Shown here: piece by piece, positions 1-64,000 of the stretch
Layout: the number at the start of each line of letters is the position of its first letter
Position numbering within the stretch: the first letter of the stretch is position 1
From: Bdellovibrio sp. ZAP7
GTDB lineage: Bacteria; Bdellovibrionota; FAC87; UBA2466
Direction of reading: 5' to 3'
Assembly (NCBI GenBank): GCA_945878405.1
Contig: CAMCTJ010000007.1
Coordinates: 74,779 to 138,778 of the forward strand
DNA: 64,000 nt
Position numbers and translations under genes: made by a program
Notes under the pieces: model-generated
The model's input: the letters and a program-made list of their open reading frames with translations, nothing else
The model's database searches: none
Told to the model about the DNA's origin: nothing

Positions 1-2
1 AA

Positions 3-719
3 TTGCTCCACTACGCGGAACAAGACGTGGCTCACTTGGTTTCCCTCGGTACAAAAATGAAAGAAATTTTGGATGGGCACGAACGCTGGGAGTGGGCTCT
101 GGAAGAGAGTGAAACAGAACCCTCGCATTTTGATATCTCGCCCAAGGATTTAGCCACAAAAATGGCTAAAGGAGCACATCTTGAAAAAGAGCAACCAGTT
201 CTCACCGAATTGGTGAGTTGGCGTGAAAGTCGAGCTAAAGAAGCCAACTTGCCGCGCGGGTGGATTGCAGACAATGAAGTGTTGATTGCCCTGGCTAGGA
301 GCCAACCTAAGAGCTTAGAAGAGCTAAAAACATTCCGTGGCATTCATTCTAAAGAAGTTGAACGAAGCGGAGGAGTTATTCTGGAGGCGATCAAAAAGGG
401 GCAGAAAGTAGAGGTTGAAAAAGCTCCTGAGCCGCGAAAAGAGATTCCACGAATCGATTCACACGCCGTAAACCTGATTGAAACCTACCTGACTTTTTTA
501 GCTTCTCGAGCAGAAATCATGCCTCGATTTTTGATGAATAACCACCAGACGACTCAGATCCTTTATCATCTTGATAAATCAAAAGAGCAGTGGGTCGAGA
601 TGGGGATTCTGACTGCACAGGCTGCTAAGCTTATCGGGGATGATTTGAAAGCCCTTTTTTCCGGTAAAAGAGCTCTTCGGATTGAAAACAAGCGTTTATC
701 TATCGTTGATTTAGACTAA
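3..719 (+). CDS. rnd: Ribonuclease D, C-terminal part (5' end lies outside the window); exonuclease motif III-like YAEQDV..L followed by an HRDC domain
   Basis: ORF runs off the left edge. 'HYAEQDVAHL' resembles the DEDDy exonuclease motif III. 'LVSWRESRAKEANLPRGWIADNEVLIALARSQP..LEELKTFRGI' is a typical HRDC helicase/RNaseD C-terminal domain. Confidence 0.6.
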   Translation: MLHYAEQDVAHLVSLGTKMKEILDGHERWEWALEESETEPSHFDISPKDLATKMAKGAHLEKEQPVLTELVSWRESRAKEANLPRGWIADNEVLIALARSQPKSLEELKTFRGIHSKEVERSGGVILEAIKKGQKVEVEKAPEPRKEIPRIDSHAVNLIETYLTFLASRAEIMPRFLMNNHQTTQILYHLDKSKEQWVEMGILTAQAAKLIGDDLKALFSGKRALRIENKRLSIVDLD

Positions 720-783
720 GCGAAACCCTCTTCGATGTCGCTTGGCGATAAGTTTTTTTCGCATTTGTGTCGAAAATAAGAAT

Positions 784-1293
784 GTGAAAAAACTCTTATT
801 ATCCTTTTTCTTCATTTTTCCTTTAGTCGGCCATACGACTGATTTTCAATTCCCTGAGGATTTAGGGGGCGCTAAGTCGGAAATCACGGTAATGGAGGCT
901 CTCGAATTCGCAAATCCCGATAATTCTTCCAAAGAAGAATCTGGACCTGTTGATCCGGCTGAGGAAGCTAATGAACCGGAGAGCTACGTATTAAGTCAAA
1001 AATTGGTGGAAGGCGTTGGGGATCCCACTCGCATTGATGCCTTTGAAAAGGGACTCTATGTAGAAGAAAACCTGCTTGAGGGAGATTTTGAGAAAAGAAC
1101 CGGGGAAGAAAAAGATAAAGAGAAGAAACAAAAAGAAAATGACCTATGGTTTGGTAGTGCCGCGAGCTCTGATGTTTTGAGTATTCCCGATCCGCTTGCA
1201 GAAAATGATTCCCTTCTCAGTAACTCTCCTTTCGATGAAGAAGCTACAGAGACTTGGGGAGATGAGTCCTCTTTTGAAGAAAGCCCTCTTTGA
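784..1293 (+). CDS. Acidic secreted hypothetical protein (likely GTG start giving signal peptide MKKLLLSFFFIFPLVG)
   Basis: ORF 742-1293. An in-frame GTG at 784 yields a classic signal peptide. The mature part is highly acidic (E/D-rich). No recognisable family. Confidence 0.35.
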   Translation: MKKLLLSFFFIFPLVGHTTDFQFPEDLGGAKSEITVMEALEFANPDNSSKEESGPVDPAEEANEPESYVLSQKLVEGVGDPTRIDAFEKGLYVEENLLEGDFEKRTGEEKDKEKKQKENDLWFGSAASSDVLSIPDPLAENDSLLSNSPFDEEATETWGDESSFEESPL

Positions 1294-2053
1294 AAAGACA
1301 GACAACTGGGGCGTGGTCTGAGGGCTGAGTCCCCTTTCTTTCATTCCTGTCGACATAAGCATCTTCAATAAAAGAAACCGCTTTCGACGAGCCCAAAATA
1401 AAATCAATTCGTAATCCATGATTTTTAGGAAAAGAAATGTTGCGGTAGTCCCACCAAGTAAATGCCTCCCCTGTAGGATGTATTTCTCGATAAAGGTCCG
1501 TTAACCCCAGTCCCATTATCGTTTTAAGTGATTCTTTCTCAGGATCAGAAAAGAGAACTTGATTTTCCCAAGCCTTAGGATCGAATACATCTTCTTCCGT
1601 GGGCGCGATGTTAAAGTCACCACAGACGAGAACTGGAGAATTTAAATCCACTTCTTCTTTCAAAAACGCTCGGAGATGTTCAAGCCATTTAAGTTTATAG
1701 CGGTACTTATCTGATCCGACTTCCTGGCCATTGGGAACATAAACGCAGATAACCGTAACCCCATCAATTTGCGCTCCAATCAATCGGGCTTCAGTGTCTG
1801 TTGGAGCAGTTTCAAAGCCTTTCCAGATTTTGCTTGGTTTAACTTTTGAAAGAATGGCGACCCCATTATAGGTTTTTTGACCTAAGACGATTGATTCAAA
1901 TCCCTTTTCCCGTAGTGCCTCAAAAGGAAATTTGTCTTCAGTGCATTTAAGTTCCTGTAAACAAACGACGTCAGGATCTTCTCTTTTTAGGAGTTTGCTC
2001 AGACGGTCGAGCCGCACATTGATTGAGTTTACGTTCCAGGTAACAACTTTCAT
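1244..2053 (-). CDS. xthA: Exodeoxyribonuclease III (AP endonuclease, EEP family)
   Basis: 269 aa. Starts 'MKVVTWNVNSINVRLDRL..' and contains 'VVCLQELK', 'VCGDFNIAP' and C-terminal 'SDHAPV', the canonical Xth/APE1 motifs. Confidence 0.85.
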   Translation of the reverse strand: MKVVTWNVNSINVRLDRLSKLLKREDPDVVCLQELKCTEDKFPFEALREKGFESIVLGQKTYNGVAILSKVKPSKIWKGFETAPTDTEARLIGAQIDGVTVICVYVPNGQEVGSDKYRYKLKWLEHLRAFLKEEVDLNSPVLVCGDFNIAPTEEDVFDPKAWENQVLFSDPEKESLKTIMGLGLTDLYREIHPTGEAFTWWDYRNISFPKNHGLRIDFILGSSKAVSFIEDAYVDRNERKGTQPSDHAPVVCLFKEGFLQKRTHLPKSL

Positions 2054-2068
2054 TTAAAAATCCAGGTT

Positions 2069-2422
2069 ATGATAAAATGTTCAGTCATGGAGATGGTTTT
2101 AGCCTACGTGACAGCCAAAGACAAAGCCGAAGCCCAAAGACTAGCTCAGGGCCTTTTGGAGCAGCGTCTGGTGGCCTGTGTCAACGTTTTAGAGGGAATG
2201 AATTCTTTCTACTGGTGGAAGGGAAGGATTGAGCAGGGGCAAGAAACTGTGTTGTTACTTAAAACTCGATCCGACAAGACCCAACACATCAATGAATGGA
2301 TAAAATCATTTCATAGCTATGAAACCCCCTGTGTGCTTTTTTTGCCAATCACGGGAGGTAATCCAGCTTATCTTCAGTGGTTGAATTCGGAACTGAGTTT
2401 GAAAACAAGTGAGGAACTATGA
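2069..2422 (+). CDS. cutA: Divalent-cation tolerance protein CutA
   Basis: 117 aa with 'AQRLAQGLLEQRLVACVN...FYWWKGRIEQGQE..LLLKT', the conserved CutA1 core. Overlaps the next gene by 4 nt. Confidence 0.75.
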   Translation: MIKCSVMEMVLAYVTAKDKAEAQRLAQGLLEQRLVACVNVLEGMNSFYWWKGRIEQGQETVLLLKTRSDKTQHINEWIKSFHSYETPCVLFLPITGGNPAYLQWLNSELSLKTSEEL

Positions 2423-4149
2423 GTAAAACAAACGGAAGCTTTATGCGCGCTTTGTGCATGGGAAAAATTGCTGAAGACATCATTTTCCCGTATCCAAAAA
2501 TGAAAACGGATGAGAAGGAAACTTTAAAAACCATCTTTTCGTCATTTTCCTCGTGGCTAAAAGGGAAAGATTCAGATTTTCGAAAGTGGGACAAACAAGG
2601 GGAAATGCCTAAAGAGTTTCTCCAAGAAATGAAAGAGTTCGGTCTTTTTAGCTTCATAGTTCCCGAAGAGTTTGGAGGCTTGGGACTTTCGGTGACTGGA
2701 TATTCGCGGGTTTTGCAGGAGTTAAGTCGATATGAGGCTTCAGTCGCAATCACCGCAGGAGCCCATAGTTCGATCGGAATGAAAGGCCTCATCTTATTCG
2801 GAACCGACGAGCAGAAGAAAAAATATCTTCCAAAATTAGCTACTGGTGAAATGGTCGCCTGTTTCTGTCTGACGGAGCCCAGTGCAGGCTCAGATGCCGC
2901 GGGAATCAAATGCAAAGCCGTGAGAGAGGGAGATTCCTGGGTACTCAACGGAGAGAAAATTTGGATCACCAATGGAGGTCTAGCTGATTTTTTCACCGTC
3001 TTCGCTAGAACAGACTCCCCTGAGGGACAAATTACTGCTTTCATTGTTACTCGAGAGATGGCGGGAGTATCAACGGGTCCTCATGAAGATAAAATGGGGT
3101 TAAGAGCAAGTTCAACGGTTACGGTCAGCTTCGAAAATGTCCGCGTCCCCAATGACCATGTGCTTGGGGAAGTAGGAAAGGGTTTTAAAGTTGCGATGAA
3201 AATCCTAAACAGTGGTCGTAGTGGCCTGGGCGGGGGCTGCATTGGAGGAATGAAGCGAGCTATCGCTCTGAGTACCCATCAGGCAAAAAGTCGCCAGCAA
3301 TTTGGAAAACCGATCGCTGACTTCGGGCTCGTTAAACAGAAAATCGGGCACATGGTAGTCGAATGTTACGCAACTGAATCCGTGGTCAATTTAGTGGCCG
3401 GACTAGTGGATCAAGGACACGAGGACTATGCAGTAGAAGCTGCGATTAGTAAGGTGTTTGGAACGGAATGTCTCTGGCGAACTCTCGATGAAGCTCTTCA
3501 AATTGCAGGAGGAGGGGGCTATATGTGCGAGCTTCCCTATGAGCGAATGCTTCGAGATGCCAGAATTAATCGGATTTACGAGGGAACTAACGATATTTTA
3601 AGACTCTTCATTGCACTCACAGCAATGCACGATGTGGGGCAACAGTTAAAAGAATTGGCTGGAAGTCTGGGGAAAGTATTTCTAGATCCCATCAAGGGAT
3701 TTGGCATCTTCTCGGATTACGCCAAAAAACAAGTTTCTCTTACGACGGGACTGGGGAAAGCCACCTTCACAATGGCACATCCGAGTCTCAAGGAAGAAAC
3801 AGAGATTTTTGAGGAGTGCGCTAAAGATCTCGCTAGTTTTGCAGACCGAATCCTTCGCAAACACGGAAAAAAGATTGTGGACTTACAATTTCCCACAAGA
3901 CGTCTTGCGGATGCCATGATCGATCTGTTTGCACTTGCTTGTGTGATCTCCCGAGTGACCTCCAGCATCGAGGAAAAGGGGCCAGAAAAAGCCGCTAAAG
4001 AGAAAGAAATCCTCCATGTTTTTGCGGGACAGGTTCGAAGACGGGTTAAAAGTAATTTTGGCAAAATCGACGAAAATGATGACGAGCAAATTATTTCGCT
4101 GGCCGATTATGCATTAGAGACTGAAGGGTTTGGTTGGGATAATCTTTAG
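2419..4149 (+). CDS. Acyl-CoA dehydrogenase, long form with C-terminal extension
   Basis: 576 aa. Contains '[18 protein letters not shown]', 'WITNGG' and 'YEGTNDI', the hallmark ACAD motifs. ATGA overlap with cutA. Confidence 0.85.
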
Positions 4150-5743
4150 AGTAAATCCTTTGGTACCAAAAATAATTGTTCAAAACAAAACCGGTATAAT
4201 CTCTCGTTTCTCGATAAGGGATAAGATCCAAGAAAAGCAAGGGGTCTGATACTGGATAACGCTTTAGCCAACGACTAACCACTTCATCCCCGGCATTGTA
4301 GGCAGCTATTGCTAAGGGAAGACGATCATCAAAACGAGACAAATCCATTTGAATATGTCTTGCTCCTAATTCGATGCTTGTCTGGGGATTAAAAAGATCC
4401 GTCTGGTCTTTTCCCATCATTCGTTTTGCAGTGTTTGGATTAATCTGCATGAGTCCTTGTGCATCAGCCCACGATACTGCTTTTGGATTAAAACGACTTT
4501 CCTTTCTCGCAATCGCCATCAGCAGATAGGCGTCTACGCCTTCATTATTGCGAACAAAGAGTTCAAAAAATGGCCGCGGATACATTTGTTCGAGAGTCAT
4601 CTTATTCGCTAGGTGAGGTTGTGCTAATAAGACAGCAGGAATTTGGGTAATGGCGGTAGGGGGATCTGCAAGCGAAGCGAGATGCAACCTTACTTCACCT
4701 TCGAGACGTTGGTATTTTTTAAAACTCCATTCCGCAATAATGGCTGCCGAAAAATCAAACCCAAACTGCTTTAATATTTCAGCTTGTTTAATAAACGCAT
4801 TTGCTTTGGGGGATCGTGCACTTCGTGATTTTTTAATGGGAACTGTGTTCTGCCATCCAATCAAGGGCTCTGTTCCGACCTCCTGAGATGCTATGAGGGA
4901 ATGAAATGAGAGCGGGTGTTTAGCTAAAAGACGAGTGAGGGTTAATTCCGCTGCAACTTTATTTCCAGACAATTTCTGCGCTTGCGCAAGCCAGTAGAAA
5001 GCTCTTCCAGAAAAAGCGTCCATCGGCTGCACTTTTCTCAAAACCGACGCCGCTTTTTTGTATTCAGTGGCCCAAAACAAAAACAGTCCAGCTCGAGTGT
5101 AATAATGTTCCTGATCGATAGGATCGCGACGCGCACATTTTGCTCCCGCCTGGTACAAATCTGAAATTAAAACCTGGTGATTTCGTGTGGGCAGAAAGTC
5201 TTCGAGCATGGCAGCGACCGCTACTGCAAATCTGTTTGGGCATTTAGATTCTTTTAGGGTTTTCTCAGCAAGTAACAAGAGGTCTTGTTCGGAAGAGCCC
5301 GAGAGGCCTTTAAGAAGAGGTTCCATCTCAGAATGACGGAGTGCTTTTAAATTTACGATTTGGCCGCTCTCAATTTGGGGACGCACAGGAATAACCTCTC
5401 GTCTAGGAGGGGCAGTCGGGGTAATCGTTTTGTCCGCTACCAAGCGCAGCAGTTTTTGTCTTTGAAAAAAACCAGAACAAAAGGGGTTTGCTTTTTCCGC
5501 GTTTAAGCAATTCTTCACAATAGTCTTTTGTTCGTCCTCGGTTAGTTTTCCTCGAAGCATTCGATCAAAATTTTGTGCCTGACTAAAAAGAAGACTGCCA
5601 TCTCCCAAAATTGAGTCGGGGGGGCGATCACTGAAAAATTCATCCGCTGGGAGAACTGGGGAAGAGGGGACAGATATCGTTGAACACTGAGCCAAAACCA
5701 AAAAAAGGCAGATGCCCAAAACGAATTGGTGAAAAAGATTCAT
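4091..5743 (-). CDS. slt: Soluble lytic murein transglycosylase (Slt70-like; superhelical N-domain plus SLT catalytic domain)
   Basis: 550 aa with N-terminal signal peptide. Catalytic signature '[28 protein letters not shown]' and 'AYNAG'. Confidence 0.8.
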
Positions 5744-6219
5744 ACTTCGTTGCCTCTTTGAGGATCTTCTCTGTCCTCCTGCTCTTCTTCATCTTCCTGT
5801 TCTTCTTCGGTAGACACTGAATCGGGCTCACCATGTCGGATAAGCGCGCCATAATGGTTGGTTAGGGACAGTGAAAACAAGGTTAAAAGAGCTGTAATGA
5901 GCCCAAGCTTTTTAGTCCAACTTGAAACCTGGGTTTGACGAAAGGTAAGTGAAATAATCAGAAGAATAGAGGTCAGAATCGCAATAATGATAGAAATCTT
6001 AGCTAATTTTTCATGTTCCGACGAAAAAGATGCCTCGAGTAAACTTCCAGATAAATAAGTTGGGATGACTAGGAGGCACGCGATAATAGTCCAGATAAGA
6101 CCGATAGTTTCCCAATCCTTCTGTTTTTTTTTCCAGGCTAATCCAAAAAGAATCAAGGCAGCTAAGAGAAACAAGAGAGGAGAACGACTCAAGAATAGGT
6201 GGATTTGCGTTCCGGTCAT
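5740..6219 (-). CDS. Small polytopic membrane protein with acidic C-terminal tail, co-oriented with and overlapping slt
   Basis: 159 aa with about 4 predicted TM helices. C-terminus '[15 protein letters not shown]'. ATGA overlap with the slt start. Confidence 0.4.
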
Positions 6220-6337
6220 TAATCTTAAAATATGGGTTTAGGAGCGGGCTGTAAACCCCTAAAATTACATAAAAATAGCGCTAAACGTTCTCGTTGCCAT
6301 GAGAGGGATGGTTCGGTAGGTTTAGAGGCTAAATTTC

Positions 6338-7516
6338 ATGCAGCATTTTGATTACGACATTTTGTTAGTTGGGGGCGGGTTAGTTAACGGGTTACTAGCC
6401 TGGCAACTAAAGCGGATAAAACCGTGGTTGAAGTTTTTAGTAATTGAGCGAGGGATTTCTTTTGGGGGAAGAAGTACGTGGTCTTTTCATGAGAAGGACC
6501 TTACTCCTGAGAGCCTGAATTGGATCCGGCCACTGGTGTCAGCTTCTTGGCCGTTTTACCAGGTGGTGTTTCCGGAATACGAACGCCAATTGGATAGTCG
6601 GTACTACAGTATTCGATCACGGAAATTCCATGAAGTGCTCTTTCAAGAGTTATCTGAGAATGTGAGATTTAATACGGATGTTCTTGCGGTTTCTGAGAAC
6701 CAAGTTGTTTTAAAAGATGGTAACATTCTTTCCGCTAAGGTGGTCATTGACGGGCGCGGAAAGCTTGAGCTCGAAGAAGGCGCTTGTGGATTTCAAAAAT
6801 TCTTTGGTCTGGAAATAGAACTGAATCATCCTCATGGCCTGAAGGCTCCGATTTTGATGGATGCTACTGTTGAGCAAAAAGAGGGTTACCGCTTTTTGTA
6901 CTGTCTCCCTTGGAGCGAAAACCGACTTCTCATTGAAGATACTCGATATAGTGAGACTCCCGAGGTTGATTCCGAGCAGTTCCGAAAAGAAATTTTGGAA
7001 TATAGTGCAGAAAAAAATTGGCAAGTCAGAGAAGTGTTTTACGAAGAGACAGGCTGCTTGCCCCTCCCACTAAAAAAACAGTTTTGTTTAGGGGGGCGAT
7101 CTCCGGAAAGCCTGAGAGAAACGCCACTGACCGTGGGAATGAGAGCGGGATTGTTTCATCCGACCACCGGATATAGTTTGCCGATGGCAGTTCAAACGGT
7201 TGACCTGTTGTTAAAAACACATGATGAGTCGAGTTGGGCTCAGACGTTAGAACATTTTTCCGAGAGTATCTATCGTCGTCAGTGGTTTTTTATTTTGCTT
7301 AATCGGGTAATGTTTTTATCCAAATGTCCAGAACAACGTTTTCAATTTTTGCAGCATTTTTACCGGTTACCGATTGACTTAATAGAAAGTTTTTACGCAA
7401 ATCGATTGAGTCTTTTTGAAAAAGCTCGATTTTTTCTTCGAACACCCCCAGTGCCAGTGAGAGCCGCTTTGTCAGCACTGAGAAAGGAGCTAGCACATGA
7501 ACTCTCATCAGAGTAA
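6338..7516 (+). CDS. crtY: Lycopene beta-cyclase (CrtY/CrtL family flavoprotein)
   Basis: 392 aa. N-terminal FAD fold 'YDILLVGGGLVNGLLAWQL'. Overall layout matches the CrtY family. First gene of the overlapping crt operon. Confidence 0.7.
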   Translation: MQHFDYDILLVGGGLVNGLLAWQLKRIKPWLKFLVIERGISFGGRSTWSFHEKDLTPESLNWIRPLVSASWPFYQVVFPEYERQLDSRYYSIRSRKFHEVLFQELSENVRFNTDVLAVSENQVVLKDGNILSAKVVIDGRGKLELEEGACGFQKFFGLEIELNHPHGLKAPILMDATVEQKEGYRFLYCLPWSENRLLIEDTRYSETPEVDSEQFRKEILEYSAEKNWQVREVFYEETGCLPLPLKKQFCLGGRSPESLRETPLTVGMRAGLFHPTTGYSLPMAVQTVDLLLKTHDESSWAQTLEHFSESIYRRQWFFILLNRVMFLSKCPEQRFQFLQHFYRLPIDLIESFYANRLSLFEKARFFLRTPPVPVRAALSALRKELAHELSSE

Positions 7517-8501
7517 TTGGCTACCGACTGCTAGGGCACTTGAAGAGTGGCTCGATCTGACGGAAAAAAGAGGCATTGAGGATCTTATTGGTAAGAGTCT
7601 TCTCGCGCCTCTCAATGAGTTTTTAAATCGGCCCAGTAAACACTTTCGTGGGCAACTAGTCAGAAGTGGTTTTGATCTGGTGAGTAACGGCGAAAGCCCC
7701 GGAAAATACGTTGAAGAGGCTATGCAGGTTCTCGAAGCCATTCATGCAGCTTCGCTAGTAGTGGATGATATTCAGGACAATAGCGAATTACGTCGAGGGC
7801 AGCCGGCACTTCATAGAACCTACGGTCTTGCCGTTGCCTTAAACAGTGCCAACTGGCTTTATTTTTGGCCTTTGGAAACGATTGAGCAATGGAGTGTTTC
7901 CGCTCAAACCAAGTTCGAATTAACGCGGGTTTGTCACCGCGCCCTTATTAGAGCTCATTCGGGTCAAGCGCTAGATGTGGGAACTCCGGTTTCTGAGTTG
8001 CCTCAAGAGCGAGTGAAATCAGTTTGTCTTGCTTCCCTTGAATTAAAGACCGGAGCCTTAACAGCTCTTGCGTTCGAGTTGGGAGCTGTGCTTGCTGGAG
8101 CGACTTCTGAACAAGTTTCTGAACTGTCTCGGGTAGGATGCGACTTTGGAACGGCTCTTCAAATGTTTGATGACTTAGGCAACATCAAGGAAAAGACTCC
8201 CCCAGATCCAAAACGGTTTGAAGATTTAAAAGGGAAACGTCCCTCGTGGGTTTGGGCTTCAGCAGCGGAGCTCCTCTCGAGCGACGAATACAGTCGGTTT
8301 AAAGAGGTGGTAAGCAGGCTGCCTGAAGAAGTAGAACTGAATCATTACTTTCAGAAAGCAGAGTGGATAGGTAAGGCGAAAAGGAACGCTCAGGAGTTTT
8401 TAGATGGGACTCTGGCGAGACTTGATCGCAAAATATGGAATGCAGCTGCAGTAGATAAAATGTTTATAATGGGTGAAACCCTAAAGAGGTCTTATGAGTA
8501 A
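7497..8501 (+). CDS. crtE: Polyprenyl diphosphate synthase (GGPP synthase-like, CrtE)
   Basis: 334 aa. First Asp-rich motif 'VVDDIQDNSELRRG' and second 'QMFDDLGN'. Overlaps crtY by 20 nt. Confidence 0.7.
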   Translation: MNSHQSNWLPTARALEEWLDLTEKRGIEDLIGKSLLAPLNEFLNRPSKHFRGQLVRSGFDLVSNGESPGKYVEEAMQVLEAIHAASLVVDDIQDNSELRRGQPALHRTYGLAVALNSANWLYFWPLETIEQWSVSAQTKFELTRVCHRALIRAHSGQALDVGTPVSELPQERVKSVCLASLELKTGALTALAFELGAVLAGATSEQVSELSRVGCDFGTALQMFDDLGNIKEKTPPDPKRFEDLKGKRPSWVWASAAELLSSDEYSRFKEVVSRLPEEVELNHYFQKAEWIGKAKRNAQEFLDGTLARLDRKIWNAAAVDKMFIMGETLKRSYE

Positions 8502-10941
8502 AAAAACACAGGCAATCGTCATCGGAAGTGGCTTTGGAGGTCTTGCTTGCGCCATTCGGCTGCAATCAGCTGGAGTCCAAGTCACCCTCTTGGAAAAACG
8601 TGATAAACCCGGGGGCCGAGCTTACGTTTATAAAGATAATGGATTTACTTTCGATGCTGGTCCAACGGTGATCACCGCCCCGCCTTGTTTAGAAGAACTG
8701 TTTGAACTGTCCACTCGAAACATTAAGGACTATGTCGAATTGGTTCCTGTTACCCCCCTCTATAAGCTGTTCTGGGAAGATGGATATGTTTTTGATTACA
8801 CCAACGACCATGAAAAAACTCTTGAGCAAATCCAAAAGCTCAATCCAGAAGATGCTAAAAATTACACCGAGTTTTTAAAGTACACGGAAGAGGTTTTCGA
8901 AGAGGGCTACACCAAATTGGCTCATGTTCCGTTTTTGGATTGGTGGAGCATGATTCGGGTGTCGCCTCAACTGATGCGTCTTGAGGCCTATCGTTCTGTG
9001 TACGGGATAGTGTCCAAGTACATCCAAGATCCCCATCTTCGTCAGGCTTTTAGCTTTCATTCACTCTTGGTGGGAGGCAATCCGTTTAGTACCTCCAGCA
9101 TCTACACGCTGATACATTTTCTTGAGAGAAAATGGGGGGTCTACTTTCCTATAGGGGGAACGGGAGCTCTCATTCAGGGGCTCGTTAAGCTTTTTGAGGA
9201 TTTAGGCGGCAAGTTGGAGTGCAATACAGAGGTGCATGAAATTGTAACTGAAAACGATCGCGTAAAAGGTGTCGTCACTAAAAAAGGGGAGACGCTCTTG
9301 GCCGATTTGGTTGTCAGTAACGCGGATGTCTTTCACACCTATCACCATCTCCTTAAACGAGAACCGAAGCTAGATAGTTCTCGAAAGAAGCTTGAGCGTA
9401 GTCGCTTTAGCATGTCTTTGTTCGTGATTTATTTTGGCACCAATAAACAGTTTCCACAGTTTGAGCATCACAACATCGTGTTTGGGCCTCGATACAAAGA
9501 GCATCTGGCGGATATTTTCAAACGAGGTGAACTGGCAGAGGATTTCTCACTCTATGTACACCGACCAACAGTGACGGATCCCAGCTTGGCGCCCGAGGGG
9601 TGCGATGCCTTCTACGCGCTTTCACCGGTCCCACATCTAGAAAAATGTGATGTTGATTGGACCGTAGAAGGTCCCCGTTATGCCAAGTCAATCATTGATT
9701 ACCTGGATGAGAGATACTTGCCGGGCCTTTCGGAATCTATTGTTACCCAACGAATCTTTACGCCACTAGACTTTGAAAGCGAACTCAATGCACGTTGGGG
9801 ATCGGCATTTTCATTGGAGCCAGTCCTTCATCAAAGTGCCTATTTTAGAACCCATAACCGAGACGACCAGTTTTCTAACCTCTATTTTGTGGGGGCCGGA
9901 ACCCACCCCGGAGCAGGGATTCCTGGAGTAGTCGGCTCGGCAAAAGCAACAGCTGGTTTAGTACTTGAGGATATAAAAAAAAAAAGATCTGTAACGACCG
10001 AGAGCCAGACCGAAGACCTAGCGAAACAGTGTCAGACCATCATTGAGAAAGGGTCTAAGAGCTTTTCGTTAGCCAGTCGTCTGTTTGATGAAAAAACTCG
10101 AGATGCCGCTTGTTTTCTCTATGGCTGGTGTCGTTACGTGGATGACGCAATCGATGAAGTTGAAGATCCCTCAAAACAAAAAACAGTTCTGGAGCAATTA
10201 AAAACCGAGACGCAACAAGCTTTTGACGGAACGCCTACTGATAATGTTGTTTTTCAGGCGCTCGGCAAAGTTGCAAAGGATTATGAAATTCCCAGCTACT
10301 ATGCTTTGGAACTTCTCAAAGGCATGGAGATGGATGTAGAAAATAAGCGCTATCCTGAAATGAAAGACCTCAGCCTCTATTGTTACCGTGTTGCCGGTTG
10401 CGTGGGCCTTATGATGAGTCACATCATGGGTGTTTCCGAAGAGGGAGCGCTTAAACACGCTTCTGACTTAGGAATTGCAATGCAGCTTACCAATATTTCA
10501 AGAGATGTGATGACAGATGCGAGAATGGGAAGAGTTTATTTGCCTCTCGGCTGGCTTCAAGAAATGGGGATGGAAGAAAAAGACGTTTTGAATCCTGCCT
10601 TTCGTACTTCAATAGCTTATTTTGTTCGAAAGCTTTTGAGAGAGGCTGAAGCCCGTTATGAATTGGGGATTCAGGGGCTTAAATTTCTCCCTTGGAGATC
10701 GGCTTTGGCAGTTTCAATGGCCATCTGTGTCTACCGAAAGATTGGAAGAAAAGTTGAGGAGCGACGGGAAAAAGCCTGGGATTCTCGCACAGTAGTCACA
10801 AAAACGGAGAAGCTACTTTGTGTCTTTAAAGCGGTTGGGTATGTCGCTCGAACGTTACGATATCGACTTTTAAAGCCGTGGAAAAAAGTAGATAATTTAC
10901 AACTCTGGAGACATCAGTGGAACACAGCCGAACTTTCTTAG
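8494..10941 (+). CDS. crtIB: Fused phytoene desaturase (CrtI, N-terminal ~495 aa) and phytoene synthase (CrtB, C-terminal ~310 aa)
   Basis: 815 aa. N-terminus 'AIVIGSGFGGLACAIRL..GGRAYVY' is the CrtI Rossmann fold. The C-terminal half has 'SKSFSLASRLF..YGWCRYVDDAIDE..ARMGRVYLP', the squalene/phytoene synthase motifs. The linker contains an A11 run at 9975-9985. Confidence 0.8.
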   Translation: MSKKTQAIVIGSGFGGLACAIRLQSAGVQVTLLEKRDKPGGRAYVYKDNGFTFDAGPTVITAPPCLEELFELSTRNIKDYVELVPVTPLYKLFWEDGYVFDYTNDHEKTLEQIQKLNPEDAKNYTEFLKYTEEVFEEGYTKLAHVPFLDWWSMIRVSPQLMRLEAYRSVYGIVSKYIQDPHLRQAFSFHSLLVGGNPFSTSSIYTLIHFLERKWGVYFPIGGTGALIQGLVKLFEDLGGKLECNTEVHEIVTENDRVKGVVTKKGETLLADLVVSNADVFHTYHHLLKREPKLDSSRKKLERSRFSMSLFVIYFGTNKQFPQFEHHNIVFGPRYKEHLADIFKRGELAEDFSLYVHRPTVTDPSLAPEGCDAFYALSPVPHLEKCDVDWTVEGPRYAKSIIDYLDERYLPGLSESIVTQRIFTPLDFESELNARWGSAFSLEPVLHQSAYFRTHNRDDQFSNLYFVGAGTHPGAGIPGVVGSAKATAGLVLEDIKKKRSVTTESQTEDLAKQCQTIIEKGSKSFSLASRLFDEKTRDAACFLYGWCRYVDDAIDEVEDPSKQKTVLEQLKTETQQAFDGTPTDNVVFQALGKVAKDYEIPSYYALELLKGMEMDVENKRYPEMKDLSLYCYRVAGCVGLMMSHIMGVSEEGALKHASDLGIAMQLTNISRDVMTDARMGRVYLPLGWLQEMGMEEKDVLNPAFRTSIAYFVRKLLREAEARYELGIQGLKFLPWRSALAVSMAICVYRKIGRKVEERREKAWDSRTVVTKTEKLLCVFKAVGYVARTLRYRLLKPWKKVDNLQLWRHQWNTAELS

Positions 10942-11501
10942 AAGACACAGTTCACTACGCTAGCCGGATGAAGCTCTTCAATCGTGAGGATTGGAAGGTT
11001 TATTTCGCTTGGATTGGGTTGATGCTTGGGCTCTTGGGATCTGTTACCGGATTTCTCGTATTTGGTTTTCTGAGTGGCGTGCAATACCCCGCCTATGTGT
11101 GGAATGTACCTATTGGGATTTTTATTTTCGTTGGAGCTATCGCTTTCGATACCATTGGCCACCGAACCGCCTACAAGCAAGCCTTGAAGACCGGAGAAGA
11201 TCTGGTTCACCACATTACGATTTTTGCCGGCATCACCAGTGTCTTCACGCTTTGTCTGGCCTATTCTCACCGGGAGTTTTTAAGAATTCCGGCCCTCGTT
11301 CTGACGGTCCTCTCTGTGTTTTACAGCGTTATTGACGAAGCAATGCATTGGGTTCGGTACATGGCCGGAAACTCCGATCGGATTGAAATGTGGAGCCATT
11401 TTTTCATTTTTGTGGGGCACCTTATCATGGTGATCGGTTGGTGGCATTGGTTCGAACAGGGGTACCCTGGAGTTTTTGAAACCCTTAAATTAATAAAATG
11501 A
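10917..11501 (+). CDS. Hypothetical polytopic membrane protein, translationally coupled to crtIB
   Basis: 194 aa with about 5-6 TM segments and several His/Trp clusters (HHITIF, HWVRYM, GWWHW). Overlaps the crtIB end by 25 nt and the next gene by 4 nt. Family not recognised. Confidence 0.45.
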   Translation: MEHSRTFLEDTVHYASRMKLFNREDWKVYFAWIGLMLGLLGSVTGFLVFGFLSGVQYPAYVWNVPIGIFIFVGAIAFDTIGHRTAYKQALKTGEDLVHHITIFAGITSVFTLCLAYSHREFLRIPALVLTVLSVFYSVIDEAMHWVRYMAGNSDRIEMWSHFFIFVGHLIMVIGWWHWFEQGYPGVFETLKLIK

Positions 11502-13603
11502 AAAAACTTACTTTCGGTCTCTTGGCGGTTCTTTTAGTCCTCCTCCTGGGAATAGTAACTATTCCGTTTTTTGTCGATGTAGATCGGTTTCGACCCGAAA
11601 TATTGGAATTGGTAAACTCGAAAATCAATGGGCATTTCAACCTGGGTAAGCTCAAGCTGACTCTTTGGGGGGAACTAGCAGTTGAAGCGGATGAAGCTAT
11701 CTTGACCGATTCGAATAAGGCTCAAATTTTATCAGTGGGAAAATTCAAGTTGCGAGTACCCCTTCGGTCATTACTCGCCATGAAACCGGAAATTCAAGTT
11801 GTGATGCAGAAGCCCAGGGTGCAGGTCAAAAGAGACCAACGGGGGGAATGGAATGTACTCACTCTTATAAAGCAAGAGAAAGCTCAGGGAGTGGTCGGGG
11901 CTCAAGTCCCAGAAGCCAAAAGCCCTGAAGTTCCCAAAGCCGCGATAGAGGCAAAAGCTCCAGTGACAGAAGTCGGTCCTTCTTGGGCCCAGCAGGCTAC
12001 CGTTTCAATTTCAATCGAAGAGGCGGCTCTTAAGGTTGAGGATTCGAAATCACATTCTCACTATGAATTGGATCGGTTGAATTTAAAAACCGGATCCTTG
12101 TCCCTTGATTCTCTTCCCATGTTTAAGCTTTCTGGAATTTTAGGGGCTTTAACTGAAGGGCAAGGAGAGATTACTGGTCCGTTCGAAATTAACGGCGAGA
12201 GCAAAGATAAGGCCCTTAATCTTTCAGCGAACTTTGACAAGGTTTCTTTGGCCCTGGGTGCTTTTCAAAAAAAGAGTGGTTCTCCCGCTCGCCTTCGCAT
12301 GTCCATTAAAAAGACGAACGATACCTACTTGGCTGAAGGTGAGTTAGAGCCAGTCAAAGTAGGAGGAAACTATCTTAAGCAAGACGTTGAAGTAACGGCC
12401 CAATGGAAGGCTACAACTGATGCAGTTGAAAAGGCAGTTCTAAAATTAAAGGCAAAGGCTTTTGATTGCGAAGTCTCCACTCAAGTTAAATCCTTTGAAA
12501 ATCCTAAAATCATGGTGAATGTCCTTTCGAATGAAATGAACCTAGATGAGTTAGTGGATTGGGTAAAAATGAAAAACGCTTCTCCACCAGCCCGAAAAAC
12601 AATCGATAAGGGGGAGGCGCCGGTCCCGGTTATGCCACAATCGACAAAGGCGGCCTCGGCAACTCCAGCGACCACGGCCCCATCAACTCCCAGTGCACCC
12701 GCTAAGACTGCCTCTGGGGAAATTGTTTTCAATGCAAGGGTTATAAAACTTTATCAAATGCAGCTTGAACCAGTCAGAGGAAAGTTCCTTTTGAGAGACC
12801 AAAAACTCGCTGGTACTTTCGATGAGATTCGCCTGTGGGGCGGGAAAATCAAGGGAACAACTCAAGTAGATCTAACAATGAAAGCTCCTAAATATGCTTT
12901 TCAAGTGCAATTGGATGGATTGAGCCTTGGAGAGGCCGTCGCTTCGAAAATGGAGTTTTTCAAAAATACGATCAGGGGATCACTCAGCGGGGAAATGTCT
13001 GGCAAAGGAGAGGGAGCGGACGCTAACTCGGCAAAAAAGAGTTTAAACGCGAATGGAAAAATGTTTATCGCCGGAGCAAAGCTGAACACGTTTGATATTC
13101 ATAAAATGGTGGCCGGAGGGATTAAAGGAGCTTACGAAAAAGTCTCGGAAAAAATTCCTGCTCTTAAAGGGAAAGAGCTGAAGATGGGAGATGTTTCATC
13201 AGAGTTTAAAAAAATTACCGCTACCTTCACCATAAAAGAGGGGGAATTTCAGTCGCCCGATTTTTTTGCTGAGGCCATTCCCCAAAAAGGAGTGGACATC
13301 AAAGGAAATATGAAAGTTGGACTTTTGGATTTTGCGCTCAAAGCAGATTGGGAAGTTTACGATACTTATAATCTTTTGCATGTCGACCCGATTTTAATCG
13401 AGCGTGGAAAGCCCTTCCGAATTCCTATTTCAGTCGGGGGAACGTTGCTCAGTCCGGAATACAGTTACCTCCAGATTCCAGAAGCTTTGGTTCAAGTCGC
13501 GCTAAAAAACCTGGGAGCTGCAGCTCAAGAAAAAGCCACTCAGGAAATAAAGAAGCAGGCCGAAGGACAAATCAAAAATATTCTCAAAGGGATTTTTAAG
13601 TAA
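11498..13603 (+). CDS. AsmA-family outer-membrane biogenesis/lipid-transport protein
   Basis: 701 aa. N-terminal TM anchor 'MKKLTFGLLAVLLVLLLGIVTIPFFVDVDRFRPEI' is typical of AsmA/TamB-like proteins. Long beta-rich periplasmic region. Confidence 0.65.
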   Translation: MKKLTFGLLAVLLVLLLGIVTIPFFVDVDRFRPEILELVNSKINGHFNLGKLKLTLWGELAVEADEAILTDSNKAQILSVGKFKLRVPLRSLLAMKPEIQVVMQKPRVQVKRDQRGEWNVLTLIKQEKAQGVVGAQVPEAKSPEVPKAAIEAKAPVTEVGPSWAQQATVSISIEEAALKVEDSKSHSHYELDRLNLKTGSLSLDSLPMFKLSGILGALTEGQGEITGPFEINGESKDKALNLSANFDKVSLALGAFQKKSGSPARLRMSIKKTNDTYLAEGELEPVKVGGNYLKQDVEVTAQWKATTDAVEKAVLKLKAKAFDCEVSTQVKSFENPKIMVNVLSNEMNLDELVDWVKMKNASPPARKTIDKGEAPVPVMPQSTKAASATPATTAPSTPSAPAKTASGEIVFNARVIKLYQMQLEPVRGKFLLRDQKLAGTFDEIRLWGGKIKGTTQVDLTMKAPKYAFQVQLDGLSLGEAVASKMEFFKNTIRGSLSGEMSGKGEGADANSAKKSLNANGKMFIAGAKLNTFDIHKMVAGGIKGAYEKVSEKIPALKGKELKMGDVSSEFKKITATFTIKEGEFQSPDFFAEAIPQKGVDIKGNMKVGLLDFALKADWEVYDTYNLLHVDPILIERGKPFRIPISVGGTLLSPEYSYLQIPEALVQVALKNLGAAAQEKATQEIKKQAEGQIKNILKGIFK

Positions 13604-13608
13604 GAATT

Positions 13609-13683
13609 TGGTTGGGGCGCCAGGATTCGAACCTGGGAATGCTGGAATCAAAATCCAGTGACTTACCGCTTGTCTACGCCCCA
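13609..13683 (-). tRNA. tRNA-Gln (anticodon UUG)
   Basis: Reverse complement reads UGGGGCGUAGACAAGCGGUAAGUCACUGGAUUUUGAUUCCAGCAUUCCCAGGUUCGAAUCCUGGCGCCCCAACCA. It has a cloverleaf with a GGUUCGAAUCC T-loop and anticodon loop UUUUGAU. Very close to the E. coli tRNA-Gln sequence as I recall it. Confidence 0.85.
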
Positions 13684-13743
13684 CCAGGGACAAGCCCGGA
13701 AAACACTATTTCTAACGAAATTTCTGCTGTTTGTCTCTGAGAT

Positions 13744-15540
13744 TTAAAGAGATTTCTGTGGTGCGGCGAGTCGCAACCCTTCATGGATGAGTTTCGCGAT
13801 ATCGGAGGGGCTCTGTTTTGCTTGGACAAGAAGCCTTTCTTGTAAGTGTTCTCCCAAGGCCCGGCTTCCCTCAGCTTGAAGCAGAGAGGAGTTCAGGAGC
13901 TCTAAAATTTCCACATTTAAAAGCCATTCTTCAGGAGTTTGCGAAAGGATTTGGCCGCTCATCTTCTTTAGCTCGGTCACAGAGGCTTTGGCTTCATCTC
14001 GCATTTTTCGAAGGCTGTCGTAGAAAACGGACACTTTATTTTCTAAAGCAGAGTAGGGAGAAGCCCTTCCCGGAGAGGTACTGACTTTTCCCAGCTCGTA
14101 CTCACCATAAAGTTCTCTCTCGGCGGGGCCTGCATGAACCGAAACTGCTTTTTCACCTACGACTTGATCAAAGTCTCCCCATTCGGGCTGATAAAATACT
14201 TCACTGCCTCGGCTCACCCGACAGTTTTTCCATTGAATCAAAACTAGTTTGGCTTCAGAGCGGACCCAATCCATTAACTCGCCTTCAATCACAAATCCCG
14301 ACACAAACTCCAATCGGCAGCGAGCCCCTTTTTTAAGTCCGATTCGTGTGAGTTCATCATCATTCAACTCACTTGCGGGTTTTTGGGGAGCCGCCTTCCA
14401 TCTTCCCACTGGGGAACTAAATCCTTCAGGGTGTCTCTCCCGGCCTTGACCGGGGAGTTCTTTTTCAGCACAAGCAATCTGAACAGGGCCTTGATACTTT
14501 ACGAAATGCAGCTCATTTTTCTCTTCAATGAGTTGACAGAGATCTCCGCTGATAGAAGCCCCTTGCTCAAAGACACAAGTTGTAATCGTTCCCGAGCGCA
14601 GTGCTTTTTTCACAGACTCCACGCCGCCCACACGATAGCTTAAAGTTTCTTCGAGCTCGACCAATACAGCCGGCAGGTGCTCGAGAGATTCCGCCACAAA
14701 AAGTTGGGGTTGGGGCTCTGTAATATCATAGGTCTGATGCACGCAATCGATTGATAGCCGAATTTTTTTAACTTCCGGGCTCAAGCAATGTTTACTTTCA
14801 GCCACCGAAGAAAGAAGTCCAGCCCCGTAAATTTTGGGGTGTTTTAAATCTCCCACCAGCCCATATTCGGCAGTCCACCAATTCATGCGGGCAACCCTAT
14901 TGAGCTCGCTGATTTCAGAAATAGCTTTGATTTTTAGTTCTAAGTTATTTTCAGCTTCTTTTAGTTGCTCTTGCGTAGTGTCGGGATTTTCTTTGATATC
15001 CGACATCACTCGCACAGCTTCGTAGAGTGAAATATCTTCTTTGGTTTGCAGGGCCTTTTTTGCCATCCTTGCATACTGCTTGAAATAATCTCGGTAGAGG
15101 GGATCGGCCAAAATCGGTAAGTGGCCAGCAGCTTCATGAACAATATCGGGAGCCGGAGTATAACCAACATGTTCTAGCGTGCGCATATCCATCGCAATGG
15201 GCATGATCCCGCGAGCTTGAAAATCCAGAAATGCCGATGGGGGAATAAATCCGCTCACGCCGACTGCGCCCCACCCGAAATCTCGTAAACATTTATCAAT
15301 GTCATCAATTTTCGGAATTTTCTCTAAGCTAATCCCCGTTTTCTTGAGACCTTCCCTATAAATCGGAACCGCATGGTCTTTAAAAAAATCTCGGGCTTGT
15401 CTTAAGATATATCTCCAAGTGGATTGTTCGCGGGCAGTATAGCGAGCATAGTCTTGCCCTTTACAATACTTTTTTAAATAACCCGGAATGCGTTCTGAGG
15501 CTGGCATGGGTCCAATATACAATGACCTTTTCCTTTTCAC
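13744..15540 (-). CDS. Aromatic amino-acid (phenylalanine-4-) hydroxylase-like protein with ~300-aa C-terminal extension
   Basis: 598 aa. 'FGWGAVGVSGF...YTPAPDIVHEAAGHLPILADP' matches the biopterin-dependent hydroxylase iron-binding core (PDIxHExxGHxP). The C-terminal half is unassigned. Confidence 0.65.
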   Translation of the reverse strand: MKRKRSLYIGPMPASERIPGYLKKYCKGQDYARYTAREQSTWRYILRQARDFFKDHAVPIYREGLKKTGISLEKIPKIDDIDKCLRDFGWGAVGVSGFIPPSAFLDFQARGIMPIAMDMRTLEHVGYTPAPDIVHEAAGHLPILADPLYRDYFKQYARMAKKALQTKEDISLYEAVRVMSDIKENPDTTQEQLKEAENNLELKIKAISEISELNRVARMNWWTAEYGLVGDLKHPKIYGAGLLSSVAESKHCLSPEVKKIRLSIDCVHQTYDITEPQPQLFVAESLEHLPAVLVELEETLSYRVGGVESVKKALRSGTITTCVFEQGASISGDLCQLIEEKNELHFVKYQGPVQIACAEKELPGQGRERHPEGFSSPVGRWKAAPQKPASELNDDELTRIGLKKGARCRLEFVSGFVIEGELMDWVRSEAKLVLIQWKNCRVSRGSEVFYQPEWGDFDQVVGEKAVSVHAGPAERELYGEYELGKVSTSPGRASPYSALENKVSVFYDSLRKMRDEAKASVTELKKMSGQILSQTPEEWLLNVEILELLNSSLLQAEGSRALGEHLQERLLVQAKQSPSDIAKLIHEGLRLAAPQKSL

Positions 15541-15568
15541 CAGGACTGAACTGGGTTACACCCCTGGT

Positions 15569-15958
15569 ATGTTTCCGCAAAAGATTTGGACCCTGGTCGT
15601 TCTACCGAATTTGCTTTTGGTCATGAGCCACGCTTTTCCGAGAACAGATCGGAAGCAATTTGATGAGGGATATTTAGCAAAAGACCAACAGCTGTGGATC
15701 AAATATGAGGGTCCAGGAACTTCCCGATTTCAGGGTGTCTGGGCGAACTCTCTCAATCAAAAAAACATCACTGGGATTCGGGAAGGAAATGAATGGGTGT
15801 TTCAATCAGGACACACTTGGTGGAAAGCCCAACTCAGTGAGGGCGGCTCACGGTGCGAGCCAGTGCTGCAGATTCAAAACATTACCAGTCAAGAAAAACC
15901 TATCCAGTTAAGAGCCAATTATTGTGGTCGCAACTCAAAAAGGAACGTCTTTTTTTGA
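15569..15958 (+). CDS. Small secreted hypothetical protein
   Basis: ORF 15488-15958. The internal Met at 15569 gives signal peptide MFPQKIWTLVVLPNLLLVMSHA. The 5' part overlaps the divergent hydroxylase start. No homology recognised. Confidence 0.3.
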   Translation: MFPQKIWTLVVLPNLLLVMSHAFPRTDRKQFDEGYLAKDQQLWIKYEGPGTSRFQGVWANSLNQKNITGIREGNEWVFQSGHTWWKAQLSEGGSRCEPVLQIQNITSQEKPIQLRANYCGRNSKRNVFF

Positions 15959-16081
15959 GTTGGCAACTTGTTTTTTGAAAAATAAAAAAGATTTTTGTTT
16001 GACCCTTTGTGGTGGGATTTGCTAAAAATCGTGCTCTTGTTAAACATGTAGTTTTGTCCCTATTGAGGAGGAAAAGAAGTC

Positions 16082-16354
16082 ATGAATAAAGCGCAACTTG
16101 TTGAACAACTAGCAACTGAATTGGAAATGACCAAAGCAGATTGCGAAAGAGTTATTGATGGAACCTTAGACATCATTCGCAAATCAGTAAAAAAAGGTGA
16201 CGATGTGACTATGGTTGGTTTTGGAACATTCACTCGTTCCAAAAGAAAAGCTCGTACAGGACGAAATCCTCAAACTGGCGCAAGCATCAAAATTCCTGCT
16301 TGCACAGTACCTAAATTCCGTCCTGGAAAAGCATTCAAAGATTATCTGAACTAA
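16082..16354 (+). CDS. hup: HU/IHF-family nucleoid DNA-binding protein
   Basis: 90 aa. 'MNKAQLVEQLA...GFGTF..R..R.GRNPQTG..I.IPA...P.F.PGKA' is the canonical HU fold signature. A GGAGG RBS lies about 8 nt upstream. Confidence 0.9.
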   Translation: MNKAQLVEQLATELEMTKADCERVIDGTLDIIRKSVKKGDDVTMVGFGTFTRSKRKARTGRNPQTGASIKIPACTVPKFRPGKAFKDYLN

Positions 16355-16387
16355 GAGATCTTTGGTTTATAGCTTTTTATATAAAGA

Positions 16388-16429
16388 CCCTGCTTGTTTA
16401 AGAATCTTCTTAGCAAGCAGGGTTTTTTA
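16388..16429 (+). terminator. Rho-independent terminator after hup
   Basis: Perfect 9-bp stem CCCTGCTTG / CAAGCAGGG (16388-16396 and 16414-16422) followed by TTTTTTA. Confidence 0.6.
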
Positions 16430-16583
16430 TTGACGGAGGAGTCACGATGTTGACGCTTCTGTCTTGAGACTTCTGGTTACTCAGGCAGTGAGAAACCATA
16501 CTGAGGAAATAATTTCCTGCTAGAAAAGGAAAAAATAGGTCCTTAACTCACCCAGTCTGCCGGAGCACCGCCTCTCAAATCTT

Positions 16584-16598
16584 TGGCACAAGAGATGC
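16584..16598 (+). promoter_or_regulatory. Candidate sigma-54 (-24/-12) promoter TGGCAC-N5-aTGCt immediately upstream of flgF
   Basis: TGGCACaagagATGCT with GG/GC spacing of 12. The -12 element ends only about 14 nt before the flgF ATG, which implies a leaderless or very short leader. Low confidence. Confidence 0.25.
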
Positions 16599-16611
16599 TT
16601 CTTCTACCTTT

Positions 16612-17487
16612 ATGGACAAAGGTATATACACAGCATTATCGGGCGGATTAGCCAAATCTCGCGAAGTAGAACTGATCGCCAATAATTTAGCTAATGCAAC
16701 CACACCGGGTTTCAAAAGAGACACCGGAACCTTCAACGAGTACCTCACTGAGTTGCGCCGAGGGGATTCGGTAGATGGCCTTCAAAGAGAAATTCAAAGC
16801 CTTTCTGATCCTGATGCACGTCCCACCGGTGATAAAAGTTTTGTGGAATTAGACGGGGTTTACACCGATTTTAAACAAGGGACGCTTCAAAAATCGGGTC
16901 GGGCACTCGATGTTGCGATTGAAGGAACAGGTTTTTTTGAGGTCCTCACTCCAGCTGGGATTCGTTACTCGCGCCAGGGAAATTTTAGCATCGATAGCGA
17001 GGGCAGACTCGTAACGACAAGTGGCTTTCCGGTTTTAAGCAAGGCAACTCAAGGTCAAGCAGCAGTTTCCCAACTTGAGGTACGAGGAGCGCCTCCCGTG
17101 ACGGGACAAGTTCCTGATCGGCAGCCGGATGCTCAAGCCAGAGTCATTCAACTGGGGCAGGGCCCTATTCAAATTACTGAAGACGGAAGAATTTTGCAGA
17201 ATGGAGCTGAAGTAGCTTCTCTGAGTGTTGAAGAATTTCAAGAATCACAGTGGTTAGAAAAAATGGGGAACAGTTATTATCGAAACACCCATCCTGGAAA
17301 TCTTAAAAACGGAGTGACTACAAGCAAGCTCCACCAAGGCTTTATTGAAGGATCAAACGTAAATCCCGTGACGGAGATGACAAGACTCATTGAAGCCACG
17401 CGTGCCTATGAGTCTCATATGCAGGCCGTAAAAACGTATCAGGATATTGATAGCAAAAGCGTAAACGACATCGTCAAAGATAGATAA
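16612..17487 (+). CDS. flgF: Flagellar basal-body rod protein FlgF
   Basis: 291 aa. 'MDKGIYTALSGGLAKSREVELIANNLANATTPGFKRD' is the rod-protein N-terminal motif, with a conserved C-terminal rod domain. Confidence 0.85.
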   Translation: MDKGIYTALSGGLAKSREVELIANNLANATTPGFKRDTGTFNEYLTELRRGDSVDGLQREIQSLSDPDARPTGDKSFVELDGVYTDFKQGTLQKSGRALDVAIEGTGFFEVLTPAGIRYSRQGNFSIDSEGRLVTTSGFPVLSKATQGQAAVSQLEVRGAPPVTGQVPDRQPDAQARVIQLGQGPIQITEDGRILQNGAEVASLSVEEFQESQWLEKMGNSYYRNTHPGNLKNGVTTSKLHQGFIEGSNVNPVTEMTRLIEATRAYESHMQAVKTYQDIDSKSVNDIVKDR

Positions 17488-17498
17488 AGGAGCGAACC

Positions 17499-18281
17499 AT
17501 GATTAGCGCCCTCAATAGTGCAGCATCAGGTATGGAAGCCCAGATGGCACAGATCGATAGCATTTCAAACAATCTCGCTAACGTAAATACAACTGGATAC
17601 AAAAAGAGCCGAGCTGAATTTCAAGACCTGCTTTATGAAACGCTTCAAGAACCAGGAGCTAATACTTCTGCCCAAACCCAAGCGCCCGTTGGGATTCAAA
17701 GAGGAATGGGAGTCAAGGTTTCGGGAACTCAAAGAAACTTTGAAATCGGAAGCCCCGTATCTACTTCTCGAGACCTAGATATGATGGTCCGGGGAGAAGG
17801 TTTTTTTATGGTTCAACTCCCTACAGGTGAAACCGGCTACAAAAGAGATGGATCTTTCTATCAATCTTCCGTGGGCCGTGTTGAAACCATTGATGGATAT
17901 CCCCTTCAACCAGAAATAACGGTGCCTCAGAGCGCAAAAAGAATTGAAATCACAGATGATGGAGTCGTCTGGGCGATCATGAGTGAAACGGAAAGGCAAC
18001 AGCTTGGCCAGCTTCAATTAGCTACTTTTCTGAACAATGGTGGTTTGAAAGCAATGGGGAAAAATATTTTCCTCGCAACAGAAGGCAGTGGTCCGGCTAA
18101 CATTTCTGTCCCCAATCAAGCTCCCGTGGGCGGAATCATGCAAAGGTATTTGGAGTCATCCAATGTCGACGTCGTGAAAGAGATGACAGATATGATTTCT
18201 ACTCAGAGAGCTTTTGAAATGAATTCGAAAGTAATCCAAACCGTAGATCAAATGCTCCAGAACACGACTGGGATAAGGTAA
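17499..18281 (+). CDS. flgG: Flagellar distal rod protein FlgG
   Basis: 260 aa. 'MISALNSAASGMEAQMAQIDSISNNLANVNTTGYKKSRAEFQDLLY' and C-terminal 'SNVDVVKEMTDMISTQRAFEMNSKVIQT'. Confidence 0.9.
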   Translation: MISALNSAASGMEAQMAQIDSISNNLANVNTTGYKKSRAEFQDLLYETLQEPGANTSAQTQAPVGIQRGMGVKVSGTQRNFEIGSPVSTSRDLDMMVRGEGFFMVQLPTGETGYKRDGSFYQSSVGRVETIDGYPLQPEITVPQSAKRIEITDDGVVWAIMSETERQQLGQLQLATFLNNGGLKAMGKNIFLATEGSGPANISVPNQAPVGGIMQRYLESSNVDVVKEMTDMISTQRAFEMNSKVIQTVDQMLQNTTGIR

Positions 18282-18285
18282 CCAA

Positions 18286-18966
18286 GTGAAAAAAATATTT
18301 GTTTCATTTCTCTTCGGTAGCTTGTTAGGGGCAGCACCCGGTCCGATAAGATCTCAGGTTCCCTCAAAGCTCGAGCAGGCCATTCAAGAAAGTGCACGAC
18401 GGGATTGGCCAAATGCTAGTCGAGTTGAAGTGAGCCAAATCAATAATCGAGGAAAAGTACCGGAAAAAGCTGCGCTCATGAGTTTACAGCCTCGTCCCGC
18501 ACTGGGAGCAGTAAGTTTTGAGCTTGCTTGGGAAGAGAAGGGCGAACCCAAGAGCACGTTTGGTACTGCAATCATCCGAGTCGAAGAGCCCGTGGCAATT
18601 GCAACTAAAAATCTGAACCCCGGTGATCCCCTAGATGAAGAAGGGATTCGATTTGAAAACCGAGAAGTCTCTCGTTTCTCAAAGAACGGTATTTTTACCC
18701 AGACTCATGAGCTAGAGAATAAGATAGCAAGAACCTTCATTCGGTCAGGCAGCATTGTGAATCCGACTCAAGTCGAAACCCCGTCTGAAATCAAGCGAGG
18801 GGAAATGGTGGATTTACTCTTCGAGAACACACAACTGTCGATTAAGGCTCGAATGAAAGCTTTGGATAATGGTCGAACAGGGCAGTGGATTCGAGTTGAA
18901 AATCAGAACAACAAAAGAATTGTTCGAGCTAAAGTAATTGATCAAGGTCGAGTAGCACTTAAGTAA
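18286..18966 (+). CDS. flgA: Flagellar P-ring assembly chaperone FlgA
   Basis: 226 aa with signal peptide and a C-terminal SAF-like region. Sits between flgG and flgH as in many flg operons. Confidence 0.6.
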   Translation: MKKIFVSFLFGSLLGAAPGPIRSQVPSKLEQAIQESARRDWPNASRVEVSQINNRGKVPEKAALMSLQPRPALGAVSFELAWEEKGEPKSTFGTAIIRVEEPVAIATKNLNPGDPLDEEGIRFENREVSRFSKNGIFTQTHELENKIARTFIRSGSIVNPTQVETPSEIKRGEMVDLLFENTQLSIKARMKALDNGRTGQWIRVENQNNKRIVRAKVIDQGRVALK

Positions 18967-18980
18967 GTCAAGGAGAGAGA

Positions 18981-19673
18981 ATGAGAATCGCTTTTTACGG
19001 AATCGTTCTGGTTTTATTAGGGGGATGTTCTTGGTTTACCCCTTCCAAAAATGAAGTGGAAATTCAACCTCCGCCAAAAGTAACTCACTATCCTCAACAA
19101 AAACCGAAGAAAATCCAAAGAGAGTTAGGTTCTCTTTGGAGTGAAGATTCCAGCTGGAACCAAATGTATTCCCCCACGCAAACGCGAGCTCCAGGCGATA
19201 TCGTAACAATCAAACTTGATAAAAAATTTATGGCCCGTTTAGAGCAGGCTATCAAACGACCTATTCCTGAGCCACTGGCTGAAACGGAAAATAAAGACGG
19301 TAAGAAGGATAATAAAAAGGATGCAAAAGGAGCGAAGGCCACGCCCGCAGAAGTGGCTAGCGCTCCTGTTGCTCCAGCGGAAGCTGCCTCCGAGGGTCGC
19401 GGACCGGCCTCTGCCAAAGCGCCTTTAAAAATTCCTGAAACAGTTGAAGTCACTATCATCGAGGCTTTGCCCAGAGGAGGCTACCGGGTCGCAGCTAATC
19501 ATGGGTTTAAACCAGCTGATGACTCACCCTTCGTTTACATTCAAGGCGTCTTAAGAGAGCGAGAAATTGCATCTGATGATACAGCCACCTCTGATGCTCT
19601 GTTAGATCTTAAATTTGAAAGTATTAAGCGAGACATGAAAGTGACTACCTACGATGAAGGGGATGCGCAATGA
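18981..19673 (+). CDS. flgH: Flagellar L-ring lipoprotein FlgH
   Basis: 230 aa. Lipobox 'LLGGCS', 'SLWSEDS' and the conserved 'GDIVTIKL' motif of FlgH. Confidence 0.8.
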   Translation: MRIAFYGIVLVLLGGCSWFTPSKNEVEIQPPPKVTHYPQQKPKKIQRELGSLWSEDSSWNQMYSPTQTRAPGDIVTIKLDKKFMARLEQAIKRPIPEPLAETENKDGKKDNKKDAKGAKATPAEVASAPVAPAEAASEGRGPASAKAPLKIPETVEVTIIEALPRGGYRVAANHGFKPADDSPFVYIQGVLREREIASDDTATSDALLDLKFESIKRDMKVTTYDEGDAQ

Positions 19674-20746
19674 AGAAAGTCTTTTTAACTCTGCTAGTAT
19701 TAGGCGCCTCTGCTCCTAGCTTTGGTGCGCGCTTAAAAGACATTGCGACTTTAAAAGGGGCAAGAGCAAATCAGTTGTTTGGATATGGCATTGTCGTCGG
19801 TCTCGCCGGTTCGGGAGATAAATCCAATGAATTAACGGAAAACTCACTTGGCCTTGTCTTAAGAGGGCTGGGAGTAGATGTTAAAAACCAAAAGATGGAA
19901 ACCAAAAACGCCGCTGCGGTTATTGTAACGGCAACTCTTCCCCCTTACGCAAAAGGTGGGACACGATTAGACGTTCAAGTTTCGAGTGTAGGCAGTGCGA
20001 GTTCATTGGAAGGGGGGACACTGATGATGTCTTCGCTCAGAGGCGCTGATGGAAAAGTATACGCGATGGCAAGTGGTAAAGTCCTTGCGCTTAAAAAGAT
20101 GGCTGCTTCTGGAGGAGCAGGAGGCGGTGGAGGTTCTAATTCACAAAACTTGGTGACTGGACTGATTCCAGGAGGCGCTTCTCTTGAAAGAGAAATCCCC
20201 CAAAATTTTGCGTCCATGAAAGAGTTTCGATATCAGTTGTTGAATCCAGATTTCACAACTTCTGTAAGAATGGCCAGAAGAATCAACGAAGAGCTAGGAG
20301 GAAAATATGCCACTGCTGTTGATGCAGGAACCGTTGATGTTTTGCCGCCCTACCATTACGAAGCAAATCCAGTGGAGTTATTAGCTCAAATCGAAGTGAT
20401 AGATGTAGAAGCGGATACTCGATCCAAAGTAGTTATTAACGCTAAAACGGGAACAGTTGTTTTGGGAGATCAAGTTCGCATCGCACCCGTTGCGATAGCA
20501 CAAGGAAATCTCAAGATTGAAATTCGAGACGAAAGAGCCCCCGCAGCTGAAGGTGGTGCCGCAGCGGCTGCTGAAGGCGAATCAACTAAAAAAGATCAAA
20601 AACTGATTGTCATGAAAAAAGGCGCCAGCATTGCGGATATTGCTTCGTCGCTTAACGAGATGGGAGCCAGCTCTGAGGATCTCATTTCACTTCTCCAGGC
20701 GTTAAAAGCTTCAGGAGCTTTAATGGCCGAAATAGAAATGCAATAA
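19670..20746 (+). CDS. flgI: Flagellar P-ring protein FlgI
   Basis: 358 aa. Signal peptide, 'RLKDIATLKGARANQLFGYGIVVGLAGSGD', conserved C-terminus. Confidence 0.85.
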   Translation: MKKVFLTLLVLGASAPSFGARLKDIATLKGARANQLFGYGIVVGLAGSGDKSNELTENSLGLVLRGLGVDVKNQKMETKNAAAVIVTATLPPYAKGGTRLDVQVSSVGSASSLEGGTLMMSSLRGADGKVYAMASGKVLALKKMAASGGAGGGGGSNSQNLVTGLIPGGASLEREIPQNFASMKEFRYQLLNPDFTTSVRMARRINEELGGKYATAVDAGTVDVLPPYHYEANPVELLAQIEVIDVEADTRSKVVINAKTGTVVLGDQVRIAPVAIAQGNLKIEIRDERAPAAEGGAAAAAEGESTKKDQKLIVMKKGASIADIASSLNEMGASSEDLISLLQALKASGALMAEIEMQ

Positions 20747-20749
20747 AAT

Positions 20750-21046
20750 ATGAAAATTAATCCAAATCCAAATCCTGTGCTTCCTTCGCAGGGGGAAAAT
20801 CAGCCTCCCGAAAATAAGGAATTGAAAAAAGTCGCAAAGCAGTTTGAAGCGGTTTTTATAAATCAAATGATAGGCGCGATGCGCAAGACGGTTACTCCTG
20901 GTGGATTAATTCCCGAGAGCAACGCAGAGCGTGTTTTTAAGGGAATGCTAGATAGTGAAAATGCTGAGAGAATGGCTGACAGCGAGCAGCTAGGCCTCTC
21001 GAATATCGTCTATGAGCATTTATTGCGCACTTCTCAGGGAAGATGA
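20750..21046 (+). CDS. flgJ: FlgJ-like rod-binding protein (N-terminal rod-binding domain only; no glucosaminidase domain)
   Basis: 98 aa. 'QFEAVFINQMIGAMRKT' is the Rod-binding domain motif. Position after flgI. Confidence 0.6.
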   Translation: MKINPNPNPVLPSQGENQPPENKELKKVAKQFEAVFINQMIGAMRKTVTPGGLIPESNAERVFKGMLDSENAERMADSEQLGLSNIVYEHLLRTSQGR

Positions 21047-21074
21047 TAAACTATATTTAAACGAGGAGTGGATT

Positions 21075-21401
21075 ATGAAAGTTTCAAACCAAGTTCCGAT
21101 GCAGCCCACCGTGGTTGATAAATCAAAAGAATCCACCCCTTCGTCAAGGGCCACCACCGATACTTCAAATTTACAGGTAGGTCGGGGCAGTAGTGGTGCC
21201 TCCGTGGAAATTTCTGAACACGCTCAACTGATGAAGCAAGCGAGTGAAATTGCCAGAAACACTCCAGATATCAGACGAGATAAAGTCGAAATGCTTAAAA
21301 AGAGCATCAAAGACGGAACTTACCAAGTTGAAAGTTCAAAGATCGCTGATCGATTAGTGGATGAGCATATGCGAACTGATTTTGGTAAGAATCTTCTTTA
21401 G
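21075..21401 (+). CDS. flgM: Anti-sigma-28 factor FlgM
   Basis: ORF 21012-21401. The internal ATG at 21075 is preceded by GAGGAG. The C-terminus 'RRDKVEMLKKSIKDGTYQVESSKIADRLVDEHM' matches the FlgM sigma-28-binding region. Confidence 0.6.
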   Translation: MKVSNQVPMQPTVVDKSKESTPSSRATTDTSNLQVGRGSSGASVEISEHAQLMKQASEIARNTPDIRRDKVEMLKKSIKDGTYQVESSKIADRLVDEHMRTDFGKNLL

Positions 21402-21437
21402 TTTTTTAGTGTCATTCACACTTAATTCGGGGCCTCA

Positions 21438-21917
21438 ATGTCTATCCGTTCCCAGGAACTTTTGCTTACTTGGAGCCAGGAGTGTATCGAATTGGCTGAA
21501 CAAGTTTTGAAAGTATTAGAAAAAGAACGACAAGGGCTGATTGCTTTCGATATTGAAAAGATTACCAGCAGTACTATCGAAAAAACGGCCTTAGTAAATC
21601 AGCTCAAAGAAAAACGAGAATCTCTCAAAAGACTTTCGCAAGTTCGCTTTGGAAAAAGTGTAGCAGAAGTAGAATCTGAATTTTCCGAAGCATTGATTGA
21701 TAAGTGGAGAGCTCAAGAGTCTAAATGGAGAATGTCTTGGATGCATCTTTCAAAAAGAGCTCAGTCCAATCAAAGTCTTTTGAAGCACTCACTTAAGAAT
21801 GTTGATCTTTTACTGGGAAATTTAAAAAGCCTTTTCGGAAATCCAGGTGTCTACAATCAATCTGGTAAACGTCAGGATCTTTCTACGTCAGGAAAAGTCT
21901 TGGAAGGAAGGTTTTAA
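21438..21917 (+). CDS. flgN: FlgN-like flagellar export chaperone (candidate)
   Basis: 159-aa helical protein immediately upstream of and abutting flgK, the position FlgN usually occupies. Sequence similarity is weak. Confidence 0.4.
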   Translation: MSIRSQELLLTWSQECIELAEQVLKVLEKERQGLIAFDIEKITSSTIEKTALVNQLKEKRESLKRLSQVRFGKSVAEVESEFSEALIDKWRAQESKWRMSWMHLSKRAQSNQSLLKHSLKNVDLLLGNLKSLFGNPGVYNQSGKRQDLSTSGKVLEGRF

Positions 21918-23344
21918 TGGCCGTCAACGATATTTTAGATGTTGGACAGCGCGGGCTTCAAGCCCAGAGGCAAGCTCTCACCACCACTTCCAGTAACATC
22001 GCAAACGCAAACACTCCAGGTTACAGCAGACAAAGAGCCCAATTAGCAAACCAGCCCCCTCAGACAGTTCACGGTCTTCCTACTGGCACAGGAGTAGAAG
22101 TAAAAAAAGTTATCCGCGTTCACGACGATTTTGTTCAAAAGCAATTAGTCGATGAAAATCAAAGTCTCGGAAATGTTAAAATTAAAGCAGAGACCCTCTC
22201 CCGATTCGAAGCTCTTGCTACACAGGAGGGATCAAACCTCAACGAGTCATTGAATCGATTTTTCAATGACTTTCGAGAGCTATCTACAAACGCAGAAAAT
22301 CCATCACTGAGAAATGTAGTCAAGGGCTCAGCAGAAAGTCTTGCTCGAGCTTTCAATCAGATGAGCAGTTCGCTTGAAAATGGAAGACGAGAGTTGGATC
22401 TGAGAGTAGGGGATGCCGTTAATCAGATCAATATAGATGCAAAAGAAATTGCGGAACTCAATAACTCTATCGTTCAGGCCCAATCTCGTGGAGAAGCACC
22501 AAACGAACTCATGGATAGAAGAGATATGCTGGTGCGGGATTTATCACAAAAAGTGGATCTCCAAGTTACTGAAGATCAACGCGGGCAAGTGACCTTAGTT
22601 GCAGGAAATGCCGTCGTAGTACAGGGATCAGACCATTTCGATTTGAGCGTGAGAAGGTCTGCAGCTGAAGGAGAAAAAGCTGCTGGCAGTATGAGTATCT
22701 TTGTGAACTCAACTGGTGTACCTCGCGAAATAACTAAAAGTATCAAGAACGGAGAGCTAGCGGGTCTGATGCAGGCTCGCGATAAAGTCATTAATCCAGC
22801 GATGCAGCATTTGGACAAAATCGCCTTTAGCGTAGCTCAGAAAGTAAATGAAGCTCACAGCGAAGGAACGGGTCTGGATGGAGTTTCAAACCGAAAGTTT
22901 TTTAAGGAGCTTGGGGATAAAGAAGAGCATGCTGCTTTCCAGTTTGGTTTGAGTGACGACATTAAACAAAACCACGAGCTAATTGCTGCCGGCCAATCAG
23001 ATGCTCCGGGAGACAATCGAGTTGCTCTTGCGATATCAGAAATTCAAAATGAAAAGATATTACCAGCCAATGAGCTAGGCGGATCTGTTAATTTTACGGT
23101 GAACGAATCGGTAAACAATCTTGTTTCGCAGGTCGGAATTAATACCCAGCATGAGACCCAGATGTTTGAGCATCAACGAGCTATTGTAGATCAACTGGAA
23201 AACTATCGGCAGTCTTTTTCAGGAGTGAACCTCGAAGAAGAAGCTCTTGATATGATCAAGTACCAAACAGTTTTTAATGCCTCGGCCAAAGCTATGAAAG
23301 TAGGAGAGAGCCTTTTAGAAACCATCCTGACTCTAAAGGACTAA
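21917..23344 (+). CDS. flgK: Flagellar hook-associated protein 1 FlgK
   Basis: 475 aa. N-terminal 'LQAQRQALTTTSSNIANANTPGYSRQ' and the C-terminal flagellin-like rod domain. Confidence 0.8.
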   Translation: MAVNDILDVGQRGLQAQRQALTTTSSNIANANTPGYSRQRAQLANQPPQTVHGLPTGTGVEVKKVIRVHDDFVQKQLVDENQSLGNVKIKAETLSRFEALATQEGSNLNESLNRFFNDFRELSTNAENPSLRNVVKGSAESLARAFNQMSSSLENGRRELDLRVGDAVNQINIDAKEIAELNNSIVQAQSRGEAPNELMDRRDMLVRDLSQKVDLQVTEDQRGQVTLVAGNAVVVQGSDHFDLSVRRSAAEGEKAAGSMSIFVNSTGVPREITKSIKNGELAGLMQARDKVINPAMQHLDKIAFSVAQKVNEAHSEGTGLDGVSNRKFFKELGDKEEHAAFQFGLSDDIKQNHELIAAGQSDAPGDNRVALAISEIQNEKILPANELGGSVNFTVNESVNNLVSQVGINTQHETQMFEHQRAIVDQLENYRQSFSGVNLEEEALDMIKYQTVFNASAKAMKVGESLLETILTLKD

Positions 23345-23347
23345 TTT

Positions 23348-24250
23348 ATGCCTAGCCGAATTTCTACATCGCAATTATTTTCGAATGCACAAAATCATAT
23401 TGCGACCGCAAGAGAGCGCGAAGTGAGTTCGGCTACGAAAGCCGCTACTCAAAAAGAAGTAACCAAGCCTTCTCAAGCTCCAGCGCAATGGACGGTTGCC
23501 GCTAATCTCAAAGATGATTTATCTATCAGAGAAACCATTGCTAAGAATGCCAAATTTGCGAATAGTTTTTTAACAGCCTCAGATAATACGTTAGCCCAGT
23601 TGCAAGAATTGGTCGGAAGGACTCATGAGCTTGCGATTGAAGCCAGTGGAAGTGCCTCGGTGAATCCTGAGCAATACTATCGTGTGCTTCCTGAAGTTGA
23701 GGGTTTATTTCAGAACGTGCTTCAAGCCCTCAATACAGAGTTTGGCCATAGGCCTGTCTTCGGAGGATATCAGAGCCATCAAAAAGCTTTCGATGCTGAC
23801 GGCCGTTTCATGGGCGATAACGGAAAAATTGAAGTCGAAATCGATCGCAATCTCAAAGTGCCTGTGAACTTATCGGGCTCCCAGATCGTCCTCGGCGAAG
23901 GACTGCAACGAGGGGTAAATTTGATTGATACTTATCAATCCCTTCTTTCCGGACTGAGAGAGGGAGATGTCGAACAGGTTCGTGCAAGCTTGGAAGGTTT
24001 GACTGGGGTAGTCGACCAATTTTCATTGGGTCGAACTCAAATAGCTGGAGCAATGACCGAAATTCAGAAGGCTCTAGATTCCCATCAAATTCAACAGGAG
24101 CAGGGCCTGAAAGTGATTTCCGAGTTAGAGGATGCTGACCCCATAAAAGTGTTTTCCGACCTCACCAGAGACCAAACAGTCCTCCGCGCAGCTATCGAGA
24201 CCAACCGTAAAGTGCTGAATGAAGATCCAGTCGGCACGCTGCTAAAGTAG
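23348..24250 (+). CDS. flgL: Flagellar hook-associated protein 3 FlgL
   Basis: 300 aa with the 'RISTSQLF' N-terminal flagellin-like motif. Position after flgK. Confidence 0.65.
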   Translation: MPSRISTSQLFSNAQNHIATAREREVSSATKAATQKEVTKPSQAPAQWTVAANLKDDLSIRETIAKNAKFANSFLTASDNTLAQLQELVGRTHELAIEASGSASVNPEQYYRVLPEVEGLFQNVLQALNTEFGHRPVFGGYQSHQKAFDADGRFMGDNGKIEVEIDRNLKVPVNLSGSQIVLGEGLQRGVNLIDTYQSLLSGLREGDVEQVRASLEGLTGVVDQFSLGRTQIAGAMTEIQKALDSHQIQQEQGLKVISELEDADPIKVFSDLTRDQTVLRAAIETNRKVLNEDPVGTLLK

Positions 24251-24335
24251 CCCCGCGTCAAAAACTTCACAATTCCTCTTTCAAGTTATCATCGCCTAGA
24301 ACCGAAAGTATCTTTGAAGCAGGTGCCGACGTTCT

Positions 24336-24566
24336 ATGCTCGTATTAACTAGAAAATTAGGTGAAAGCATCGCGATCGACGACGATATCAAAATCGTTGT
24401 TGTTCAAATCAAAGGCAAACAAGTCCGATTGGGAATTGAAGCGCCGCGCGATACAAAAATCCACCGAGAAGAAGTCTACATCGCTATCCAAGACTCCAAT
24501 AAAGCAGCTGCAGAGAGCTCTATTCCTGTCCTAAAAACTCTTGCTAAGACATCCCGAGCCAGTTAG
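24336..24566 (+). CDS. csrA: Carbon storage regulator CsrA
   Basis: 76 aa. '[48 protein letters not shown]' is near-canonical. Confidence 0.9.
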
Positions 24567-24622
24567 CATTTTGATATAACAGGTTTTCCCAATAAAATCA
24601 TTTTCCTAGGAGCGATGAGCCC

Positions 24623-25171
24623 ATGATGATTGAAACATCACGCTTTGGTAGCATTGCTGTATCTGAAAACGACATCATCACTTTCCCAGAAGGGATGTTG
24701 GGGTTTTCTAAAATTGACCAGTATGTCTTAGTAGAAAGAGCGGATGATTCTTTGTTCATCTGGTTACAAGCTCTCAAAAAGCCAACGGTTGCGTTTCCAC
24801 TTCTTGAGCCACAGATTCTTGAAAGAAATTATCGAGTAGAGATGATTGATGAAGATCTGAAGACGATCCGCATGAAGGATTTAAAGCACTCTAAAGTGTT
24901 TTCAATTATCACTATCCCGACGGATCCCACAAAGATGACAGCTAATTTGAAAGCACCAGTGGTCATTAACGTAAAAGATAAATTGGCTAAACAAGTTATT
25001 CTTCATAATCAGGATTATCCGATTCGCAAGGCGATCTTCTCTGAGCTGCAACAGTATTGTTTAAGTTCTGAAAGAACCATTTTTCCGACTGAGGATAATT
25101 CAACCTACCATGCGATTCCTATTTCAGAGCAAGGAATCAGTCAGGCGAGAAAACTTACCGAGAATCTGTAA
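24623..25171 (+). CDS. fliW: Flagellar assembly factor FliW (CsrA antagonist)
   Basis: 182 aa. 'ETSRFGSIAVSENDIITFPEGMLGF' and 'LKAPVVIN' are FliW motifs. Confidence 0.8.
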   Translation: MMIETSRFGSIAVSENDIITFPEGMLGFSKIDQYVLVERADDSLFIWLQALKKPTVAFPLLEPQILERNYRVEMIDEDLKTIRMKDLKHSKVFSIITIPTDPTKMTANLKAPVVINVKDKLAKQVILHNQDYPIRKAIFSELQQYCLSSERTIFPTEDNSTYHAIPISEQGISQARKLTENL

Positions 25172-25622
25172 CAGATTCTTGGGACCCTTTCTTGAGTCTT
25201 TGGTAGATATTTAAAACCTTCTTAACGTACAGTTGAGTTTCCTTGAATGGCGGGATCCCGCCATATCGATCTACATTGCCAGGGCCAGCATTATAAGCGG
25301 CTAAAGCCCATTTTATATTGCCTCGGTAACGGTTAATCAAAGTCCTTAGATAATCACAGGCCCCCATTAAATTTTCAGTCGCATGGTAAGGTTGGCGGAT
25401 CCCTTGAGCTTCCGCTGTTTTGGGCATTACTTGCATTAATCCCATCGCTCCCTTAAGTGAAGTCGCATGGGATTCAAAATTGGATTCTACTTGTACCATA
25501 GCCTTGATCAGAGAGGGATCGAGTGATGAGCGTAAAGCGGCATCTTTAATTCGTTGATTAAGGTCGTGAGGCGCAGAAAAAAGGGGAGTGCCCAAAAGGA
25601 ATAAAAGAATAATGGAAAACAT
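25155..25622 (-). CDS. Small SLT-domain lytic transglycosylase (candidate flagellar SltF-like enzyme)
   Basis: 155 aa. Signal peptide, 'AMVQVESNFESHATSLKGAMGLMQVMPKTAEAQGI' and 'AAYNAGPGNVDRYGGIPP'. Convergent with the flagellar operon. Confidence 0.7.
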   Translation of the reverse strand: MFSIILLFLLGTPLFSAPHDLNQRIKDAALRSSLDPSLIKAMVQVESNFESHATSLKGAMGLMQVMPKTAEAQGIRQPYHATENLMGACDYLRTLINRYRGNIKWALAAYNAGPGNVDRYGGIPPFKETQLYVKKVLNIYQRLKKGSQESVTDSR

Positions 25623-25624
25623 GA

Positions 25625-26650
25625 TTAGAGATAATAAACTAAACCGTACGTCCCCACGATGATGGTTCCCGTACCCGTGTAGAAACGTAAATCTCCTCGG
25701 AGAGTTGCTCCTAGGAGAGGAATATCAAAAAATATCCCGGGACCAACAAAGAATGTTCCTCTCGTCAGTGGAGGGGAGTTGTAAGTGAGATTAGGTGAGC
25801 CGTAGCCATAATTTTGAGTGATTGAAAAAAGAACAGAAGCGACATCCAGTCCAACCGAAAGTTTTACAAATTCTTCTTTAAAGGGAAGGGCGTAACGACC
25901 CCCAATACTTCCAATCAAATAGGTTGAAGCTGAGAGACCGCCTTCAATTGAAACACGAGGCTTGATCTGATAACCGGCTGAAAGACCAAAAGTCACGGTG
26001 CTTGCGGAAGTGCCATCACTACCAAAGCGAGACATTCCTAGACTTGCGCCAATATAGGTATTGGAATCGGTGAGACTGGAGAGCTCTCTAAACAATACTC
26101 GAGACTCTTCGGCGACTCTGGGATCTCGATTGGCTCTTTGTGAGGAACTTGCCAACTTCTCAGATCTCGCTCCAGGAAGCTCCTGATACTTTTCTTCCTT
26201 ATGCGAAACAATAACCTCATTAAAAGCAGATCTAAATTTAGATTCTATAAAAGTGGAATTAAGAGCAGTTCGTGGAGCGTCGTTGAAGTTTTTTGAGCTC
26301 ACAATAAATTCAAGAGGGTGATTTTTATCAAAGAGAAAAACGGAAATACGTTCTTGTTCTAACAAAACAAAAGACACCGCATCCACGCTGGAATTTCGCA
26401 TCGCGCGGCTGATTTCGATTGGAGTGAAGCCGGGAAGGGCTTCCTCAGAAGTAGAAGGTGCGTACGACCCAGTCTCTTTGTAAAGTCTAACCAGAGCTTG
26501 TTGCAGCGGGTTTCCCAAATTGTAATTGGAGGAATCAGTGGACGGGAGTACCGACACTTTAACCGGTTGCTCTTCGGCCTGAATTAAAGCGGGAAAGAGC
26601 GACATCCCGAGAATCAAAGAAGCTAAAAGGCCAAAGGATATGTTTTTCAT
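25625..26650 (-). CDS. Secreted/outer-membrane hypothetical protein (possible beta-barrel)
   Basis: 341 aa. Signal peptide MKNISFGLLASLILGMSLFPALIQA and a Gly/Tyr/Thr-rich C-terminal half with alternating hydrophobics. 2-nt spacing to the SLT gene. Confidence 0.4.
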   Translation of the reverse strand: MKNISFGLLASLILGMSLFPALIQAEEQPVKVSVLPSTDSSNYNLGNPLQQALVRLYKETGSYAPSTSEEALPGFTPIEISRAMRNSSVDAVSFVLLEQERISVFLFDKNHPLEFIVSSKNFNDAPRTALNSTFIESKFRSAFNEVIVSHKEEKYQELPGARSEKLASSSQRANRDPRVAEESRVLFRELSSLTDSNTYIGASLGMSRFGSDGTSASTVTFGLSAGYQIKPRVSIEGGLSASTYLIGSIGGRYALPFKEEFVKLSVGLDVASVLFSITQNYGYGSPNLTYNSPPLTRGTFFVGPGIFFDIPLLGATLRGDLRFYTGTGTIIVGTYGLVYYL

Positions 26651-26678
26651 GGATACCCTTATTTTAACACAAGAGTTA

Positions 26679-28814
26679 TTAAGCTGCTAATCGGGGAGGC
26701 ACTACTTTCTTTTTGGAGAAGTAGTAGTTCGATGCACGTTTATTTGCGCCGCTCAATCGGACACAGTTAAGTGCAATCCCCACTGGTGCTTTAGAGAAAA
26801 CCTTACAGGTTTGAATAGCTTCTTGAATATCTTTTGGCCGCGTTGAGAAAATTCTGGCCACAAGAATAATCAGATCTCCTAATCCAGCCCATTGGTGAGC
26901 CAAATTAGAGGCAAAGAGAGGAGGCGTATCAATAAAGATCATGTCGTATTCACTTCGAAGCTCTTTCAGAAGCTGTTCCATGGGCTTTAAGAAATGGGGA
27001 AGAGCTACAGTTTCCATACGTTGACCACGAGGCATGAAGTCAATTCCGCCATATTCCGTCTTCAAAATAAGGTCACGCCAATTGGATAAACTTGTAGAGC
27101 CTTGTAAGAAGCTTCCCAGACCTTTGGTCGCATCTTCGGAGAAACCAAAGAATTTGTTGGGGTGCGCAGTTAACAAGTCACCGTCAATGAGCAGGGTCTT
27201 GCGCTCTGGATTTTGAGAGGCAATAGACAAGAAGTGAGTCAGCGTGCTCTTTCCTTCGCGAGCATGAGGAGAGCTAACAATTACCACCGGACACTTTAAG
27301 TCCTTTGTCTCTCTCACAATTCGGTAAATCATGATCTTTAAGTGTTCGAGACCATAACCGGGGATATCATCTTGAACCGTTCTGAATCGTTTCACCAAGG
27401 GTACTTTTCCCAAGACAGGGAGACTCAGTCTATGAACTTCAGCTTCCGAGTCAAGTCGTGGGAAGATAGCCATGAGAAGGACTGAAGTGATCGCTATCAC
27501 AAAAAGACTCATCGAAAAAGCGCCATACAAGTACTTAGTGAACTGCGGCGAACTTCGGTGATTTGGGAGCGAAGGATTTGCAAGTTTGAAGATTTCAGCA
27601 CTACCAGCTGATAACTCAACTTCTGTTTCTTGTTCTTTTTGATACAAATTAGTCATGAGCTTTTTACGATGAGAAAGCTCGGCGAGCATTCTCTCATAGT
27701 CTAGCTTCATTTGACCAAAACGGCGTTCTTTGCCTTGAAGTTCTTCGATCTGAGTTTCAAGATTTTTCAATTGAAGTTTGCTGCTGCGGTATTCAATTTC
27801 TAAATTTGCTAGCTTTTTACTGACTTCAGCTGGAGGAATTGGCGTCTTCATAGAGGCCATGACTTCCTCTTCATTTACTTTTGCAAGTTGTTCTGAGGCT
27901 TCTAAAAGTTGTAGTTTTATCGATTCGGCACGTTCTTTAGCATCAGCTGCAGCGGAAGCTTCTACGAGCTCTAATTGATATTGGAGTTCGCCTACTTTTT
28001 GAGTAAGAGCTGCAATCGTACCCGTTCTCGCAGTGAGCTCACCTTTGGCAGCTCGAGGGACTTCCAAAAGAAGAGAGCGGATAGCGCGATTATTAGCAAT
28101 CTTTTGCATCAATGAATGGCGACGCAATCGAAGTCTTTGAAGACCTTTTTCTTCCACGCTCTGTACAATGTAATTGAAGAATTCTTCATTGTTTTGTTGG
28201 AAATCAACGATCTGCTTTTCTCTTTCTTTAATTTGGGAAAGGAAACTTGAAATTTGGCGGGAGAGAAAATCACGTTTCATCATGATGTCTCGTTGACCAA
28301 TTTCAGGGTAGTACTGCTCTATAGTGTTCATGTAAACCAAGCAAAGATCATGGGCGGCTTGGGCTACTTGAGAAGTACAATGAATATTGTAGATATCGCT
28401 GTTTTTATCGTATCCTAGATTAACAAACGCACGGAATCGCTCGGCTGGCAGTGGGCTACCACCAGGGAAGTAAGGTCGTAAATGGGGAGGACGGCCTTCA
28501 TTACTATAAAACTCAGTTAGAGCGATCTGAAATCGCTCCATCATTTCAGCGCTGCTAAGTAAGTTAGCTAAATTTTGTTTTCTCGATAAACTATTGTTAG
28601 AGAGCCCAGGAACGATTGCTTGATAGAGACTTCTTTTAGATGAGTCGATCAAGATACGTGCGTGAGAATCAAAAACTGGGGGAGATTTACTGAAATTATG
28701 AATGGCAACAGAATAGATCGCAGCGATTTCGAGAATAAAGAGCCACCAATGCGTTCTGAAATAGGTGAGCGCCTTATAAAGAATCTGAAATTCATTTACA
28801 GGATTTTGAATCAT
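26679..28814 (-). CDS. Polysaccharide co-polymerase / tyrosine autokinase (Wzc/GumC/EpsB-like)
   Basis: 711 aa. Two TM segments flank a long coiled-coil periplasmic domain. The C-terminus has Walker A 'SSPHAREGKSTLTHFLS' and Walker B 'LLIDGDL'. Confidence 0.7.
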   Translation of the reverse strand: MIQNPVNEFQILYKALTYFRTHWWLFILEIAAIYSVAIHNFSKSPPVFDSHARILIDSSKRSLYQAIVPGLSNNSLSRKQNLANLLSSAEMMERFQIALTEFYSNEGRPPHLRPYFPGGSPLPAERFRAFVNLGYDKNSDIYNIHCTSQVAQAAHDLCLVYMNTIEQYYPEIGQRDIMMKRDFLSRQISSFLSQIKEREKQIVDFQQNNEEFFNYIVQSVEEKGLQRLRLRRHSLMQKIANNRAIRSLLLEVPRAAKGELTARTGTIAALTQKVGELQYQLELVEASAAADAKERAESIKLQLLEASEQLAKVNEEEVMASMKTPIPPAEVSKKLANLEIEYRSSKLQLKNLETQIEELQGKERRFGQMKLDYERMLAELSHRKKLMTNLYQKEQETEVELSAGSAEIFKLANPSLPNHRSSPQFTKYLYGAFSMSLFVIAITSVLLMAIFPRLDSEAEVHRLSLPVLGKVPLVKRFRTVQDDIPGYGLEHLKIMIYRIVRETKDLKCPVVIVSSPHAREGKSTLTHFLSIASQNPERKTLLIDGDLLTAHPNKFFGFSEDATKGLGSFLQGSTSLSNWRDLILKTEYGGIDFMPRGQRMETVALPHFLKPMEQLLKELRSEYDMIFIDTPPLFASNLAHQWAGLGDLIILVARIFSTRPKDIQEAIQTCKVFSKAPVGIALNCVRLSGANKRASNYYFSKKKVVPPRLAA

Positions 28815-28929
28815 AAGTTGCCAGCTTCAAGATGCTTAACGGTAAAAGTTGGATAAAGCATGAAGGAAAAATGAACTTTTCTTCATTTTTTTTAAGGGCA
28901 CCGAGTCAGATCTGAAAGGGAGCGTCTCT

Positions 28930-29262
28930 ATGGGCAGGGTTAAATTAGACGATGTTGTTATTTCCCACCTTAAAGGGAGTGGCCCAGGGGGCCAGAATCG
29001 GAATAAACGAATGAGCGGGGTGAGAGTCCAACATTTGCCCACGGGATTAACAGTTACAGCAACGGAGAGGCGATCTCAAAAGCAAAACTTAGAGGCCGCC
29101 CTAATAAGGTTAGAGGAGAAGCTCCAGAAGTTGTTCCATCGACCGGCTCCCAGAAAAAAAACAGCGCCTTCTAGGGGCAGCGTACGAGAGCGTCTTTCGG
29201 TAAAGCGAGCTCAAAGCTCTAAAAAGAAGCTTCGCAGCAATAAAAACAATGAATGGGATTAA
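28930..29262 (+). CDS. arfB: Release-factor-like GGQ protein (ArfB/YaeJ-type peptidyl-tRNA hydrolase)
   Basis: 110 aa. 'SGPGGQNRNKRMSGVRVQH' contains the GGQ motif. Basic C-terminal tail 'KRAQSSKKKLRSNK'. Confidence 0.55.
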   Translation: MGRVKLDDVVISHLKGSGPGGQNRNKRMSGVRVQHLPTGLTVTATERRSQKQNLEAALIRLEEKLQKLFHRPAPRKKTAPSRGSVRERLSVKRAQSSKKKLRSNKNNEWD

Positions 29263-29299
29263 GCTGGGTGCCGATAGAAAGAGCAAAGGATATACTTAA

Positions 29300-29869
29300 A
29301 TGATGGAACCGGTTTCATCGCCTCTTCAGGGGGCACTAGGCTACTTACTGATTGGAGAGATTGTCGGTGTTACTTCTTTGTCATGGGCTTGTATTGGAAT
29401 GATGTTGAGAAAGCTTCGTCATGAGGCAGTAGAGATTTCTGAGCCCGTCGCTGAAGCGCCTCCCCTGGTAAAAGTGGAAGAAAGCCCGGAATACATGGCT
29501 TTGTTGGAAAAAATCAGCCAACTGGAAGCTGAAAAGTTGAAGGTTCAAGAAGCACAATCAGGAACAGCTGAATTAGAAAAACTGCAGAAGACGATTGCAT
29601 ATTTAGAGAACAAATTACTGGAATATGAAATTGTTCAAGAAGAGATCAGTATTCTAGGCGAACTTAAAGCAGAGAATGAAAAACTGAAATTAGAATTGAA
29701 TTCCTTGCGGAGTGCGCAAGGAGTCGCCCCTGGGGCAGAGGAGTTGATTAAAAAGCAGTTTTCAGAGTTCTCAGAGGCAGAGCCCAAAAAAGATGCGATG
29801 CCCGAAGACATCCAAACCCTATTATCTGATATAGAATCTCTTTCTAAAGATAAACCGGCAAAACCTTAG
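29300..29869 (+). CDS. Membrane-anchored coiled-coil hypothetical protein
   Basis: 189 aa. One N-terminal hydrophobic segment, then heptad-rich 'LEAEKLKVQE..LEKLQKTIAYLENKLLEYE'. Confidence 0.3.
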   Translation: MMEPVSSPLQGALGYLLIGEIVGVTSLSWACIGMMLRKLRHEAVEISEPVAEAPPLVKVEESPEYMALLEKISQLEAEKLKVQEAQSGTAELEKLQKTIAYLENKLLEYEIVQEEISILGELKAENEKLKLELNSLRSAQGVAPGAEELIKKQFSEFSEAEPKKDAMPEDIQTLLSDIESLSKDKPAKP

Positions 29870-30396
29870 TCTTGGCCTTTTCGCTTGCCTCTTTTTTCAA
29901 GAGCTTTGGTGAGTGCTTTTTCCATGCCCAAAACCTGTTCAATCCGATAGAGCAGAATCTTTTCTTCGATACCGTCAGCTGGATAGCTTAGCCACCCCGT
30001 GTAAAAATCCTGAAATTGCTCCAACTCCTTAATTATCCGAACTCTGACTAGCGGCTTATTCGTTCTTTCTGAAACAAGCCTCGCAAAACTCAATTTTAAG
30101 CTATACCGAAATCTTTCTGGCTGCTCCAAAGGTCCTGGATAGGTGAGGACCAATTCGTTGTAAGGCCCGTTTACCGTCTCCGTGATGATTCGGCCCGAGT
30201 CTTTATTTGAAACCCGTAACGGGTAGTCATTCAAAGATTTTAGTGCAGCGAGCCATACGTCGTCATAAGTTCCTTCGTAAAGCCGAGTCCGAAAAGCCTC
30301 ATCTGCTGGATGTTGTGACGCGCACCCACCAAACAGAAAAGCAGTGCCGACAAAAACCCCAAAAACCATTGAATTTAAAGACTTCCAAAACGCCAT
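29866..30396 (-). CDS. Hypothetical lipoprotein
   Basis: 176 aa. Signal peptide with lipobox 'LFGGCAS'. No family recognised. Confidence 0.4.
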   Translation of the reverse strand: MAFWKSLNSMVFGVFVGTAFLFGGCASQHPADEAFRTRLYEGTYDDVWLAALKSLNDYPLRVSNKDSGRIITETVNGPYNELVLTYPGPLEQPERFRYSLKLSFARLVSERTNKPLVRVRIIKELEQFQDFYTGWLSYPADGIEEKILLYRIEQVLGMEKALTKALEKRGKRKGQD

Positions 30397-30469
30397 TTGT
30401 TGTTTATAATTTTAGTTATCAATAATAATATTAGCCAATAAACGGTTAAAATCAGGAGCGTCGCAGCAA

Positions 30470-31672
30470 ATGTTAACGCAGCAGGTAAACAAAGCTCTTT
30501 TTTGGGTCCTTTTTCAGCTTTCGAAATCGCTAAAAAAGCGTTCTCAAAAAGACTGGGAAAAGTTCGTGCATCGCTCGATTGATTTAGAACCCTCTAGGGT
30601 CCATCGGCAGAATCCAAACGTTTATAAAGCATTTAAACAGACGACCCCGGAAAGCCTTGCTGGAAAGGGCTCTTGGGTGGAGGCGCTGCAGCCAGAAAAA
30701 CCGCAGGTTTCGTTGCCTCGATGGGCTCAAGAAATTCAGCCGTTTCTTCAGAATCAATTAAGTGACCACACGCGGCGAGCTTATGAAGGAGATCTGAAGC
30801 AGTTCTTTTTGTTTTTAGAAGGTCGGATTAGCCCAGAGGATCTCAAAGCACTCAAGCCGGAACACATTATTTTATTTAGAAAGTCCCTGGAAGAGGGCCG
30901 GCTTACGGGAAAAGTACTTGAGAAAACGACCGTGAATCGAAAGCTGGCCGTCGTGAAGAGCTTTTTAAGCTGGCTTAAACTTAACCAGTTGATTTCAGAG
31001 AATCCGGCTGAACTAGTAAAAGGCTTTCCGCAAAATCAGGAATCGAGTCTGAAGGGTTTTTCAGATGAAGAAGCGAGAAGGATCCTCTTGTTGCCCAAAT
31101 TAAACTCAAAAGCGGGAGCTCTTCATTCGGCTATTCTTCATATGCTTTTTTATATGGGGCTTCGGAAAGCTGAGCTGATGTCCCTTCGCATGGGGGATAT
31201 CAGTGAAGAGCGGGGAGTTCCGGTTTTAAAAGTAAGAGGGAAGGGGCATCGAATTAGAACGCTGCCGTTAGTACCCATAGTGAGAGCAAGCCTTGAACAT
31301 TATTTTAATGTTTGTAGACGAAATCTGACCCAAACTGAGAGCTTCGTATTCGCTCCAACTAAGAATCCTCTAAATGGAAACTTAGAAAAGCCTTTGGGGC
31401 CAAATGCCATTACTTATATTGTTACCCATTACGCCAAAAAAGCAGGAGTCTTGCAGAAAGTATCTCCCCATTCTTGCCGAGCGACTTGTATTTCAAACGC
31501 CCTCGATAAAAAAGCCACTCATCGCAGCGTTCAGTACTTAGCAGGTTGGTCCACACCCCTTATGATCCAGCGGTATGATAAACGCCGAGAAGAGCTGAAA
31601 AACTCAGCGGCTTTTGTTGTAGATTATTCTAGCGAGGAAGCAAAAAGTACTTCATCTGATTTTCGAAGTTAG
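30470..31672 (+). CDS. Tyrosine site-specific recombinase/integrase with ~100-aa N-terminal extension
   Basis: 400 aa. SAM-like core-binding region 'RRAYEGDLKQF', catalytic region 'LRKAEL..HSCRATCISNALD...VQYLAGWSTPLMIQRYDKR' (R..HxxR..Y). Confidence 0.7.
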   Translation: MLTQQVNKALFWVLFQLSKSLKKRSQKDWEKFVHRSIDLEPSRVHRQNPNVYKAFKQTTPESLAGKGSWVEALQPEKPQVSLPRWAQEIQPFLQNQLSDHTRRAYEGDLKQFFLFLEGRISPEDLKALKPEHIILFRKSLEEGRLTGKVLEKTTVNRKLAVVKSFLSWLKLNQLISENPAELVKGFPQNQESSLKGFSDEEARRILLLPKLNSKAGALHSAILHMLFYMGLRKAELMSLRMGDISEERGVPVLKVRGKGHRIRTLPLVPIVRASLEHYFNVCRRNLTQTESFVFAPTKNPLNGNLEKPLGPNAITYIVTHYAKKAGVLQKVSPHSCRATCISNALDKKATHRSVQYLAGWSTPLMIQRYDKRREELKNSAAFVVDYSSEEAKSTSSDFRS

Positions 31673-32840
31673 CGTTGCTCAACTTAGCACCTGCAGGAGC
31701 ATAGGAGATTGAAACCAAGCAATCGCCGGCTTCTAGATTTACAGAAGACTTGAGTTCTTGACTGACTGTTTCTTGAATAAGTCCGGCGAAGCCATGTGAA
31801 GTTTTTTTATCGATGGTATGAACAAGTTGTGTATCGGCAGGGAGGTAGCGTAATAAGGTTGCTCTCGAACCTTGATGCTTGAGAACGCGGGCCGCTTGTT
31901 TTTGGGGAAATGTGCCACATCCCCCTTTTGCAACATAAAATTCTGTGATCGAATGATTTGCTCCTAAGTTACTATAGTTGCCATAAATGGATTTTAATTC
32001 ACTCTTAAAACCAATGGGTTGCAGATAGGCCATCGCTGTCCCAATTGATGGAGCTGGAAAGAACTCGTGGCCGGTGCTCAAGAGAACTGGTGCTCGTGTA
32101 TGCTTTGCAGATTCGCTTTGATCAAACTCCAGCGTTACGTCCGCGGACATGGTGAAAGTAGAGGTGCCAGAAAGGGGTCCCCCGTCAAAAATAAAGACGA
32201 GACATCCACTTACTGGAATGGGGGACGGAAAAGAATAGTTCAGATTAGCATCACTTGTTCCCCTTAAAATAAATTGCGCTAAATTGTGTCTTACTGGACC
32301 GAGGAAATCGTAAAACTGTTTGTCGTAGTAGAGAAAAGGGCCATGATTTTCATTAGGGCATTTATCAGCCACCATTAGGGAATTGAGAGAAAGAGTATAA
32401 TCTCCACTTTGAAGAAGTCGGACTTTTCCGGAGAGTTTCGAAAGGTAACTTGTTCCTGCGGGAAGAGGAGCGGTTTTAATAAACTTGTAATAACGAATAG
32501 AGCTGGAAGCTGTGTAGGTAACGGCTTTTTTTACCGTCATTTTAGAGCCGTCGGCCGAAAACTCTGGCGCTTGGGTGTGTTGGGGACGTCTGTTCCGGCA
32601 AGCTTCTAAATCACTTGTATCAACTACCGGAAGGCCAAGCTTAGCCCCAGCGGGTTGTCTAACTCCTTGGACGAGGGGATTAATACAATGGGCCCATAAA
32701 CCAATCCCTTTAGCCCAAGCCCCTGATATAAAACCAGCATTAAGACAGGCTCTCTTGATTTTCGCACAGCTACCAGCAAAAGAGGGGACGCTGAAAAAGG
32801 TGATGAGAAGAATGTTTAAGTATAAAAATGTTTTGTTCAT
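31629..32840 (-). CDS. Secreted hypothetical protein
   Basis: ORF 31629-32870. The Met at 32840 gives signal peptide MNKTFLYLNILLITFFSVPSFA. Cys-containing, no family recognised. Confidence 0.4.
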   Translation of the reverse strand: MNKTFLYLNILLITFFSVPSFAGSCAKIKRACLNAGFISGAWAKGIGLWAHCINPLVQGVRQPAGAKLGLPVVDTSDLEACRNRRPQHTQAPEFSADGSKMTVKKAVTYTASSSIRYYKFIKTAPLPAGTSYLSKLSGKVRLLQSGDYTLSLNSLMVADKCPNENHGPFLYYDKQFYDFLGPVRHNLAQFILRGTSDANLNYSFPSPIPVSGCLVFIFDGGPLSGTSTFTMSADVTLEFDQSESAKHTRAPVLLSTGHEFFPAPSIGTAMAYLQPIGFKSELKSIYGNYSNLGANHSITEFYVAKGGCGTFPQKQAARVLKHQGSRATLLRYLPADTQLVHTIDKKTSHGFAGLIQETVSQELKSSVNLEAGDCLVSISYAPAGAKLSNANFENQMKYFLLPR

Positions 32841-33162
32841 GGGCTTTTCCTTAAGCAAAACCCAATCCAAATCTAGACAGCCGTAAACTCGATAAGCAGG
32901 TGTCTAACTTTTTTGGGACTACACCAGGAAGATTAAAAAACCACAATGAGAGCAGCCTCTTAGAATGTCTAATTCCTATACACCATTAAGTTCCTACAAA
33001 TTCCAATGCACAAACGAGGGCTTAGCCAAAAGGTACGGCTTTACTTTAGGCGGTTTTTTAATATCCTAGAAGATATCCCAAGGAGCGCTGCGAGGCACCT
33101 TCTGCCCTAGGCTTGGAATTTATAACGGCGCTCAATCCAATAAAATTTTTAAGGAGCCAGAC

Positions 33163-34563
33163 ATGCACAGCGTAAGAGATTTTGTCGTTGCCGATATGGG
33201 ATTAGCCGATTGGGGTCACAAAGAAATAAAAATTGCGGAAACAGAAATGCCTGGCCTTATGGCAATTCGCGAAGAGTATGCAGCTTCTCAGCCCCTCAAA
33301 GGAGCTCGGATTACTGGCTCCCTTCACATGACGATTCAAACGGCGGTTCTGATTGAAACGCTTACTGCCCTGGGAGCAAAAGTTCGTTGGGCTTCTTGTA
33401 ACATTTTCTCAACGCAAGATCATGCGGCAGCAGCAGTTGCCGATTGGGGAGTGCCGGTATTTGCAGTGAAAGGCGAAACTTTAGCTGACTACTGGGAATA
33501 TACCCATCGAATTTTTGAGTGGACTGATGGCGGGTACACCAACATGATTTTGGATGATGGCGGGGACGCTACTCTTTTACTTCACTTAGGTGCCAAAGCT
33601 GAAAAAGATATCTCTGTGCTAGCGAAACCCACTTCAGAAGAAGAAACTGTTTTATTTGCAGCGATTAAGAAAAAACTATCTACAGACCCCAAGTGGTATT
33701 CTACTCGCCTGTCTCATGTAAAAGGCGTGACGGAAGAAACCACCACGGGAGTGAATCGCCTCATTCGTATGCATGAGCGAGGTGAATTAAAGTTCCCCGC
33801 GATCAATGTGAATGATTCAGTAACGAAATCCAAATTTGATAATCTCTATGGATGCCGTGAATCTCTCGTCGACGGAATTAAGCGCGCTACCGATGTGATG
33901 GTGGCTGGAAAAGTAGCTGTCGTCGCTGGCTACGGAGATGTAGGAAAAGGCTCAGCTCAAGCTTTAAGAGCGTTATCGGCTCAAGTATGGGTGACGGAAA
34001 TCGATCCCATCTGCGCACTTCAGGCAGCGATGGAAGGTTACCGAGTGGTCACAATGGATTATGCGGCTGATCAAGCCGATATCTTTGTGACTGCCACTGG
34101 GAATTTCAATGTAATCACTCATGAGCACATGGCTAAAATGAAAGACCAAGCGATTGTCTGTAATATCGGACACTTTGATAATGAAATCGATGTGGCTTCG
34201 CTTGAAAAATATAAGTGGGAAGAGATTAAGCCCCAAGTCGATCATGTGATTTTCCCCAATGGAAAAAGAATTATTCTTCTCGCAAAGGGCCGGTTAGTTA
34301 ACTTAGGTTGCGGGACAGGCCATCCTAGTTATGTGATGTCTTCTTCTTTTGCGAATCAAACGATTGCTCAAATTGAGCTATTTACGCAAACGGCGAAATA
34401 TCCAGTGGGCGTCTACACATTGCCAAAACACCTTGATGAAAAAGTCGCTCGGTTGCAGCTTAAGAAGCTCAATGCTGAATTGACAGTACTAAGAGACGAT
34501 CAAGCGAAGTACCTGGGAGTTTCCTTGCAAGGTCCCTACAAGCCGAATACTTATCGGTACTAG
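33163..34563 (+). CDS. ahcY: Adenosylhomocysteinase
   Basis: 466 aa. '[10 protein letters not shown]', '[20 protein letters not shown]' (NAD fold) and C-terminal '[21 protein letters not shown]'. Confidence 0.9.
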
Positions 34564-34564
34564 A

Positions 34565-36439
34565 ATGGCTATTCACCAGCTTACTGAAGAACAGATCCGA
34601 TCCATGACCCTTGAGGAAAAGGATCGCTGGTGGCTCAAAAACTGTTTTAAAGGCGATATGCCTCAGCTGACTATCCGTTCGGCTCTCACTGGTATGCTCA
34701 TTGGTGGCATTTTGAGCATTACCAACATTTACGTGGGAGTGAAAACGGGTTGGACTCTGGGAGTGGGTATTACGTCAGTTGTGTTGGCTTTTGCTGTGTT
34801 TAAAGTGTTTTCAAGGTTTGGCATCGGCTCGGAAATAAGCGTTCTTGAAAACAATGCCATGCAATCCATCGCTACTTCTGCTGGCTACATGACGGCACCT
34901 TTGGTGTCTTCCATTGCCGCCTACATGGTCATTACGGGAACCATGATTCCCCAATACCAGACGATGGTGTGGATCTCTCTTCTTTCGTTGCTGGGAGTGT
35001 TCTTTGCTTTTCCTCTGAAGAAAAGATTTATTAATGACGAACAACTGCCTTTTCCAGAAGGGCGAGCGGCTGGTGTTGTCATGGATAGTCTTCACTCTGA
35101 TGTCGGCGGAAAAGAAGGGGTTTTAAAAGCCAAGATTCTCGTTTTTGGGGCAGCACTGAGCGCACTGGTTGAGTTTTTTCGAAGCGACAAACTTCTCAGT
35201 CATCTCAAATTAGACAAGGTTCGACTCCCTGAGCACTGGGATGACTTTATTTATTCATTTAATGGCTTTGTTCCCAAAATTATGGGGACACCGCTTAAAG
35301 ATCTGTCAGTCCGTTGGGATTCCTCTTTAGTGATGGTGGCCACCGGGGGCCTCATGGGAACCAAAGTTGGGTGCAGTCTTTTGCTCGGAGCTATTTTTAA
35401 TTACTGTTTTCTGGTGCCGTGGGCTATTTCCGATGGACTCATTGGCAAAGTAGCTTGGAAAGAAATCAACATGTGGCTTCTCTGGGGAGGGGTGGCCATG
35501 ATGACGACCTCATCGCTGTACTCATTTTTTGCTAAGCCTGAATTTATTTTGGCGGCCTTTAAGAAGCGAAAAGAACCCAAACAAAAAGATATTCTTTCCC
35601 ACATTGAAGTCCCTTTGTGGTGTTCGTTGGTTGGTATTCCCGTCACGGGTCTGCTCCTCTTAGTTCTAGGAAAAGCTTGGTTTAATATCGAGTGGTGGGT
35701 CACTGTGGTGGCGATTCCTTTGGTTTTTGTCTTTACTTTGATTGCTGTAACTTCCACGGGATTAACCGCGATTACTCCTGGGGGAGCTTTGGGGAAATTA
35801 ACCCAATTGACGTTTGCTATTTTAAAGCCCGGTGACATGGGAACCAATATTATGACAGCCGGGATTAACGGCGAAGTGGCTCTGAACGCTTCCAATTTGT
35901 TGATGGATATAAAGCCAGGATACATGTTGGGGGGGAAGCCCAGACATCAAGCGATTGGCCATTGCCTCGGAATCATTGCGGGGGCCTTAGTTTCGGTGCC
36001 CATTTTTTATCTGTTAATCCAAAATGATATTTCTAAAATTACTTCGGAAGAGTTACCGATGCCGGGAGCACAAATTTGGATTGCAGTGGCAAAAGTATTA
36101 TCCTCAGGACTCAGTGTTTTGCCTCAGTCCACACGTGTGGCGGTCTTGATTGGCGGCTTTCTGGGAGTTTTGATTGAGTTTATGAATCGAAGAACGCGCG
36201 GGAAGTTTCCTGTTTCTGCGATGGGATTAGGCCTATCTTTTGTTTTGAAATTTTCTGATTGCTGGTCGATGGCGTTAGGCAGTTTGATCTTTTGGGCGCT
36301 CGGCCGAAGTTTAAAGAACCGAGAAACTACTGCTTCCAAAATATTTGTAGATAATCAGGAAACTGCATGCGCTGGGGTGATTGCCGGCGGTTCCATCATG
36401 GGAATTGTTATCATTATTATTGAGCAAATCGTATTGTAG
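34565..36439 (+). CDS. OPT-family oligopeptide transporter
   Basis: 624 aa. About 15 TM segments. N-terminus 'LTIRSALTGMLIGGILSITNIYVGVKTGWT' is typical of OPT/YSL transporters. Confidence 0.75.
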   Translation: MAIHQLTEEQIRSMTLEEKDRWWLKNCFKGDMPQLTIRSALTGMLIGGILSITNIYVGVKTGWTLGVGITSVVLAFAVFKVFSRFGIGSEISVLENNAMQSIATSAGYMTAPLVSSIAAYMVITGTMIPQYQTMVWISLLSLLGVFFAFPLKKRFINDEQLPFPEGRAAGVVMDSLHSDVGGKEGVLKAKILVFGAALSALVEFFRSDKLLSHLKLDKVRLPEHWDDFIYSFNGFVPKIMGTPLKDLSVRWDSSLVMVATGGLMGTKVGCSLLLGAIFNYCFLVPWAISDGLIGKVAWKEINMWLLWGGVAMMTTSSLYSFFAKPEFILAAFKKRKEPKQKDILSHIEVPLWCSLVGIPVTGLLLLVLGKAWFNIEWWVTVVAIPLVFVFTLIAVTSTGLTAITPGGALGKLTQLTFAILKPGDMGTNIMTAGINGEVALNASNLLMDIKPGYMLGGKPRHQAIGHCLGIIAGALVSVPIFYLLIQNDISKITSEELPMPGAQIWIAVAKVLSSGLSVLPQSTRVAVLIGGFLGVLIEFMNRRTRGKFPVSAMGLGLSFVLKFSDCWSMALGSLIFWALGRSLKNRETTASKIFVDNQETACAGVIAGGSIMGIVIIIIEQIVL

Positions 36440-36459
36440 GTCTGAGACTGAGAAAAAGA

Positions 36460-36535
36460 GTGGTAGCTGGGGAGGGATTCGAACCCCCGACCAAAGGATT
36501 ATGATTCCCTTGCTCTACCGACTGAGCTACCCAGC
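36460..36535 (-). tRNA. tRNA-Met elongator-type (anticodon CAU; could alternatively be tRNA-Ile2 if C34 is lysidinylated)
   Basis: Reverse complement reads GGCUGGGUAGCUCAGUCGGUAGAGCAAGGAAUCAUAAUCCUUUGGUCGGGGGUUCGAAUCCCUCCCCAGCUACCA. The G1 pairing excludes initiator tRNA. Confidence 0.8.
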
Positions 36536-36653
36536 CACAAAGAAACGACTCTAATCAGAGCCCCTAACCCTATAAAACCTTAAGGGATTTGTCTAGGGGT
36601 CCTTTCGTAATCAACCGCTTAGAATTTGGAGAAAATAAGCCGAAAAGAGGCTT

Positions 36654-38717
36654 ATGGAAAAGAAAAAAGACTGGGCTTACCAGCTCTTAGGACTTTTGCT
36701 CATTGTGGGGTTGGGGATAGCTCTGCATCTCACGTGGCACCACGAAAATAGCTATTACGGCGACTCTCAAGCCAAGCTTGGGTTTTGTCCTGAGAACGCA
36801 GTGATTAACTGCGATGTCGTCAATACCAGTCGGTTTTCGGAAGTTTTGGGAATTCCCATCGCCGTCTTTGCCATTCCCACTTATCTTTTTCTTTTGATTC
36901 TTCTCTTGGTTAGAAGACGCTTCTCACAGGTCCCGTTGGCCATTTTCCTGATTGGCCTCGCAACCACTGCGTATTCCGTTTTTTTAGCAGGGGTGTCCTA
37001 TTTCGAAATTGGTTATGGATGTCTTTGGTGCATGGGGCTTTACGCAATCAACGGATTAACTGCAGTTATCGGCTACAGTGCCTATAAACAGAGTCAGGCA
37101 GTTCCTCCTGCCATCTCTGGGGCCTTCTATCGATTTGCTATTCCGAGTTTTTTAGTATTAGCCGCACTCTCACTTTCAGGACAAAGAATCTATCGAGTCA
37201 TGTTGCAAAAACGTTTTGTGGCACAAAATGATTTGAGAAAGAGGACTGCAGCGGAGCTTTGGAAACCAAAGGCGTTTCGATTTGCCACAAGCTTTTACAA
37301 GCCGGACTTTACAGCAGACAAACGGGTAAGAGTAGACCCACAAGATCTGCAGCCGCTGGTCGGGAATGGAAAGCCTGTGGCGCTTATCTACCACATCCCC
37401 GGACTTTTCCAGTCTGATACGTTTGCGCCTCAGATTTTAAAGGTAATTCAGAAGCAACTTCCCGAAGCCCAAGTATTTCTGGTAATCGCCGTAAGAGATG
37501 CCAATCGATTGGAAGGGATTATAGAAGATGTCGCTAACTCTCATGAGCTGAAGAAGATTCCTCTCTTGTTTGACCTCGATTCGGCAAACTTACGAATGCT
37601 AGGTTTCCCTCCCAACCAAGGGGCCTTGCTTTTGATCGGAAAAGAGGGGTCCTTATTATCTAACCAACTAACGGACGTCGCTCGAAAGATCACTCTGGGC
37701 AATCAAGAGATAGCTATTTCAGAATATCTTTCCCGTGTTGCTCGAGGGGATTCCGATTTGTCACTTTCACAGATGCAATCCTCTTTAGGAGGCGAAAATC
37801 TGATTGGAAAATGTGCTCCCGCCTTTAACTTAAAAGATTTAGCAGGGCATAAAACGTTTTCTTTCAACCCCAGCAAACTCAAAAAACCTACGCTCCTAGT
37901 TTTCTGGAGTCCGACGTGTTCTCATTGTCGTGAGGAACTTCCAAAACTTGTGAAGTATCACAACACACGAAAAAAAGAATTAGACATTGTCAGCATCACT
38001 CGAACTCGACCTCAAAGATATGTCAGCGGAAAAGACCCAGTGGTTTTCACTCTGGACTATGCGAAAAGCATCGGTCTTAATTGGCCTATTTTGAGTGATT
38101 CTGGCCTTGCTTCCAATCTCTATCGAGCAGACTCAACCCCGACGTCTATTCTCATTTCCTCCTCAGGGAAAGTGGAGCGCTTCTGGAAGGGATCGGTGCC
38201 GGGCCTGGAGACAGTGTATGACAATGCTCTTCGAGGGGTTTCGTTACCTTCAAAAGAGTCCTGTGAGCCTTTGGGAACGATTGAAAAGCCTCAACTAACT
38301 TTGTCTTTGAGCACTTCAGATTCTCGAAAAGTTCTGAGCAGTGAAATAATTAAAAAGCCTACCTTGGTTCATTTCTGGGCGACTTGGTGCTTGCCTTGTC
38401 AGGAAGAGCTTCCTCACTTTATAAAATTTGCAAAAGAAATAAAATCTCAGGGAGTTGACACGCTTCTTGTAACTGTGGAATCAGTGAGCGATAAAGGCAA
38501 AGTTACCGACTTTCTAAAGCCCTATGGGTGGGCAGGGGCGGTCTATTATTCGCCCAGGGGTGGTATTTACGATATGATCAATACTGCTTACAGTGTGCCG
38601 AGAACTTATTTGGTGAATGCTAAAGGCGAAGTACTTAAAAAGTACCTCGGGTCCCAAGAATGGCAAAACGAAAATTTTCAGGAGTTAGTAAACACATGGT
38701 TTCAAAACACTCTCTAA
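36654..38717 (+). CDS. VKOR (vitamin K epoxide reductase)-domain membrane protein fused to two thioredoxin/TlpA-like domains
   Basis: 687 aa. N-terminal 4-5 TM with loop Cys pair 'CPENAVINCD' and TM CxxC 'GCLWCMG'. Two periplasmic Trx folds with 'WSPTCSHCREELP' and 'WATWCLPCQEELP'. Confidence 0.7.
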   Translation: MEKKKDWAYQLLGLLLIVGLGIALHLTWHHENSYYGDSQAKLGFCPENAVINCDVVNTSRFSEVLGIPIAVFAIPTYLFLLILLLVRRRFSQVPLAIFLIGLATTAYSVFLAGVSYFEIGYGCLWCMGLYAINGLTAVIGYSAYKQSQAVPPAISGAFYRFAIPSFLVLAALSLSGQRIYRVMLQKRFVAQNDLRKRTAAELWKPKAFRFATSFYKPDFTADKRVRVDPQDLQPLVGNGKPVALIYHIPGLFQSDTFAPQILKVIQKQLPEAQVFLVIAVRDANRLEGIIEDVANSHELKKIPLLFDLDSANLRMLGFPPNQGALLLIGKEGSLLSNQLTDVARKITLGNQEIAISEYLSRVARGDSDLSLSQMQSSLGGENLIGKCAPAFNLKDLAGHKTFSFNPSKLKKPTLLVFWSPTCSHCREELPKLVKYHNTRKKELDIVSITRTRPQRYVSGKDPVVFTLDYAKSIGLNWPILSDSGLASNLYRADSTPTSILISSSGKVERFWKGSVPGLETVYDNALRGVSLPSKESCEPLGTIEKPQLTLSLSTSDSRKVLSSEIIKKPTLVHFWATWCLPCQEELPHFIKFAKEIKSQGVDTLLVTVESVSDKGKVTDFLKPYGWAGAVYYSPRGGIYDMINTAYSVPRTYLVNAKGEVLKKYLGSQEWQNENFQELVNTWFQNTL

Positions 38718-39193
38718 TTATTTTGTCATTGATGCTTGTTACGAATTTGGCCATGGCCACTGGGAGAGGTCACCGGGGGGTTGGCGAAGTTGAGCCAATC
38801 AAGAGAAAAAAAGTATTCGGTTCCGACCGAGAGCCAGCCATTCTCAACCTAAACGATGAACTGGAAGCTTTAAGTGAATTGAATGTTGCTCCTCAAGAAA
38901 TCTTCTTTAATAAGTTTCTGGTCGTAGATGACAAAATACTTCTTTTTGGCGAGAAGCTAACCGGTGTCTTAACGTGTTCTGGAAGGGCTGGGGCAAGTCT
39001 GGTGATTAGTGAGTCCCGTCAGATCAATACGAAATCTCTTAAGATGCCACCGGGGGCACGTTCATTAAGTTTTAAAGACGGTGAGCTCTGTCAATCAGCT
39101 CTCACCGTCTTTAAGAACGATCCGAAGGGAGAAAGTCGCCTTATCGTCGCCGAAGTTCTTTCTGAAAAAGTCGTTCGGCTCGATATTCGCTAG
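38696..39193 (+). CDS. Secreted hypothetical protein
   Basis: ORF 38660-39193. The Met at 38696 gives signal peptide MVSKHSLIILSLMLVTNLAMA. No family recognised. Confidence 0.3.
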   Translation: MVSKHSLIILSLMLVTNLAMATGRGHRGVGEVEPIKRKKVFGSDREPAILNLNDELEALSELNVAPQEIFFNKFLVVDDKILLFGEKLTGVLTCSGRAGASLVISESRQINTKSLKMPPGARSLSFKDGELCQSALTVFKNDPKGESRLIVAEVLSEKVVRLDIR

Positions 39194-39194
39194 A

Positions 39195-40112
39195 CTATTC
39201 TCGTCTTAAATCTGGACCTTGATGTCTGGTGCAATTAGCAGTGAACTGATTCTTTGAACTGGGGGAAGAATCAATCAAATCAAAGTACCTGGCGATCGCC
39301 GGGACTGTTCCCGCTACATCTTTTGCAGAACCGTTTCGAAGTTCCAACAAGAGCGACCAGCTTCCGTGTTTCCAATAGACATAGTCTTCATATGTGCCGT
39401 TTGCGGGATAAATCGCATCTCCGGCATTTCCATAAGAGTAACCATTTACTTCAGCTACTTTTTTAAAGACTTCGCGATATCGGTTTTCATCTAAGGTGTT
39501 ATTGTTATCGGTGTAGAAACCCCAGGGATAAGTGAAATTACCGATATAGCCGTGAGCAGTAACCGCAGCAGCGAAGGGACGAGTTCCCATGAACTCCATC
39601 AGCGTACGAATACTTTTTAGTTTGCCAGTCGATTTATCTTGGCAAGGACCTGGGTAGTCTCGGTTAGGGTCTTGGCCATGTTCGTAACGGCTGTTTCGAT
39701 TAAATCCAGAGACGTTCAAAACAGGGAGAACCGTAAATTCCATTTGAGCTAAATTAGATTTATAAAGCTCATCTGTTTGATATCTCTTGAGGAGATCTTT
39801 TAAAAATTCCATCGCAAACAGAGTAGAGCCACCTTCGTTTCCATGGTGTGTGGCCACGACGAAATGGCCGACTTTAGAAGGATCCATTGATTGAGGGGAG
39901 GTGCTTACTCGTAAAGCGTAGAGTTCAGTCCCTTCATCGTTTGTCCCAATAGAGAAAAATTTTGCCAAACCGGGATGGTTGGTCTCCATGGCTTTTAGTT
40001 CTTTTACGATTTTTGAATACCGGCTTGCATCTTCATCCGAATTTGCTGCTAAACTCACAGAAGACAAAGCGACTAGAAGTAGTCCTAAAACAAGTTTCAT
40101 AAGCTCCCCCAA
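39195..40112 (-). CDS. Zinc carboxypeptidase, M14 family
   Basis: 305 aa. Signal peptide. 'ATHHGNEGGS' (HxxE zinc ligands) and 'AAVTAHGY' (third His). Confidence 0.65.
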   Translation of the reverse strand: MGELMKLVLGLLLVALSSVSLAANSDEDASRYSKIVKELKAMETNHPGLAKFFSIGTNDEGTELYALRVSTSPQSMDPSKVGHFVVATHHGNEGGSTLFAMEFLKDLLKRYQTDELYKSNLAQMEFTVLPVLNVSGFNRNSRYEHGQDPNRDYPGPCQDKSTGKLKSIRTLMEFMGTRPFAAAVTAHGYIGNFTYPWGFYTDNNNTLDENRYREVFKKVAEVNGYSYGNAGDAIYPANGTYEDYVYWKHGSWSLLLELRNGSAKDVAGTVPAIARYFDLIDSSPSSKNQFTANCTRHQGPDLRRE

Positions 40113-40256
40113 AGTTAGTTAGACGCTCGGCGCCAAAAGGTTTCCGAACTTTTTATATTGTAAAAGAAAAACAGGCATCCGCCTTGTAAAAACTGTGTGC
40201 CTCTTAACAATTGTGCCGAAAGAGGGTAGGGTTTCGTCCTTTGAAGGAGAAAAACT

Positions 40257-40799
40257 ATGCGCCTGATGGTTCTAGTCGCCCTTTTTGGAGTCTTCCTGTC
40301 TCAAAGTTTTGCAGTGACCTTTCATGAGCCGGTGAGCAAAATCAGTTTTACTTATGACGAAAATCTGTGGGAGGTCGTTCCTACCAAGGCGAATGAAAAA
40401 GAAACACTCGTGAATCTTCAAAGAAAAGTTGCCGACAAAGACGGCGACACGACTTATTTTTCTCGAATCAGTATTGTAAAAGAAGACACAACCCAAGTGA
40501 AAAAAGTTAAATCCAGCAAACTGCCAAAACTCCAAGCTTACCAAATTCATGCAGTCGAATTTTTAAGAAGCCAGCGTTTCGATATTCTTTCTTCTGAAAT
40601 GAAGAAAGTTGAGGGAATTACCGCAGGTGCTTTTGAGATTTTAGCGAATCAAAGAGATTTCGGACTATCATTTCAACAGCTGGGCTTTTTAGATGGAGAT
40701 ACGGCTTACCTAATGACGGCTACGGTCCGAACCAAGAAGCTTGGTGAATACAAAGTTGAGCTGGAAAAAATGTTTCAATCGGTTCGGCTTGCTCCGTAA
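40257..40799 (+). CDS. Secreted hypothetical protein
   Basis: 180 aa. Signal peptide MRLMVLVALFGVFLSQSFA. Its 3' end overlaps a convergent gene. Confidence 0.35.
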   Translation: MRLMVLVALFGVFLSQSFAVTFHEPVSKISFTYDENLWEVVPTKANEKETLVNLQRKVADKDGDTTYFSRISIVKEDTTQVKKVKSSKLPKLQAYQIHAVEFLRSQRFDILSSEMKKVEGITAGAFEILANQRDFGLSFQQLGFLDGDTAYLMTATVRTKKLGEYKVELEKMFQSVRLAP

Positions 40800-42014
40800 T
40801 CCCAGGAAATCTTCCTGACATTTTAAGTAAGCGCGTAAAGTCTGTTGCAGATGTTGAGCTGGAGAGTAGGATCGTTCCATCTTCTCAGGTCCTTTTTCTC
40901 CCAAGCGTTTTGACAGTTCAGGCTTTTCTAAAATCTCTCGAATAATTTCGGATAATCCCGTTTCGGGATGAAGAGGGACGAGAAGTCCATTTTCCCCAGA
41001 TGTGATGAGATCATTCAAAGCTGGTACATCATAGGCAAGAACGGGAACCCCTAACGCAGAAGCCTCGGCTACCGCCATTCCAAAGCCCTCGGGGCCGCGG
41101 TTGGGTTGGATTAAAGCTTTTGCACTCAAGAGCGCTCTTTGAATATCCAACGAACCCGTTTTTCCCTTAAATAAAACTCGCTGGGTGAGGTTTAACTTCG
41201 CAGTGAGAGCTTGAAGCTCTTCTCGTTGGGGTCCATCTCCAAAAATCCAACACGTCCAAGTGAGATCTCGCAGATGGTTTAAGCAAAGAAGAAGAGAAGC
41301 GATGCCTTTTAAAGACACGAGCCGTGAAGCAACTACTAAAAGATTTTCAGGAGCGTTGCTGAGGGAAAGGACGGCATGTTTTCTGACCAATACTGGGTTG
41401 TAGATAGGGACTATTTGGTTTTCTGAGTACCCGTCTGATTTTAAGCATTTTTCCATGTAAGGGCTAATAGCACCTATCACGGGAAAGCGCTTGAGCGCTT
41501 GTTTTTTTCGGTAGAATTCAAAGAGCGCGTGGGCTCGATGAAAAACACTTTTAAAATGCCCGAGACAACCTTCTTGTTGATGAACTTTTAAACAGGACCA
41601 ACCGCTTTTAAATTGGCAGACGCCGCCTCCCTGGGGAAAAAAACGTTGGCTCGAAGGACAAGTCGGAGCAACGGTGTGCGCAGTGAGAAGACAAGGATAA
41701 AGCCGAGAGATAAATCGCATGATTCGCGCATCGAACTGATCTATCAAATGAATCACATCGGGATCGATTTCGCGGAGTGTGTGCTTTAGTTTTCTCTTAA
41801 CTTGAAAAACTTTCCAAGGAGAACTCAAAGAATTGATTTCGGAAAGCCCGGGCAACGTAAATGAAGCGTCGCAGGCCGGTAAAGCGCCCACTAAATGATC
41901 TGCTAGAAAAAAAGTTTGGTGGCTGCTGGACCGCAGCAGCGTGTTGGTATCACGGACGATTCGTTCTTGTCCGTATGCATCACCCAAAGTGGGACTCAAA
42001 AACAAAATTCTCAT
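40710..42014 (-). CDS. Glycosyltransferase family 1 (GT4-type)
   Basis: ORF 40710-42038. Likely start MRILFLSP. C-terminal 'EGFGMAVAEASALGVPVLAYDVPALNDLI..GENGLLV' is the GT-B E-x7-E sugar-donor motif. Confidence 0.7.
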   Translation of the reverse strand: MRILFLSPTLGDAYGQERIVRDTNTLLRSSSHQTFFLADHLVGALPACDASFTLPGLSEINSLSSPWKVFQVKRKLKHTLREIDPDVIHLIDQFDARIMRFISRLYPCLLTAHTVAPTCPSSQRFFPQGGGVCQFKSGWSCLKVHQQEGCLGHFKSVFHRAHALFEFYRKKQALKRFPVIGAISPYMEKCLKSDGYSENQIVPIYNPVLVRKHAVLSLSNAPENLLVVASRLVSLKGIASLLLCLNHLRDLTWTCWIFGDGPQREELQALTAKLNLTQRVLFKGKTGSLDIQRALLSAKALIQPNRGPEGFGMAVAEASALGVPVLAYDVPALNDLITSGENGLLVPLHPETGLSEIIREILEKPELSKRLGEKGPEKMERSYSPAQHLQQTLRAYLKCQEDFLGLRSKPNRLKHFFQLNFVFTKLLGSDRSRH

Positions 42015-42024
42015 GTTAGAATAA

Positions 42025-43269
42025 GTGTACCACCTCATGATTCAAACAAAAGATTCAGTTTTAGTTTTGCGGGTCTCCCGCCTAGGGAGAATTCCACCTG
42101 CTTTATTCTCAACGGAGTTGATCCAGGAATCTGGACTGCCTACACTCGTCGTTGAGTTTGGGAATCTCAAAGAACAACAAAAAATCGTCAAAGAGAAAAT
42201 TACTAAACTTCGCATCGATGCCCCTTGGGCAAAGTGGCTTCCCAAAAAAGCACAGTTCCCCGCAATGACTGCCTGGACTCTCTTGAAACTTTCCTTCCTG
42301 TTTATGACTCGGGGAAGGCCCAAGATTTTAATTGCTCACGGATTGGTTGAGCAATTTGTTTCCTGGGTGCTTTCAAAGTTGTTTTGGGTGCCTGTGGTTA
42401 TTCACGCTCACGAAATTTATAATCCAGAAGATGTTCAAGGCCCCTTTAGTCAGTTTCTTCTAAGAAGGGAAAAATCAGTCTTTCGGTCTTCAGCTTTTTC
42501 CATTTTCCCTGAAAAAAAACGAGCGCAGATCTATCGAGAGCGGTATCAATTCAACAGTCCAATTTTTATTTCGGCCAATGCCCCCAGAATGGTTCCTCCT
42601 CCCAAGCCAAGAGATTTAAGAAAAGCTTATCAGTTAAGCTCCGGAAGCATGATTATGGGTTATATCGGTGGCATTGGGCCTACCAATCTTTTTGAAATAG
42701 CGATTCAAGCGTTGAGTTTTAATCCTTCAGTTGTATTTTTAGTTTGGGGCTGGGGTGAGCGAGATTATCTTGATCAATTGAATTCATTAGCTCATTGCTT
42801 GGGAGTCTCGGAGCGTTTTATTCATTTAGGGCAACTCAGCGACGAAAAATTAGAAACTCTGGCTGGCTGTGATTTTAGTTACTGCATGTACCAGACAAAT
42901 CTTCTTCGAGCTCAACACGAAGCCACTGCTTCGAACAAGTTTTTTGAAGCGATGGCAGCAGGCATTCCCAGCCTGATTTCATCGCACCCTGATTTTTACC
43001 AATTCAATCGAAAGCATCCCGTCGGCATCTGTGCTCCTAGCCCTACTACAGAAGGGGTAAGCGCCGCTATGAAGGCTTTGGTTGAAAACCCAGTGCTGCG
43101 AAAGAATCTGGGGAAGAATGGTCGAAAACTTTTTGAATCTCAATTCAACTACGAGCAACAGTTTTTCAAGCCTGCTCAAGCTTATCAGGACCTGTACTTT
43201 GGCTATCCTGAGATTTGGTCTTTCAACGAAGTCTACCTGCCTCCCGAAGAGCTTCCCAAAGCCGCCTAG
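42025..43269 (+). CDS. Glycosyltransferase family 1-like
   Basis: 414 aa. C-terminal 'NKFFEAMAAGIPSLIS' resembles the GT-B donor-binding helix. Divergent from the previous GT. Confidence 0.55.
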   Translation: MYHLMIQTKDSVLVLRVSRLGRIPPALFSTELIQESGLPTLVVEFGNLKEQQKIVKEKITKLRIDAPWAKWLPKKAQFPAMTAWTLLKLSFLFMTRGRPKILIAHGLVEQFVSWVLSKLFWVPVVIHAHEIYNPEDVQGPFSQFLLRREKSVFRSSAFSIFPEKKRAQIYRERYQFNSPIFISANAPRMVPPPKPRDLRKAYQLSSGSMIMGYIGGIGPTNLFEIAIQALSFNPSVVFLVWGWGERDYLDQLNSLAHCLGVSERFIHLGQLSDEKLETLAGCDFSYCMYQTNLLRAQHEATASNKFFEAMAAGIPSLISSHPDFYQFNRKHPVGICAPSPTTEGVSAAMKALVENPVLRKNLGKNGRKLFESQFNYEQQFFKPAQAYQDLYFGYPEIWSFNEVYLPPEELPKAA

Positions 43270-43375
43270 TTTCGTATCTCCCCAAAATCTGTTAAGTCTG
43301 TCTGCATAACCCAGGGATAAAAGGCCCCCCAAAAAGGGACCTGCTAAAAAACCCAATAATATAGGCTGGTTGTGT

Positions 43376-43993
43376 GTGTTTACGGGGATAGTACAAGAAG
43401 TCGGTCAAGTGAAGGCCATTAAGGCTCTGAAGGCTGGTTTGAGTTTAGAGATCAGCTGCCAAATGGGCTCTCTCGAATTAGGTGAGAGTATTGCCGTGGA
43501 TGGAGTCTGTCTGACCGTGACCGAAGCCCACCCCCAGGCATTCTCCTGTGAGCTCTCTCCAGAGACCTTGGCCCTGACTTTAGCAAACCAGTACCAAGTC
43601 GGATCTCCTGTAAATTTAGAACGAGCCCTCGCGCTTGGGGATCGCATGGGGGGCCATTGGGTCACTGGCCATGTGGACACTCTGATTCAGCTGACCAAAA
43701 AAGAAATACTCAAAGAATTCTGGAAACTCGAGTTTTCGAAAGTGCCTGATGCTGTTTTGAATCATTTGGTGCATAAAGGAAGCATTGCTCTCAACGGAGT
43801 GAGTTTGACGTTAAATGCCGTCTCGCCTTTGGGTTTTGAAGTGATGATCATTCCGCATACTTTGGAAAAAACGAATTTAAAACTCCTTGAAGAGGGCGAT
43901 TCGGTGAACGTGGAAGTCGACTGGATGAGTAAGCTCATCGTCCAAACCGTTGATCGAATCATGAAAGGGAAATATGAACCCACACTGGCTTAA
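43376..43993 (+). CDS. ribE: Riboflavin synthase alpha subunit
   Basis: The GTG at 43376 gives the canonical '[10 protein letters not shown]'. Two lumazine-binding repeats. The ORF track's TTG at 43370 would add Cys-Val. Confidence 0.85.
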
Positions 43994-45182
43994 AATTGAA
44001 GCAGCTTTGGAAGATCTTCGTCAGGGAAAAATGATCATTCTCGTTGACGATGAAGATCGCGAAAATGAAGGCGACCTGGTCATGGCTGCTGAAAAAGTAA
44101 CTGAGCAGGCCATTAATTTTATGGCGAAGCACGGACGAGGTCTGATTTGCCTTACCATGACAGGAAAAGATCTCGATCGCATGAAAATTCCCATGATGGT
44201 GGAAAAAAATGGGACGCGAATGGGAACTGCTTTTACGGCTTCTATTGAAGCCGCTACGGGTGTGACGACTGGTATTTCTGCAGCCGATCGCGCACGGACC
44301 ATTCAAGTGGCAGTTTCTCCAAACTCTGGTCCATCCGACCTCGTGATGCCGGGGCATATTTTTCCGTTGAGAGCCAGGGACGGAGGGGTTCTGGTGAGAG
44401 CGGGGCAAACAGAAGGCAGCGTTGATTTAGCGAAGCTCGCGGGCCTTAATCCCAGTGGGGTTATTTGTGAAATCATGAATGACGATGGCACTATGTCTCG
44501 CATGAACGACTTGGTCCCATTTGCAGAACAGCATGGTCTTCGAATCGTGAGTATTGCCGATCTCATTGCTTATCGAATGCAACAGGAATTATTGGTTACG
44601 GAAGTGGCAGCGGCTGAACTTCCCCTCAAACCTTTTGGCGATTTTGAAATTAAAGTATTTGAGAGCAAAATAGACGGCACCCAACACATTGCTTTGGTTC
44701 GTGGAGAAATTAATTCGGAAACCCCTACGCTGGTGCGGGCACATTCGGAGTGTTTAACCGGAGATGCGTTTGGTTCGGCTCGTTGTGATTGCGGAGCTCA
44801 ACTGCAAGCAAGTCTGAAGCAAATCGGCAGAGAGGGCGGCGTGCTTTTATACATGCGGCAAGAAGGAAGAGGCATTGGACTCGCCAATAAAATCAAAGCC
44901 TATGCACTTCAAGATACTGATGGACTGGATACGGTAGAAGCAAATCATAAACTAGGTTTTAAGGCAGACCAGCGCGATTACGGAATTGGAGCGCAGATCC
45001 TCCGGAGTTTAGGGGTTCGGAAAATGCGGCTTCTTACGAATAATCCCAAGAAGATTTACGGGCTCGATGGCTTTGGCATTGAGATAGTAGAGAGAGTTTC
45101 CATTGAAAGTGAGCCGCACTCTGAAAACCTGCACTATCTGATGACGAAAAAAGAAAAAATGGGGCACTGGTTAAAGCTGTAG
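43974..45182 (+). CDS. ribBA: Bifunctional 3,4-dihydroxy-2-butanone-4-phosphate synthase / GTP cyclohydrolase II
   Basis: 402 aa. '[11 protein letters not shown]' (RibB) and '[18 protein letters not shown]' (RibA zinc site). Confidence 0.9.
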
Positions 45183-45194
45183 GAGACGATATTC

Positions 45195-45656
45195 ATGCGA
45201 CGGTTTAATGCAAAAGATAAGAAAGTAACTTTTCCAGTGGCTCTAGTGGTGAGTCGCTTTAATGAAGAAGTCACTTCAAAACTTCTGGAAGGAGCTCATG
45301 CCCGTCTTCAGGAGCTGGGGTTTGACGAAGGGCAAATCACAGTGGTGGATGTACCCGGGGCAGTTGAGATTCCCCTCGCCTTGCAGCGTCTCGCAGGACT
45401 CAAAGAGTTTGATGCTTTGATTGCCTTGGGAGCTGTCATTCGCGGCGAGACGAGCCACTATGATTATGTTTGCAATCTGGTAAGCCAAGGTTGCCAGGAG
45501 ATAAGTCTACAATTCAAATTACCCGTGATTTTCGGAGTGCTCACAACGGAAAATGAGGAACAGGCCTTTGACCGATGTGGGGGAAAACACGGCCACAAAG
45601 GGAAAGATGCGGTAGATGCCGCTTGTGAGATGGTGGCTCTTCTTCGTTCATTGTGA
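45195..45656 (+). CDS. ribH: 6,7-dimethyl-8-ribityllumazine synthase
   Basis: 153 aa. 'FPVALVVSRFNEEVT', 'GAVEIPLA', 'ALGAVIRGETSHYDYV'. Confidence 0.9.
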   Translation: MRRFNAKDKKVTFPVALVVSRFNEEVTSKLLEGAHARLQELGFDEGQITVVDVPGAVEIPLALQRLAGLKEFDALIALGAVIRGETSHYDYVCNLVSQGCQEISLQFKLPVIFGVLTTENEEQAFDRCGGKHGHKGKDAVDAACEMVALLRSL

Positions 45657-45670
45657 AGAAATCTTCACAA
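45651..45670. repeat. 20-bp 8-4-8 palindrome TTGTGAAGaaatCTTCACAA (copy 1), overlapping the ribH stop codon
   Basis: Perfect 8-bp inverted arms. Two further copies at 46084 and 50422, all followed by ...T(n)TCT. Confidence 0.7.
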
Positions 45671-45750
45671 TCTCTGCAAAAACGCATGCGTGAGGCCCCG
45701 TAGATTCGGGCAGGGAGCCTATGTTAAGATGTTTGTATAAGGTGGTACGT

Positions 45751-46083
45751 ATGCGGTTAAGTCTCTCAAGGAAAGCTCTGCGTGGTTTTCTCTGCGCTGT
45801 GGTTGGATTAAACCTAGTTGCTTGCAACGCAACTAAATCATCGTCAGTCAGTTCTCCTTCAGTAATCATTGGCGGGAGTAGCTCTACAAATTCCCAAACG
45901 AGTAGTAGTTCCCAAAGTTCTTCTAGTTCAGGTAGCGGCTCTTCCAGTAATACTCCAGCAGTTGCGAGTGTGGCTCCTGCTTCTCAGGCTCTTCCTCCAC
46001 TCACAGTCTCTGGAATAAAAGTTTCATCCGTCTATTCTGGAATTGAAGCTAGCGGAGTTACGTACAACGGCATGTCAGACTGA
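45751..46083 (+). CDS. Small Ser-rich hypothetical lipoprotein bracketed by palindrome copies 1 and 2
   Basis: ORF 45721-46083. The internal Met gives 'MRLSLSRKALRGFLCAVVGLNLVAC' (lipobox LVAC). The rest is poly-Ser 'SSSTNSQTSSSSQSSSSSGSGSSS'. Confidence 0.35.
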   Translation: MRLSLSRKALRGFLCAVVGLNLVACNATKSSSVSSPSVIIGGSSSTNSQTSSSSQSSSSSGSGSSSNTPAVASVAPASQALPPLTVSGIKVSSVYSGIEASGVTYNGMSD

Positions 46084-46103
46084 TTGTGAAGAAACCTTCA
46101 CAA
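46084..46103. repeat. 20-bp palindrome TTGTGAAGaaacCTTCACAA (copy 2), starting immediately after the stop of the small lipoprotein ORF
   Basis: Same arms as copy 1. The central 4 nt differ by 1. Confidence 0.7.
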
Positions 46104-46154
46104 TGTCTTTATAATCTCTTACGCCTAAGAGCACATTGATTGAAGTATTGAAGC

Positions 46155-47348
46155 TTAGGTGGGCGTCTTTGGTATTAAAGCTTTGGTTTTTTCCCAAAAG
46201 CGATTCAACCCAACTGTCGGGTTTAGCTCACCTTGATAGTAGCGGTACGCGTTTTCGCTAAAAAGCGAATAAGAAGAATCAATTTGAGCAATAGCAGAGC
46301 CGATATCAGTCCACTCGTTGAGAGCTATTCCAAATGAGTAATTTGAAAGAGCTTCCTGCAGGCTAGGTAAAGGAGTCGTGATCACCGGTTTTTTTCGAGA
46401 GCAATAGTAAGCTATTTTGGTGGAAGCTTTCCCGATATGAAAAAGCGTTTGATTCACCATCCAAGAGGAAGGCTGAGGAAAATAAGGAGCAAGGCCGATA
46501 TAACTCTCATCTATTAAATCCACTAAGCCCTTCTCATCTAGAAAATCAAAAGTGAAATGGAGCCCCTGATTTTTTTCAAGGCGTCGAATCCTCTTCAGTA
46601 GTTTCGAAGGGGGTTTAAAATGTGTGTGTACTCTTAAGTAAAATGTTGGCGGGATATTCAAAGCAATTGTGTCGAGCATTTCCTCCAAGTTCCATTTTTC
46701 TAAGTTCCCGCAATAGAGAATCATTTTCCCGGTTTTATTAGGGGAGACGTTTGAGGGGAGAGGAAAGCGCTCTTCTGGAGCTACTGCAATGCAATCAATC
46801 GGTTTTCTCCCAATATTTAGTTCTTTTGAGATTAAATCCTTTCTGTTTTTATCCTGACTCAAAACTAAGACAACGGAAGGTAAGCTAGCGGTTTCTTTTC
46901 GAGCAAGCGCCCTCTCATTAGCGGTTCTTAATTCAGTTCTAAATAAAATATGAAAAGATAAGTAAACTACCGGAACCTTTTTGGGAATCTCCATGCGACT
47001 TAAAAGACTCAACCCAGTGGCATCGCAGGTTACTATCAATGAATAATGGCTTTGATGAATGAGGTCTTTCAGTCGGAAAAAATGAATCACACTCCGCCAA
47101 ATCGTTTTTAATTTCCAGGGGCGCCGAAAACTTTGTTTAAAAGCTGAAGGAATGATTCGCCTCACCAACCATACCCACTCAGCAATTTCTTTTCCTTCGC
47201 CTAGACAATTGGAGCGGCTCGGGCAAACCAGATCAAAAGAGAGGTTGTCCGCTTGGCACCTCTCGACCAGAGAATCACAATTAGGATTGGCTCGCCAATA
47301 GCCGTAGGGATATAAAAAAAGAATCTTTTTTTGAGCGCTCAGGTCCAT
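46155..47348 (-). CDS. Hypothetical protein, possibly GT-B-fold glycosyltransferase-like
   Basis: 397 aa with no strong motif. First of a run of co-oriented, overlapping genes in a glycosyltransferase cluster. Confidence 0.35.
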   Translation of the reverse strand: MDLSAQKKILFLYPYGYWRANPNCDSLVERCQADNLSFDLVCPSRSNCLGEGKEIAEWVWLVRRIIPSAFKQSFRRPWKLKTIWRSVIHFFRLKDLIHQSHYSLIVTCDATGLSLLSRMEIPKKVPVVYLSFHILFRTELRTANERALARKETASLPSVVLVLSQDKNRKDLISKELNIGRKPIDCIAVAPEERFPLPSNVSPNKTGKMILYCGNLEKWNLEEMLDTIALNIPPTFYLRVHTHFKPPSKLLKRIRRLEKNQGLHFTFDFLDEKGLVDLIDESYIGLAPYFPQPSSWMVNQTLFHIGKASTKIAYYCSRKKPVITTPLPSLQEALSNYSFGIALNEWTDIGSAIAQIDSSYSLFSENAYRYYQGELNPTVGLNRFWEKTKALIPKTPT

Positions 47349-48052
47349 TTTTTTAATTTGCCTAACAGTTGTTCGTCGAAGTCCCGATGGGAGCGTCGAA
47401 GCATTTCATGATTGAGATGGAGTCCGAGAGCTTTTTGAGGGGGCCGCCATAAGCTTTCAGAATTTGTGAGGAGTTCTGTTTCATCCCATCCCAAAGCGCA
47501 AAACTCCCAGGACGGACGAATATATGAAGCGAGACCAAATCGCTGTACTGCTTGATTGAGAAGCCTCGGCCCGATCTGGCCCCATTCCAAATGATCCGGT
47601 GAGATCTTAATAGACTCTTCCCAACAATATTTCATAACTGGAGACTGGGGGGGAGTTTTGATGACACAGCTAGCAGTGATTCTATCTGTTTCTGTAGTGA
47701 GTGTTTCGCTCGCAAAAACATATGGGACAGAATCAAAATTCCACTCAGCGAGACAAAAAACATCCGTGTCTATCCAAACCCCCCCTTTTTTTAAAAGAAG
47801 AGCATAACGAAAGATATTAGAAAAAGCCGAAAAGCTTCCCTTTCCGGGCCCCTTTTTATATTGGAAAATGTTTTCTTTGGGAAGGATCTCGGTGGCATCC
47901 TTAATAACGACGCCCTCCGGCACCGCTTCTACCAACTCATAGCAATAAAGCTCAACCTGGTGATGGTATTTCACAAAGCTTTTTAATGCCTCTGTGTGTA
48001 GGGGTTTTAATTGCGGGCCAACCCATAAAGTCTGTAAAGCTGTAGCTGACAT
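47339..48052 (-). CDS. DXD-motif glycosyltransferase (sugar-binding region, GT32-like)
   Basis: 237 aa. 'KKGGVWIDTDVFCL' matches the Gly_transf_sug DxD region. 10-nt overlap with the downstream gene. Confidence 0.5.
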   Translation of the reverse strand: MSATALQTLWVGPQLKPLHTEALKSFVKYHHQVELYCYELVEAVPEGVVIKDATEILPKENIFQYKKGPGKGSFSAFSNIFRYALLLKKGGVWIDTDVFCLAEWNFDSVPYVFASETLTTETDRITASCVIKTPPQSPVMKYCWEESIKISPDHLEWGQIGPRLLNQAVQRFGLASYIRPSWEFCALGWDETELLTNSESLWRPPQKALGLHLNHEMLRRSHRDFDEQLLGKLKKWT

Positions 48053-48084
48053 AAAACAGACTTTATCCTACACTTAGAACTTCG

Positions 48085-48200
48085 ATGAAAAAACTCATAA
48101 TTCAAATACCCTGTTGGAATGAGGCGGAGACGGTTAGTGAGACCATTTTAGCGCTCCCCACCAGGGTAGAGGGTTTTGATTCAGTTGAGGTCTTAGTCAT
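48085..48200 (+). pseudogene. Remnant of a GT2 polyprenol-phosphate glycosyltransferase (N-terminal ~38 codons only)
   Basis: 'MKKLIIQIPCWNEAETVSETILALPTRVEGFDSVEVLVI' aligns with 'LKLIIQIPCFNEEKSLPLALAALPREVPGFETVEWLVVDDGS' of the intact GT2 at 60795-61736. Homology is lost after about 38 codons. Confidence 0.5.
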
Positions 48201-48205
48201 TATTT

Positions 48206-49174
48206 TTAAAACGACTCGGGCTTTAGCGCTGTCTTATTTCCGATATGCAATAAAGCCAAAACTCCTCCCCAAATTCGCCCCAACAAGAGCTGGCCTTGAA
48301 GAGCAAGCTTGAATTTACCAGGGCCGCGACAAGGTCTAAAGGCCATCCAGATTAAAATCGGGTTTTTTAAAATAGCGTAAACATTCGGCCAAATAACTTT
48401 GTGAAAAATGGAGTTTTTCCCTGATAAGTAGAGTTCCATTTCAGCGTCAGAACGCCCCTGCCACCAGGCTCTTCTTCTAAAGTAGCCTTGTGTTAATCTA
48501 TCAGTGCTAATCTGATGAAAACCTTTTATTGCGGGGTCATAAAAAAACCTAGCTCCCAGAGCTTCTAGTTTAAGTAGAGTCAGAGTTTCATCATTACTTC
48601 TCAAGTTGCCCGTTTGTCGGTTAATACGTTCGTCAAAGCCACCGATTTTTCTTAGTAAATGAGCTGGGAGAACCAAATTCGCAGAACAAAGTGCCTTAGC
48701 TTGCACAGGAATAAAATCAGGTCCTAACTGAATAGAGCTGAGATAGTTTTCAAGAAAAGGGCCATACCAACGGGGAAGAGGACTGTGAAAGTTTAGTTGT
48801 ACTTTTCCGCCCAAACAATCCGTTGACGTATCGAGAGTTAAATATCTTTCAAAAATTCGTTCTAGCCATTGGGGATGAGGTAACGTGTCATCATCAAGAA
48901 AGGCGATCAAACTACCTGCAGCCGCTTTAAACCCTCTGTTTCTCGAAAAATTTGAGCCCACTCTCAATTCTTTAAGCATTCTCAGGTTCGGCAATCGGCC
49001 TTTCCATTTTTCCAAAACATCTTGAGTGTTATCGGAGGAAGCATTGTTGACTATGATAGCCTCCCAAAACTGAGAGGGTAAACTTTGAGAGGCTAGCTCC
49101 ATTAAAAGTCTTTCCAGTTGGTTTTGTCGATCCCTCGTGGGAACGACTACTGAAATGAAACGATCGGAAATCAC
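48206..49174 (-). CDS. Glycosyltransferase family 2
   Basis: 322 aa. 'ISVVVPTRDRQNQLERLL', 'AFLDDDTLPHPQWL' (DxD). Confidence 0.7.
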   Translation of the reverse strand: MISDRFISVVVPTRDRQNQLERLLMELASQSLPSQFWEAIIVNNASSDNTQDVLEKWKGRLPNLRMLKELRVGSNFSRNRGFKAAAGSLIAFLDDDTLPHPQWLERIFERYLTLDTSTDCLGGKVQLNFHSPLPRWYGPFLENYLSSIQLGPDFIPVQAKALCSANLVLPAHLLRKIGGFDERINRQTGNLRSNDETLTLLKLEALGARFFYDPAIKGFHQISTDRLTQGYFRRRAWWQGRSDAEMELYLSGKNSIFHKVIWPNVYAILKNPILIWMAFRPCRGPGKFKLALQGQLLLGRIWGGVLALLHIGNKTALKPESF

Positions 49175-50310
49175 ACCATCTTCCCCTTGGTTTGGAGTGA
49201 AGACTTTAAGAGCTCAAACAGCCGATTTCCCAATTGCCCCCATTCGTAACTAGCAAGTTCTTTGGAGTCGGGGTGGCTCCATTTATCTTGGTCCATTAAT
49301 CGATTTCTAAAAAGCTCGAGCGGGGCGATATGAAGTCCCTTTAGATTCTGGTTAAATCCCCGAACTCCAAAGGGAGTAGTGAGAACAGCGAGCCCATTTC
49401 CCAAACATTCTATGAGCTTTACATTACTTCCGGAACCCGAACAAACGGGGTTCAGCGCCACGTCACTTTCCTTAAAAAACGGGAATAAATGATTCTGAAC
49501 ACCGCAGGAAATGATGTTTTCCGGAAGAGACTCTGATAATTGAACATTTCCAACAACGAGTAATGACCATCGATGTTTTATTTCTGGATGAACAAAAAGA
49601 TGGGCGAGGGCTTGCAACCCCCTTTGATTGTGAATTGAGTCGCTAGCAACATACAACGCAATACGGTGGTTTTCAGCAATGCCCCATGCTTTTTTAAACT
49701 TTGGGGTGCTCTCTCTCGAATTGAGATGTTCTGTTGAGGTGTTGTGAAATCCATTGGGGAGGCTCTGTATCAATTTTCCGGGCCTTAGTTTTTCAAAAAT
49801 AAGTTTATCTTCTTCTGAAACACAAACGACTAAATCTGCTTCTTTAATTGCTCTTTGTTCATTTCTTTTTAAAAGTGCAACTGCCCGAGGTGAAAAACCG
49901 TCGTGATACATGGCTTCGTGGTTATGTGCTGAGAGCACTTTGACTTTACCTGTGACACGCTTTGCAATTTGCCAGAGAAAGGGAGACTCAGAAATGACGA
50001 TATCAAAAGTTTCTTTTAAAGGGCGTGGAAGCGGCAGAAAAGTATTGAGACTGCTGGTAAGTGAATAAGAGGGGAAACCCAAACGTGAACTCAGGCCATC
50101 TAACCATTGTATTTGATTTTGTGACTCATAATGGCTACAGCGAGGAACAAGCTCTTGGGATTCAAGAGGTGAGAGCCTGGGTGAGATAAAAGACCAAACG
50201 GTGACTTGAGCCCCCTGATGGGCCAATTGCTCTGCCAAACTACGAATTCGGGTCACCGCTCCATTGAAATTATTGATAAGACGATGGTGAGTGAGAACCA
50301 GAACCTTCAT
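49171..50310 (-). CDS. Glycosyltransferase family 1 (GT4-type)
   Basis: 379 aa. 'MKVLVLTHHRLINNFNGAVTRIRSLAEQL' and C-terminal GT-B donor region. Confidence 0.65.
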   Translation of the reverse strand: MKVLVLTHHRLINNFNGAVTRIRSLAEQLAHQGAQVTVWSFISPRLSPLESQELVPRCSHYESQNQIQWLDGLSSRLGFPSYSLTSSLNTFLPLPRPLKETFDIVISESPFLWQIAKRVTGKVKVLSAHNHEAMYHDGFSPRAVALLKRNEQRAIKEADLVVCVSEEDKLIFEKLRPGKLIQSLPNGFHNTSTEHLNSRESTPKFKKAWGIAENHRIALYVASDSIHNQRGLQALAHLFVHPEIKHRWSLLVVGNVQLSESLPENIISCGVQNHLFPFFKESDVALNPVCSGSGSNVKLIECLGNGLAVLTTPFGVRGFNQNLKGLHIAPLELFRNRLMDQDKWSHPDSKELASYEWGQLGNRLFELLKSSLQTKGKMV

Positions 50311-50421
50311 GAAAGCCTATTTCAAGTCGTAAAACATAAAAAGTAAAGTTTGATATATTGGATGCCCATCACCCATGATCTCAGATTAAAAAAGTGAGCG
50401 GTCTTGGTTAGCCCCAATCAA

Positions 50422-50441
50422 TTGTGAAGATATCTTCACAA
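50422..50441. repeat. 20-bp palindrome TTGTGAAGatatCTTCACAA (copy 3), in the divergent intergenic region about 180 nt upstream of the giant ORF
   Basis: Same 8-bp arms as copies 1 and 2. Sits between the GT cluster start (50310, minus strand) and the giant gene start (50621, plus strand). Confidence 0.7.
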
Positions 50442-50620
50442 TTTCTCCACAATGTTCAAGCTGAGCCCCCAATAATTGCGTCAAGTTAAAATGATACCCT
50501 GAAAGGTAAGGCGGAACGTATGTGTATTTGGAAACCACATTTAGCTTCGATGAGGAATCTTGCGCCACGCGTAAACATCAAGAGTAAAAGGAAAAAAACC
50601 GAAAAGGAGCGTGAAACCAA

Positions 50621-53600
50621 GTGAAACGCTTCCTTCCATTTCATGCTGTCCTTTTATTCTTCGCGGTTTGCTTTGCTTCTTTTGCAGAAGAAAAAGGTCG
50701 GCTGAGTGCGAGTGATTTGGCGCCTGGTGCATCGGATGGTTTCGTCTTTAGTAATTCCGCAACTCCAGATACTCAGTGCGATGAGGGCAGTGGGGGTGAC
50801 TGCTGCGATGGAACTCTTCAAGAAACGTTTGCCGGGGTAACGAAATTCACAACAAGTTACTGCAAAGGCCGATATGCCGGAAAAGCAAGCTCCACTCGTT
50901 ACGGAATTCGGTTTGATACGTTTCACGCTTTTCGAAGTATCCTCAACGAAAATCAGTTAGTACTTGTGAATTCGAATGCTGGATGCACGAGCGGCGACTG
51001 CTGCCCCACCGGCGGAAGTAAGACCTATAACTGGCTCCTAGTAAGAGCGAGACCTTTTGATAATTACAGCTCGCCGATGGATATGTCGCTGGATACGACT
51101 TACGTTGGGGGAACCATCACCTATGACCATTCGCAAACTGTAAAGTGGTCCGGATCTTCAAAATTTAGTTTAAATGCCCTAGATGCTGAAACGAAGACTA
51201 ACTCCTCTGCTTATGGAGCCCGGCTTTTTGGAACTTCTACCTGCAGCGCGGGAGAATTTAAAGCAAGCGCAGTCACAGATTTTACTGCCGCCAATAGGCC
51301 TCTTGGAAATTATGGGTACTGGCTCTTTGGTAAGAACGTAGCTTTCTACCGACAGGTAAGTGCAGATCCTGTCATTGCCGTTGCTTTTCCAAGGCCAGCG
51401 CAGAGTCTGAGTTCTTCTGGAGTAATGGCTAGTAAGAACAAACAAGTTTTTACTGGAAATTATACCGGCTTCACGACGAGGGGAGTTCAGGTTCAAAGAA
51501 ATGTCATGCTGATTCCTGATGTCGCGGGAACAACTTTTACGATTTCGGAAGTAGCAGATCCCTCCAATCCCTTCTCAGTCAGCACTCTGGGGACTTTAGC
51601 TTGCACGAATTTAGATGAGCCGAGCCAAGGTTTCTGCCGAGGCACCCTGACCCTGACTGCAGTTCCTGGATTTTCAGGAAAAGCCACTTGCATGATGGCT
51701 TACGATATCGGTAATCGGGATCTTGTTTTTTGTAGCGCGCAGAATCCCTCCGCTGATAGCAATCACCAACGAGCGCTCGTCACCATTGCGGCAGTTTCAT
51801 CGCACAAGAGCGTTCTTGCGATGACTGCGTCGCCAGTACACTTAGATGCCAATACCTCCAGTGGGCAAATGTGTGCAACCGTGGAAAATATGACGTCGCG
51901 AGCAGTCGACACATTAACGCTTACTGGAAACTTAAGTGGTGACTTCTCGGCGGTTTCTCTCTCAGGTTCTGTCACAGCGCCGTTCAGTGGCCTTACTGGT
52001 TCAGTGTCAGCTTGTGGCACTTCTTTGCCAGCTTTTTCAAAATGTAAATTGTGTTCGAATGTTACTTTAACGACTCAAAAAGTAAGTGCCCACGCTTTAA
52101 CCCTGACTTTTGGAGATACACCGAGTTCGACAAAAAGCATGTCAGACACAGCGGTTGCGACTCGTGGGGTTTCGAACCTTCAATATGAAGTGGGGAAAGT
52201 AACCCAGAACAAGACTCCCTCGGTTAAAGCCGTCTTTGCCAATGGCACTACCCAAAACATTGATGCAATTAAGGAAAAGCTACAGTGTTCAGGAGTTTGT
52301 ACTTCAGCCACTGGAACCCGATCGCTTGCCTATACCTTGGAAGGCCTTGAGAGCGCTCCCGCAGTGGGCGATGTGCTCGTAAGCACTGAAGAAGAGCTTT
52401 GTTACAACGAAGAAGACGACGACAACGACGGAACCACCGACTGCCAAGATAACGACTGCGATTCCGAAAGAGCAGATATCAGTCACACCGATATTCTATG
52501 TAATTATAATAGCGAGCGAGATTGTGCAGACTCTTTTGATAATGATCGAGATGGGAATACCGATTGTGATGATGGAGATTGTGCCCTTGCATGTAATGTT
52601 TGGGAAACCGCTTGTAACAATAGTCTCGACGATGATTCTGACGGAAACACAGATTGTGCCGATTCAGATTGCAACGGACAAGTAAATGCTGACTTTAGAT
52701 ACTGTGGTCTCGAGACTCACTCCTATGGTGGGTGTGTGCTCGATGGAGTTGACGATGACAGCGACGGTTATACCGATTGCGCCGATCCGGATTGTTACGG
52801 CGGTTATGTTGGTTGGGGACCCTATGGAGGAACTTGTGACTCTGGAACTGAAACTAATTGCAGCGATGGATACGATTTCGACGGCGATGGTTTAACTGAC
52901 GCCAATGATCCAGATTGTGTGGTCTGCCTTGATTCTGACGGCGATACGTTTGGTGACGGTTGCTCTGCTGGCTCCGATTGCGATGATAACTTCAGCGACG
53001 CTTCCAACAATTGCTCCGACAACGTGGTTTTAGATTTGCGTTTCGATACAGATACGAGCGATTCCTCGAACTATCATCACGCGGTTGGAGCTAATGGAAG
53101 CCCCGCTATTTCCACGAGCAACGCGAAGTTTGGTGGAGGGAGTGCAAACTTTAATGGTAACGGCGACAGAATCGATATTTCCTCAAGCACAGATTTTGAT
53201 CTGGAAGACGGGGACTACACTATTGAGTTCTGGACTTTTGTACGAAGCGTAGCAGGGTCAGATGCTGCTAGATTGTTTACTTTAGAAAATAACGATGAGG
53301 CGTGGGGAATAATTCTTGCCAACGATGGTAGCAACAGTCTTTACGTGAATCATTATGGAATTGGTGAGGGTTTTGAAGTCAGTGGCGCACTCAACGGGAA
53401 ATTGAACCAGTGGGTGCATCTGGCCTTGGTGAAGAACGGCACAACTAGAACTCTTTATATTGATGGGGTAGCTGGAGGCTCGACCAACTCAAGAGTGTTG
53501 CCGGCTAATGCTGCGCAATTATCAATTGGTGGCAGTACCATTTGGTATCCTTATACACAGTTTGACGGTCTTATCGACGAACTGAAAATCACCAAAGGCT

Positions 53601-56600
53601 ATGCACGCTACACCACAAACTTCACACCTCCCACTTGCGCATCGATGAGCGAATCCGATGCCGATAGCGATGGTATCTGTAATAGCGCGGATACTGAAAG
53701 CTGCAGTGATTCGATTGATAACAACGGTAATGGCCAGACGGATGAAGAATGTTCTTCTTGCAACAGTAGCGATTCCTCCTCGGCAATTTGTAACCAAACT
53801 GGCACTTGCTGGAATCAAAGCGGTTGTCAGTGTGGAGTCTATGATTCAGTTAGCTACGGGCAATCCTGTACGATGGGCGGTGGCGGATCAACCGAAAACT
53901 GTTCTGATTCATTAGATAATGATTCCGATGCTTCAACCGATTGCCAAGATGCGGATTGTGATGGGGTGTCAGGCGGTAGCGGTATCTGTCACAACAATTC
54001 TGAAACTTGTAGTGATAGCTTTGATAATAATGGCAATGGCCAGACAGATGAAAATTGTTATCCCTGCATGGACAACGACGGCGATGGATATGGTTATTAT
54101 TGTGCGATCGGTGAAGATTGCGACGATTGGGCTAATTGGATAAACCCCGGTGCTTCAGAAATCTGGAATGGGTACGATGACAACTGTAACGGCCAGGCCG
54201 ATGAAGGACTTGGCAATCCCTTTGACTGGGACGGAGATGGGTGGCTATCTTACATGGGAGATTGGTTTGATTGCAATGATGCCGATGGGTCCATAAACCC
54301 CGGTGCTTCCGAAACCTGCAGCGACTCAGTCGACAACAACTGCGATGGCCAGACAGATGAAAATTGTTATCCCTGCATGGACTACGACGGTGACGGGTAT
54401 GGTTACTACTGTGTTCCCGGCGAAGATTGTCAGTGGAATATGGGAGAGGGGAATTCCGCTATTCACCCCGGAGCTGCAGATGACCAAAGCGATGGTACCG
54501 ACAATGATTGCGACGGTCAGATCGATGAAGATTATACAGTTCCGTGCACAGATTCGGACACTGATGGCGTGTGCAGTGGATCTGACTGTGACGACAGCAA
54601 CGCAATCTTCAGCACAGATTGCAGCAGCAACGTGGTTTTAGATTTGCATTTTAATAGCGACTTCAGTGATTCTTCGGGTCACAATCACAATGGGACTCCA
54701 AATGGAAATGCGGAAATCAGCTCTGATGTTGCCAAGTTCGGGGGAGGCAGTGCGCATTTTGATGGAAGTTCTTGGTTAACAGTAACGGCGTCTTCAGCTC
54801 TCGCTGTGGGAACGGGTGATTTTACCTTGGAAGCCTGGGCTTATCCGACACAAGTTAATGACTTTAGCGATTTGGCTGCCGTACTAGATACACGGCCCTA
54901 TGGCGCGGGAACTGGCTTACTGATTTGGTTGGATTCTGCTTCTGGAAAATGGGTAGGGTATACCTCTACAAACGGAAATGAGGATCAACTTGTTATTAGT
55001 TCCCCTACAACAGCAACCCTCAATGCGTGGACTCATTTAGCATTGGTGCGTTCCGGAACAAGTCTTAGGTTCTTTGTAAATGGAGAACTTGCCGGAACCG
55101 AAACTTTAAATGCTAACTGGAATTTTACTCAGGACACTACGGCACCGGGTTTTGTGGGAACTGCAGCCGATGCCCCTGGATACTTCCGCAACTTCTATGG
55201 CTATATCGATTCAGTAAAAATCACCAAAGGCGCAGCGCTCTACACAACCACCTTCACGCCCGCTACTTGCGCATCGATGAGCGAATCTGATGTCGATAGC
55301 GATGGCATCTGTGATAGCGCGGATACTGAAAGCTGCAGTGATTCAATTGATAACGATGGCGATAGTCAGACAGATGAAGAATGTTCTTCTTGCAACAGTA
55401 GCGATTCCTCCTCGGCAATTTGTAACCAAACTGGCACTTGCTGGAATCAAAGCGGTTGTCAGTGTGGAGTCTTTGATTCAGTTAGCTACGGGCAATCCTG
55501 TACGATGGGCGGTGGCGGATCAACCGAAAACTGTTCTGATTCAGTAGATAATGATTCCGATGCTTCAACCGATTGCCAAGATGCGGATTGTGATGGGGTG
55601 TCAGGCGGTAGCGGTATCTGTCACTACAGTTCAGAAACGTGCAGTGATAGCTTTGATAATAATGGCAATGGTCAAACAGATGAGAACTGCAATTCTGACG
55701 TAAGCGGCGGCGATCCGTACTTTGATGATGTGAGAGTGCTTGTTCATGCGGACGAAAACATTACGAATCATGCAAACGGGGGAACGCCCACAGTAACTTT
55801 CGTTGGCGGAGCGAATTACTCGACCTCCGACAAGAAGTTTGGATCAGCTTCCGCGCAGTTCTCACCGCAGATAACCCAGTACTGCGATGGGTGGTGGGGT
55901 TGTTATGACCAGTTAGTAGTTCCCAATTATTTAAAGATAAACGACACCTCAAGAACGATTCCTGCGAATTACACTGCTGAGTTCTGGGTAAAACCCGATT
56001 CCGATTGGAGTGGCGCAGTCTCAAGAAGATTATATCAACGAGGCGTTAGCGATATGGGGATGTATGGTATCGATGTTTATTACAATAACAATCGAATCTA
56101 TTTTAGTTTTTACAATAGCAATTATTACTATGATGGGTCTGGTGAGGGGGGGTGCGATCAATCGGGTAGCACTTATGGAGATGTTGGTACTTTGAGTGCG
56201 AACACTTGGTACCACGTAGCGATTGTGAGAGAGGGTAGTGCGATCAGAATTTATTTCAACGGAAACCGAATTGGGACGGGCACACTAAGCGCTAATTCCT
56301 ACACGTATTGGGGCACAATTCCCTCATGTACTGCCACAGAAGCTATCACACTTAGCGATTGGGGAAATGTAAACGAAGGTTTCGGAGTATCTTTTGACTA
56401 CGGTGACAATATTTACGATAACGTCACCGCTAAGTTTGACGAAATCCGAATCAGCAACAGAGCTCGTTACTCAGATACAAGCTTTACTCTTCCCACTTCG
56501 CCGTATCCCAATACCAAGCAAGCGGTAGCTCCCGAAATCAGTATTTCGCCCTCGAGCTACACGTTAACAGCTGGCACAGCGATGACAGCGATTGTTCCAA

Positions 56601-59299
56601 GCCTCACCATGGGCACGATTGATTCTTGCGTTGTATCGCCTTCGCTCCCCGCAGGATTGTCGTTAAATAGTTCCACTTGCGGTATTTCTGGAACTCCGAC
56701 TTATGGTGGAGGCTCGCAGTCTTATACGATTACTCCTTCGAACTCGGTCGGTACTGGTAATAGTGTCACCGTATCATTGACCATTAACGGTGCGGATGCT
56801 GGCGGCAATTATTACACCGGTGGTTCATTGGCTAGTGGAGTTGTTAATAACGCCGCGGGGCTTTCTGTCGAGTTCAGTAATTCAAATGATTTCACATCAA
56901 ACTTCGCAATCACAACACCAGCTGACGGAACGGCAACTGTCACGAACGGACAACTAGAATTTAGAAACCCAAATCCCGACAGACTTCCTGGTTATCATTT
57001 CAAGAACCCCGTATCTGCTTCGGCTATCGAAATCAAATTTACTCATCCAAGCCTCTATCCAAATTGGCATTGCCCAACTATTGCATTCTCCAATGGACTG
57101 GGTACTTTCACTGTTGCTTATGATCCGAAATATTCGGATGGCGGTTGGTGCGATGCAAACTCAATCAAGACTTCATTTGGCAGCTTCCCCATGGGTCATT
57201 TAGCCGGTGGCCAAGCTCATATCATTAAGCTTGAGGTCAATACACAAACACAAACTGCTACCCTCACGATTGATGGAACCTCACAGACCTATACGAATGC
57301 GATGTTTGCACAAAAACTCACCAACTTTGAACATGTACCAAATTATTCGTGGTACTGCGGCAGTTACACTACTTACATTGATTATGTCAGAGCCTACGAT
57401 TATGGTTGCTACTCAAATGGCTCGGCTGACAGTAGTTTCAACGCAAACGGAACGGGTTTCTGCAGCGGCACTTACTACATCGGTGGAGTAGCCTACGCAG
57501 GATTAGATTCCAACGGAAATGGAACGTCTGGTGGATTGCTTTACTCAAGTGGTTCACTCTTTACCGGAATGTACTCGGATTGGAACTGCTACGTTAATGG
57601 CGCCAATACTGGTGGCGTCGTGAGTGGTACCGGCTGGTGTAGTGCGGATAGTGTTTATTACGTAAGCTACAGCGGAACGAGTCTTCCCTCCAGCGGCACT
57701 GGAAACTACATGGGCAACTATTACAGTAGCGGCACATTGGTAGGCACAACGGCTTCGATATCGATTATGAGTCAGCCGTCCGATCAAACGGCTTCAAGCG
57801 GCAGCGCTACTTTCAGTATTGGTGCAAACATCACGGCTCCCGCTTCACTGAGTTACCAATGGCAGAAACAAGAAAGCGGCACGGGAAGCTTTAGCGATAT
57901 CAGCGGGGCAACGAGTGATTCACTTGTGCTTTCAAATCTGACCTATTCTTCAGATAATGGAGATGTGTATCAAGTCGTGTTGAGCGGAACACAAGGGGCC
58001 TCGAGTATTACCAGTAGCTCTGCAACGTTGAGTGTTCCTGTTTACGCTCCCGATGTACCGACTTCTGTAAGTGGAGCCGCTGGCAATGCCGAAGTGGAAG
58101 TAACGTGGACTGCCCCTAGCAATAATGGTGGAAGCGCGATTACGGATTATGTGATTCAGATTTCATCTGATAGCGGAAGCTCTTGGACAACTTACAGTGA
58201 TAGCGCTTCTACTTCAACGAGTGCTTCAGTAACCGGATTAACCAATGGCACAAGCTATGTCTTCCGAGTTGCCGCAGTAAATATTGGAGGTACAGGAGAT
58301 TTCAGTCTTGCTTCGACTTCAGTCTCTCCGAGTGCCAATGCAGGGGATCCTTATTTCAGTGACGTAAGAGTACTTGTGAACGCGGACGAAAACATTACGA
58401 ATCATGCAAACGGGGGAACGCCCACAGTAACTTTCGTTGGCGGAGCGAATTACTCGACGTCCGACAAGAAGTTTGGATCAGCTTCTGCACAGCTCTCACC
58501 GCAGATAACCCAGTACTGCGATGGTTGGGGTTGTTATGACCAGTTAGTAGTTCCCAATTATTTAAAGATAAACGACACCTCAAGAACGATTCCTGCAAAT
58601 TACACTGCTGAGTTCTGGGTAAAACCCGATTCCGATTGGAGTGGCGAAACCTCAAGAATGTTATATCAAGGGGGCGTGTTTGATCCTGGAGTAAGCGGGC
58701 TTCAGCTTTATCATTACAACGGTCGTCTGTACCTCAGTCTGAATAGCTATAACTATGGCTATTATTCGGGTCAGGGCGACTGGAGTTGCAATCATTCTGG
58801 TTACAACTATGCGGATGTGGGTACTTTGAGCGCGAGTACTTGGCACCACATAGCGATTGTGAGAGAGGGCAATGCACTCAGACTTTATTTCAACGGAAAC
58901 CGAGTCGGTAATTCAACGATTAGCGCCAGCTTCGAATCTTATGATGGCTCTTCGCCTGCCGGTGGATGTACAGCTTCGGGCGCTATCTCTTTGAGTAGTT
59001 GGGGTGAAACAAAGGCGGTCTTCGGCGTGGAGTCGGACTACAGTGATTATGTTTTCAGCAACGTCACCGCTAAGTTTGACGAAATCCGAATCAGCAACAG
59101 AGCTCGTTACTCCAGCGCTACTTATACTGTTCCAACCGCAGCATTCCCAAAAAGTGCAGCGCCTGTCTCTTGCAATAGTGAGACTTATGCGGGAGATACT
59201 TGTAACCAGGTTGGAACCTGTTACAGCCCTACGGGCTGTTCGTGTGGCATTTACAGTACTATCTCCTATGGAGATACCTGCTCCAATCCCGGCCAGTAA
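50621..59299 (+). CDS. Giant secreted multidomain surface protein (2892 aa)
   Basis: Domains in order: signal peptide (MKRFLPFHAVLLFFAVCFASFA), TSP3-like Asp/Cys Ca-binding repeats, MopE-like Cys/Asp repeats, four concanavalin-A/LamG-like modules, a He_PIG-type Ig domain, an Ig-like domain, FN3, and a C-terminal Cys-rich knot. It is a single uninterrupted 8.7-kb ORF, and all large opposite-strand ORFs lie inside it. Domain motifs include 'DNDxDGxTDCxDxDC', 'INPGASExC.D.VDNNCDGQTDE', 'DFTIEAW...WHHVAIVREG..LRLYFNG', 'LPAGLSLNSSTCGISGTP' and the FN3 'VEVTWTAPSNNGGSAITDYVIQ'. Confidence 0.85.
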   Translation: MKRFLPFHAVLLFFAVCFASFAEEKGRLSASDLAPGASDGFVFSNSATPDTQCDEGSGGDCCDGTLQETFAGVTKFTTSYCKGRYAGKASSTRYGIRFDTFHAFRSILNENQLVLVNSNAGCTSGDCCPTGGSKTYNWLLVRARPFDNYSSPMDMSLDTTYVGGTITYDHSQTVKWSGSSKFSLNALDAETKTNSSAYGARLFGTSTCSAGEFKASAVTDFTAANRPLGNYGYWLFGKNVAFYRQVSADPVIAVAFPRPAQSLSSSGVMASKNKQVFTGNYTGFTTRGVQVQRNVMLIPDVAGTTFTISEVADPSNPFSVSTLGTLACTNLDEPSQGFCRGTLTLTAVPGFSGKATCMMAYDIGNRDLVFCSAQNPSADSNHQRALVTIAAVSSHKSVLAMTASPVHLDANTSSGQMCATVENMTSRAVDTLTLTGNLSGDFSAVSLSGSVTAPFSGLTGSVSACGTSLPAFSKCKLCSNVTLTTQKVSAHALTLTFGDTPSSTKSMSDTAVATRGVSNLQYEVGKVTQNKTPSVKAVFANGTTQNIDAIKEKLQCSGVCTSATGTRSLAYTLEGLESAPAVGDVLVSTEEELCYNEEDDDNDGTTDCQDNDCDSERADISHTDILCNYNSERDCADSFDNDRDGNTDCDDGDCALACNVWETACNNSLDDDSDGNTDCADSDCNGQVNADFRYCGLETHSYGGCVLDGVDDDSDGYTDCADPDCYGGYVGWGPYGGTCDSGTETNCSDGYDFDGDGLTDANDPDCVVCLDSDGDTFGDGCSAGSDCDDNFSDASNNCSDNVVLDLRFDTDTSDSSNYHHAVGANGSPAISTSNAKFGGGSANFNGNGDRIDISSSTDFDLEDGDYTIEFWTFVRSVAGSDAARLFTLENNDEAWGIILANDGSNSLYVNHYGIGEGFEVSGALNGKLNQWVHLALVKNGTTRTLYIDGVAGGSTNSRVLPANAAQLSIGGSTIWYPYTQFDGLIDELKITKGYARYTTNFTPPTCASMSESDADSDGICNSADTESCSDSIDNNGNGQTDEECSSCNSSDSSSAICNQTGTCWNQSGCQCGVYDSVSYGQSCTMGGGGSTENCSDSLDNDSDASTDCQDADCDGVSGGSGICHNNSETCSDSFDNNGNGQTDENCYPCMDNDGDGYGYYCAIGEDCDDWANWINPGASEIWNGYDDNCNGQADEGLGNPFDWDGDGWLSYMGDWFDCNDADGSINPGASETCSDSVDNNCDGQTDENCYPCMDYDGDGYGYYCVPGEDCQWNMGEGNSAIHPGAADDQSDGTDNDCDGQIDEDYTVPCTDSDTDGVCSGSDCDDSNAIFSTDCSSNVVLDLHFNSDFSDSSGHNHNGTPNGNAEISSDVAKFGGGSAHFDGSSWLTVTASSALAVGTGDFTLEAWAYPTQVNDFSDLAAVLDTRPYGAGTGLLIWLDSASGKWVGYTSTNGNEDQLVISSPTTATLNAWTHLALVRSGTSLRFFVNGELAGTETLNANWNFTQDTTAPGFVGTAADAPGYFRNFYGYIDSVKITKGAALYTTTFTPATCASMSESDVDSDGICDSADTESCSDSIDNDGDSQTDEECSSCNSSDSSSAICNQTGTCWNQSGCQCGVFDSVSYGQSCTMGGGGSTENCSDSVDNDSDASTDCQDADCDGVSGGSGICHYSSETCSDSFDNNGNGQTDENCNSDVSGGDPYFDDVRVLVHADENITNHANGGTPTVTFVGGANYSTSDKKFGSASAQFSPQITQYCDGWWGCYDQLVVPNYLKINDTSRTIPANYTAEFWVKPDSDWSGAVSRRLYQRGVSDMGMYGIDVYYNNNRIYFSFYNSNYYYDGSGEGGCDQSGSTYGDVGTLSANTWYHVAIVREGSAIRIYFNGNRIGTGTLSANSYTYWGTIPSCTATEAITLSDWGNVNEGFGVSFDYGDNIYDNVTAKFDEIRISNRARYSDTSFTLPTSPYPNTKQAVAPEISISPSSYTLTAGTAMTAIVPSLTMGTIDSCVVSPSLPAGLSLNSSTCGISGTPTYGGGSQSYTITPSNSVGTGNSVTVSLTINGADAGGNYYTGGSLASGVVNNAAGLSVEFSNSNDFTSNFAITTPADGTATVTNGQLEFRNPNPDRLPGYHFKNPVSASAIEIKFTHPSLYPNWHCPTIAFSNGLGTFTVAYDPKYSDGGWCDANSIKTSFGSFPMGHLAGGQAHIIKLEVNTQTQTATLTIDGTSQTYTNAMFAQKLTNFEHVPNYSWYCGSYTTYIDYVRAYDYGCYSNGSADSSFNANGTGFCSGTYYIGGVAYAGLDSNGNGTSGGLLYSSGSLFTGMYSDWNCYVNGANTGGVVSGTGWCSADSVYYVSYSGTSLPSSGTGNYMGNYYSSGTLVGTTASISIMSQPSDQTASSGSATFSIGANITAPASLSYQWQKQESGTGSFSDISGATSDSLVLSNLTYSSDNGDVYQVVLSGTQGASSITSSSATLSVPVYAPDVPTSVSGAAGNAEVEVTWTAPSNNGGSAITDYVIQISSDSGSSWTTYSDSASTSTSASVTGLTNGTSYVFRVAAVNIGGTGDFSLASTSVSPSANAGDPYFSDVRVLVNADENITNHANGGTPTVTFVGGANYSTSDKKFGSASAQLSPQITQYCDGWGCYDQLVVPNYLKINDTSRTIPANYTAEFWVKPDSDWSGETSRMLYQGGVFDPGVSGLQLYHYNGRLYLSLNSYNYGYYSGQGDWSCNHSGYNYADVGTLSASTWHHIAIVREGNALRLYFNGNRVGNSTISASFESYDGSSPAGGCTASGAISLSSWGETKAVFGVESDYSDYVFSNVTAKFDEIRISNRARYSSATYTVPTAAFPKSAAPVSCNSETYAGDTCNQVGTCYSPTGCSCGIYSTISYGDTCSNPGQ
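53581..54061 (+). repeat. Intragenic direct repeat A, copy 1 (~480 bp; second copy at 55211-55690, ~95% identical with >100-bp exact runs)
   Basis: Both copies encode 'TCASMSESD.DSDGIC.SADTESCSDSIDN.G..QTDEECSSCNSSDSSSAICNQTGTCWNQSGCQCGV.DSVSYGQSCTMGGGGSTENCSDS.DNDSDASTDCQDADCDGVSGGSGICH..SETCSDSFDNNGNGQTDENC'. Confidence 0.85.
55211..55690 (+). repeat. Intragenic direct repeat A, copy 2
   Basis: See copy 1. The two copies are about 1.63 kb apart. Confidence 0.85.
55701..56480 (+). repeat. Intragenic direct repeat B, copy 1 (~780 bp LamG-like module; second copy at 58341-59115)
   Basis: The first ~300 bp and last ~60 bp are near-identical between copies: 'GDPYF.DVRVLV.ADENITNHANGGTPTVTFVGGANYSTSDKKFGSASAQ.SPQITQYCDGW' and '..NVTAKFDEIRISNRARYS'. 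The middle is diverged but homologous. A 3-nt indel distinguishes WWG from WG. Confidence 0.8.
58341..59115 (+). repeat. Intragenic direct repeat B, copy 2
   Basis: See copy 1. The two copies are about 2.64 kb apart. Confidence 0.8.
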
Positions 59300-59317
59300 T
59301 TCCGCAAGTACAGATAC

Positions 59318-60805
59318 TCAGTGTGTCCGCGTCCACAAACAAAGATCCTGAGCAAACCCTTCCTTGAGGTAATTGCGTTCCACAGTGCTCAGTTTTGTAA
59401 AAAAGAAGTCATCAATTGCAACGTAGAGGATGTTTTCTTCCTCAAGGCGATTCTTTTCAAACAAGCGACTCTCCTGTGCTCTACTGCCAGACACAGGAAA
59501 CCCGGGGAGAACCTGATCCACTTCATCCATGCTTCGGGGAGACCGCAGCCATTGCGCTTGGGAGTCTTCGTTGAACACATAAGCAGGGCATCGACTAAAC
59601 CAAACGTAAAAGACAGGATCGGTTCTCCTAAGCTTGTATAAGGCTGTGCTCAAAACTTCAATTTGTTCTCTTCTCTTTTGGGTTTCGTTTCTCATTTCTA
59701 AGGGCAGTGCCAAAGCGGTATTGAGGAGTGCTACCGCTAAAAGCCCCCCCAGGACGACGGGTTCAAATTTTCCCCAGGGAATCTCAAGTAGTATCTGAAA
59801 AACAAAAACCACCATCAGGGGGAGAATCAGCAACAGAGCATATTCGTGAATGGGGCTCAGGAGAAACAATCCACAGCTGAGAGCTGCAATTAACAATAAG
59901 TATCTCAGAGGTGTTCGCGTTTTTTTATTGAGGATTGCCGAGACGATACTCCCCACGAAGAGGGCCAGAAACAACAACAAAAGAACAGGGTCGCTCTTCC
60001 AGAGCTTAAAAAACAAGTCGGCAACGACTTCCGTTTTTTCAACCACTCGTTTTGAGATGAGGTTGAGGTTCATCAAGAACATATGATCAATCGCAGCGTA
60101 AAGGGCTCCTTGAATAGCCAGCACAAGCCCGATAATACCCAAAGAGATTATCTCTCCCCAAACCAGTGAAAACCGTCTTTTGATTGGTACCTTAAATCCT
60201 AAAGCCACTTGATCAGCTATTAGGAATCCTAAATTTAAAGGCAAAAACTTAGGGTGAAACCCAAGCGCAAGCCCCAAACACATTCCGGCGAGCAGTCTTT
60301 TTTCCCGAGATAGAAGAAATAGAAAAAGGACACATAAGAAACCAACCGTGATATCCGGGCGTGTCTGAAATGCAGTTCCTTGAACTATCCTGAGACTCAG
60401 AAAGAGGGCCCCGGCCACAGTCCCCTTGGCTATCTTTCGAGAGCCCTGAGTTAACGTCGAAACTGTGATGCCTACCATCATGGCAGTTACTCCTGCCATC
60501 AGAAGGGGAAACAAACGTAAATAAGTCAGGGTTTCAGCAGACTCAACCGCTCCGGGCTTTATCCAGAGCAACAAAGCATTCAGCCACGCAAAGACAGGTC
60601 CGTGGTGTTCAAAAAAGTCTTTGAAAATAATTTTGCCTCTAAAAACATTCCAAGCAATATGCGTGTGCTGGAGGTCGTCCTGGCCAAAAGAATAGGCAAA
60701 GGCTCTCGCTCCCAAGGCATATAAGTGGTACCCGAACACCAAGACAGATCCGAGGATCAAAAGTACTCCCCACCACTCAACCGTTTTTTTCTTTTTAGAA
60801 TCCAT
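59318..60805 (-). CDS. Polytopic membrane glycosyltransferase of the PMT/ArnT (GT39/GT83-like) family (candidate)
   Basis: ORF 59318-60868. Likely start 'MDSKKKK'. About 12 TM helices. The first loop 'YHLYALGARAFAYSFGQDDLQH' resembles the 'LRLYGLG..DE' loop of GT39/83 enzymes. Overlaps the upstream GT2 by 11 nt. Confidence 0.5.
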   Translation of the reverse strand: MDSKKKKTVEWWGVLLILGSVLVFGYHLYALGARAFAYSFGQDDLQHTHIAWNVFRGKIIFKDFFEHHGPVFAWLNALLLWIKPGAVESAETLTYLRLFPLLMAGVTAMMVGITVSTLTQGSRKIAKGTVAGALFLSLRIVQGTAFQTRPDITVGFLCVLFLFLLSREKRLLAGMCLGLALGFHPKFLPLNLGFLIADQVALGFKVPIKRRFSLVWGEIISLGIIGLVLAIQGALYAAIDHMFLMNLNLISKRVVEKTEVVADLFFKLWKSDPVLLLLFLALFVGSIVSAILNKKTRTPLRYLLLIAALSCGLFLLSPIHEYALLLILPLMVVFVFQILLEIPWGKFEPVVLGGLLAVALLNTALALPLEMRNETQKRREQIEVLSTALYKLRRTDPVFYVWFSRCPAYVFNEDSQAQWLRSPRSMDEVDQVLPGFPVSGSRAQESRLFEKNRLEEENILYVAIDDFFFTKLSTVERNYLKEGFAQDLCLWTRTH

Positions 60806-61736
60806 GAGAGGAAAGTCGATAACGAATGTCTTCTGCGAGTTTTCTATTCGCTGCCAGGACTTCAGCAATCAGTGCTAACAATAAAGTGCCAAACCCAAAG
60901 AGTAATAACACGGCAGCTAAGATCAAACTCTGAATATGGCCTGCATTTTCGTCTCCGCTTTGGAGGTAGTAGTACAAAAAGCGCAATCCAAGCACCGTTC
61001 CTAGTACTAAAAAAACGCTCGCAATCGAGCTGAGAAACTTAAACGGTCGGTAGATAAGAAAGATGCGAAAAAGGGTGATGATACTTTGTCTGATGTAGTT
61101 GGGAATGCTTTTAACCAACCGGGAGGGCCGTAACTCACCATTGGTTTGAATAGGCACTGAGGCAATTGCCATGTTCAACTGACCCGCTTGAATGATTGTT
61201 TCTAGAGTATAAGTATAATCATTGTAAACCATGAGGTGACTCGCCATGGTTTTACTAAAAGCCCGAAATCCACTGGGGGCATCTGGAATGTCTGTGCCGC
61301 TCACAACGCGAACCACCCAACTCCCCAGCCTTTGAAGTTTTTTCTTCAGAAACGAGAAGTGGGCGATGTTATCAATGGGTCGAGCCCCCACGACTAAGTC
61401 CGCTTTTCGTTTAATAATTGGTTCTGTTAGCTGAGGGATATAAGAAGCATCATACTGATTATCAGCATCCGTATTTAAAATAACATCCGCGCCTTCTCTT
61501 AAGCAGGCTGAGATGCCCGTCATAAAAGCTCGAGCAAGTCCCTGGTTGCGAATATGGCGTACGACATGATCTACGCCATGCGCTTTAGCAACCGCCGAAG
61601 TACCGTCTGTGCTTCCATCGTCAACTACCAACCACTCAACCGTCTCAAATCCTGGGACCTCTCGCGGAAGTGCAGCCAAAGCTAAGGGCAGACTTTTTTC
61701 TTCATTAAAACAAGGTATTTGAATAATGAGTTTCAA
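60795..61736 (-). CDS. GT2 polyprenol-phosphate sugar synthase (DPM1/ArnC-like) with C-terminal TM helices
   Basis: 'KLIIQIPCFNEEKS', 'VVDDGSTDGT', 'DADNQYD'. Two C-terminal TM helices. A probable TTG start at 61736 avoids the head-to-head overlap of the ATG at 61802 with the methyltransferase gene. Confidence 0.65.
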   Translation of the reverse strand: MKLIIQIPCFNEEKSLPLALAALPREVPGFETVEWLVVDDGSTDGTSAVAKAHGVDHVVRHIRNQGLARAFMTGISACLREGADVILNTDADNQYDASYIPQLTEPIIKRKADLVVGARPIDNIAHFSFLKKKLQRLGSWVVRVVSGTDIPDAPSGFRAFSKTMASHLMVYNDYTYTLETIIQAGQLNMAIASVPIQTNGELRPSRLVKSIPNYIRQSIITLFRIFLIYRPFKFLSSIASVFLVLGTVLGLRFLYYYLQSGDENAGHIQSLILAAVLLLFGFGTLLLALIAEVLAANRKLAEDIRYRLSSHGF

Positions 61737-61766
61737 TGTAAAATAGTTTAGGTCAAAAGAAGAAAT

Positions 61767-62414
61767 ATGAAAATAAAATTGTCGCGCGGCGCCCAGCAAC
61801 AAGGAGTGGTTTTTGGAAATGCCTATCCAAAGTACACTTCAAAAAATCCCCTTGTGAAATGGCTCATGAAGAACTTCGAATCTCATATCGAGGATCTCTT
61901 AAAACAAATTTCTCCTGAGACGATTCATGAAGTCGGCTGCGGGGAAGGGTTTTGGGTTCTTCATTGGAGAAAAAAGGGATTTAAGATCAGAGGCTCGGAT
62001 TTCTCTTCGCTCGTTATCGATATTGCAAAAAAAAATGCTGAGCAAATGGGAGCAGATCCAAACCTGTTCTCTGTTCGCTCTATTGAAGAACTCAATACCA
62101 CAGAGGATAGCGCTGAGTGTATCTTATGCTTAGAAGTGTTAGAGCACTTAGAAAAGCCCCAATTCGCTCTTGAAAAATTAAAGGCCCTTGAAGCTCGGCA
62201 CTACGTTTTCAGTGTGCCTCAAGAGCCGGTGTGGCGAATATTAAATGTTCTTCGAGGCAAGTACCTTACGAGCTTTGGAAATACCCCTGGACATCTCCAA
62301 CACTGGTCTCGCGGTCAATTTGTTAAGTTTATTTCTGAGCATTTCAGAGTAGAAAAAACGGTGGGGCCGTTTCCCTGGACTGTTGTCTTGTGTTCGCCAA
62401 AGTCACAAACCTAA
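61767..62414 (+). CDS. Class I SAM-dependent methyltransferase
   Basis: 215 aa. 'IHEVGCGEGFWVLH' (motif I), 'ILCLEVLEHLEKP' (motif III-like). Confidence 0.6.
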   Translation: MKIKLSRGAQQQGVVFGNAYPKYTSKNPLVKWLMKNFESHIEDLLKQISPETIHEVGCGEGFWVLHWRKKGFKIRGSDFSSLVIDIAKKNAEQMGADPNLFSVRSIEELNTTEDSAECILCLEVLEHLEKPQFALEKLKALEARHYVFSVPQEPVWRILNVLRGKYLTSFGNTPGHLQHWSRGQFVKFISEHFRVEKTVGPFPWTVVLCSPKSQT

Positions 62415-62534
62415 CAGCTATTCGGTGAGAATACGGCTTCTGCCAGGCACCTTCAGGCACCTTCTGAGGGGGTCTAATCCTTGCACCTTTAACCTCCTGT
62501 AACAGGAACCGAAGGCTTGTATTCTGGTGGTGTA

Positions 62535-63596
62535 ATGCACTTAAAGTTCTCCAAAAACAGGGTTTATGTAACTCTCGGAGGCCTTCTTTTATCTTTTGGT
62601 TCCGCAGCCACTTTTGCCTTTGAAAAAGACGACTCCAAGAATATTTCCTCACTCAGTGACCTGATCTCTTTTACTGAACTAACAAAAGATTTAAACCGAC
62701 TCTCCCAATATCAAAAAGTGTCGTTCCAAATTCGAGGACTCGATCAAAAACTGATTTTAGTCGCCCAGCCCCAGTTGCCGCTGAGCCCTCAAGTAAAGAC
62801 TAAATCGAAACAGGCTCTGCTACCTGAGCTCAGCACGGATCCGACGAGAATAAATCCGGTTGATCTGGGAGCGTTTGGATTTGCAGCTACAGCTGCGCCC
62901 AAGGAAGCTCAAAGTTCTGGTTTGTTGCCCATTCCACAAGCCCGTGTGGTTTCTCCGCTGGGGGAACAAGACTCAAATAGTCGAGCTGCTCTGGATGCCC
63001 CTATAAAAACTCAGGAACAAGTCAGTAACCCCGATGTTATCACTGGGCTCACGCCTCAGAACACCCGCTTTGGTAAAGACCGATACGATACAAGTCTCTT
63101 TCCCATTAACCCAGGCTCTGGAAGCAACTTGAGTAATTCAGTGGGGGTTGAGACAAGTAATGGGCAGGCGAACAACTCGCTTCAAGCGGGTCTTCCTTTG
63201 AACCCAGCGCCAGAGGATGAAGAGCAAAAGAAAAACAAAGAACAAGAGGCCAGAGAAAACTTTCAAAAAACCATGAAAGAGTTTGCCGAGAGAACAGAGG
63301 AGAAAGAAGCTTTCCAATTAGTGGATTATTACGATCTTAAAAATGTTCTCGCTAAACACGAATCCATTCTTCCTTCCTTTGAGAACGATGAATTTGACGA
63401 TCGGTTCATTCAAAATGCCCAAACTATTTTTGAGCGCTTTTCCGATAAAGATAATGCAGACGATAAAAAGCCCTTTGAGAGATTTCTGAAACGGATGCAG
63501 CCGTCGGAAGTCATCTTTCGCTCTCAAGACCTAAGAAAGAGCGCATTCCCCAAAGCACAAACAGGGCAAACTCACCGGCAACGCACATCAGAGTAA
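62535..63596 (+). CDS. Secreted hypothetical protein (low complexity, Pro/Ser/Gln-rich N-half, acidic/Lys-rich C-half)
   Basis: ORF 62517-63596. The Met at 62535 gives signal peptide 'MHLKFSKNRVYVTLGGLLLSFGSAATFA'. Confidence 0.35.
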   Translation: MHLKFSKNRVYVTLGGLLLSFGSAATFAFEKDDSKNISSLSDLISFTELTKDLNRLSQYQKVSFQIRGLDQKLILVAQPQLPLSPQVKTKSKQALLPELSTDPTRINPVDLGAFGFAATAAPKEAQSSGLLPIPQARVVSPLGEQDSNSRAALDAPIKTQEQVSNPDVITGLTPQNTRFGKDRYDTSLFPINPGSGSNLSNSVGVETSNGQANNSLQAGLPLNPAPEDEEQKKNKEQEARENFQKTMKEFAERTEEKEAFQLVDYYDLKNVLAKHESILPSFENDEFDDRFIQNAQTIFERFSDKDNADDKKPFERFLKRMQPSEVIFRSQDLRKSAFPKAQTGQTHRQRTSE

Positions 63597-63950
63597 AAAC
63601 ACTAAAGACGCAAAGATGTCTGGTGACGAATAGGCAAAGGGATAAGAAGTAACCAGAACATCATTCTTGTTCTGCCATTGTTTATCCAGGAAAATTCGAA
63701 AAGGCATTGCAAACCGAGCCACAAAAGCAGGTGCGCTATATTCAACCCAAGGACTTGCTGCAAAGATCATGTGTTCAGATCTCAAAAACTTATCTGACAA
63801 TGCATTCACTTCGCTTAATCCTTGTTCTTGAGAAAGATGGTAAGTCCACCCAAACATGAGACCGAGTTTTAAAGAAGTTAGATTTCCCTTGGTCACTACA
63901 TGGCCAACATCAATCGAGGAAGTGATGCGGGTATCCGAGTCGCTTTGCAT
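63588..63950 (-). CDS. Hypothetical protein (gene may extend beyond the window's right edge)
   Basis: 120-aa ORF on the minus strand with aromatic-rich composition. No family recognised. Confidence 0.25.
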   Translation of the reverse strand: MQSDSDTRITSSIDVGHVVTKGNLTSLKLGLMFGWTYHLSQEQGLSEVNALSDKFLRSEHMIFAASPWVEYSAPAFVARFAMPFRIFLDKQWQNKNDVLVTSYPFAYSSPDIFASLVFLL

Positions 63951-64000
63951 AGGACGGAATAAATGAAACGACAGTTTGAGTGTCCCAGGCTCAGAGGGGG

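Follow-up and report, generated by a model that had tools for sequence, protein, structure and literature searches.

An A11 run at the domain junction of a conserved CrtI-CrtB fusion is probably a leaky boundary rather than a dedicated ON/OFF switch

The window analyzed here, a 64-kb stretch of DNA, carries an operon with the gene order crtY-crtE-crtIB-orf194 (Table 1). Each gene overlaps the next: crtY and crtE share 20 nt, the end of crtE and the start of crtIB share 8 nt, and the end of crtIB and the start of orf194 share 25 nt. Given this last overlap, crtIB and orf194 are probably translationally coupled. The crtE-like protein scores below the cut-offs of the GGPP synthase equivalogs, so its chain length (GGPP) was taken from the context.

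Table 1. Genes, domains and sequence features of the crtY-crtE-crtIB-orf194 operon, in window positions
Feature	Positions	Strand	Remarks
crtY, lycopene beta-cyclase, first operon gene	6338..7516	+	PF05834 E 9.5e-77; TIGR01789 CrtY 365.7 bits (cut-off 215)
crtE-like polyprenyl (GGPP) synthase	7497..8501	+	PF00348 E 3.2e-42
crtIB, phytoene desaturase fused to phytoene synthase	8494..10941	+	Single 815-aa ORF
CrtI (phytoene desaturase) domain, residues 7-503	8512..10002	+	TIGR02734 crtI_fam
A11 homopolymer (ATA AAA AAA AAA AGA)	9975..9985	+	Slippage-prone; Lys-rich end of the last CrtI helix, linker next
Flexible interdomain linker, residues 499-507	9988..10014	+	pLDDT <50; sequence and length differ among fused relatives
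Hidden TAA, reached when DNA or RNA loses one A	9992..9994	+	Ends the 499-aa CrtI-only product
CrtB (phytoene synthase) domain, residues 510-785	10021..10848	+	PF00494, NF042419
Hidden TGA, reached on gain of one A	10044..10046	+	Stop of a 517-aa CrtI that has a 19-residue tail
orf194, conserved uncharacterised membrane protein	10917..11501	+	683 homologues

The crtIB product matches the profiles of both enzymes nearly from end to end. TIGR02734 (crtI_fam) covers residues 7-503 through model positions 1-501 of 504, with 695 bits against a cut-off of 238. The Amino_oxidase match spans residues 15-491, and a GxGxxG FAD motif lies at the N-terminus of the CrtI domain. In the second half, SQS_PSY (PF00494) covers residues 518-770 through model positions 2-261 of 263 (244 bits, cut-off 26), and the CrtB equivalog NF042419 covers residues 510-785, but at 278 bits it stays below its cut-off of 480. 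Both Asp-rich motifs of CrtB (D550 D551 D554; R670 D671 D675) are invariant across 39 fusions. The AF2 model of the 815-aa protein has two folded domains and a mean pLDDT of 86.6. Values below 50 are confined to residues 499-507, the only such stretch at the domain junction, residues 468-474 and the C-terminal residues 810-815. A preliminary description of this DNA had claimed that the 815-aa ORF contains both enzymes, CrtI and CrtB, in complete form, and the two near-full-length profile matches bear this out. It had also claimed that CrtB lacks an independent start codon downstream, which we confirmed: from the run to the GTG at 10138 there is no ATG, GTG or TTG in any allele frame, and this GTG, the first candidate, already lies within the catalytic core. 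In A10 and A12 alleles, the CrtB frame has a stop just upstream of the run.

More than 60 protein clusters (63 or more at 90% identity) share this architecture; their proteins have 797-838 aa and both Pfam domains, and these fused clusters reach down to ~50-55% identity. Their linkers are mostly free of Lys runs, and most fused clusters lack any homopolymer. The preliminary description had proposed comparing orthologues, and had named relatives fused without a homopolymer, beside reads with a stable tract length, as evidence against its own account of the run; such relatives are what the comparison found. Among the seven closest lineages, the loci retrieved all have the same gene order. Separate adjacent crtI and crtB genes are common in many relatives (L004-L021), and fused and unfused forms interleave in a neighbor-joining tree of CrtI domains, which suggests repeated fusion or fission. 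Judged from the sequences, CrtI-CrtB is a genuine, evolutionarily conserved fusion gene, for which both activities are predicted to reside in one polypeptide, and the A11 run did not create it.

The preliminary description had also raised the possibility of a sequencing indel at the run. In that case the true tract would be A10 or A12, and crtI and crtB would be separate genes. Homopolymers are indel hotspots, and the separate genes of many relatives would fit such an assembly or sequencing artefact. Against it, different projects and assemblers produced the same A11 in about 20 independent assemblies, CrtB lacks its own start codon, and homologous fusions exist without a homopolymer. We therefore reject this explanation, which is effectively already refuted and to which we give almost no weight.

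The run lies in frame within the crtIB ORF (context GAT ATA AAA AAA AAA AGA TCT GTA ACG) and encodes I494 K495 K496 K497 R498. Its position (9975-9985), at the junction of the CrtI-CrtB ORF as previously described, was confirmed on the window sequence. It is the longest homopolymer of the window, followed by an A9 at 62027 and a T9 at 6124. An i.i.d. model expects 0.045 runs of at least 11 A per 64 kb. We rejected this as an unfair null, because a shuffle of synonymous codons that keeps the proteins and the codon usage expects 0.47 such runs per window. With the same shuffle, 3.09 runs of at least 9 are expected and 3 are observed, so long runs are not depleted. As the peptide at the run is IKKKR and AAA usage is 67%, an A11 is unsurprising. 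Within its own genome, it is a fairly frequent outcome of KKK between ATA and AGA.

We simulated changes in tract length and translated the resulting alleles. An A10 allele yields 499 aa (ending KKKDL), in agreement with the earlier claim that a -1 slip gives a stand-alone CrtI and loses CrtB. An A12 allele yields 517 aa, and A8 and A14 alleles keep the reading frame. The stop reached after the loss of one base lies two codons past the run and thus gives a discrete shorter product. Stand-alone CrtI relatives are ~495-500 aa long and end 2-10 residues past the same LED motif, so the predicted A10 product ends where stand-alone CrtI proteins end.

In order to see natural variation in the run, we surveyed tract length in the assembly consensus of protein-cluster members. 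Within the species-level group, A11 stands in the consensus of about 20 independent assemblies with 94.6-100% nucleotide identity to the window; these include ENA, JGI and Logan assemblies (L026-L036 and L044). The run is thus stable at A11 over strains up to 5% apart at the nucleotide level. Exactly one public scaffold, the ENA scaffold L025 (99.7% identical), has A10, and all other assemblies have A11. The A10 deletion is the only indel in 12 kb of L025. Its protein P0128 has 499 aa and ends in KKKDL, as predicted for the CrtI-only product, and the gene calls of this scaffold are 499 aa and 267 aa. No A12 allele was found in a collection of 15 billion proteins, nor were any orphan CrtB fragments beyond that of L025. 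Metagenome contigs were scanned with a pattern of variable gap spanning the run and with A8 plus the 3' flank, and neither scan gave a match, although the exact sequence exists in the JGI contig L026; that collection evidently does not include these samples.

The 337-aa protein P0127 was considered as a second natural frameshift allele and rejected. Its contig, L044, comes from a noisy assembly: 15 single-base indels elsewhere break every gene, and yet A11 is kept. A second loss-of-function allele, K232 AAG to TAG, occurs in three contigs. Split genes are also found occasionally in tract-free clusters (P0177/P0178 and P0142/P0143), and for this reason we do not accept the single A10 allele as proof of phase variation.

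The preliminary description had suggested that the run is a phase-variable ON/OFF switch for pigment production. Under this explanation, replication slippage between A11 and A10 or A12 would toggle CrtB, and with it pigmentation, within populations. The part of this claim that stands is that the repeat can switch the frame and that one A10 allele exists: A11 is long enough for hypermutability, changes of +1 and -1 each abolish CrtB, A10 is the sole indel in a near-identical strain, and the K232 stop in three contigs implies that loss of the pathway is tolerated in nature. The part that does not stand is the switch itself. ON and OFF lengths are not both common, since by assembly consensus one A10 is set against ~20 A11 contigs (1 OFF among ~20-25), and neither an A12 nor further orphan CrtB fragments appeared. 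Four other tract-bearing lineages are all in frame, and split genes arise at similar rates in tract-free clusters. The L025 scaffold is gapped and contains N runs, and a consensus error at the run is possible. Searching the literature, we found no earlier case of pigmentation made phase-variable by a homopolymer. Homopolymer contingency loci, known from Neisseria, Haemophilus, Campylobacter and Helicobacter, are often polymorphic for ON and OFF states, both between strains and within a strain, and as a rule they affect surface structures. The crtIB gene resembles them in having a mononucleotide run inside an ORF, at which +1 and -1 changes truncate the protein, but differs from them in that ~95% of the assemblies and all sister lineages are ON. 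We consider heritable phase variation of this gene improbable.

Slippage of the ribosome would be another route to a second product. Programmed -1 frameshifting on an A AAA AAA heptamer would give a 517-aa product; canonical slippery heptamers do occur within the run, and in the window a GAGG lies a few bases upstream. This GAGG is not conserved, being replaced by GAA GAT or GAA GAC in other lineages, and the near stop that is conserved belongs to the other frame. Downstream of the run, we found no frameshift-stimulating RNA structure above shuffled controls in 90 and 181 nt, with fold z-scores of -1.0 and -0.2, respectively. The chance that programmed ribosomal frameshifting operates here seems to us negligible.

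Runs of A9-A11 were also found in four other lineages, all in frame. All four to five lineages with a permissive peptide hold a run of at least 9 (A11, A11, A10, A10 and A9). The peptides at the run differ by lineage (IKKKR, VKKKK, LKKKR, LQKKN and LKKNQ), and 4-fold sites are near saturation, with an identity of 0.30-0.43. From codon usage, the joint probability of runs in all capable lineages is ~0.004, a post hoc value computed over four to five lineages. In four of the five tract-bearing lineages, the loss of one base leads to a homologous stop and a product of 499 aa. This off-frame stop is kept in L001, L037, L043 and L041, and the codons that carry it differ among the four lineages with the 499-aa product (GTA ACG, GTA GCA, ATA ACG and GTG ACG). 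Fused lineages without a run are the majority, and they include the nested P0004 and P0005. The retention of the run together with the conserved off-frame stop may hint at selection on the nucleotide run. If slippage were purely wasteful, synonymous AAG codons would be expected to interrupt the run; instead, the run is kept in the capable lineages. Such hints of selection are not predicted by a reading in which the run is merely tolerated.

These patterns are an argument for a programmed cassette of transcriptional slippage, in which the A-run and the off-frame stop are maintained so that one gene gives both CrtI-CrtB and free 499-aa CrtI. CrtI acts four times per phytoene, and such a cassette would lift the desaturase to synthase ratio above the 1:1 that the fusion imposes. 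The run at A9-A11 in every permissive lineage despite saturated synonymous sites (p ~0.004), its persistence while the peptide varies, and the product of exactly 499 aa that four of the five lineages reach on loss of one base, through non-identical codons, all speak for it. So do the match of the 499-aa product to natural stand-alone CrtI termini and the in-frame DNA of each lineage, a property shared with dnaX of T. thermophilus and tssM3 of Y. pseudotuberculosis. Yet most fused lineages, including the two nested ones, are run-free, the statistics are post hoc and partly due to conserved V/I-T residues, and A11 does not stand out in a window where long A-runs are not avoided. Maintenance of the run as a cassette is in our view unlikely, if less so than a heritable switch, and we are equally doubtful that it serves to raise the enzyme ratio.

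The explanation that we favor, and consider probable with moderate confidence, is that the run forms a leaky domain boundary of a real CrtIB fusion, which is tolerated and possibly mildly useful but would not act as a dedicated ON/OFF contingency switch. By analogy with characterized A9-A11 runs, RNA polymerase would slip on A11, and ribosomes and the replisome would do so to a lesser extent. Slippage would thus occur mainly at the RNA level and would rarely be heritable. A minority of the gene products would be free CrtI in place of CrtI-CrtB, and in the rare heritable mutants with A10 or A12 the loss of CrtB would put an end to all carotenoid synthesis. The threshold for slippage that we used, a run of at least 9 A or T in the coding strand, comes from work on T. 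thermophilus dnaX (PMC1088944) and is reached by A11. Reported slippage is 50% at the A9 of dnaX (PMC1088944), 20-25% at the A11 of C. rodentium tssM1 and 15-25% at the in-frame poly-A of Y. pseudotuberculosis tssM3 (PMC4256274). RNA slippage was left out of the preliminary description, and DNA that is in frame throughout would be better explained by it than by heritable switching.

Among known systems, the run resembles those in dnaX (A9) of T. thermophilus and tssM3 of Y. pseudotuberculosis, which also have an in-frame sense-strand run of at least 9 A with an alternative-frame stop nearby. In both, the product of the slipped transcripts is shorter and terminates at a domain boundary (PMC1088944, PMC4256274). 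Two products have been demonstrated in these systems and are needed for dnaX and for C. rodentium tssM1; for crtIB they are predicted. The run is missing from most orthologous crtIB fusions.

The fusion itself also has parallels. A natural bacterial CrtIB fusion was reported in 2023 from verrucomicrobial proteorhodopsin/retinal operons, namely in Ca. Pelagisphaera phototrophica ISCC53 (ISME J, PMC10284914). We compared the two by architecture and cluster content. Both are single genes with an N-terminal CrtI and a C-terminal CrtB in a cluster with crtE and crtY (PMC10284914). They differ in lineage, as the nearest MAG records to our gene are labeled Bdellovibrionales, Bacteriovoracaceae or Pseudomonadota; going by these names, the host, an uncultured freshwater bacterium, is probably Bdellovibrionota-like. 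In this window, no rhodopsin or blh gene lies beside the cluster, the downstream gene is the uncharacterised orf194, and the junction carries an A11, while no junction homopolymer is mentioned for ISCC53 (PMC10284914). The trifunctional beta-carotene synthase CrtIBY of thraustochytrids likewise has CrtI followed by CrtB in one polypeptide, and this fusion is experimentally functional (PMC10016063, PMC5924542). It is eukaryotic and has an extra CrtYc/d cyclase domain, whereas the cyclase here is a separate upstream gene of the CrtY type. The "crtIB" of PMC9304148 was set aside because it is the M. xanthus gene crtIb and not a fusion.

The bacterial CrtIB fusion, first reported for Verrucomicrobiota, is thus widespread across more than 60 clusters from freshwater and other metagenomes, and the database label of these clusters is only "phytoene desaturase". 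For annotation, the 815-aa call in this window is correct. The two calls of L025 (499 aa and 267 aa) trace back to the single-base difference in the run, and the split calls of L044 to assembly errors. If the slippage cassette were true, the gene would provide a fixed mix of CrtI-CrtB and free CrtI of native length, easing the 1:1 stoichiometry, and it would be the first slippage-tuned fusion of metabolic enzymes. If confirmed, slippage would show how enzyme ratios inside a fusion can be tuned by simple natural means, which would be of interest to engineers of the carotenoid pathway, who make their CrtI/CrtB fusions by hand.

The last gene of the operon, orf194, had no sequence match in Pfam, NCBIfam or PDB, and its protein has invariant His, Asp and Glu residues. 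The gene is probably coupled to crtB or crtIB in many lineages. It lies directly 3' of crtB or crtIB in 13 loci, and its product may be an undescribed component of the carotenoid pathway.

The eleven consecutive adenines at 9975-9985 (...GAG GAT ATA AAA AAA AAA AGA TCT GTA ACG...) lie in frame within an 815-aa ORF (crtIB), in agreement with the preliminary description, which had placed them inside a gene fusing phytoene desaturase (CrtI) to phytoene synthase (CrtB). This A11 run is the longest homopolymer of the 64 kb; the runners-up are A9 at 62027-62035 and T9 at 6124-6132 (+). Read on the coding strand of ORF 5740-6219 (-), the T9 is an A9 that encodes KKK (TGG AAA AAA AAA CAG); this ORF, divergent from and next to crtY, encodes a 159-aa membrane protein. 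Given the NCBIfam and Pfam domain limits, the three AAA codons (K495-K497) lie at the very C-terminal end of the CrtI domain. An AlphaFold2 model based on 39 fused homologues gives the protein two folded domains (mean pLDDT 86.6), and residues 499-507, right behind the lysines, are the sole low-confidence stretch at the junction.

Operon members, crtIB protein domains and sites homologous to the A11 run
Feature	Location or sequence	Strand	Details
crtY	6338-7516	+	operon member
crtE-like	7497-8501	+	operon member
crtIB	8494-10941	+	operon member
orf194	10917-11501	+	operon member
AsmA-family gene	11498-13603		operon member
Amino_oxidase domain	residues 15-491 of crtIB protein	+	Pfam
SQS_PSY domain	residues 518-770 of crtIB protein	+	Pfam
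CrtI family model TIGR02734	residues 7-503 of crtIB protein	+	NCBIfam, 695 bits, cut-off 238
CrtB model NF042419	residues 510-785 of crtIB protein	+	NCBIfam
L001 homologous site	GTC AAA AAA AAA AAG		A11; 91% aa identity
L037/P0002 homologous site	CTT CAA AAA AAA AAT		A10; 87% aa identity
L002/P0003 homologous site	CTT AAA AAA AAA AGA		A10; 85% aa identity
L043/P0011 homologous site	TTA AAA AAA AAC		A9; 76% aa identity
L038/P0004, L041/P0005 homologous sites			no run; 84%, 83% aa identity

The fusion itself is real: a collection of 5.8 billion proteins holds at least 63 clusters of 797-838-aa proteins with both domains (97% to ~50% identity), and the catalytic residues of both the CrtI and CrtB halves are invariant in an alignment of 39 fusions. 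It is of an already reported kind, widely overlooked in annotation, and eukaryotic CrtIBY fusions are functional by experiment (PMC10016063). The junction differs in length and sequence among the 39 aligned fusions, most of which have no lysine run (FQTRGQ, FGLQEK, FRSTEG, LRQISF and others). The same fusion thus exists in relatives that lack the homopolymer, which speaks against the earlier idea of a phase-variable switch. In many relatives (L004-L021, from the genome collection) crtI and crtB are adjacent yet separate, and adjacent genes that are frame-shifted or overlapping also occur there. Fused (~810 aa) and unfused (~500 aa) CrtI are intermixed in a neighbour-joining tree of the domain (P0001-P0120), a tree without support values that gives only a hint of recurrent fusion and fission of the pair.

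Simulated alleles bore out the expectation that losing one adenine yields a stand-alone CrtI without CrtB. The A10 allele encodes 499 aa ending in KKKDL, with the stop TAA at 9992-9994, and the A12 allele encodes 517 aa, ending at TGA 10044-10046, whereas A8 and A14 keep the frame. In the CrtB frame of both shifted alleles, A10 and A12, a stop sits immediately 5' of the run and no ATG, GTG or TTG follows before GTG 10138, which is already inside the first Asp-rich motif region of CrtB. A separate CrtB therefore cannot be made, as had been anticipated from the lack of an independent start codon.

Within the window, A11 is no more than expected by chance, and long A-runs are neither avoided nor favoured. 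Among the 52 longest non-overlapping ORFs, AAA accounts for 67% of the Lys codons and alone encodes two of the eight KKK motifs. Synonymous shuffling of codons predicted 0.47 runs of A>=11 (one observed), 1.1 of A>=10 (one observed) and 3.1 of A>=9 (three observed). Comparison between lineages is suggestive of more than chance. Identity at four-fold degenerate sites is just 30-43%, essentially saturation, and the run peptides differ (IKKKR, VKKKK, LKKKR, LQKKN, LKKNQ); no AAG interrupts the run in the tract-bearing lineages (the window, L001, L037, L002 and L043). When codons for the observed peptides were drawn according to the usage of each gene itself, a run of at least nine in all four independent capable lineages had a joint probability of 0.0044 (0.002 with L001 counted). 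In the window, L001, L037 and L043, losing one base brings a stop no more than two codons on and leaves exactly 499 aa, the stop coming from different codon pairs (GTA ACG, GTA GCA, ATA ACG, GTG ACG). The baseline probability of such a stop is 0.13-0.19 per lineage for a position chosen at random, and the conserved V/I-T residues raise it. Both tests are post hoc and cover few lineages. The stand-alone CrtI of relatives (~495-500 aa) ends 2-10 residues past the same LED motif, so the slipped 499-aa product would be a native-like CrtI. Overall, the homopolymer is genuine and prone to slippage, and its conservation somewhat exceeds the prediction from codon usage.

We compared assembly contigs for all accessible proteins of the 90% cluster to which the window protein belongs. 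All 12 other loci (L026-L036 and L044, from ENA, JGI and Logan assemblies), representing at least six haplotypes with 94.6-100% nucleotide identity to the window across crtIB, carry A11. The suspicion that the run is a sequencing-indel product thus fails for its length, and an artefact is highly improbable; one A10 scaffold was seen. This scaffold (L025; ENA ERZ18672059, GROS21-1 scaffold_5400) is a gapped consensus sequence 99.7% identical to the window, and over 12.2 kb it shows no indel other than A10, two scaffolding N-gaps aside. Its protein (P0128, 499 aa, ending LEDIKKKDL) is exactly the predicted A10 product; this A10 may be a true allele or an error in the consensus. An orphan 267-aa CrtB fragment has exact matches only in L025 and L044, and the cluster contains no A12-type product.

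A heritable ON/OFF contingency switch for pigment would predict a mixture of lengths; the census of assembly consensus contigs, ~20-25 ON vs 1 OFF, gives little evidence for it. The gene is in frame in ~95% of assemblies and in every sister lineage, and split genes also occur in tract-free fusion clusters, where they are broken elsewhere (P0177/P0178, P0142/P0143), so the one disrupted contig falls within background. We consider such a switch unlikely. Separately, L044 (Logan ERR13385610 contig 49651) retains A11 despite 15 single-base indels over 9.9 kb, with every gene fragmented. Some public contigs of this organism are therefore error-rich, and we rejected truncated proteins from L044 (e.g. 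P0127) as biology. In three metagenome contigs from this species-level group, the CrtI domain has a nonsense mutation, K232 AAG to TAG (L026 2363-2365, window 9187-9189; P0125, P0129, P0130), with the downstream 569 codons and A11 intact. This independent natural loss-of-function allele of crtIB suggests that some populations can dispense with carotenoid synthesis.

In-frame DNA is easier to reconcile with slippage at the RNA level than with classical phase variation. RNA polymerase has been shown by experiment to slip on runs of 9-11 A (PMC1088944, PMC4256274): the A9 of T. thermophilus dnaX yields 50% of the short product (PMC1088944), the A11 of C. rodentium tssM1 20-25% frameshifted product, and the in-frame poly-A of Y. 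pseudotuberculosis tssM3 15-25% truncated product (PMC4256274). By analogy, part of the crtIB output would be free CrtI instead of CrtI-CrtB, and occasional DNA slippage could create heritable alleles that, like A10, are CrtB-null. The probable reading is a genuine fusion with a leaky boundary at the run, the leakiness being incidental or tolerated; a maintained two-product slippage cassette is possible but doubtful. Ribosomes reportedly also slide on poly(A) lysine tracts (Koutmou et al. 2015). Ribosomal -1 frameshifting is very improbable here, as the RNA around and 3' of the run, taken over 90 nt or 181 nt, shows no stronger folding than shuffled sequence (z -1.0, -0.2) and the upstream GAGG is not conserved across lineages.

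The five genes of the operon (6338-13603) overlap by 20 nt (crtY/crtE), 8 nt (crtE/crtIB), 25 nt (crtIB/orf194, an uncharacterised conserved membrane-protein gene) and 4 nt (orf194/asmA), and the gene order is the same in the close-relative loci fetched. The overlaps suggest that the carotenoid genes are translationally coupled with the AsmA-family envelope protein. Housekeeping genes of the chromosome surround the operon (SLT transglycosylase, acyl-CoA dehydrogenase, flagellar rod/ring genes), and no rhodopsin/blh gene was found among the ~16 flanking ORFs scanned (about 1 to 19.7 kb). Among named records, the closest are MAGs with the labels Proteobacteria/Pseudomonadota, Bdellovibrionales, Pseudobdellovibrionaceae and Bacteriovoracaceae, from which alone we infer a host in Bdellovibrionota; the best stand-alone CrtI match is from Peredibacter starrii. 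Adjoining the operon, also in most close-relative loci extending that far, a gene at 13744-15540 (-) encodes a protein of 598 aa with an N-terminal match to biopterin-dependent aromatic amino-acid hydroxylase (PF00351) and an unassigned C-terminal extension of ~300 aa. Elsewhere, the window contains a giant ORF of 2892 aa at 50621-59299 (+) and a SAH riboswitch (RF01057, 51.8 bits, gathering score 37) at 33074-33140 (+), directly 5' of ORF 33163-34563, presumably an S-adenosylhomocysteine hydrolase-type gene.

Follow-up and report, generated by a model that had tools for sequence, protein, structure and literature searches.

A 22-bp palindrome, a predicted operator, heads putative promoter units of surface-protein genes in a variable region behind ribH of Bdellovibrio

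The window, i.e. the whole stretch of 64,000 nucleotides analysed here, carries behind ribH a locus composed of a small lipoprotein gene, a glycosyltransferase (GT) cassette and a giant gene. The main features are:

45751–46083, + strand: CDS of a small Ser-rich lipoprotein (MRLSLSRKALRGFLCAVVGLNLVAC...), from its translation
46143–50420, − strand: GT cassette of 4.3 kb, from Pfam and NCBIfam searches and junction comparisons
50520–50624, + strand: upstream ORF of 34 codons, its TGA overlapping the GTG start of the giant gene
50621–59299, + strand: giant secreted protein of 2892 aa with LamG, fn3, He_PIG and MopE-type motifs
45657–~62470, no strand: accessory island of 16.8 kb, by comparison with four RibH-matched relatives
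62471–62485, + strand: conserved sigma-54-type promoter-like block GG-N10-GC, marking the core right flank of the island

The small lipoprotein gave no match in a Pfam and NCBIfam search; it varies between strains by in-frame indels and a lipoprotein homologue is present in L020 and L089. The GT cassette is lower in G+C (0.426–0.427) and encodes a 397-aa protein without assigned function, a DXD-type GT, a GT2 and a GT4. Homologues of the giant protein were found in L035, L089, L031 and L013, and in L035 and L089 the ATG of the upstream ORF is in frame with the giant ORF. Besides these genes the island contains a 516-aa protein with 8 membrane segments, a GT2 and a methyltransferase.

Three copies of one palindrome lie at this locus:

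45650–45671, no strand: copy 1, ATTGTGAAG-AAAT-CTTCACAAT, at the left edge of the island
46083–46104, no strand: copy 2, loop AAAC, now between convergent genes
50421–50442, no strand: copy 3, loop ATAT, between the GT4 operon and the giant gene, which diverge here

The original prediction had placed three 20-bp palindromes with perfect 8-bp arms at 45651–45670, 46084–46103 and 50422–50441. A pattern search with TTGTGAAGNNNNCTTCACAA returned exactly these three matches in the window and none in 100 dinucleotide-preserving shuffles; no further site appeared when up to 3 mismatches were allowed in the window. The arms are indeed perfect but really 9 bp long, giving ATTGTGAAG-N4-CTTCACAAT with a total of 22 bp, exact in all three copies, and 3 of the 9 stem pairs are G-C. 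Copy 1 overlaps the ribH stop as described and takes in both the final codon and the stop (TTG TGA). Copy 2, described as following directly on the lipoprotein stop, adjoins it, but in its 9-bp form already takes in the final base of the stop codon. From the end of copy 3 it is 178 nt to the GTG of the giant gene, matching the distance of about 180 nt given for this divergent region, and the ATG of the divergent GT4 gene is 110 nt away from this copy. The extension CACAAT-N-TCT said to be shared by all copies is real and represents the start of a degenerate third half-site in an 11-bp register. Counting the motif, as had been proposed, showed that ~80 kb of the source contig (the window together with L163 and L164) hold only these three copies, all in one locus; half-site enrichment outside the palindromes was not found.

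The same prediction had stated that no copy is followed by a U-tract. This holds for copies 1 and 3, which have no U-tract or T-run on either strand, but not for copy 2, which is followed by GTCTTTAT and was flagged by a loose terminator scan. The RNA hairpins predicted for the copies are of modest stability (about −10 to −13 kcal/mol), and an Rfam search of the element gave no match. An intrinsic terminator was rejected because the stem is not G+C-rich, copies 1 and 3 lack the U-tract, and the site orthologous to copy 1 is absent behind the ribH orthologues of L167, L169, L170 and L171, so that the palindrome is not an element of the upstream gene. Copy 1 is perfect in all 6 strain contigs, and its orthologous site is present in L020 and L168 as well as, with 1 mismatch each, in L089 and L166. 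The loop of copy 3 reads AAAT in strains L003 and L005. A disruptive mutation among strains was seen only in copy 2, a 1-bp deletion in L003 and L005. It is also the one copy that has no promoter or gene behind it, and is probably a relic operator.

Downstream of the palindromes the following elements were delimited:

45672–45753, + strand: promoter unit 1, with a degenerate third half-site and then a GAGGCCCCGTAGATT block
45722–45730, + strand: extended −10 TGTTAAGAT of unit 1, predicted from the sequence
45739–45753, + strand: SD and start AAGGTGGTACGTATG of unit 1, from cross-species alignments
46105–46142, + strand: truncated remnant of a promoter unit of the giant-gene type after copy 2, from alignments
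46107–46115, + strand: degenerate third half-site CTTTATAAT after copy 2, from a half-site scan
50443–50522, + strand: promoter unit 3, with the third half-site CTCCACAAT (50445–50453) and a TAATT block
50492–50500, + strand: extended −10 TGATACCCT of unit 3, predicted from the sequence
50508–50522, + strand: AAGGCGGAACGTATG following the extended −10 of unit 3, from alignment

Copies 1 and 3 thus head a conserved unit of ~100 nt which consists of the palindrome, often a third half-site 11 bp further on, ~50 nt, a putative sigma-70 extended −10 (TGnTAnnnT) and then AAGGnGGnACGTATG as a very short leader, and which precedes the small lipoprotein gene in the case of copy 1 and the giant gene in the case of copy 3. 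The promoters are predicted from the sequence. By cross-species footprinting the invariant blocks are the 18 arm positions, TGnTA and the SD-ATG block; the spacers have otherwise diverged. When homologues of the unit were collected without use of the palindrome, all of them were nevertheless preceded by it. Relative to the predicted −10 the palindrome centre lies at about −75 at most sites and at about −44 to −48 at a few.

We compared the locus with relatives. In four genomes picked by RibH similarity alone, ribH directly adjoins a homologue of window 62517–63596 (by protein match and alignment), and both the island and the palindrome are missing. The proposed insertion of 45.7–62.4 kb behind ribH is thereby borne out, and 45657 to ~62470, judged by this comparison, is an accessory island. 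Two relatives bearing an island gene have the palindrome. Since island-less relatives lack the element and island-bearing ones possess it, it belongs to the downstream gene and not to ribH. The GT cassette is nested in the island between copies 2 and 3 and is absent in L004, which belongs to the same species, and in L089 and L035 from related species. Its apparent boundaries, obtained by comparing L004 with L006 and the window, lie ~38 nt beyond copy 2 (homology to L004 ends at ~46142) and ~70 nt beyond copy 3, both values being approximate as the alleles have diverged. L166 carries other island content behind the same palindrome. The ribH junction differs between genomes, with an overlap of the stop codon in some and a position 13 nt past the stop in L168, and gene order around the sites also differs between species. 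Metagenomic contigs break within ~100 nt of a site in L004, L014, L023, L028 and L168, as expected if assemblies break at a variable hot spot behind ribH.

A scan with one genome per species yielded 32 exact sites, ~22 of them in ~15 Bdellovibrionota-type MAGs with 1–4 sites per MAG; most comparison loci were gathered by searching for the perfect palindrome, and the sample is therefore biased. The sequence is conserved over several families, and the stem is identical in many species. Almost every site is a perfect 18/18 match, an all-or-none pattern that speaks against an operator, as usual transcription-factor sites show a gradient of imperfect matches. A gene start follows every site at a distance of 33–180 nt (368 nt in one case). 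For at least 6 of them the genes on both sides start divergently (copy 3 of the window, L007, L032, L029/L011, L073 and L111:7451), and copy 2 is the only one between convergent genes. In co-directional arrangements most sites are found 0–30 nt past the upstream stop codon, a terminator-like placement that likewise does not favour an operator. The genes just upstream are unrelated housekeeping genes (ribH, fhs, an epimerase), and in L035 the palindrome overlaps the fhs stop codon. Downstream, a signal-peptide gene follows at 21 of 24 independent sites against a background of 41% (p = 3.5e-6) and a lipoprotein gene at 11 of 24 against 13 of 202 (p = 9e-8). The domains encoded there comprise cadherin/Big_9, Big_12, Big_13, subtilase, DUF1554 and LamG/fn3.

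Several signs bear on the form of recognition. Extra direct half-sites occur at an offset of 11 in 8 flanks and of 22 in one, with 0–1 cases at each other offset examined, and L111:7451 has, in addition to the inverted arm, three direct repeats at 11-bp spacing. Variation is concentrated at arm position 4 (G/A), where it affects 3 independent sites, in 2 of them on one arm only, leaving an A-C mismatch on one strand. The loop reads AAAN or NTTT in 27 of 36 sites, and its orientation flips between orthologues. Taken together, the 11-bp half-sites, the variation at position 4 and the loop flips point to a symmetric protein on double-stranded DNA and not to a hairpin. Two variants (L025:6705 and L024:55) have symmetric, compensatory double changes, and in the two single-arm variants at the ribH position a G-U pair is retained on the sense strand; these variants argue against an operator.

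We therefore weighed several readings, among which we lean, with slightly better than even confidence, towards each palindrome being the binding site of a symmetric, sequence-specific DNA-binding regulator, i.e. an operator or upstream activating site. From the sequence, its conservation and positions, the gene content and the polymorphism of the island, all of them observed, we infer that a protein binds, that the promoters are active and in which direction they are regulated. The palindrome would form the upstream end of the promoter unit, and a regulator bound there would act on the extended −10 promoter, either as an activator touching RNA polymerase from upstream or, at the closer sites, as a repressor; both modes are possible. 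The regulon would comprise cell-surface proteins, namely small lipoproteins rich in Ser and very large proteins of adhesin-like or protease type. At our locus copy 1 would serve the lipoprotein gene and copy 3 the giant gene, perhaps also the divergent GT operon, while copy 2 may be an earlier site of the giant gene that was stranded on arrival of the GT cassette. Operator sites for a dimeric regulator were one of the suggestions of the original prediction; it is the one best supported by the comparative evidence and still stands as a prediction. A regulator gene was found neither in the window nor recurring near related sites, which counts against an operator.

An RNA or single-stranded-DNA hairpin, acting as a terminator without U-tract, an insulator or a 3'-end stabiliser of the upstream gene just before the next promoter, would fit the perfect stems of nearly all copies (about −10 kcal/mol), the co-directional sites close behind stop codons, the two compensatory double variants, the retained G-U pairs and the terminator-like flag of copy 2. 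We nevertheless regard it as unlikely, because RibH-matched relatives without the island have no such hairpin behind ribH, the sites between divergent starts have nothing to terminate, and the stem is identical in many species instead of covarying freely. The A-C mismatches, the flipping loops, the half-sites at 11-bp spacing, which have no role in a hairpin, and the lack of an Rfam match point the same way. Quite unlikely, too, is a role as recombination sites, or as the mark of a mobile promoter-gene cassette, with surface-protein and GT cassettes being inserted, lost or swapped there. Copy 1 at the left edge of an island absent in four relatives, copies 2 and 3 around a cassette missing in three genomes, the different island content in L166, the differences in gene order and the contig breaks are all in its favour, and the island edges that had been proposed hold as far as the left edge and the cassette are concerned. 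However, the right edge has no copy, domain searches of the island genes and flanks revealed no integrase, transposase or resolvase, the apparent cassette boundaries fall outside the palindromes, the ribH junction is variable, and a 4-nt core is too short for tyrosine recombinases. Homologous exchange between repeated promoter units accounts for the same facts. We prefer to see in the palindromes parts of promoter units which travel with surface-protein genes, and whose repetition may offer homology for rearrangement.

We give very little credence to a further possibility, in which the promoter units are working parts of a recombinase-independent or unrecognised cassette system that shuffles surface-protein and glycosylation genes of Bdellovibrionota at hot spots, the 3' end of ribH being one, with a dedicated protein binding the palindrome and the 11-bp half-sites for both expression control and exchange. 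Less credible still is an element transcribed in a long leader that recruits an elongation factor (RfaH, LoaP or a UpxY-type NusG paralogue), like ops/JUMPstart. The targets, very long surface-protein genes and a glycosylation locus, would suit it, as would a weak sigma-70-like match upstream of copy 3 (50350–50379) and the small hairpin that ops forms in the non-template strand. Yet the conserved extended −10 and SD lie downstream and not upstream of the palindrome, many targets are tiny lipoprotein genes, the site on the fhs stop codon in L035 leaves no space for a dedicated upstream promoter, the symmetric element has no fixed loop orientation relative to the gene, and the window ORFs that were scanned include no KOW/NusG paralogue. 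A dispersed extragenic palindrome of the REP/BIME type, also raised in the original prediction, is extremely improbable: it shares with our element a short palindrome near gene ends and nothing more. The low copy number, the lack of half-site enrichment beyond the palindromes, the location in divergent promoter regions and the tie to promoters all contradict it, as does the conservation over several families, REP sequences being species-specific. For the sequence covered (~80 kb and the related MAGs) a REP element is refuted.

How predatory Bdellovibrio-like bacteria regulate their genes is poorly mapped, and the majority of these lineages are uncultured. A sharply defined 22-bp site that in several families marks the predicted promoters of genes for lipoproteins, giant adhesin-like proteins and a protease offers a testable handle for finding the regulator, and can be used to outline a surface-protein regulon with a possible bearing on prey contact. 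The region behind ribH is in addition a strain-variable hot spot for surface glycoprotein genes, which matters for reading population variation in metagenomes. What we describe is a predicted operator; as a kind of system it is not new.

In placement, sites near −43, −63 and −73 are reminiscent of those of class I and class II activators. The CRP/FNR site TGTGA-N6-TCACA shares the pentamers TGTGA/TCACA, the 22-bp length and the A/T-rich centre; its pentamers are spaced by 6 nt whereas ours are spaced by 8 in every copy, our positions are not in strict helical register, and no cNMP-domain regulator was identified. The 7-nt half-sites are identical to those of the Rex operator (ROP), consensus TTGTGAA-N4-TTCACAA (PMC5355995 and other papers), likewise an inverted repeat, which is bound by a homodimer. 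However, the Rex spacer is 4 nt (18-bp site, TGT-N10-ACA) and ours is 6 nt (G-N4-C, TGT-N12-ACA) in all copies and related sites. Rex targets are NADH/redox and fermentation genes instead of lipoproteins and adhesin-like proteins, and the window ORFs scanned did not include a rex gene. The TyrR box, consensus TGTAAA-N6-TTTACA (PMC10170061), has the same TGT-N12-ACA geometry, matches in 5 of 6 bases per half-site and acts with sigma-70 promoters from upstream or overlapping positions. Its position 4 is A where ours is G, though A in three variant sites, and its aromatic amino acid genes are unrelated to the targets found here; the sole nearby HTH_8 regulator (L163:12624-13607) has its own plausible sigma-54 target, and no TyrR-type regulator is linked to the sites. 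As in REP/BIME elements and intrinsic terminators, the short palindrome often lies just past a stop codon, but REP/BIME elements are dispersed over a genome in tens to hundreds of copies and sit at 3' ends or in convergent intergenic regions, outside promoter regions, compared with three copies in ~80 kb and 1–4 per related MAG, at least 6 divergent and one convergent. JUMPstart/ops is also a short conserved element heading variable cell-surface clusters flanked by core genes; it is asymmetric and transcribed, whereas ours is symmetric and seems to be situated on the upstream side of the promoter. Lac-type loci (O1, O2, O3) similarly have several copies of one palindromic operator within a few kb, with the difference that each copy here belongs to its own promoter unit. 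What is expected of a transcription-factor operator, a conserved position upstream of the promoters of a coherent gene set across species, is found here for the predicted promoters.

The pattern TTGTGAAGNNNNCTTCACAA matches exactly three times in the window, in agreement with the three copies originally predicted, and gave 0 matches in 100 shuffles of the window. The inverted arms are perfect as proposed, but they are 9 bp long instead of 8 bp (ATTGTGAAG-N4-CTTCACAAT). The copies are located as follows:

45650-45671, palindrome copy 1: includes the final ribH codon and stop (TTG TGA)
46083-46104, palindrome copy 2: its first base is the last base of the stop codon of the small ORF
50421-50442, palindrome copy 3: 110 nt from the ATG of the minus-strand GT4 gene and 178 nt from the GTG of the 2892-aa giant gene

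Thus copy 1 overlaps the ribH stop codon and copy 3 precedes the giant gene by about 180 nt in a divergent region, both as expected. Copy 2 does lie at the small-ORF stop, but begins on its last base rather than right after it. Allowing 3 mismatches revealed no additional site in the window, and extending the source contig by ~8 kb rightward and ~6 kb leftward yielded no more sites even at 4 mismatches. A look-up of 2419-4149 of the window gave no record. The copy number is three in ~80 kb of the source contig, all inside 4.8 kb, and bare half-sites show no enrichment elsewhere. For the sequence available this refutes a REP-type element, which the original prediction had considered and which we regard as practically out of the question. 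A lone perfect right arm at 24265-24273, followed by TCCTCT, precedes a csrA-like gene (start ~24338) by ~65 nt; a single additional 9-mer match is compatible with chance. Rfam returned no match to the palindrome at the gathering threshold, nor at E values up to 1. Six public contigs, among them MAG GCA_964203895.1 and contigs of freshwater metagenomes, encode the exact RibH protein. The palindromes are present on each of the six, with copies 1 and 3 perfect in every strain.

Copies 1 and 3 share a layout with the sites in the comparison contigs L020, L014, L035, L089, L004, L048, L076 and L168: the palindrome is followed by a ~50-nt spacer, an extended -10 element TGnTAnnnT and, after about 8-10 nt, AAGGnGGnACGTATG. 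The right arm is often directly repeated 2 bases after the palindrome. In cross-species alignments the arms, TGnTA and the SD-ATG block are invariant, the spacers being otherwise diverged; the SD-to-ATG spacer (nACGT) is as strongly conserved as the SD itself. The start context GGnGGnACGTATG (45739-45753 and 50508-50522 in the window) occurs solely behind the palindrome in all DNA examined. In the DNA covered by this count, 13 of 13 distinct occurrences were located 40-110 nt downstream of a palindrome (12 perfect copies, one with one mismatch). Furthermore, every match to a profile of this unit made without the palindrome still has a palindrome ahead. At non-homologous sites TGnTAnnnT is also found 17-73 nt downstream, pointing at the gene. 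A sigma-54 promoter was sought within the units and not detected, the extended -10 element being present instead. Taking this -10 as reference, the palindrome would be centred near -75 in the majority of cases and at about -44 to -48 in two. Before the giant gene, a 34-codon upstream ORF (50520-50624) starts from the ATG of the unit, its TGA overlapping the GTG start codon of the giant gene; translational coupling, or a different true start of the giant gene, is possible. In the related species L035 and L089 the ATG of the unit is in frame with the giant ORF, giving an 18-aa extension ahead of the signal peptide.

The nearest gene start is 33-180 nt from the site (368 nt in one case) among 24 independent sites. 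Signal peptides, called by one crude rule alike for downstream genes and background ORFs, are present in 21 of the 24 downstream genes versus 41% of background ORFs (p = 3.5e-6), and lipoproteins account for 11/24 versus 13/202 (p = 9e-8). Small Ser-rich lipoproteins like that of the window are located downstream in L020, L031, L016, L048, L076 and L150. Other targets are very large: cadherin/Big_9 (1191 aa), Big_12 (953 aa), Big_13 (858 aa) and subtilase (1130 aa) proteins, a DUF1554 protein, and proteins 1367 and 1670 aa long. Upstream neighbours of the sites are unrelated to one another (ribH, formate-tetrahydrofolate ligase, epimerase/GT). At least 6 sites are located between divergent gene starts; only copy 2 shows a convergent placement.

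The locus in the window comprises ribBA, ribH, four minus-strand genes (397-aa unknown, DXD-type glycosyltransferase (GT), GT2, GT4) and the giant LamG/fn3/He_PIG protein. The small ORF has its true start at ATG 45751 behind AAGGTGG and encodes a lipoprotein with MRLSLSRKALRGFLCAVVGLNLVAC followed by a Ser-rich tail. Public gene calls on L001, L002 and L004-L006 miss this ORF (45751-46083) and show an antisense 73-107-aa ORF instead, so that protein databases probably lack the lipoprotein. The N-terminus of the giant protein as homologue query returned only 2 proteins and was uninformative. Beside the giant gene, 59318-62414 encodes a 516-aa protein with ~8 membrane segments and no Pfam match, a GT2 similar to AglJ/PpgS-like polyprenyl-phosphate sugar synthases, and a methyltransferase. 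Taken with the Ser-rich lipoprotein, these genes suggest periplasmic glycosylation of surface proteins. Elsewhere in the window we noticed an SAH riboswitch at 33074-33140 (Rfam RF01057, 51.8 bits) upstream of a 466-aa ORF (33163-34563), and a near-consensus sigma-54 promoter, TGGCACAAGAGATGC, at 16584-16598 just upstream of a flagellar rod, ring and FlgM/FlgN cluster (16.6-25 kb).

In a scan of one genome per species (596 Gb in total), the 18 specified bases were matched at 32 sites, versus roughly 9 estimated by chance. About 22 of the 32 are located in ~15 MAGs, with 1-4 sites per MAG, labelled Bdellovibrionota, Bacteriovoracia, Pseudobdellovibrionaceae or old "Deltaproteobacteria". Viral contigs showed 4 matches, which is background level. 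A metagenome scan with variable spacer (N2-N7) gave 33 matches for N4, the other spacings being occupied by unrelated repeat families, and yielded further Bdellovibrio-like contigs. In two contigs with a G+C of 0.32 (L103:1724-1800 and L098), from a low-G+C organism, the palindrome is followed by more CACAAT repeats every 12-14 nt. Searches of the literature on the motif, on palindromes in Bdellovibrio, and on MrpC or CRP sites with N8 spacing did not return a description of the motif.

We assessed the genomic context of ribH in homologues gathered by RibH protein similarity alone, reading six of their contigs. In L167, L169, L170 and L171 (RibH identity 77-88%) ribH is directly followed by a 327-369-aa gene, a 252-294-aa gene and a sigma-54 activator, and no palindrome is present across 7-12 kb. 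The 327-369-aa gene is homologous to 62517-63596 of the window (homology tested for L167), and the gene order past the right end of the window is the order after ribH in these four relatives. This synteny comparison bears out the suspected accessory island after ribH, which extends from 45657 to ~62470 and which all four lack. The right boundary (alignment A6) lies just ahead of a GG-N10-GC block, GGTCTAATCCTTGCA (62471-62485), upstream of a 359-aa secreted-protein gene and conserved in five genomes (the window and the same four relatives). In L166 (86% RibH identity) a palindrome with one mismatch overlaps the ribH stop and the slot is filled by a different gene, encoding a 1234-aa secreted HINT-domain protein (8553-12257; weak PT-HINT/Vint matches). 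L168 has a perfect palindrome 13 nt after ribH and the start of a lipoprotein-type unit before the contig ends. The post-ribH site thus appears to be a hot spot where large secreted proteins are encoded, and this RibH-selected comparison indicates that the palindrome belongs with the surface gene that follows it and does not serve as a ribH terminator.

The GT genes between copies 2 and 3 form a nested cassette. In L089 the order is ribH, palindrome, lipoprotein, palindrome, giant gene, with no glycosyltransferase genes between, and in L035 the giant gene is directly behind a palindrome overlapping the fhs stop. L004, a strain contig whose RibH protein is identical to that of the window and whose ribH-lipoprotein region is nearly so, carries a complete giant-type unit after copy 2 in place of the cassette and then ends. 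In a comparison of the window with L004 and L006, the cassette (~46143-50420) starts ~38 nt past copy 2, and homology returns ~70 nt past copy 3; the boundaries therefore appear to lie inside the repeated promoter unit and not inside the palindrome. The simplest account of the cassette variation would be exchange between repeated units. Copy 2 may be a stranded site, which fits its decay: two strains, L003 and L005, have lost 1 bp of it. That the palindrome itself is a recombination or cassette site, as originally proposed as one option, appears rather improbable to us, given apparent cassette boundaries outside it and the fact that no recombinase is present in the island genes or their flanks. 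The metagenomic contigs L004, L014, L020, L023, L028 and L168 end within ~70-390 nt of a palindrome or in the promoter unit, which would fit assemblies being broken there by repeated units or by structural variation among strains.

Hairpins of about -10 to -13 kcal/mol are predicted at the palindromes. Action as a hairpin would agree with almost every copy being perfect, with two variants that are symmetric double changes, and with the G-U pair that both single-arm variants at the ribH site retain on the sense strand. However, template switching inside palindromes can also yield symmetric changes and loop flips, so that these need not mean selection for structure, and a ribH terminator is contradicted by the four RibH-matched relatives without a palindrome after ribH. 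Of 81 flanks, 8 have an extra half-site in direct orientation offset by precisely 11 bp, and one has it at 22 bp, compared to 0-1 at each other offset examined; the independent site L111:7451 shows three direct repeats 11 bp apart and then an inverted arm. The few variant sites cluster at arm position 4 (G/A), affecting a single arm in L089 copy 1 and L111:7451 and both arms in L025:6705. The loop is AAAN/NTTT in 27 of 36 sites with a purine as flanking base. Its orientation is reversed between orthologues: the ribH stop has either AAAT or ATTT, and the site ahead of the giant gene either AAAC or GTTT. The 11-bp-offset half-sites, the variation at position 4 and the constrained but flipping loop favour recognition of double-stranded DNA by a protein. 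We consider hairpin action unlikely and an ops-like element very unlikely. With slightly better than even confidence, we interpret the palindrome as an operator or upstream activating site through which a putative symmetric regulator would control promoters of surface proteins. The motif is of use to Bdellovibrionota biology, while the kind of system is not surprising.

Scanning 30 ORFs of the window with Pfam or NCBIfam did not reveal a DNA-binding regulator, and all-against-all clustering of ORFs near sites gave no recurrent family besides syntenic neighbours. The only nearby HTH_8-fold regulator is a 327-aa AAA+/HTH_8 activator just past the window (L163:12624-13607, in the rightward extension); it contains a GAFSGA motif and lacks an N-terminal sensor domain. 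Since it is syntenic with the sigma-54-type GG-N10-GC block, it probably serves that promoter, and both probably belong to a small sigma-54 regulon that makes up the core right flank of the island. MrpC, with the site GTGTC-N8-GACAC, was rejected as a precedent for N8 spacing, as this site reads TGT-N10-ACA, the ordinary CRP geometry. The half-site of the palindrome is identical in sequence to the Rex operator half-site TTGTGAA (operator consensus TTGTGAANNNNTTCACAA, PMC5355995 and other papers), and the CRP pentamer is present as well. However, the Rex and CRP families use TGT-N10-ACA, and because N12 lies between TGT and ACA here the palindrome fails the spacing test for both; in addition, its targets do not fit Rex. 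The N12 geometry is common to the palindrome and the TyrR box TGTAAAN6TTTACA (PMC10170061), with 5 of 6 bases alike per half-site, which we treat as a resemblance only.

Follow-up and report, generated by a model that had tools for sequence, protein, structure and literature searches.

The window, which is the whole 64,000-bp stretch of DNA that was analysed, contains between positions 46155 and 50310 four intact minus-strand genes, instead of the five that the preliminary description had counted (Table 1). The mutual overlap described for these genes applies to two pairs, sharing 10 bp (47339-47348) and 4 bp (49171-49174), but a 153-bp gap extends from 48052 to 48206 and is filled by a fragment of a GT2 gene on the opposite strand. 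Orthologues of the 397-aa protein are 57-97% identical, with dN/dS values of 0.16-0.21. On the side of the 397-aa gene, homology of the cluster block with relatives ends 5 bp past the stop codon; on the GT4 side it ends 41 bp ahead of the start codon. Relaxed selection on the four genes was considered and rejected, since their dN/dS values (0.13-0.27) resemble those of pairs among the relatives, so that decay of the cluster as a whole is not indicated. Disruption of the 322-aa gene in two relatives (L071 and L072) is only apparent and results from gene-calling differences, and the ORFs are full length.

Table 1. Features of the glycosyltransferase cluster and its surroundings (positions in the window)
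Feature	Position	Strand	Remarks
GT-like protein, 397 aa	46155..47348	-	Below every Pfam cutoff (weak Glyco_transf_4); intact, last of conserved cluster
DXD glycosyltransferase, 237 aa (PF04488)	47339..48052	-	Intact; dN/dS 0.12-0.26
Divergent spacer	48053..48084		32 bp, remnant start codon to DXD-GT start codon
5' remnant	48085..48201	+	Codons 1-39 of ancestral 251-aa Dpm1/GtrB-like GT2
Deletion junction	48201..48202	+	GTCATT/ATTTTTAAAACG; 528 bp (176 codons, residues 40-215) absent vs relatives
3' remnant	48202..48312	+	Last 36 codons and stop of 251-aa GT2, frame kept
GT2, 322 aa (PF00535)	48206..49174	-	Intact; 3' end dual-coding with remnant tail; dN/dS 0.13 vs L008
GT4/GT1-type glycosyltransferase, 379 aa	49171..50310	-	Intact, first of conserved cluster; dN/dS 0.27 vs L008
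Collinear cluster block	46150..50351		94-97% nt identity with relatives
Lineage-specific block, 8,974 bp	50352..59325	+	Carries giant gene; stands in for relatives' 1,870-bp segment
Giant gene, 2892 aa	50621-59299	+	LamG_3, MopE and fn3 domains
GT-C-like membrane protein, 516 aa	59318..60868	-	Weak GT87 match
Polyprenyl-phosphate-type GT2	60795..61736	-	Intact, 313 aa, two C-terminal TM helices; also in relatives
Methyltransferase	61767-62414	+	Three-gene module with 516-aa GT-C-like protein and 313-aa GT2

The fragment is a plus-strand ORF of 75 aa (48085-48312) starting with MKKLIIQIPCWNEAETVSETILALPTRVEGFDSVEVLVI. No gene is called at this position in the NCBI assembly, while one ENA gene call (P0151) corresponds to the 75-aa protein. 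Its assignment to the N-terminal part of a GT2 was correct, but the fragment does not end at 48200 as first described: the frame runs on to 48312, and protein alignment showed that the ORF consists of residues 1-39 and 216-251 of a 251-aa Dpm1/GtrB-like GT2. The N-terminal part retains β1, the nucleotide loop IPCWNE, α1 and β2, stops just short of the DDGS motif and shows 97% amino acid identity with residues 1-39 of intact orthologues (L006, L008, L062 and L072), with E-values for the fragment of about 1e-22. The tail aligns with residues 216-251 of all orthologues, and tblastn with the tail in the identical remnant of L065 gave 75% identity (E=8e-12). Most of the tail (107 bp, 48206-48312) is shared with the 3' end of the 322-aa GT2 gene, which converges on it, and is thus dual-coding, an arrangement kept in the relatives, and the spacer to the DXD-GT gene measures 30-32 bp in every relative examined.

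With GT2 family members, the alignment of the 75-aa ORF is limited to the 39 N-terminal residues. A word-indexed homology search with a 41-aa fragment returned zero candidates, and an exhaustive search of representatives yielded 454 matches, all short and N-terminal, which confirmed family membership and did not identify the parent. A Pfam scan of the ORF found no domain match, hence no complete GT-A catalytic domain. The missing residues 40-215 include D40-D41 and D91-A-D93-N-Q95 of the orthologues, which leaves the ORF devoid of a DXD (DAD) motif, and the nucleotide-base-binding Asp after β2 is absent as well. Judged by its sequence, the 75-aa ORF cannot be a glycosyltransferase, as every catalytic motif is absent.

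At exactly the position of the remnant, related uncultured freshwater MAGs (Bdellovibrionaceae-like; 15 loci) have an intact 251-aa GT2 gene, placed antisense between the 322-aa GT2 and the DXD-GT; orthologues of exactly 251 aa occur in L006, L008, L010, L011, L012, L019, L020 and L022, and also in L062-L064 and L069-L072. In the loci where the overlap was measured, which are most of them, 74-107 bp at the 3' end of this gene are shared with the 322-aa gene. Over codons 40-215, dN/dS of the intact gene was 0.05-0.11 among six close pairs and 0.07 for a single distant one, indicating that the gene is under purifying selection in the relatives.

The 251-aa products carry PF00535 according to precomputed annotation and resemble DPMS (5mlz, E=1.9e-13) and GtrB (5ekp, E=3e-6) in the PDB. 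In NCBIfam they come closest to AglJ, PpgS and dolichyl-P hexose transferase, although the parent scores far below all equivalog cutoffs, including those of AglJ, PpgS and ArnC. By sequence, the parent belongs to the Dpm1/GtrB/ArnC-like subgroup of GT2 enzymes, sharing with DPMS/Dpm1, GtrB, ArnC, PpgS and AglJ the GT-A domain, the IP-x-(Y/W)-NE loop, DDGS, DAD-x-Q and the Arg-rich acceptor loop, whereas the window copy has residues 1-39 and 216-251 only. The DAD-N-Q motif of the parent corresponds to 89-DADLQH-94 of PfDPMS, and the roles given here to the metal/diphosphate-binding motif and the base-binding Asp follow the same study (PMC5526996). Like human type-II DPM1 (PMC5526996), the parent lacks a TM helix; no DPM2/DPM3-like partner of the parent was identified. 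In the synthesis of an LPS/O-antigen-type glycan, the enzyme may have charged undecaprenyl phosphate with a sugar used for modification or for adding a side branch.

The synteny comparison proposed in the preliminary description places the breakpoints precisely, with the block 46150-50351 collinear in relatives. In L072, blastn matched positions 4192-6243 to window positions 46150-48201 and positions 6771-8921 to 48201-50351, with 97.0% and 97.4% nucleotide identity on either side of a gap of 527/528 bp. Nucleotide identity of 94-97% flanks the gap on both sides in L072, L069 and L062, so that the remnant faces an intact syntenic orthologue, as defines a unitary pseudogene. At the remnant, the window differs from the closest relative (97% nucleotide identity) by one clean 528-bp in-frame deletion, and both the extent and the direction of the change are established. 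The deletion took out DDGS, DAD (DAD-N-Q), the PDPTSGFR segment and the A-loop/Arg-rich acceptor loop. Deletion via microhomology or repeats was rejected, as the junction is blunt (microhomology of at most 1 bp) and the other breakpoints are without repeats.

Very likely, then, the fragment is a unitary pseudogene left by a 528-bp in-frame deletion in an antisense 251-aa GT2 gene. The preliminary designation as a GT2 pseudogene remnant is thereby confirmed, with the parent intact at the same position in relatives, and the rearrangement suspected there comes down to a simple internal deletion. The ancestor would have had a five-gene core of the GT4, the 322-aa GT2, the 251-aa GT2 on the opposite strand, the DXD-GT and the 397-aa protein, in which the 251-aa gene, encoding a TM-less Dpm1/GtrB/ArnC-like GT2, would have started 32 bp from the DXD-GT start. 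One blunt deletion would then have removed residues 40-215 in this lineage. It would have spared 107 bp in which the C-terminus of the 322-aa GT2 is encoded as well, together with the 117 bp that immediately precede the DXD-GT operon.

The preliminary description had instead interpreted the fragment as the footprint of a duplication of the GT2 at 60795-61736, tying together both sides of the giant gene in one island. A truncated duplicate that arose by duplication or rearrangement would be compatible with the significant similarity of the two sequences: a TBLASTN search of the entire window with the 60795-61802 product gave a single non-self match at 48091-48201 (+) with 54% identity over 37 aa and E=1.3e-7, well below the threshold of 1e-3 above which the match would have been dismissed. 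In addition, a stretch of 32 nt, the only one alike at the DNA level, is 88% identical (28/32), and both the remnant and the 60795 gene, which lies on the minus strand, are divergent from their neighbour with a spacer of about 30 bp. However, identity of the fragment is 97% with the orthologous 251-aa gene and 62-70% with heterologous family members, which thus match it better than the local paralogue does (54%). Over 228 aa, the parent and the 60795 product share only 42-43% identity, but the latter reaches about 70% with homologues from Betaproteobacteria and other phyla, indicating that the split between parent and 60795 product is ancient. Since the intact 251-aa GT2 and the 60795-type GT2 are moreover both present about 5 kb apart in the close relatives L069-L072, the fragment is not a local duplicate, and we consider such an origin very improbable; its parent is a distinct gene, and a connection between the two sides of the giant gene is not supported. 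The 60795 GT2 is, on sequence comparison, an old paralogue of the deleted gene: both belong to the same GT2 subfamily and begin with (M/L)K(K)LIIQIPC, whereas the paralogue stands apart by its two C-terminal TM helices and by its pairing with a GT-C and a methyltransferase. P0104, a close homologue of the 60795 product, is named 'DPM/DPG synthase family glycosyltransferase' at NCBI. The idea that the 251-aa gene became dispensable after gain of a 60795-type GT2 was rejected, given that relatives keep both.

An artefact, in the form of an ORF arising by chance or of an intact gene collapsed during assembly, would have in its favour nothing more than the metagenome-derived source of the assembly, and its probability is practically negligible in view of the E-values against orthologues and of the identical junction in three assemblies, which stem from different samples and diverge elsewhere by 0.04-2.4%. 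Besides the window, the same scar is present in GCA_964203895.1 (L001, 99.96% identical) and in ENA ERZ18669848 (L065, 97.6% identical). The 75-aa ORF or its DNA might also have been kept for a function, be it as a small protein combining an N-terminal Rossmann element with a C-terminal amphipathic tail, as promoter or 5' region of the DXD-GT and 397-aa genes, or as source of an antisense RNA. Consistent with retention, the deletion is in frame, start, stop and 32-bp spacer are all kept, and the ORF is the same in the window and in L065, although the genomes diverge by 2.4%. Because the spacer comprises only 32 bp, any promoter of the DXD-GT pair in relatives presumably must sit within the first codons of the antisense gene. 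On the other hand, one deletion in three is expected to be in frame by chance, the overlapping 322-aa gene constrains the tail in any case, the ORF lacks a Pfam domain, and a sigma-70 promoter scan of the remnant returned zero minus-strand matches and one plus-strand match at chance level. The lineage of L002 removed the entire segment, indicating that it is dispensable. Taken together, retention for a function appears improbable, and the remnant of the deleted GT2 gene is itself probably without function.

The deleted allele is thus known from three independent assemblies, and the L002/L021 lineage lacks the 251-aa gene altogether, the two flanking genes overlapping by 4 bp in the L002 lineage. 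In simple NJ trees of one or two proteins, calculated without bootstrap support and for genes with mosaic histories, this lineage was nested among lineages having the gene, which points to two independent losses. Both lineages without the 251-aa gene, and these are two only, also lack the adjacent 293-aa GT2, 363-aa GT1 and epimerase genes. In the window, no remnants of the 293-aa GT2 or the 602/603-aa epimerase/GT2 were detected at E<=1 beyond weak generic GT2 similarity.

With the epimerase/GT2 fusion, 293-aa GT2, 363-aa GT1 and an ABC transporter all absent beside the cluster of this lineage, we infer that loss of the 251-aa gene was part of a wider remodelling of the locus. The segment of the relatives that is replaced by the lineage-specific block holds the 602-aa epimerase/GT2 fusion gene, and a rib operon takes the place of further GT and ABC-transporter genes. 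In relatives, the locus adjoins genes for KdtA, a GT9 heptosyltransferase and a Wzm/Wzt-like ABC transporter. Treating 45.7-62.4 kb as one island around the giant gene was appropriate only loosely, insofar as this glycan locus, which is probably of the LPS/O-antigen type, is plastic, but relatives have the same GT genes, including the methyltransferase/GT2/GT-C trio, without the giant gene; that gene arrived late in a glycan locus that already existed, and it is not the nucleus of a glycosylation island. A deviating composition, for which the preliminary description had suggested to look, was not found: GC is 0.43-0.48 compared to 0.451 for the window, GC and GC3 stay within the gene-to-gene range of the window, and Pfam scans of the region revealed no integrase or transposase ORFs. 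On these counts, horizontal acquisition of the region as an island is not supported.

Surface-polysaccharide loci of bacteria, such as O-antigen, capsule and LPS clusters, are known for gene remnants and deletions. The present locus resembles them in the deletion of a GT gene within an otherwise conserved cluster, in its variable flanks and mosaic recombination history, and in the LPS core genes and ABC transporter that adjoin in relatives. It differs in belonging to an uncultured freshwater MAG lineage, and in that the lost gene was nested antisense with a dual-coding overlap. The event is an ordinary gene loss in a variable surface-sugar locus that will not surprise specialists in surface-polysaccharide genetics. 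It provides a dated, directional case of glycan-locus erosion in natural populations of a predator-like freshwater lineage, with intact, internally deleted and fully excised alleles all at hand for comparison. Annotations should mark 48085-48312 as the pseudogene remnant of a GT2 and treat the cluster at 46.2-50.3 kb as four genes that survive from a larger locus, whose type is probably LPS/O-antigen. That the scar is the trace of a coordinated surface switch, in which the 251-aa GT2 was lost with its neighbours alongside the arrival of the hypervariable 2892-aa surface protein gene, is conceivable but rather unlikely. On this reading, the joint loss of the 251-aa GT2, the epimerase/GT2 fusion, the 293-aa GT2 and the 363-aa GT1 in two independent lineages would suggest that they make up one module for an Und-P-sugar side branch. 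Both novel junction sequences bear the same 22-nt palindrome (ATTGTGAAGA-NN-TCTTCACAAT) 46-70 bp outside the breakpoints, which could be a recombination or regulatory site organising cassette exchange at the locus.

Within a plastic surface-glycan locus, the fragment at 48085-48312 represents a unitary pseudogene remnant. According to the ORF listing and Pfam scans, four intact minus-strand genes occupy 46155-50310; 10 bp are shared by the first two and 4 bp by the last two, with a gap of 153 bp between 48052 and 48206. Protein alignment resolved the 75-aa fragment ORF into residues 1-39 of a 251-aa GT2, hereafter the parent, fused in frame to its residues 216-251, and thereby carried the remnant on to 48312, beyond the end at 48200 assigned in the preliminary description. 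The nearest relatives share 94-98% DNA identity with the window. In L072, a related locus with an intact parent gene, window 46150-48201 corresponds to 4192-6243 (97.0%) and window 48201-50351 to 6771-8921 (97.4%), and the 527/528 bp (176 codons) between these blocks are absent from the window. At the junction (GTCATT joined to ATTTTTAAAACG) no flanking repeat was found and the ambiguity is at most 1 bp. The evidence shows that an orthologous GT2 gene under selection lost an internal segment by a blunt, in-frame deletion; events of this kind are well known, and the scar adds a further example. The junction is identical in L001 (GCA_964203895.1) and L065 (ENA ERZ18669848); the overall divergence of the latter from the window is 2.4%, and it shares the rib and giant-gene flanks. 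The scar is neither an artefact nor private to the window.

Features of the window and of its glycosyltransferase locus (positions in the window unless a locus is named)
Feature	Position	Strand	Description
GT1-type gene	40710-42038	minus	
GT1-type gene	42025-43269	plus	
ribE-like	43370-43993		
ribBA	43974-45182		
ribH	45195-45656		
Palindrome copy 1	45650-45671		overlaps ribH stop codon
120-aa ORF	45721-46083	plus	lipoprotein-like signal (…GLNLVAC), Ser-rich tail
Palindrome copy 2	46083-46104		on stop of 120-aa ORF; 46 bp outside left homology breakpoint
397-aa protein		minus	GT-like; Glyco_transf_4 match sub-threshold only
237-aa DXD glycosyltransferase		minus	PF04488
Fragment ORF	48085-48312	plus	75 aa; residues 1-39 are MKKLIIQIPCWNEAETVSETILALPTRVEGFDSVEVLVI
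Dual-coding overlap	48206-48312; L008 9213-9313		equivalent positions in other loci measured
322-aa GT2		minus	PF00535
379-aa protein		minus	Glyco_transf_4 / Glycos_transf_1
Palindrome copy 3	50421-50442		upstream of giant gene; 70 bp outside right breakpoint
Giant gene	50621-59299		2892-aa protein
Intact local GT2	60795-61736	minus	313 aa, polyprenyl-phosphate type

The deleted part contained the motifs D40-D41-G-S, N-T-D91-A-D93-N-Q95 and P-D-P-T-S-G-F-R and an R-rich loop near residue 200. The corresponding residues have defined functions in the structure of Pyrococcus DPMS, with the base bound by Asp39, metal and diphosphate held by 89-DADLQH-94, and the active site closed by the acceptor loop (PMC5526996). 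Judged by its sequence, the remnant cannot be an active glycosyltransferase. The product of the parent gene matched Pyrococcus DPMS (5mlz, E=1.9e-13) and GtrB (5ekp, E=3e-6), and its top NCBIfam matches were AglJ, PpgS, dolichyl-phosphate hexose transferase and ArnC, none of which reached its equivalog cutoff. As read from the sequences, the parent has no TM helix, similar to type-II DPM1 (PMC5526996), whereas the local GT2 has two at its C-terminus.

Relatives were gathered with the DXD-GT as probe among protein homologues, JGI metagenome contigs and GTDB species genomes, and form a clade of uncultured freshwater MAGs with record titles such as 'Bdellovibrionaceae bacterium UBA2466' and 'Proteobacteria bacterium LLD_...' (Lake Lanier). 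GCA_964203895.1 is conspecific with the window: its contig CAXNOE010000015.1 is 99.96% identical to it over 20.7 kb. An antisense GT2 lies between the 322-aa GT2 and the DXD-GT in L006, L008, L010, L011, L012, L019, L020 and L022, and at the same position in L060/L061, L062-L064 and L069-L072, loci in which the DXD-GT is 57-94% identical to that of the window. It is exactly 251 aa long (254 aa in L060/L061), and its start codon is separated from the divergent DXD-GT start by a spacer of 30-32 bp, an arrangement that is invariant across relatives. In most loci measured, the convergent 3' ends of the 251-aa and 322-aa GT2 genes overlap by 74-107 bp of dual-coding sequence, which is kept in relatives down to 57% protein identity and in which the synonymous divergence (dS) of the 251-aa GT2 is lowered. 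Among relatives, dN/dS of codons 40-215 was 0.05-0.11, and at ≥90% identity the intact allele forms a cluster of 12 members from many contigs. The parent is a real gene under selection. The four surviving genes of the window had dN/dS values of 0.13-0.27, similar to their orthologues elsewhere, indicating that the cluster is not in general decay.

The preliminary description had regarded the fragment, a match to the intact local GT2, as the footprint of a duplication or rearrangement within the locus that favours a single glycosylation island around the giant gene. The similarity itself withstood the formal alignment proposed there: TBLASTN of the 60795-61802 product against the whole window yielded a single non-self match, at 48091-48201 (E=1.3e-7, 54% identity over 37 aa). 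At the DNA level, the likeness is limited to 32 nt (28/32). The fragment is 62-70% identical to many heterologous family proteins versus only 54% to the local GT2, and, with the 39-aa peptide as query, an exhaustive HMMER search returned 454 proteins at E≤1e-3, of which the best non-self match was 74% identical. Parent and local GT2 share only 42-43% identity over 228 aa. The local GT2 belongs to a strongly conserved family: Betaproteobacteria, Methylococcales, Desulfobulbus and other taxa contain hundreds of homologues at 65-70% identity, and in one source a family member carries the name 'DPM/DPG synthase family glycosyltransferase'. Since the local GT2 is about 70% identical to homologues from other phyla, its split from the parent must be ancient and does not stem from a local duplication. 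Both GT2 genes are long co-resident and intact in relatives, so that the fragment neither documents a duplication nor links the two sides of the giant gene. The observation stood and the interpretation was supported in part. As called mechanically, the ORF of the local GT2 begins at TTG 61802 and would thereby overlap the start of the methyltransferase gene at 61767 (window 61737-61802); because homologues start at M/V/L-KLIIQIPC, translation probably begins at TTG 61736, which leaves 30 bp to the methyltransferase gene.

The proposed island around the giant gene holds up only loosely. Relatives carry the glycosyltransferase genes, including the trio of GT-C, 313-aa GT2 and methyltransferase, without the giant gene, which indicates that the giant gene is a newcomer. 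GC content was 0.43 in the cluster, 0.477 in the giant gene and 0.451 in the window, and GC3 values were inside the gene-to-gene range of the window. Close relatives show two configurations. In configuration A (L062-L064) the order is 290 GT2 - 363 GT1 - 293 GT2 - 397 - DXD - 251 - 322 - 379, followed by 608 epimerase/GT2 - 335/359-aa protein - sigma54 activator - DUF218 - KdtA - GT9 - ArgRS. In configuration B (L069-L072 and a 26-kb JGI contig), which is otherwise the same, GT-C (494 aa) - 313-aa GT2 - methyltransferase separates the epimerase/GT2 gene from the 335-359-aa gene. Beyond the 363-aa GT1, L008, L060 and L072 contain Wzm/Wzt-like ABC transporter genes, and the gene setting suggests an LPS/O-antigen type of glycan. 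The window differs from configuration B in exactly three structural respects: the 528-bp deletion; the replacement of 1,870 bp with the 602-aa epimerase/GT2 gene by 50352-59325 (8,974 bp, giant gene); and, on the left side of 46150, the rib operon together with a small lipoprotein-like ORF where configuration B has the 293-aa GT2, the 363-aa GT1 and the transporter. The genes that were replaced have left no detectable remnants in the window.

In L002-L005, L009 and L021 (DXD-GT 69% identical) the antisense gene is wholly absent, and the 321-aa GT2 and DXD-GT overlap by 4 bp. In NJ trees this lineage is sister to the window clade, within a group otherwise carrying the gene. A second, independent loss is a reasonable reading but not a strong one, given trees without bootstrap and mosaic gene histories. 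In the L002 lineage, the epimerase and the neighbouring 293/363 genes are missing as well, and the two co-losses are suggestive, but no more, of a functional module. Between L008 and L019, dS was 0.035 for the 397-aa genes and 0.81 for the adjoining DXD-GT genes, pointing to inter-lineage recombination inside the cluster.

The parent enzyme may have provided an undecaprenyl-phosphate-linked sugar for side modification, and its loss, together with that of neighbouring accessory genes, would have simplified or changed the glycan. By the deletion, the non-overlapping antisense insert between the same-strand gene pairs would have shrunk from ~680 bp to 153 bp, which may permit co-transcription of the two pairs. 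The surviving ends of the parent comprise the 107 bp needed by the 322-aa gene and the 117 bp directly upstream of the DXD-GT, for which a promoter role is putative.

The 64-kb window contains exactly three copies of a 22-nt palindrome, ATTGTGAAGA-NN-TCTTCACAAT, versus 0.02 copies expected; among 65 fetched loci, it was found only in the two other deleted-allele assemblies. It could act as an operator, form a hairpin or serve as a site of recombination. Two copies bracket the 120-aa ORF, which had no Pfam match and at whose site NCBI calls a 73-aa minus-strand ORF instead. The window and GCA_964203895.1 differ by nine mismatches, five of which fall within 34 bp there (45756-45789). In the 40710-45656 region, the riboflavin operon is situated between two GT1-type genes and the four-gene cluster, and no rib genes occur within 10 kb of the cluster in relatives with an intact locus.

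The giant gene is hypervariable: between the window and L065 (6298-8931), identity is only 76.6% over its first ~880 aa, versus 96-100% for its neighbours. It contains long internal DNA repeats, e.g. 300 nt with 90% identity (53572 and 55204), and several 130-190-nt repeat pairs ~2.63 kb apart. In the more distant L068, whose 313-aa GT2 is 77% identical to that of the window, the methyltransferase/GT2/GT-C trio is followed by a minus-strand ORF (5069-5623) convergent to GT-C, with MopE-like repeats resembling residues 747-798 and 1094-1254 of the giant protein (43-66% identity). Possibly, the trio is loosely, perhaps recurrently, associated with large repeat proteins.
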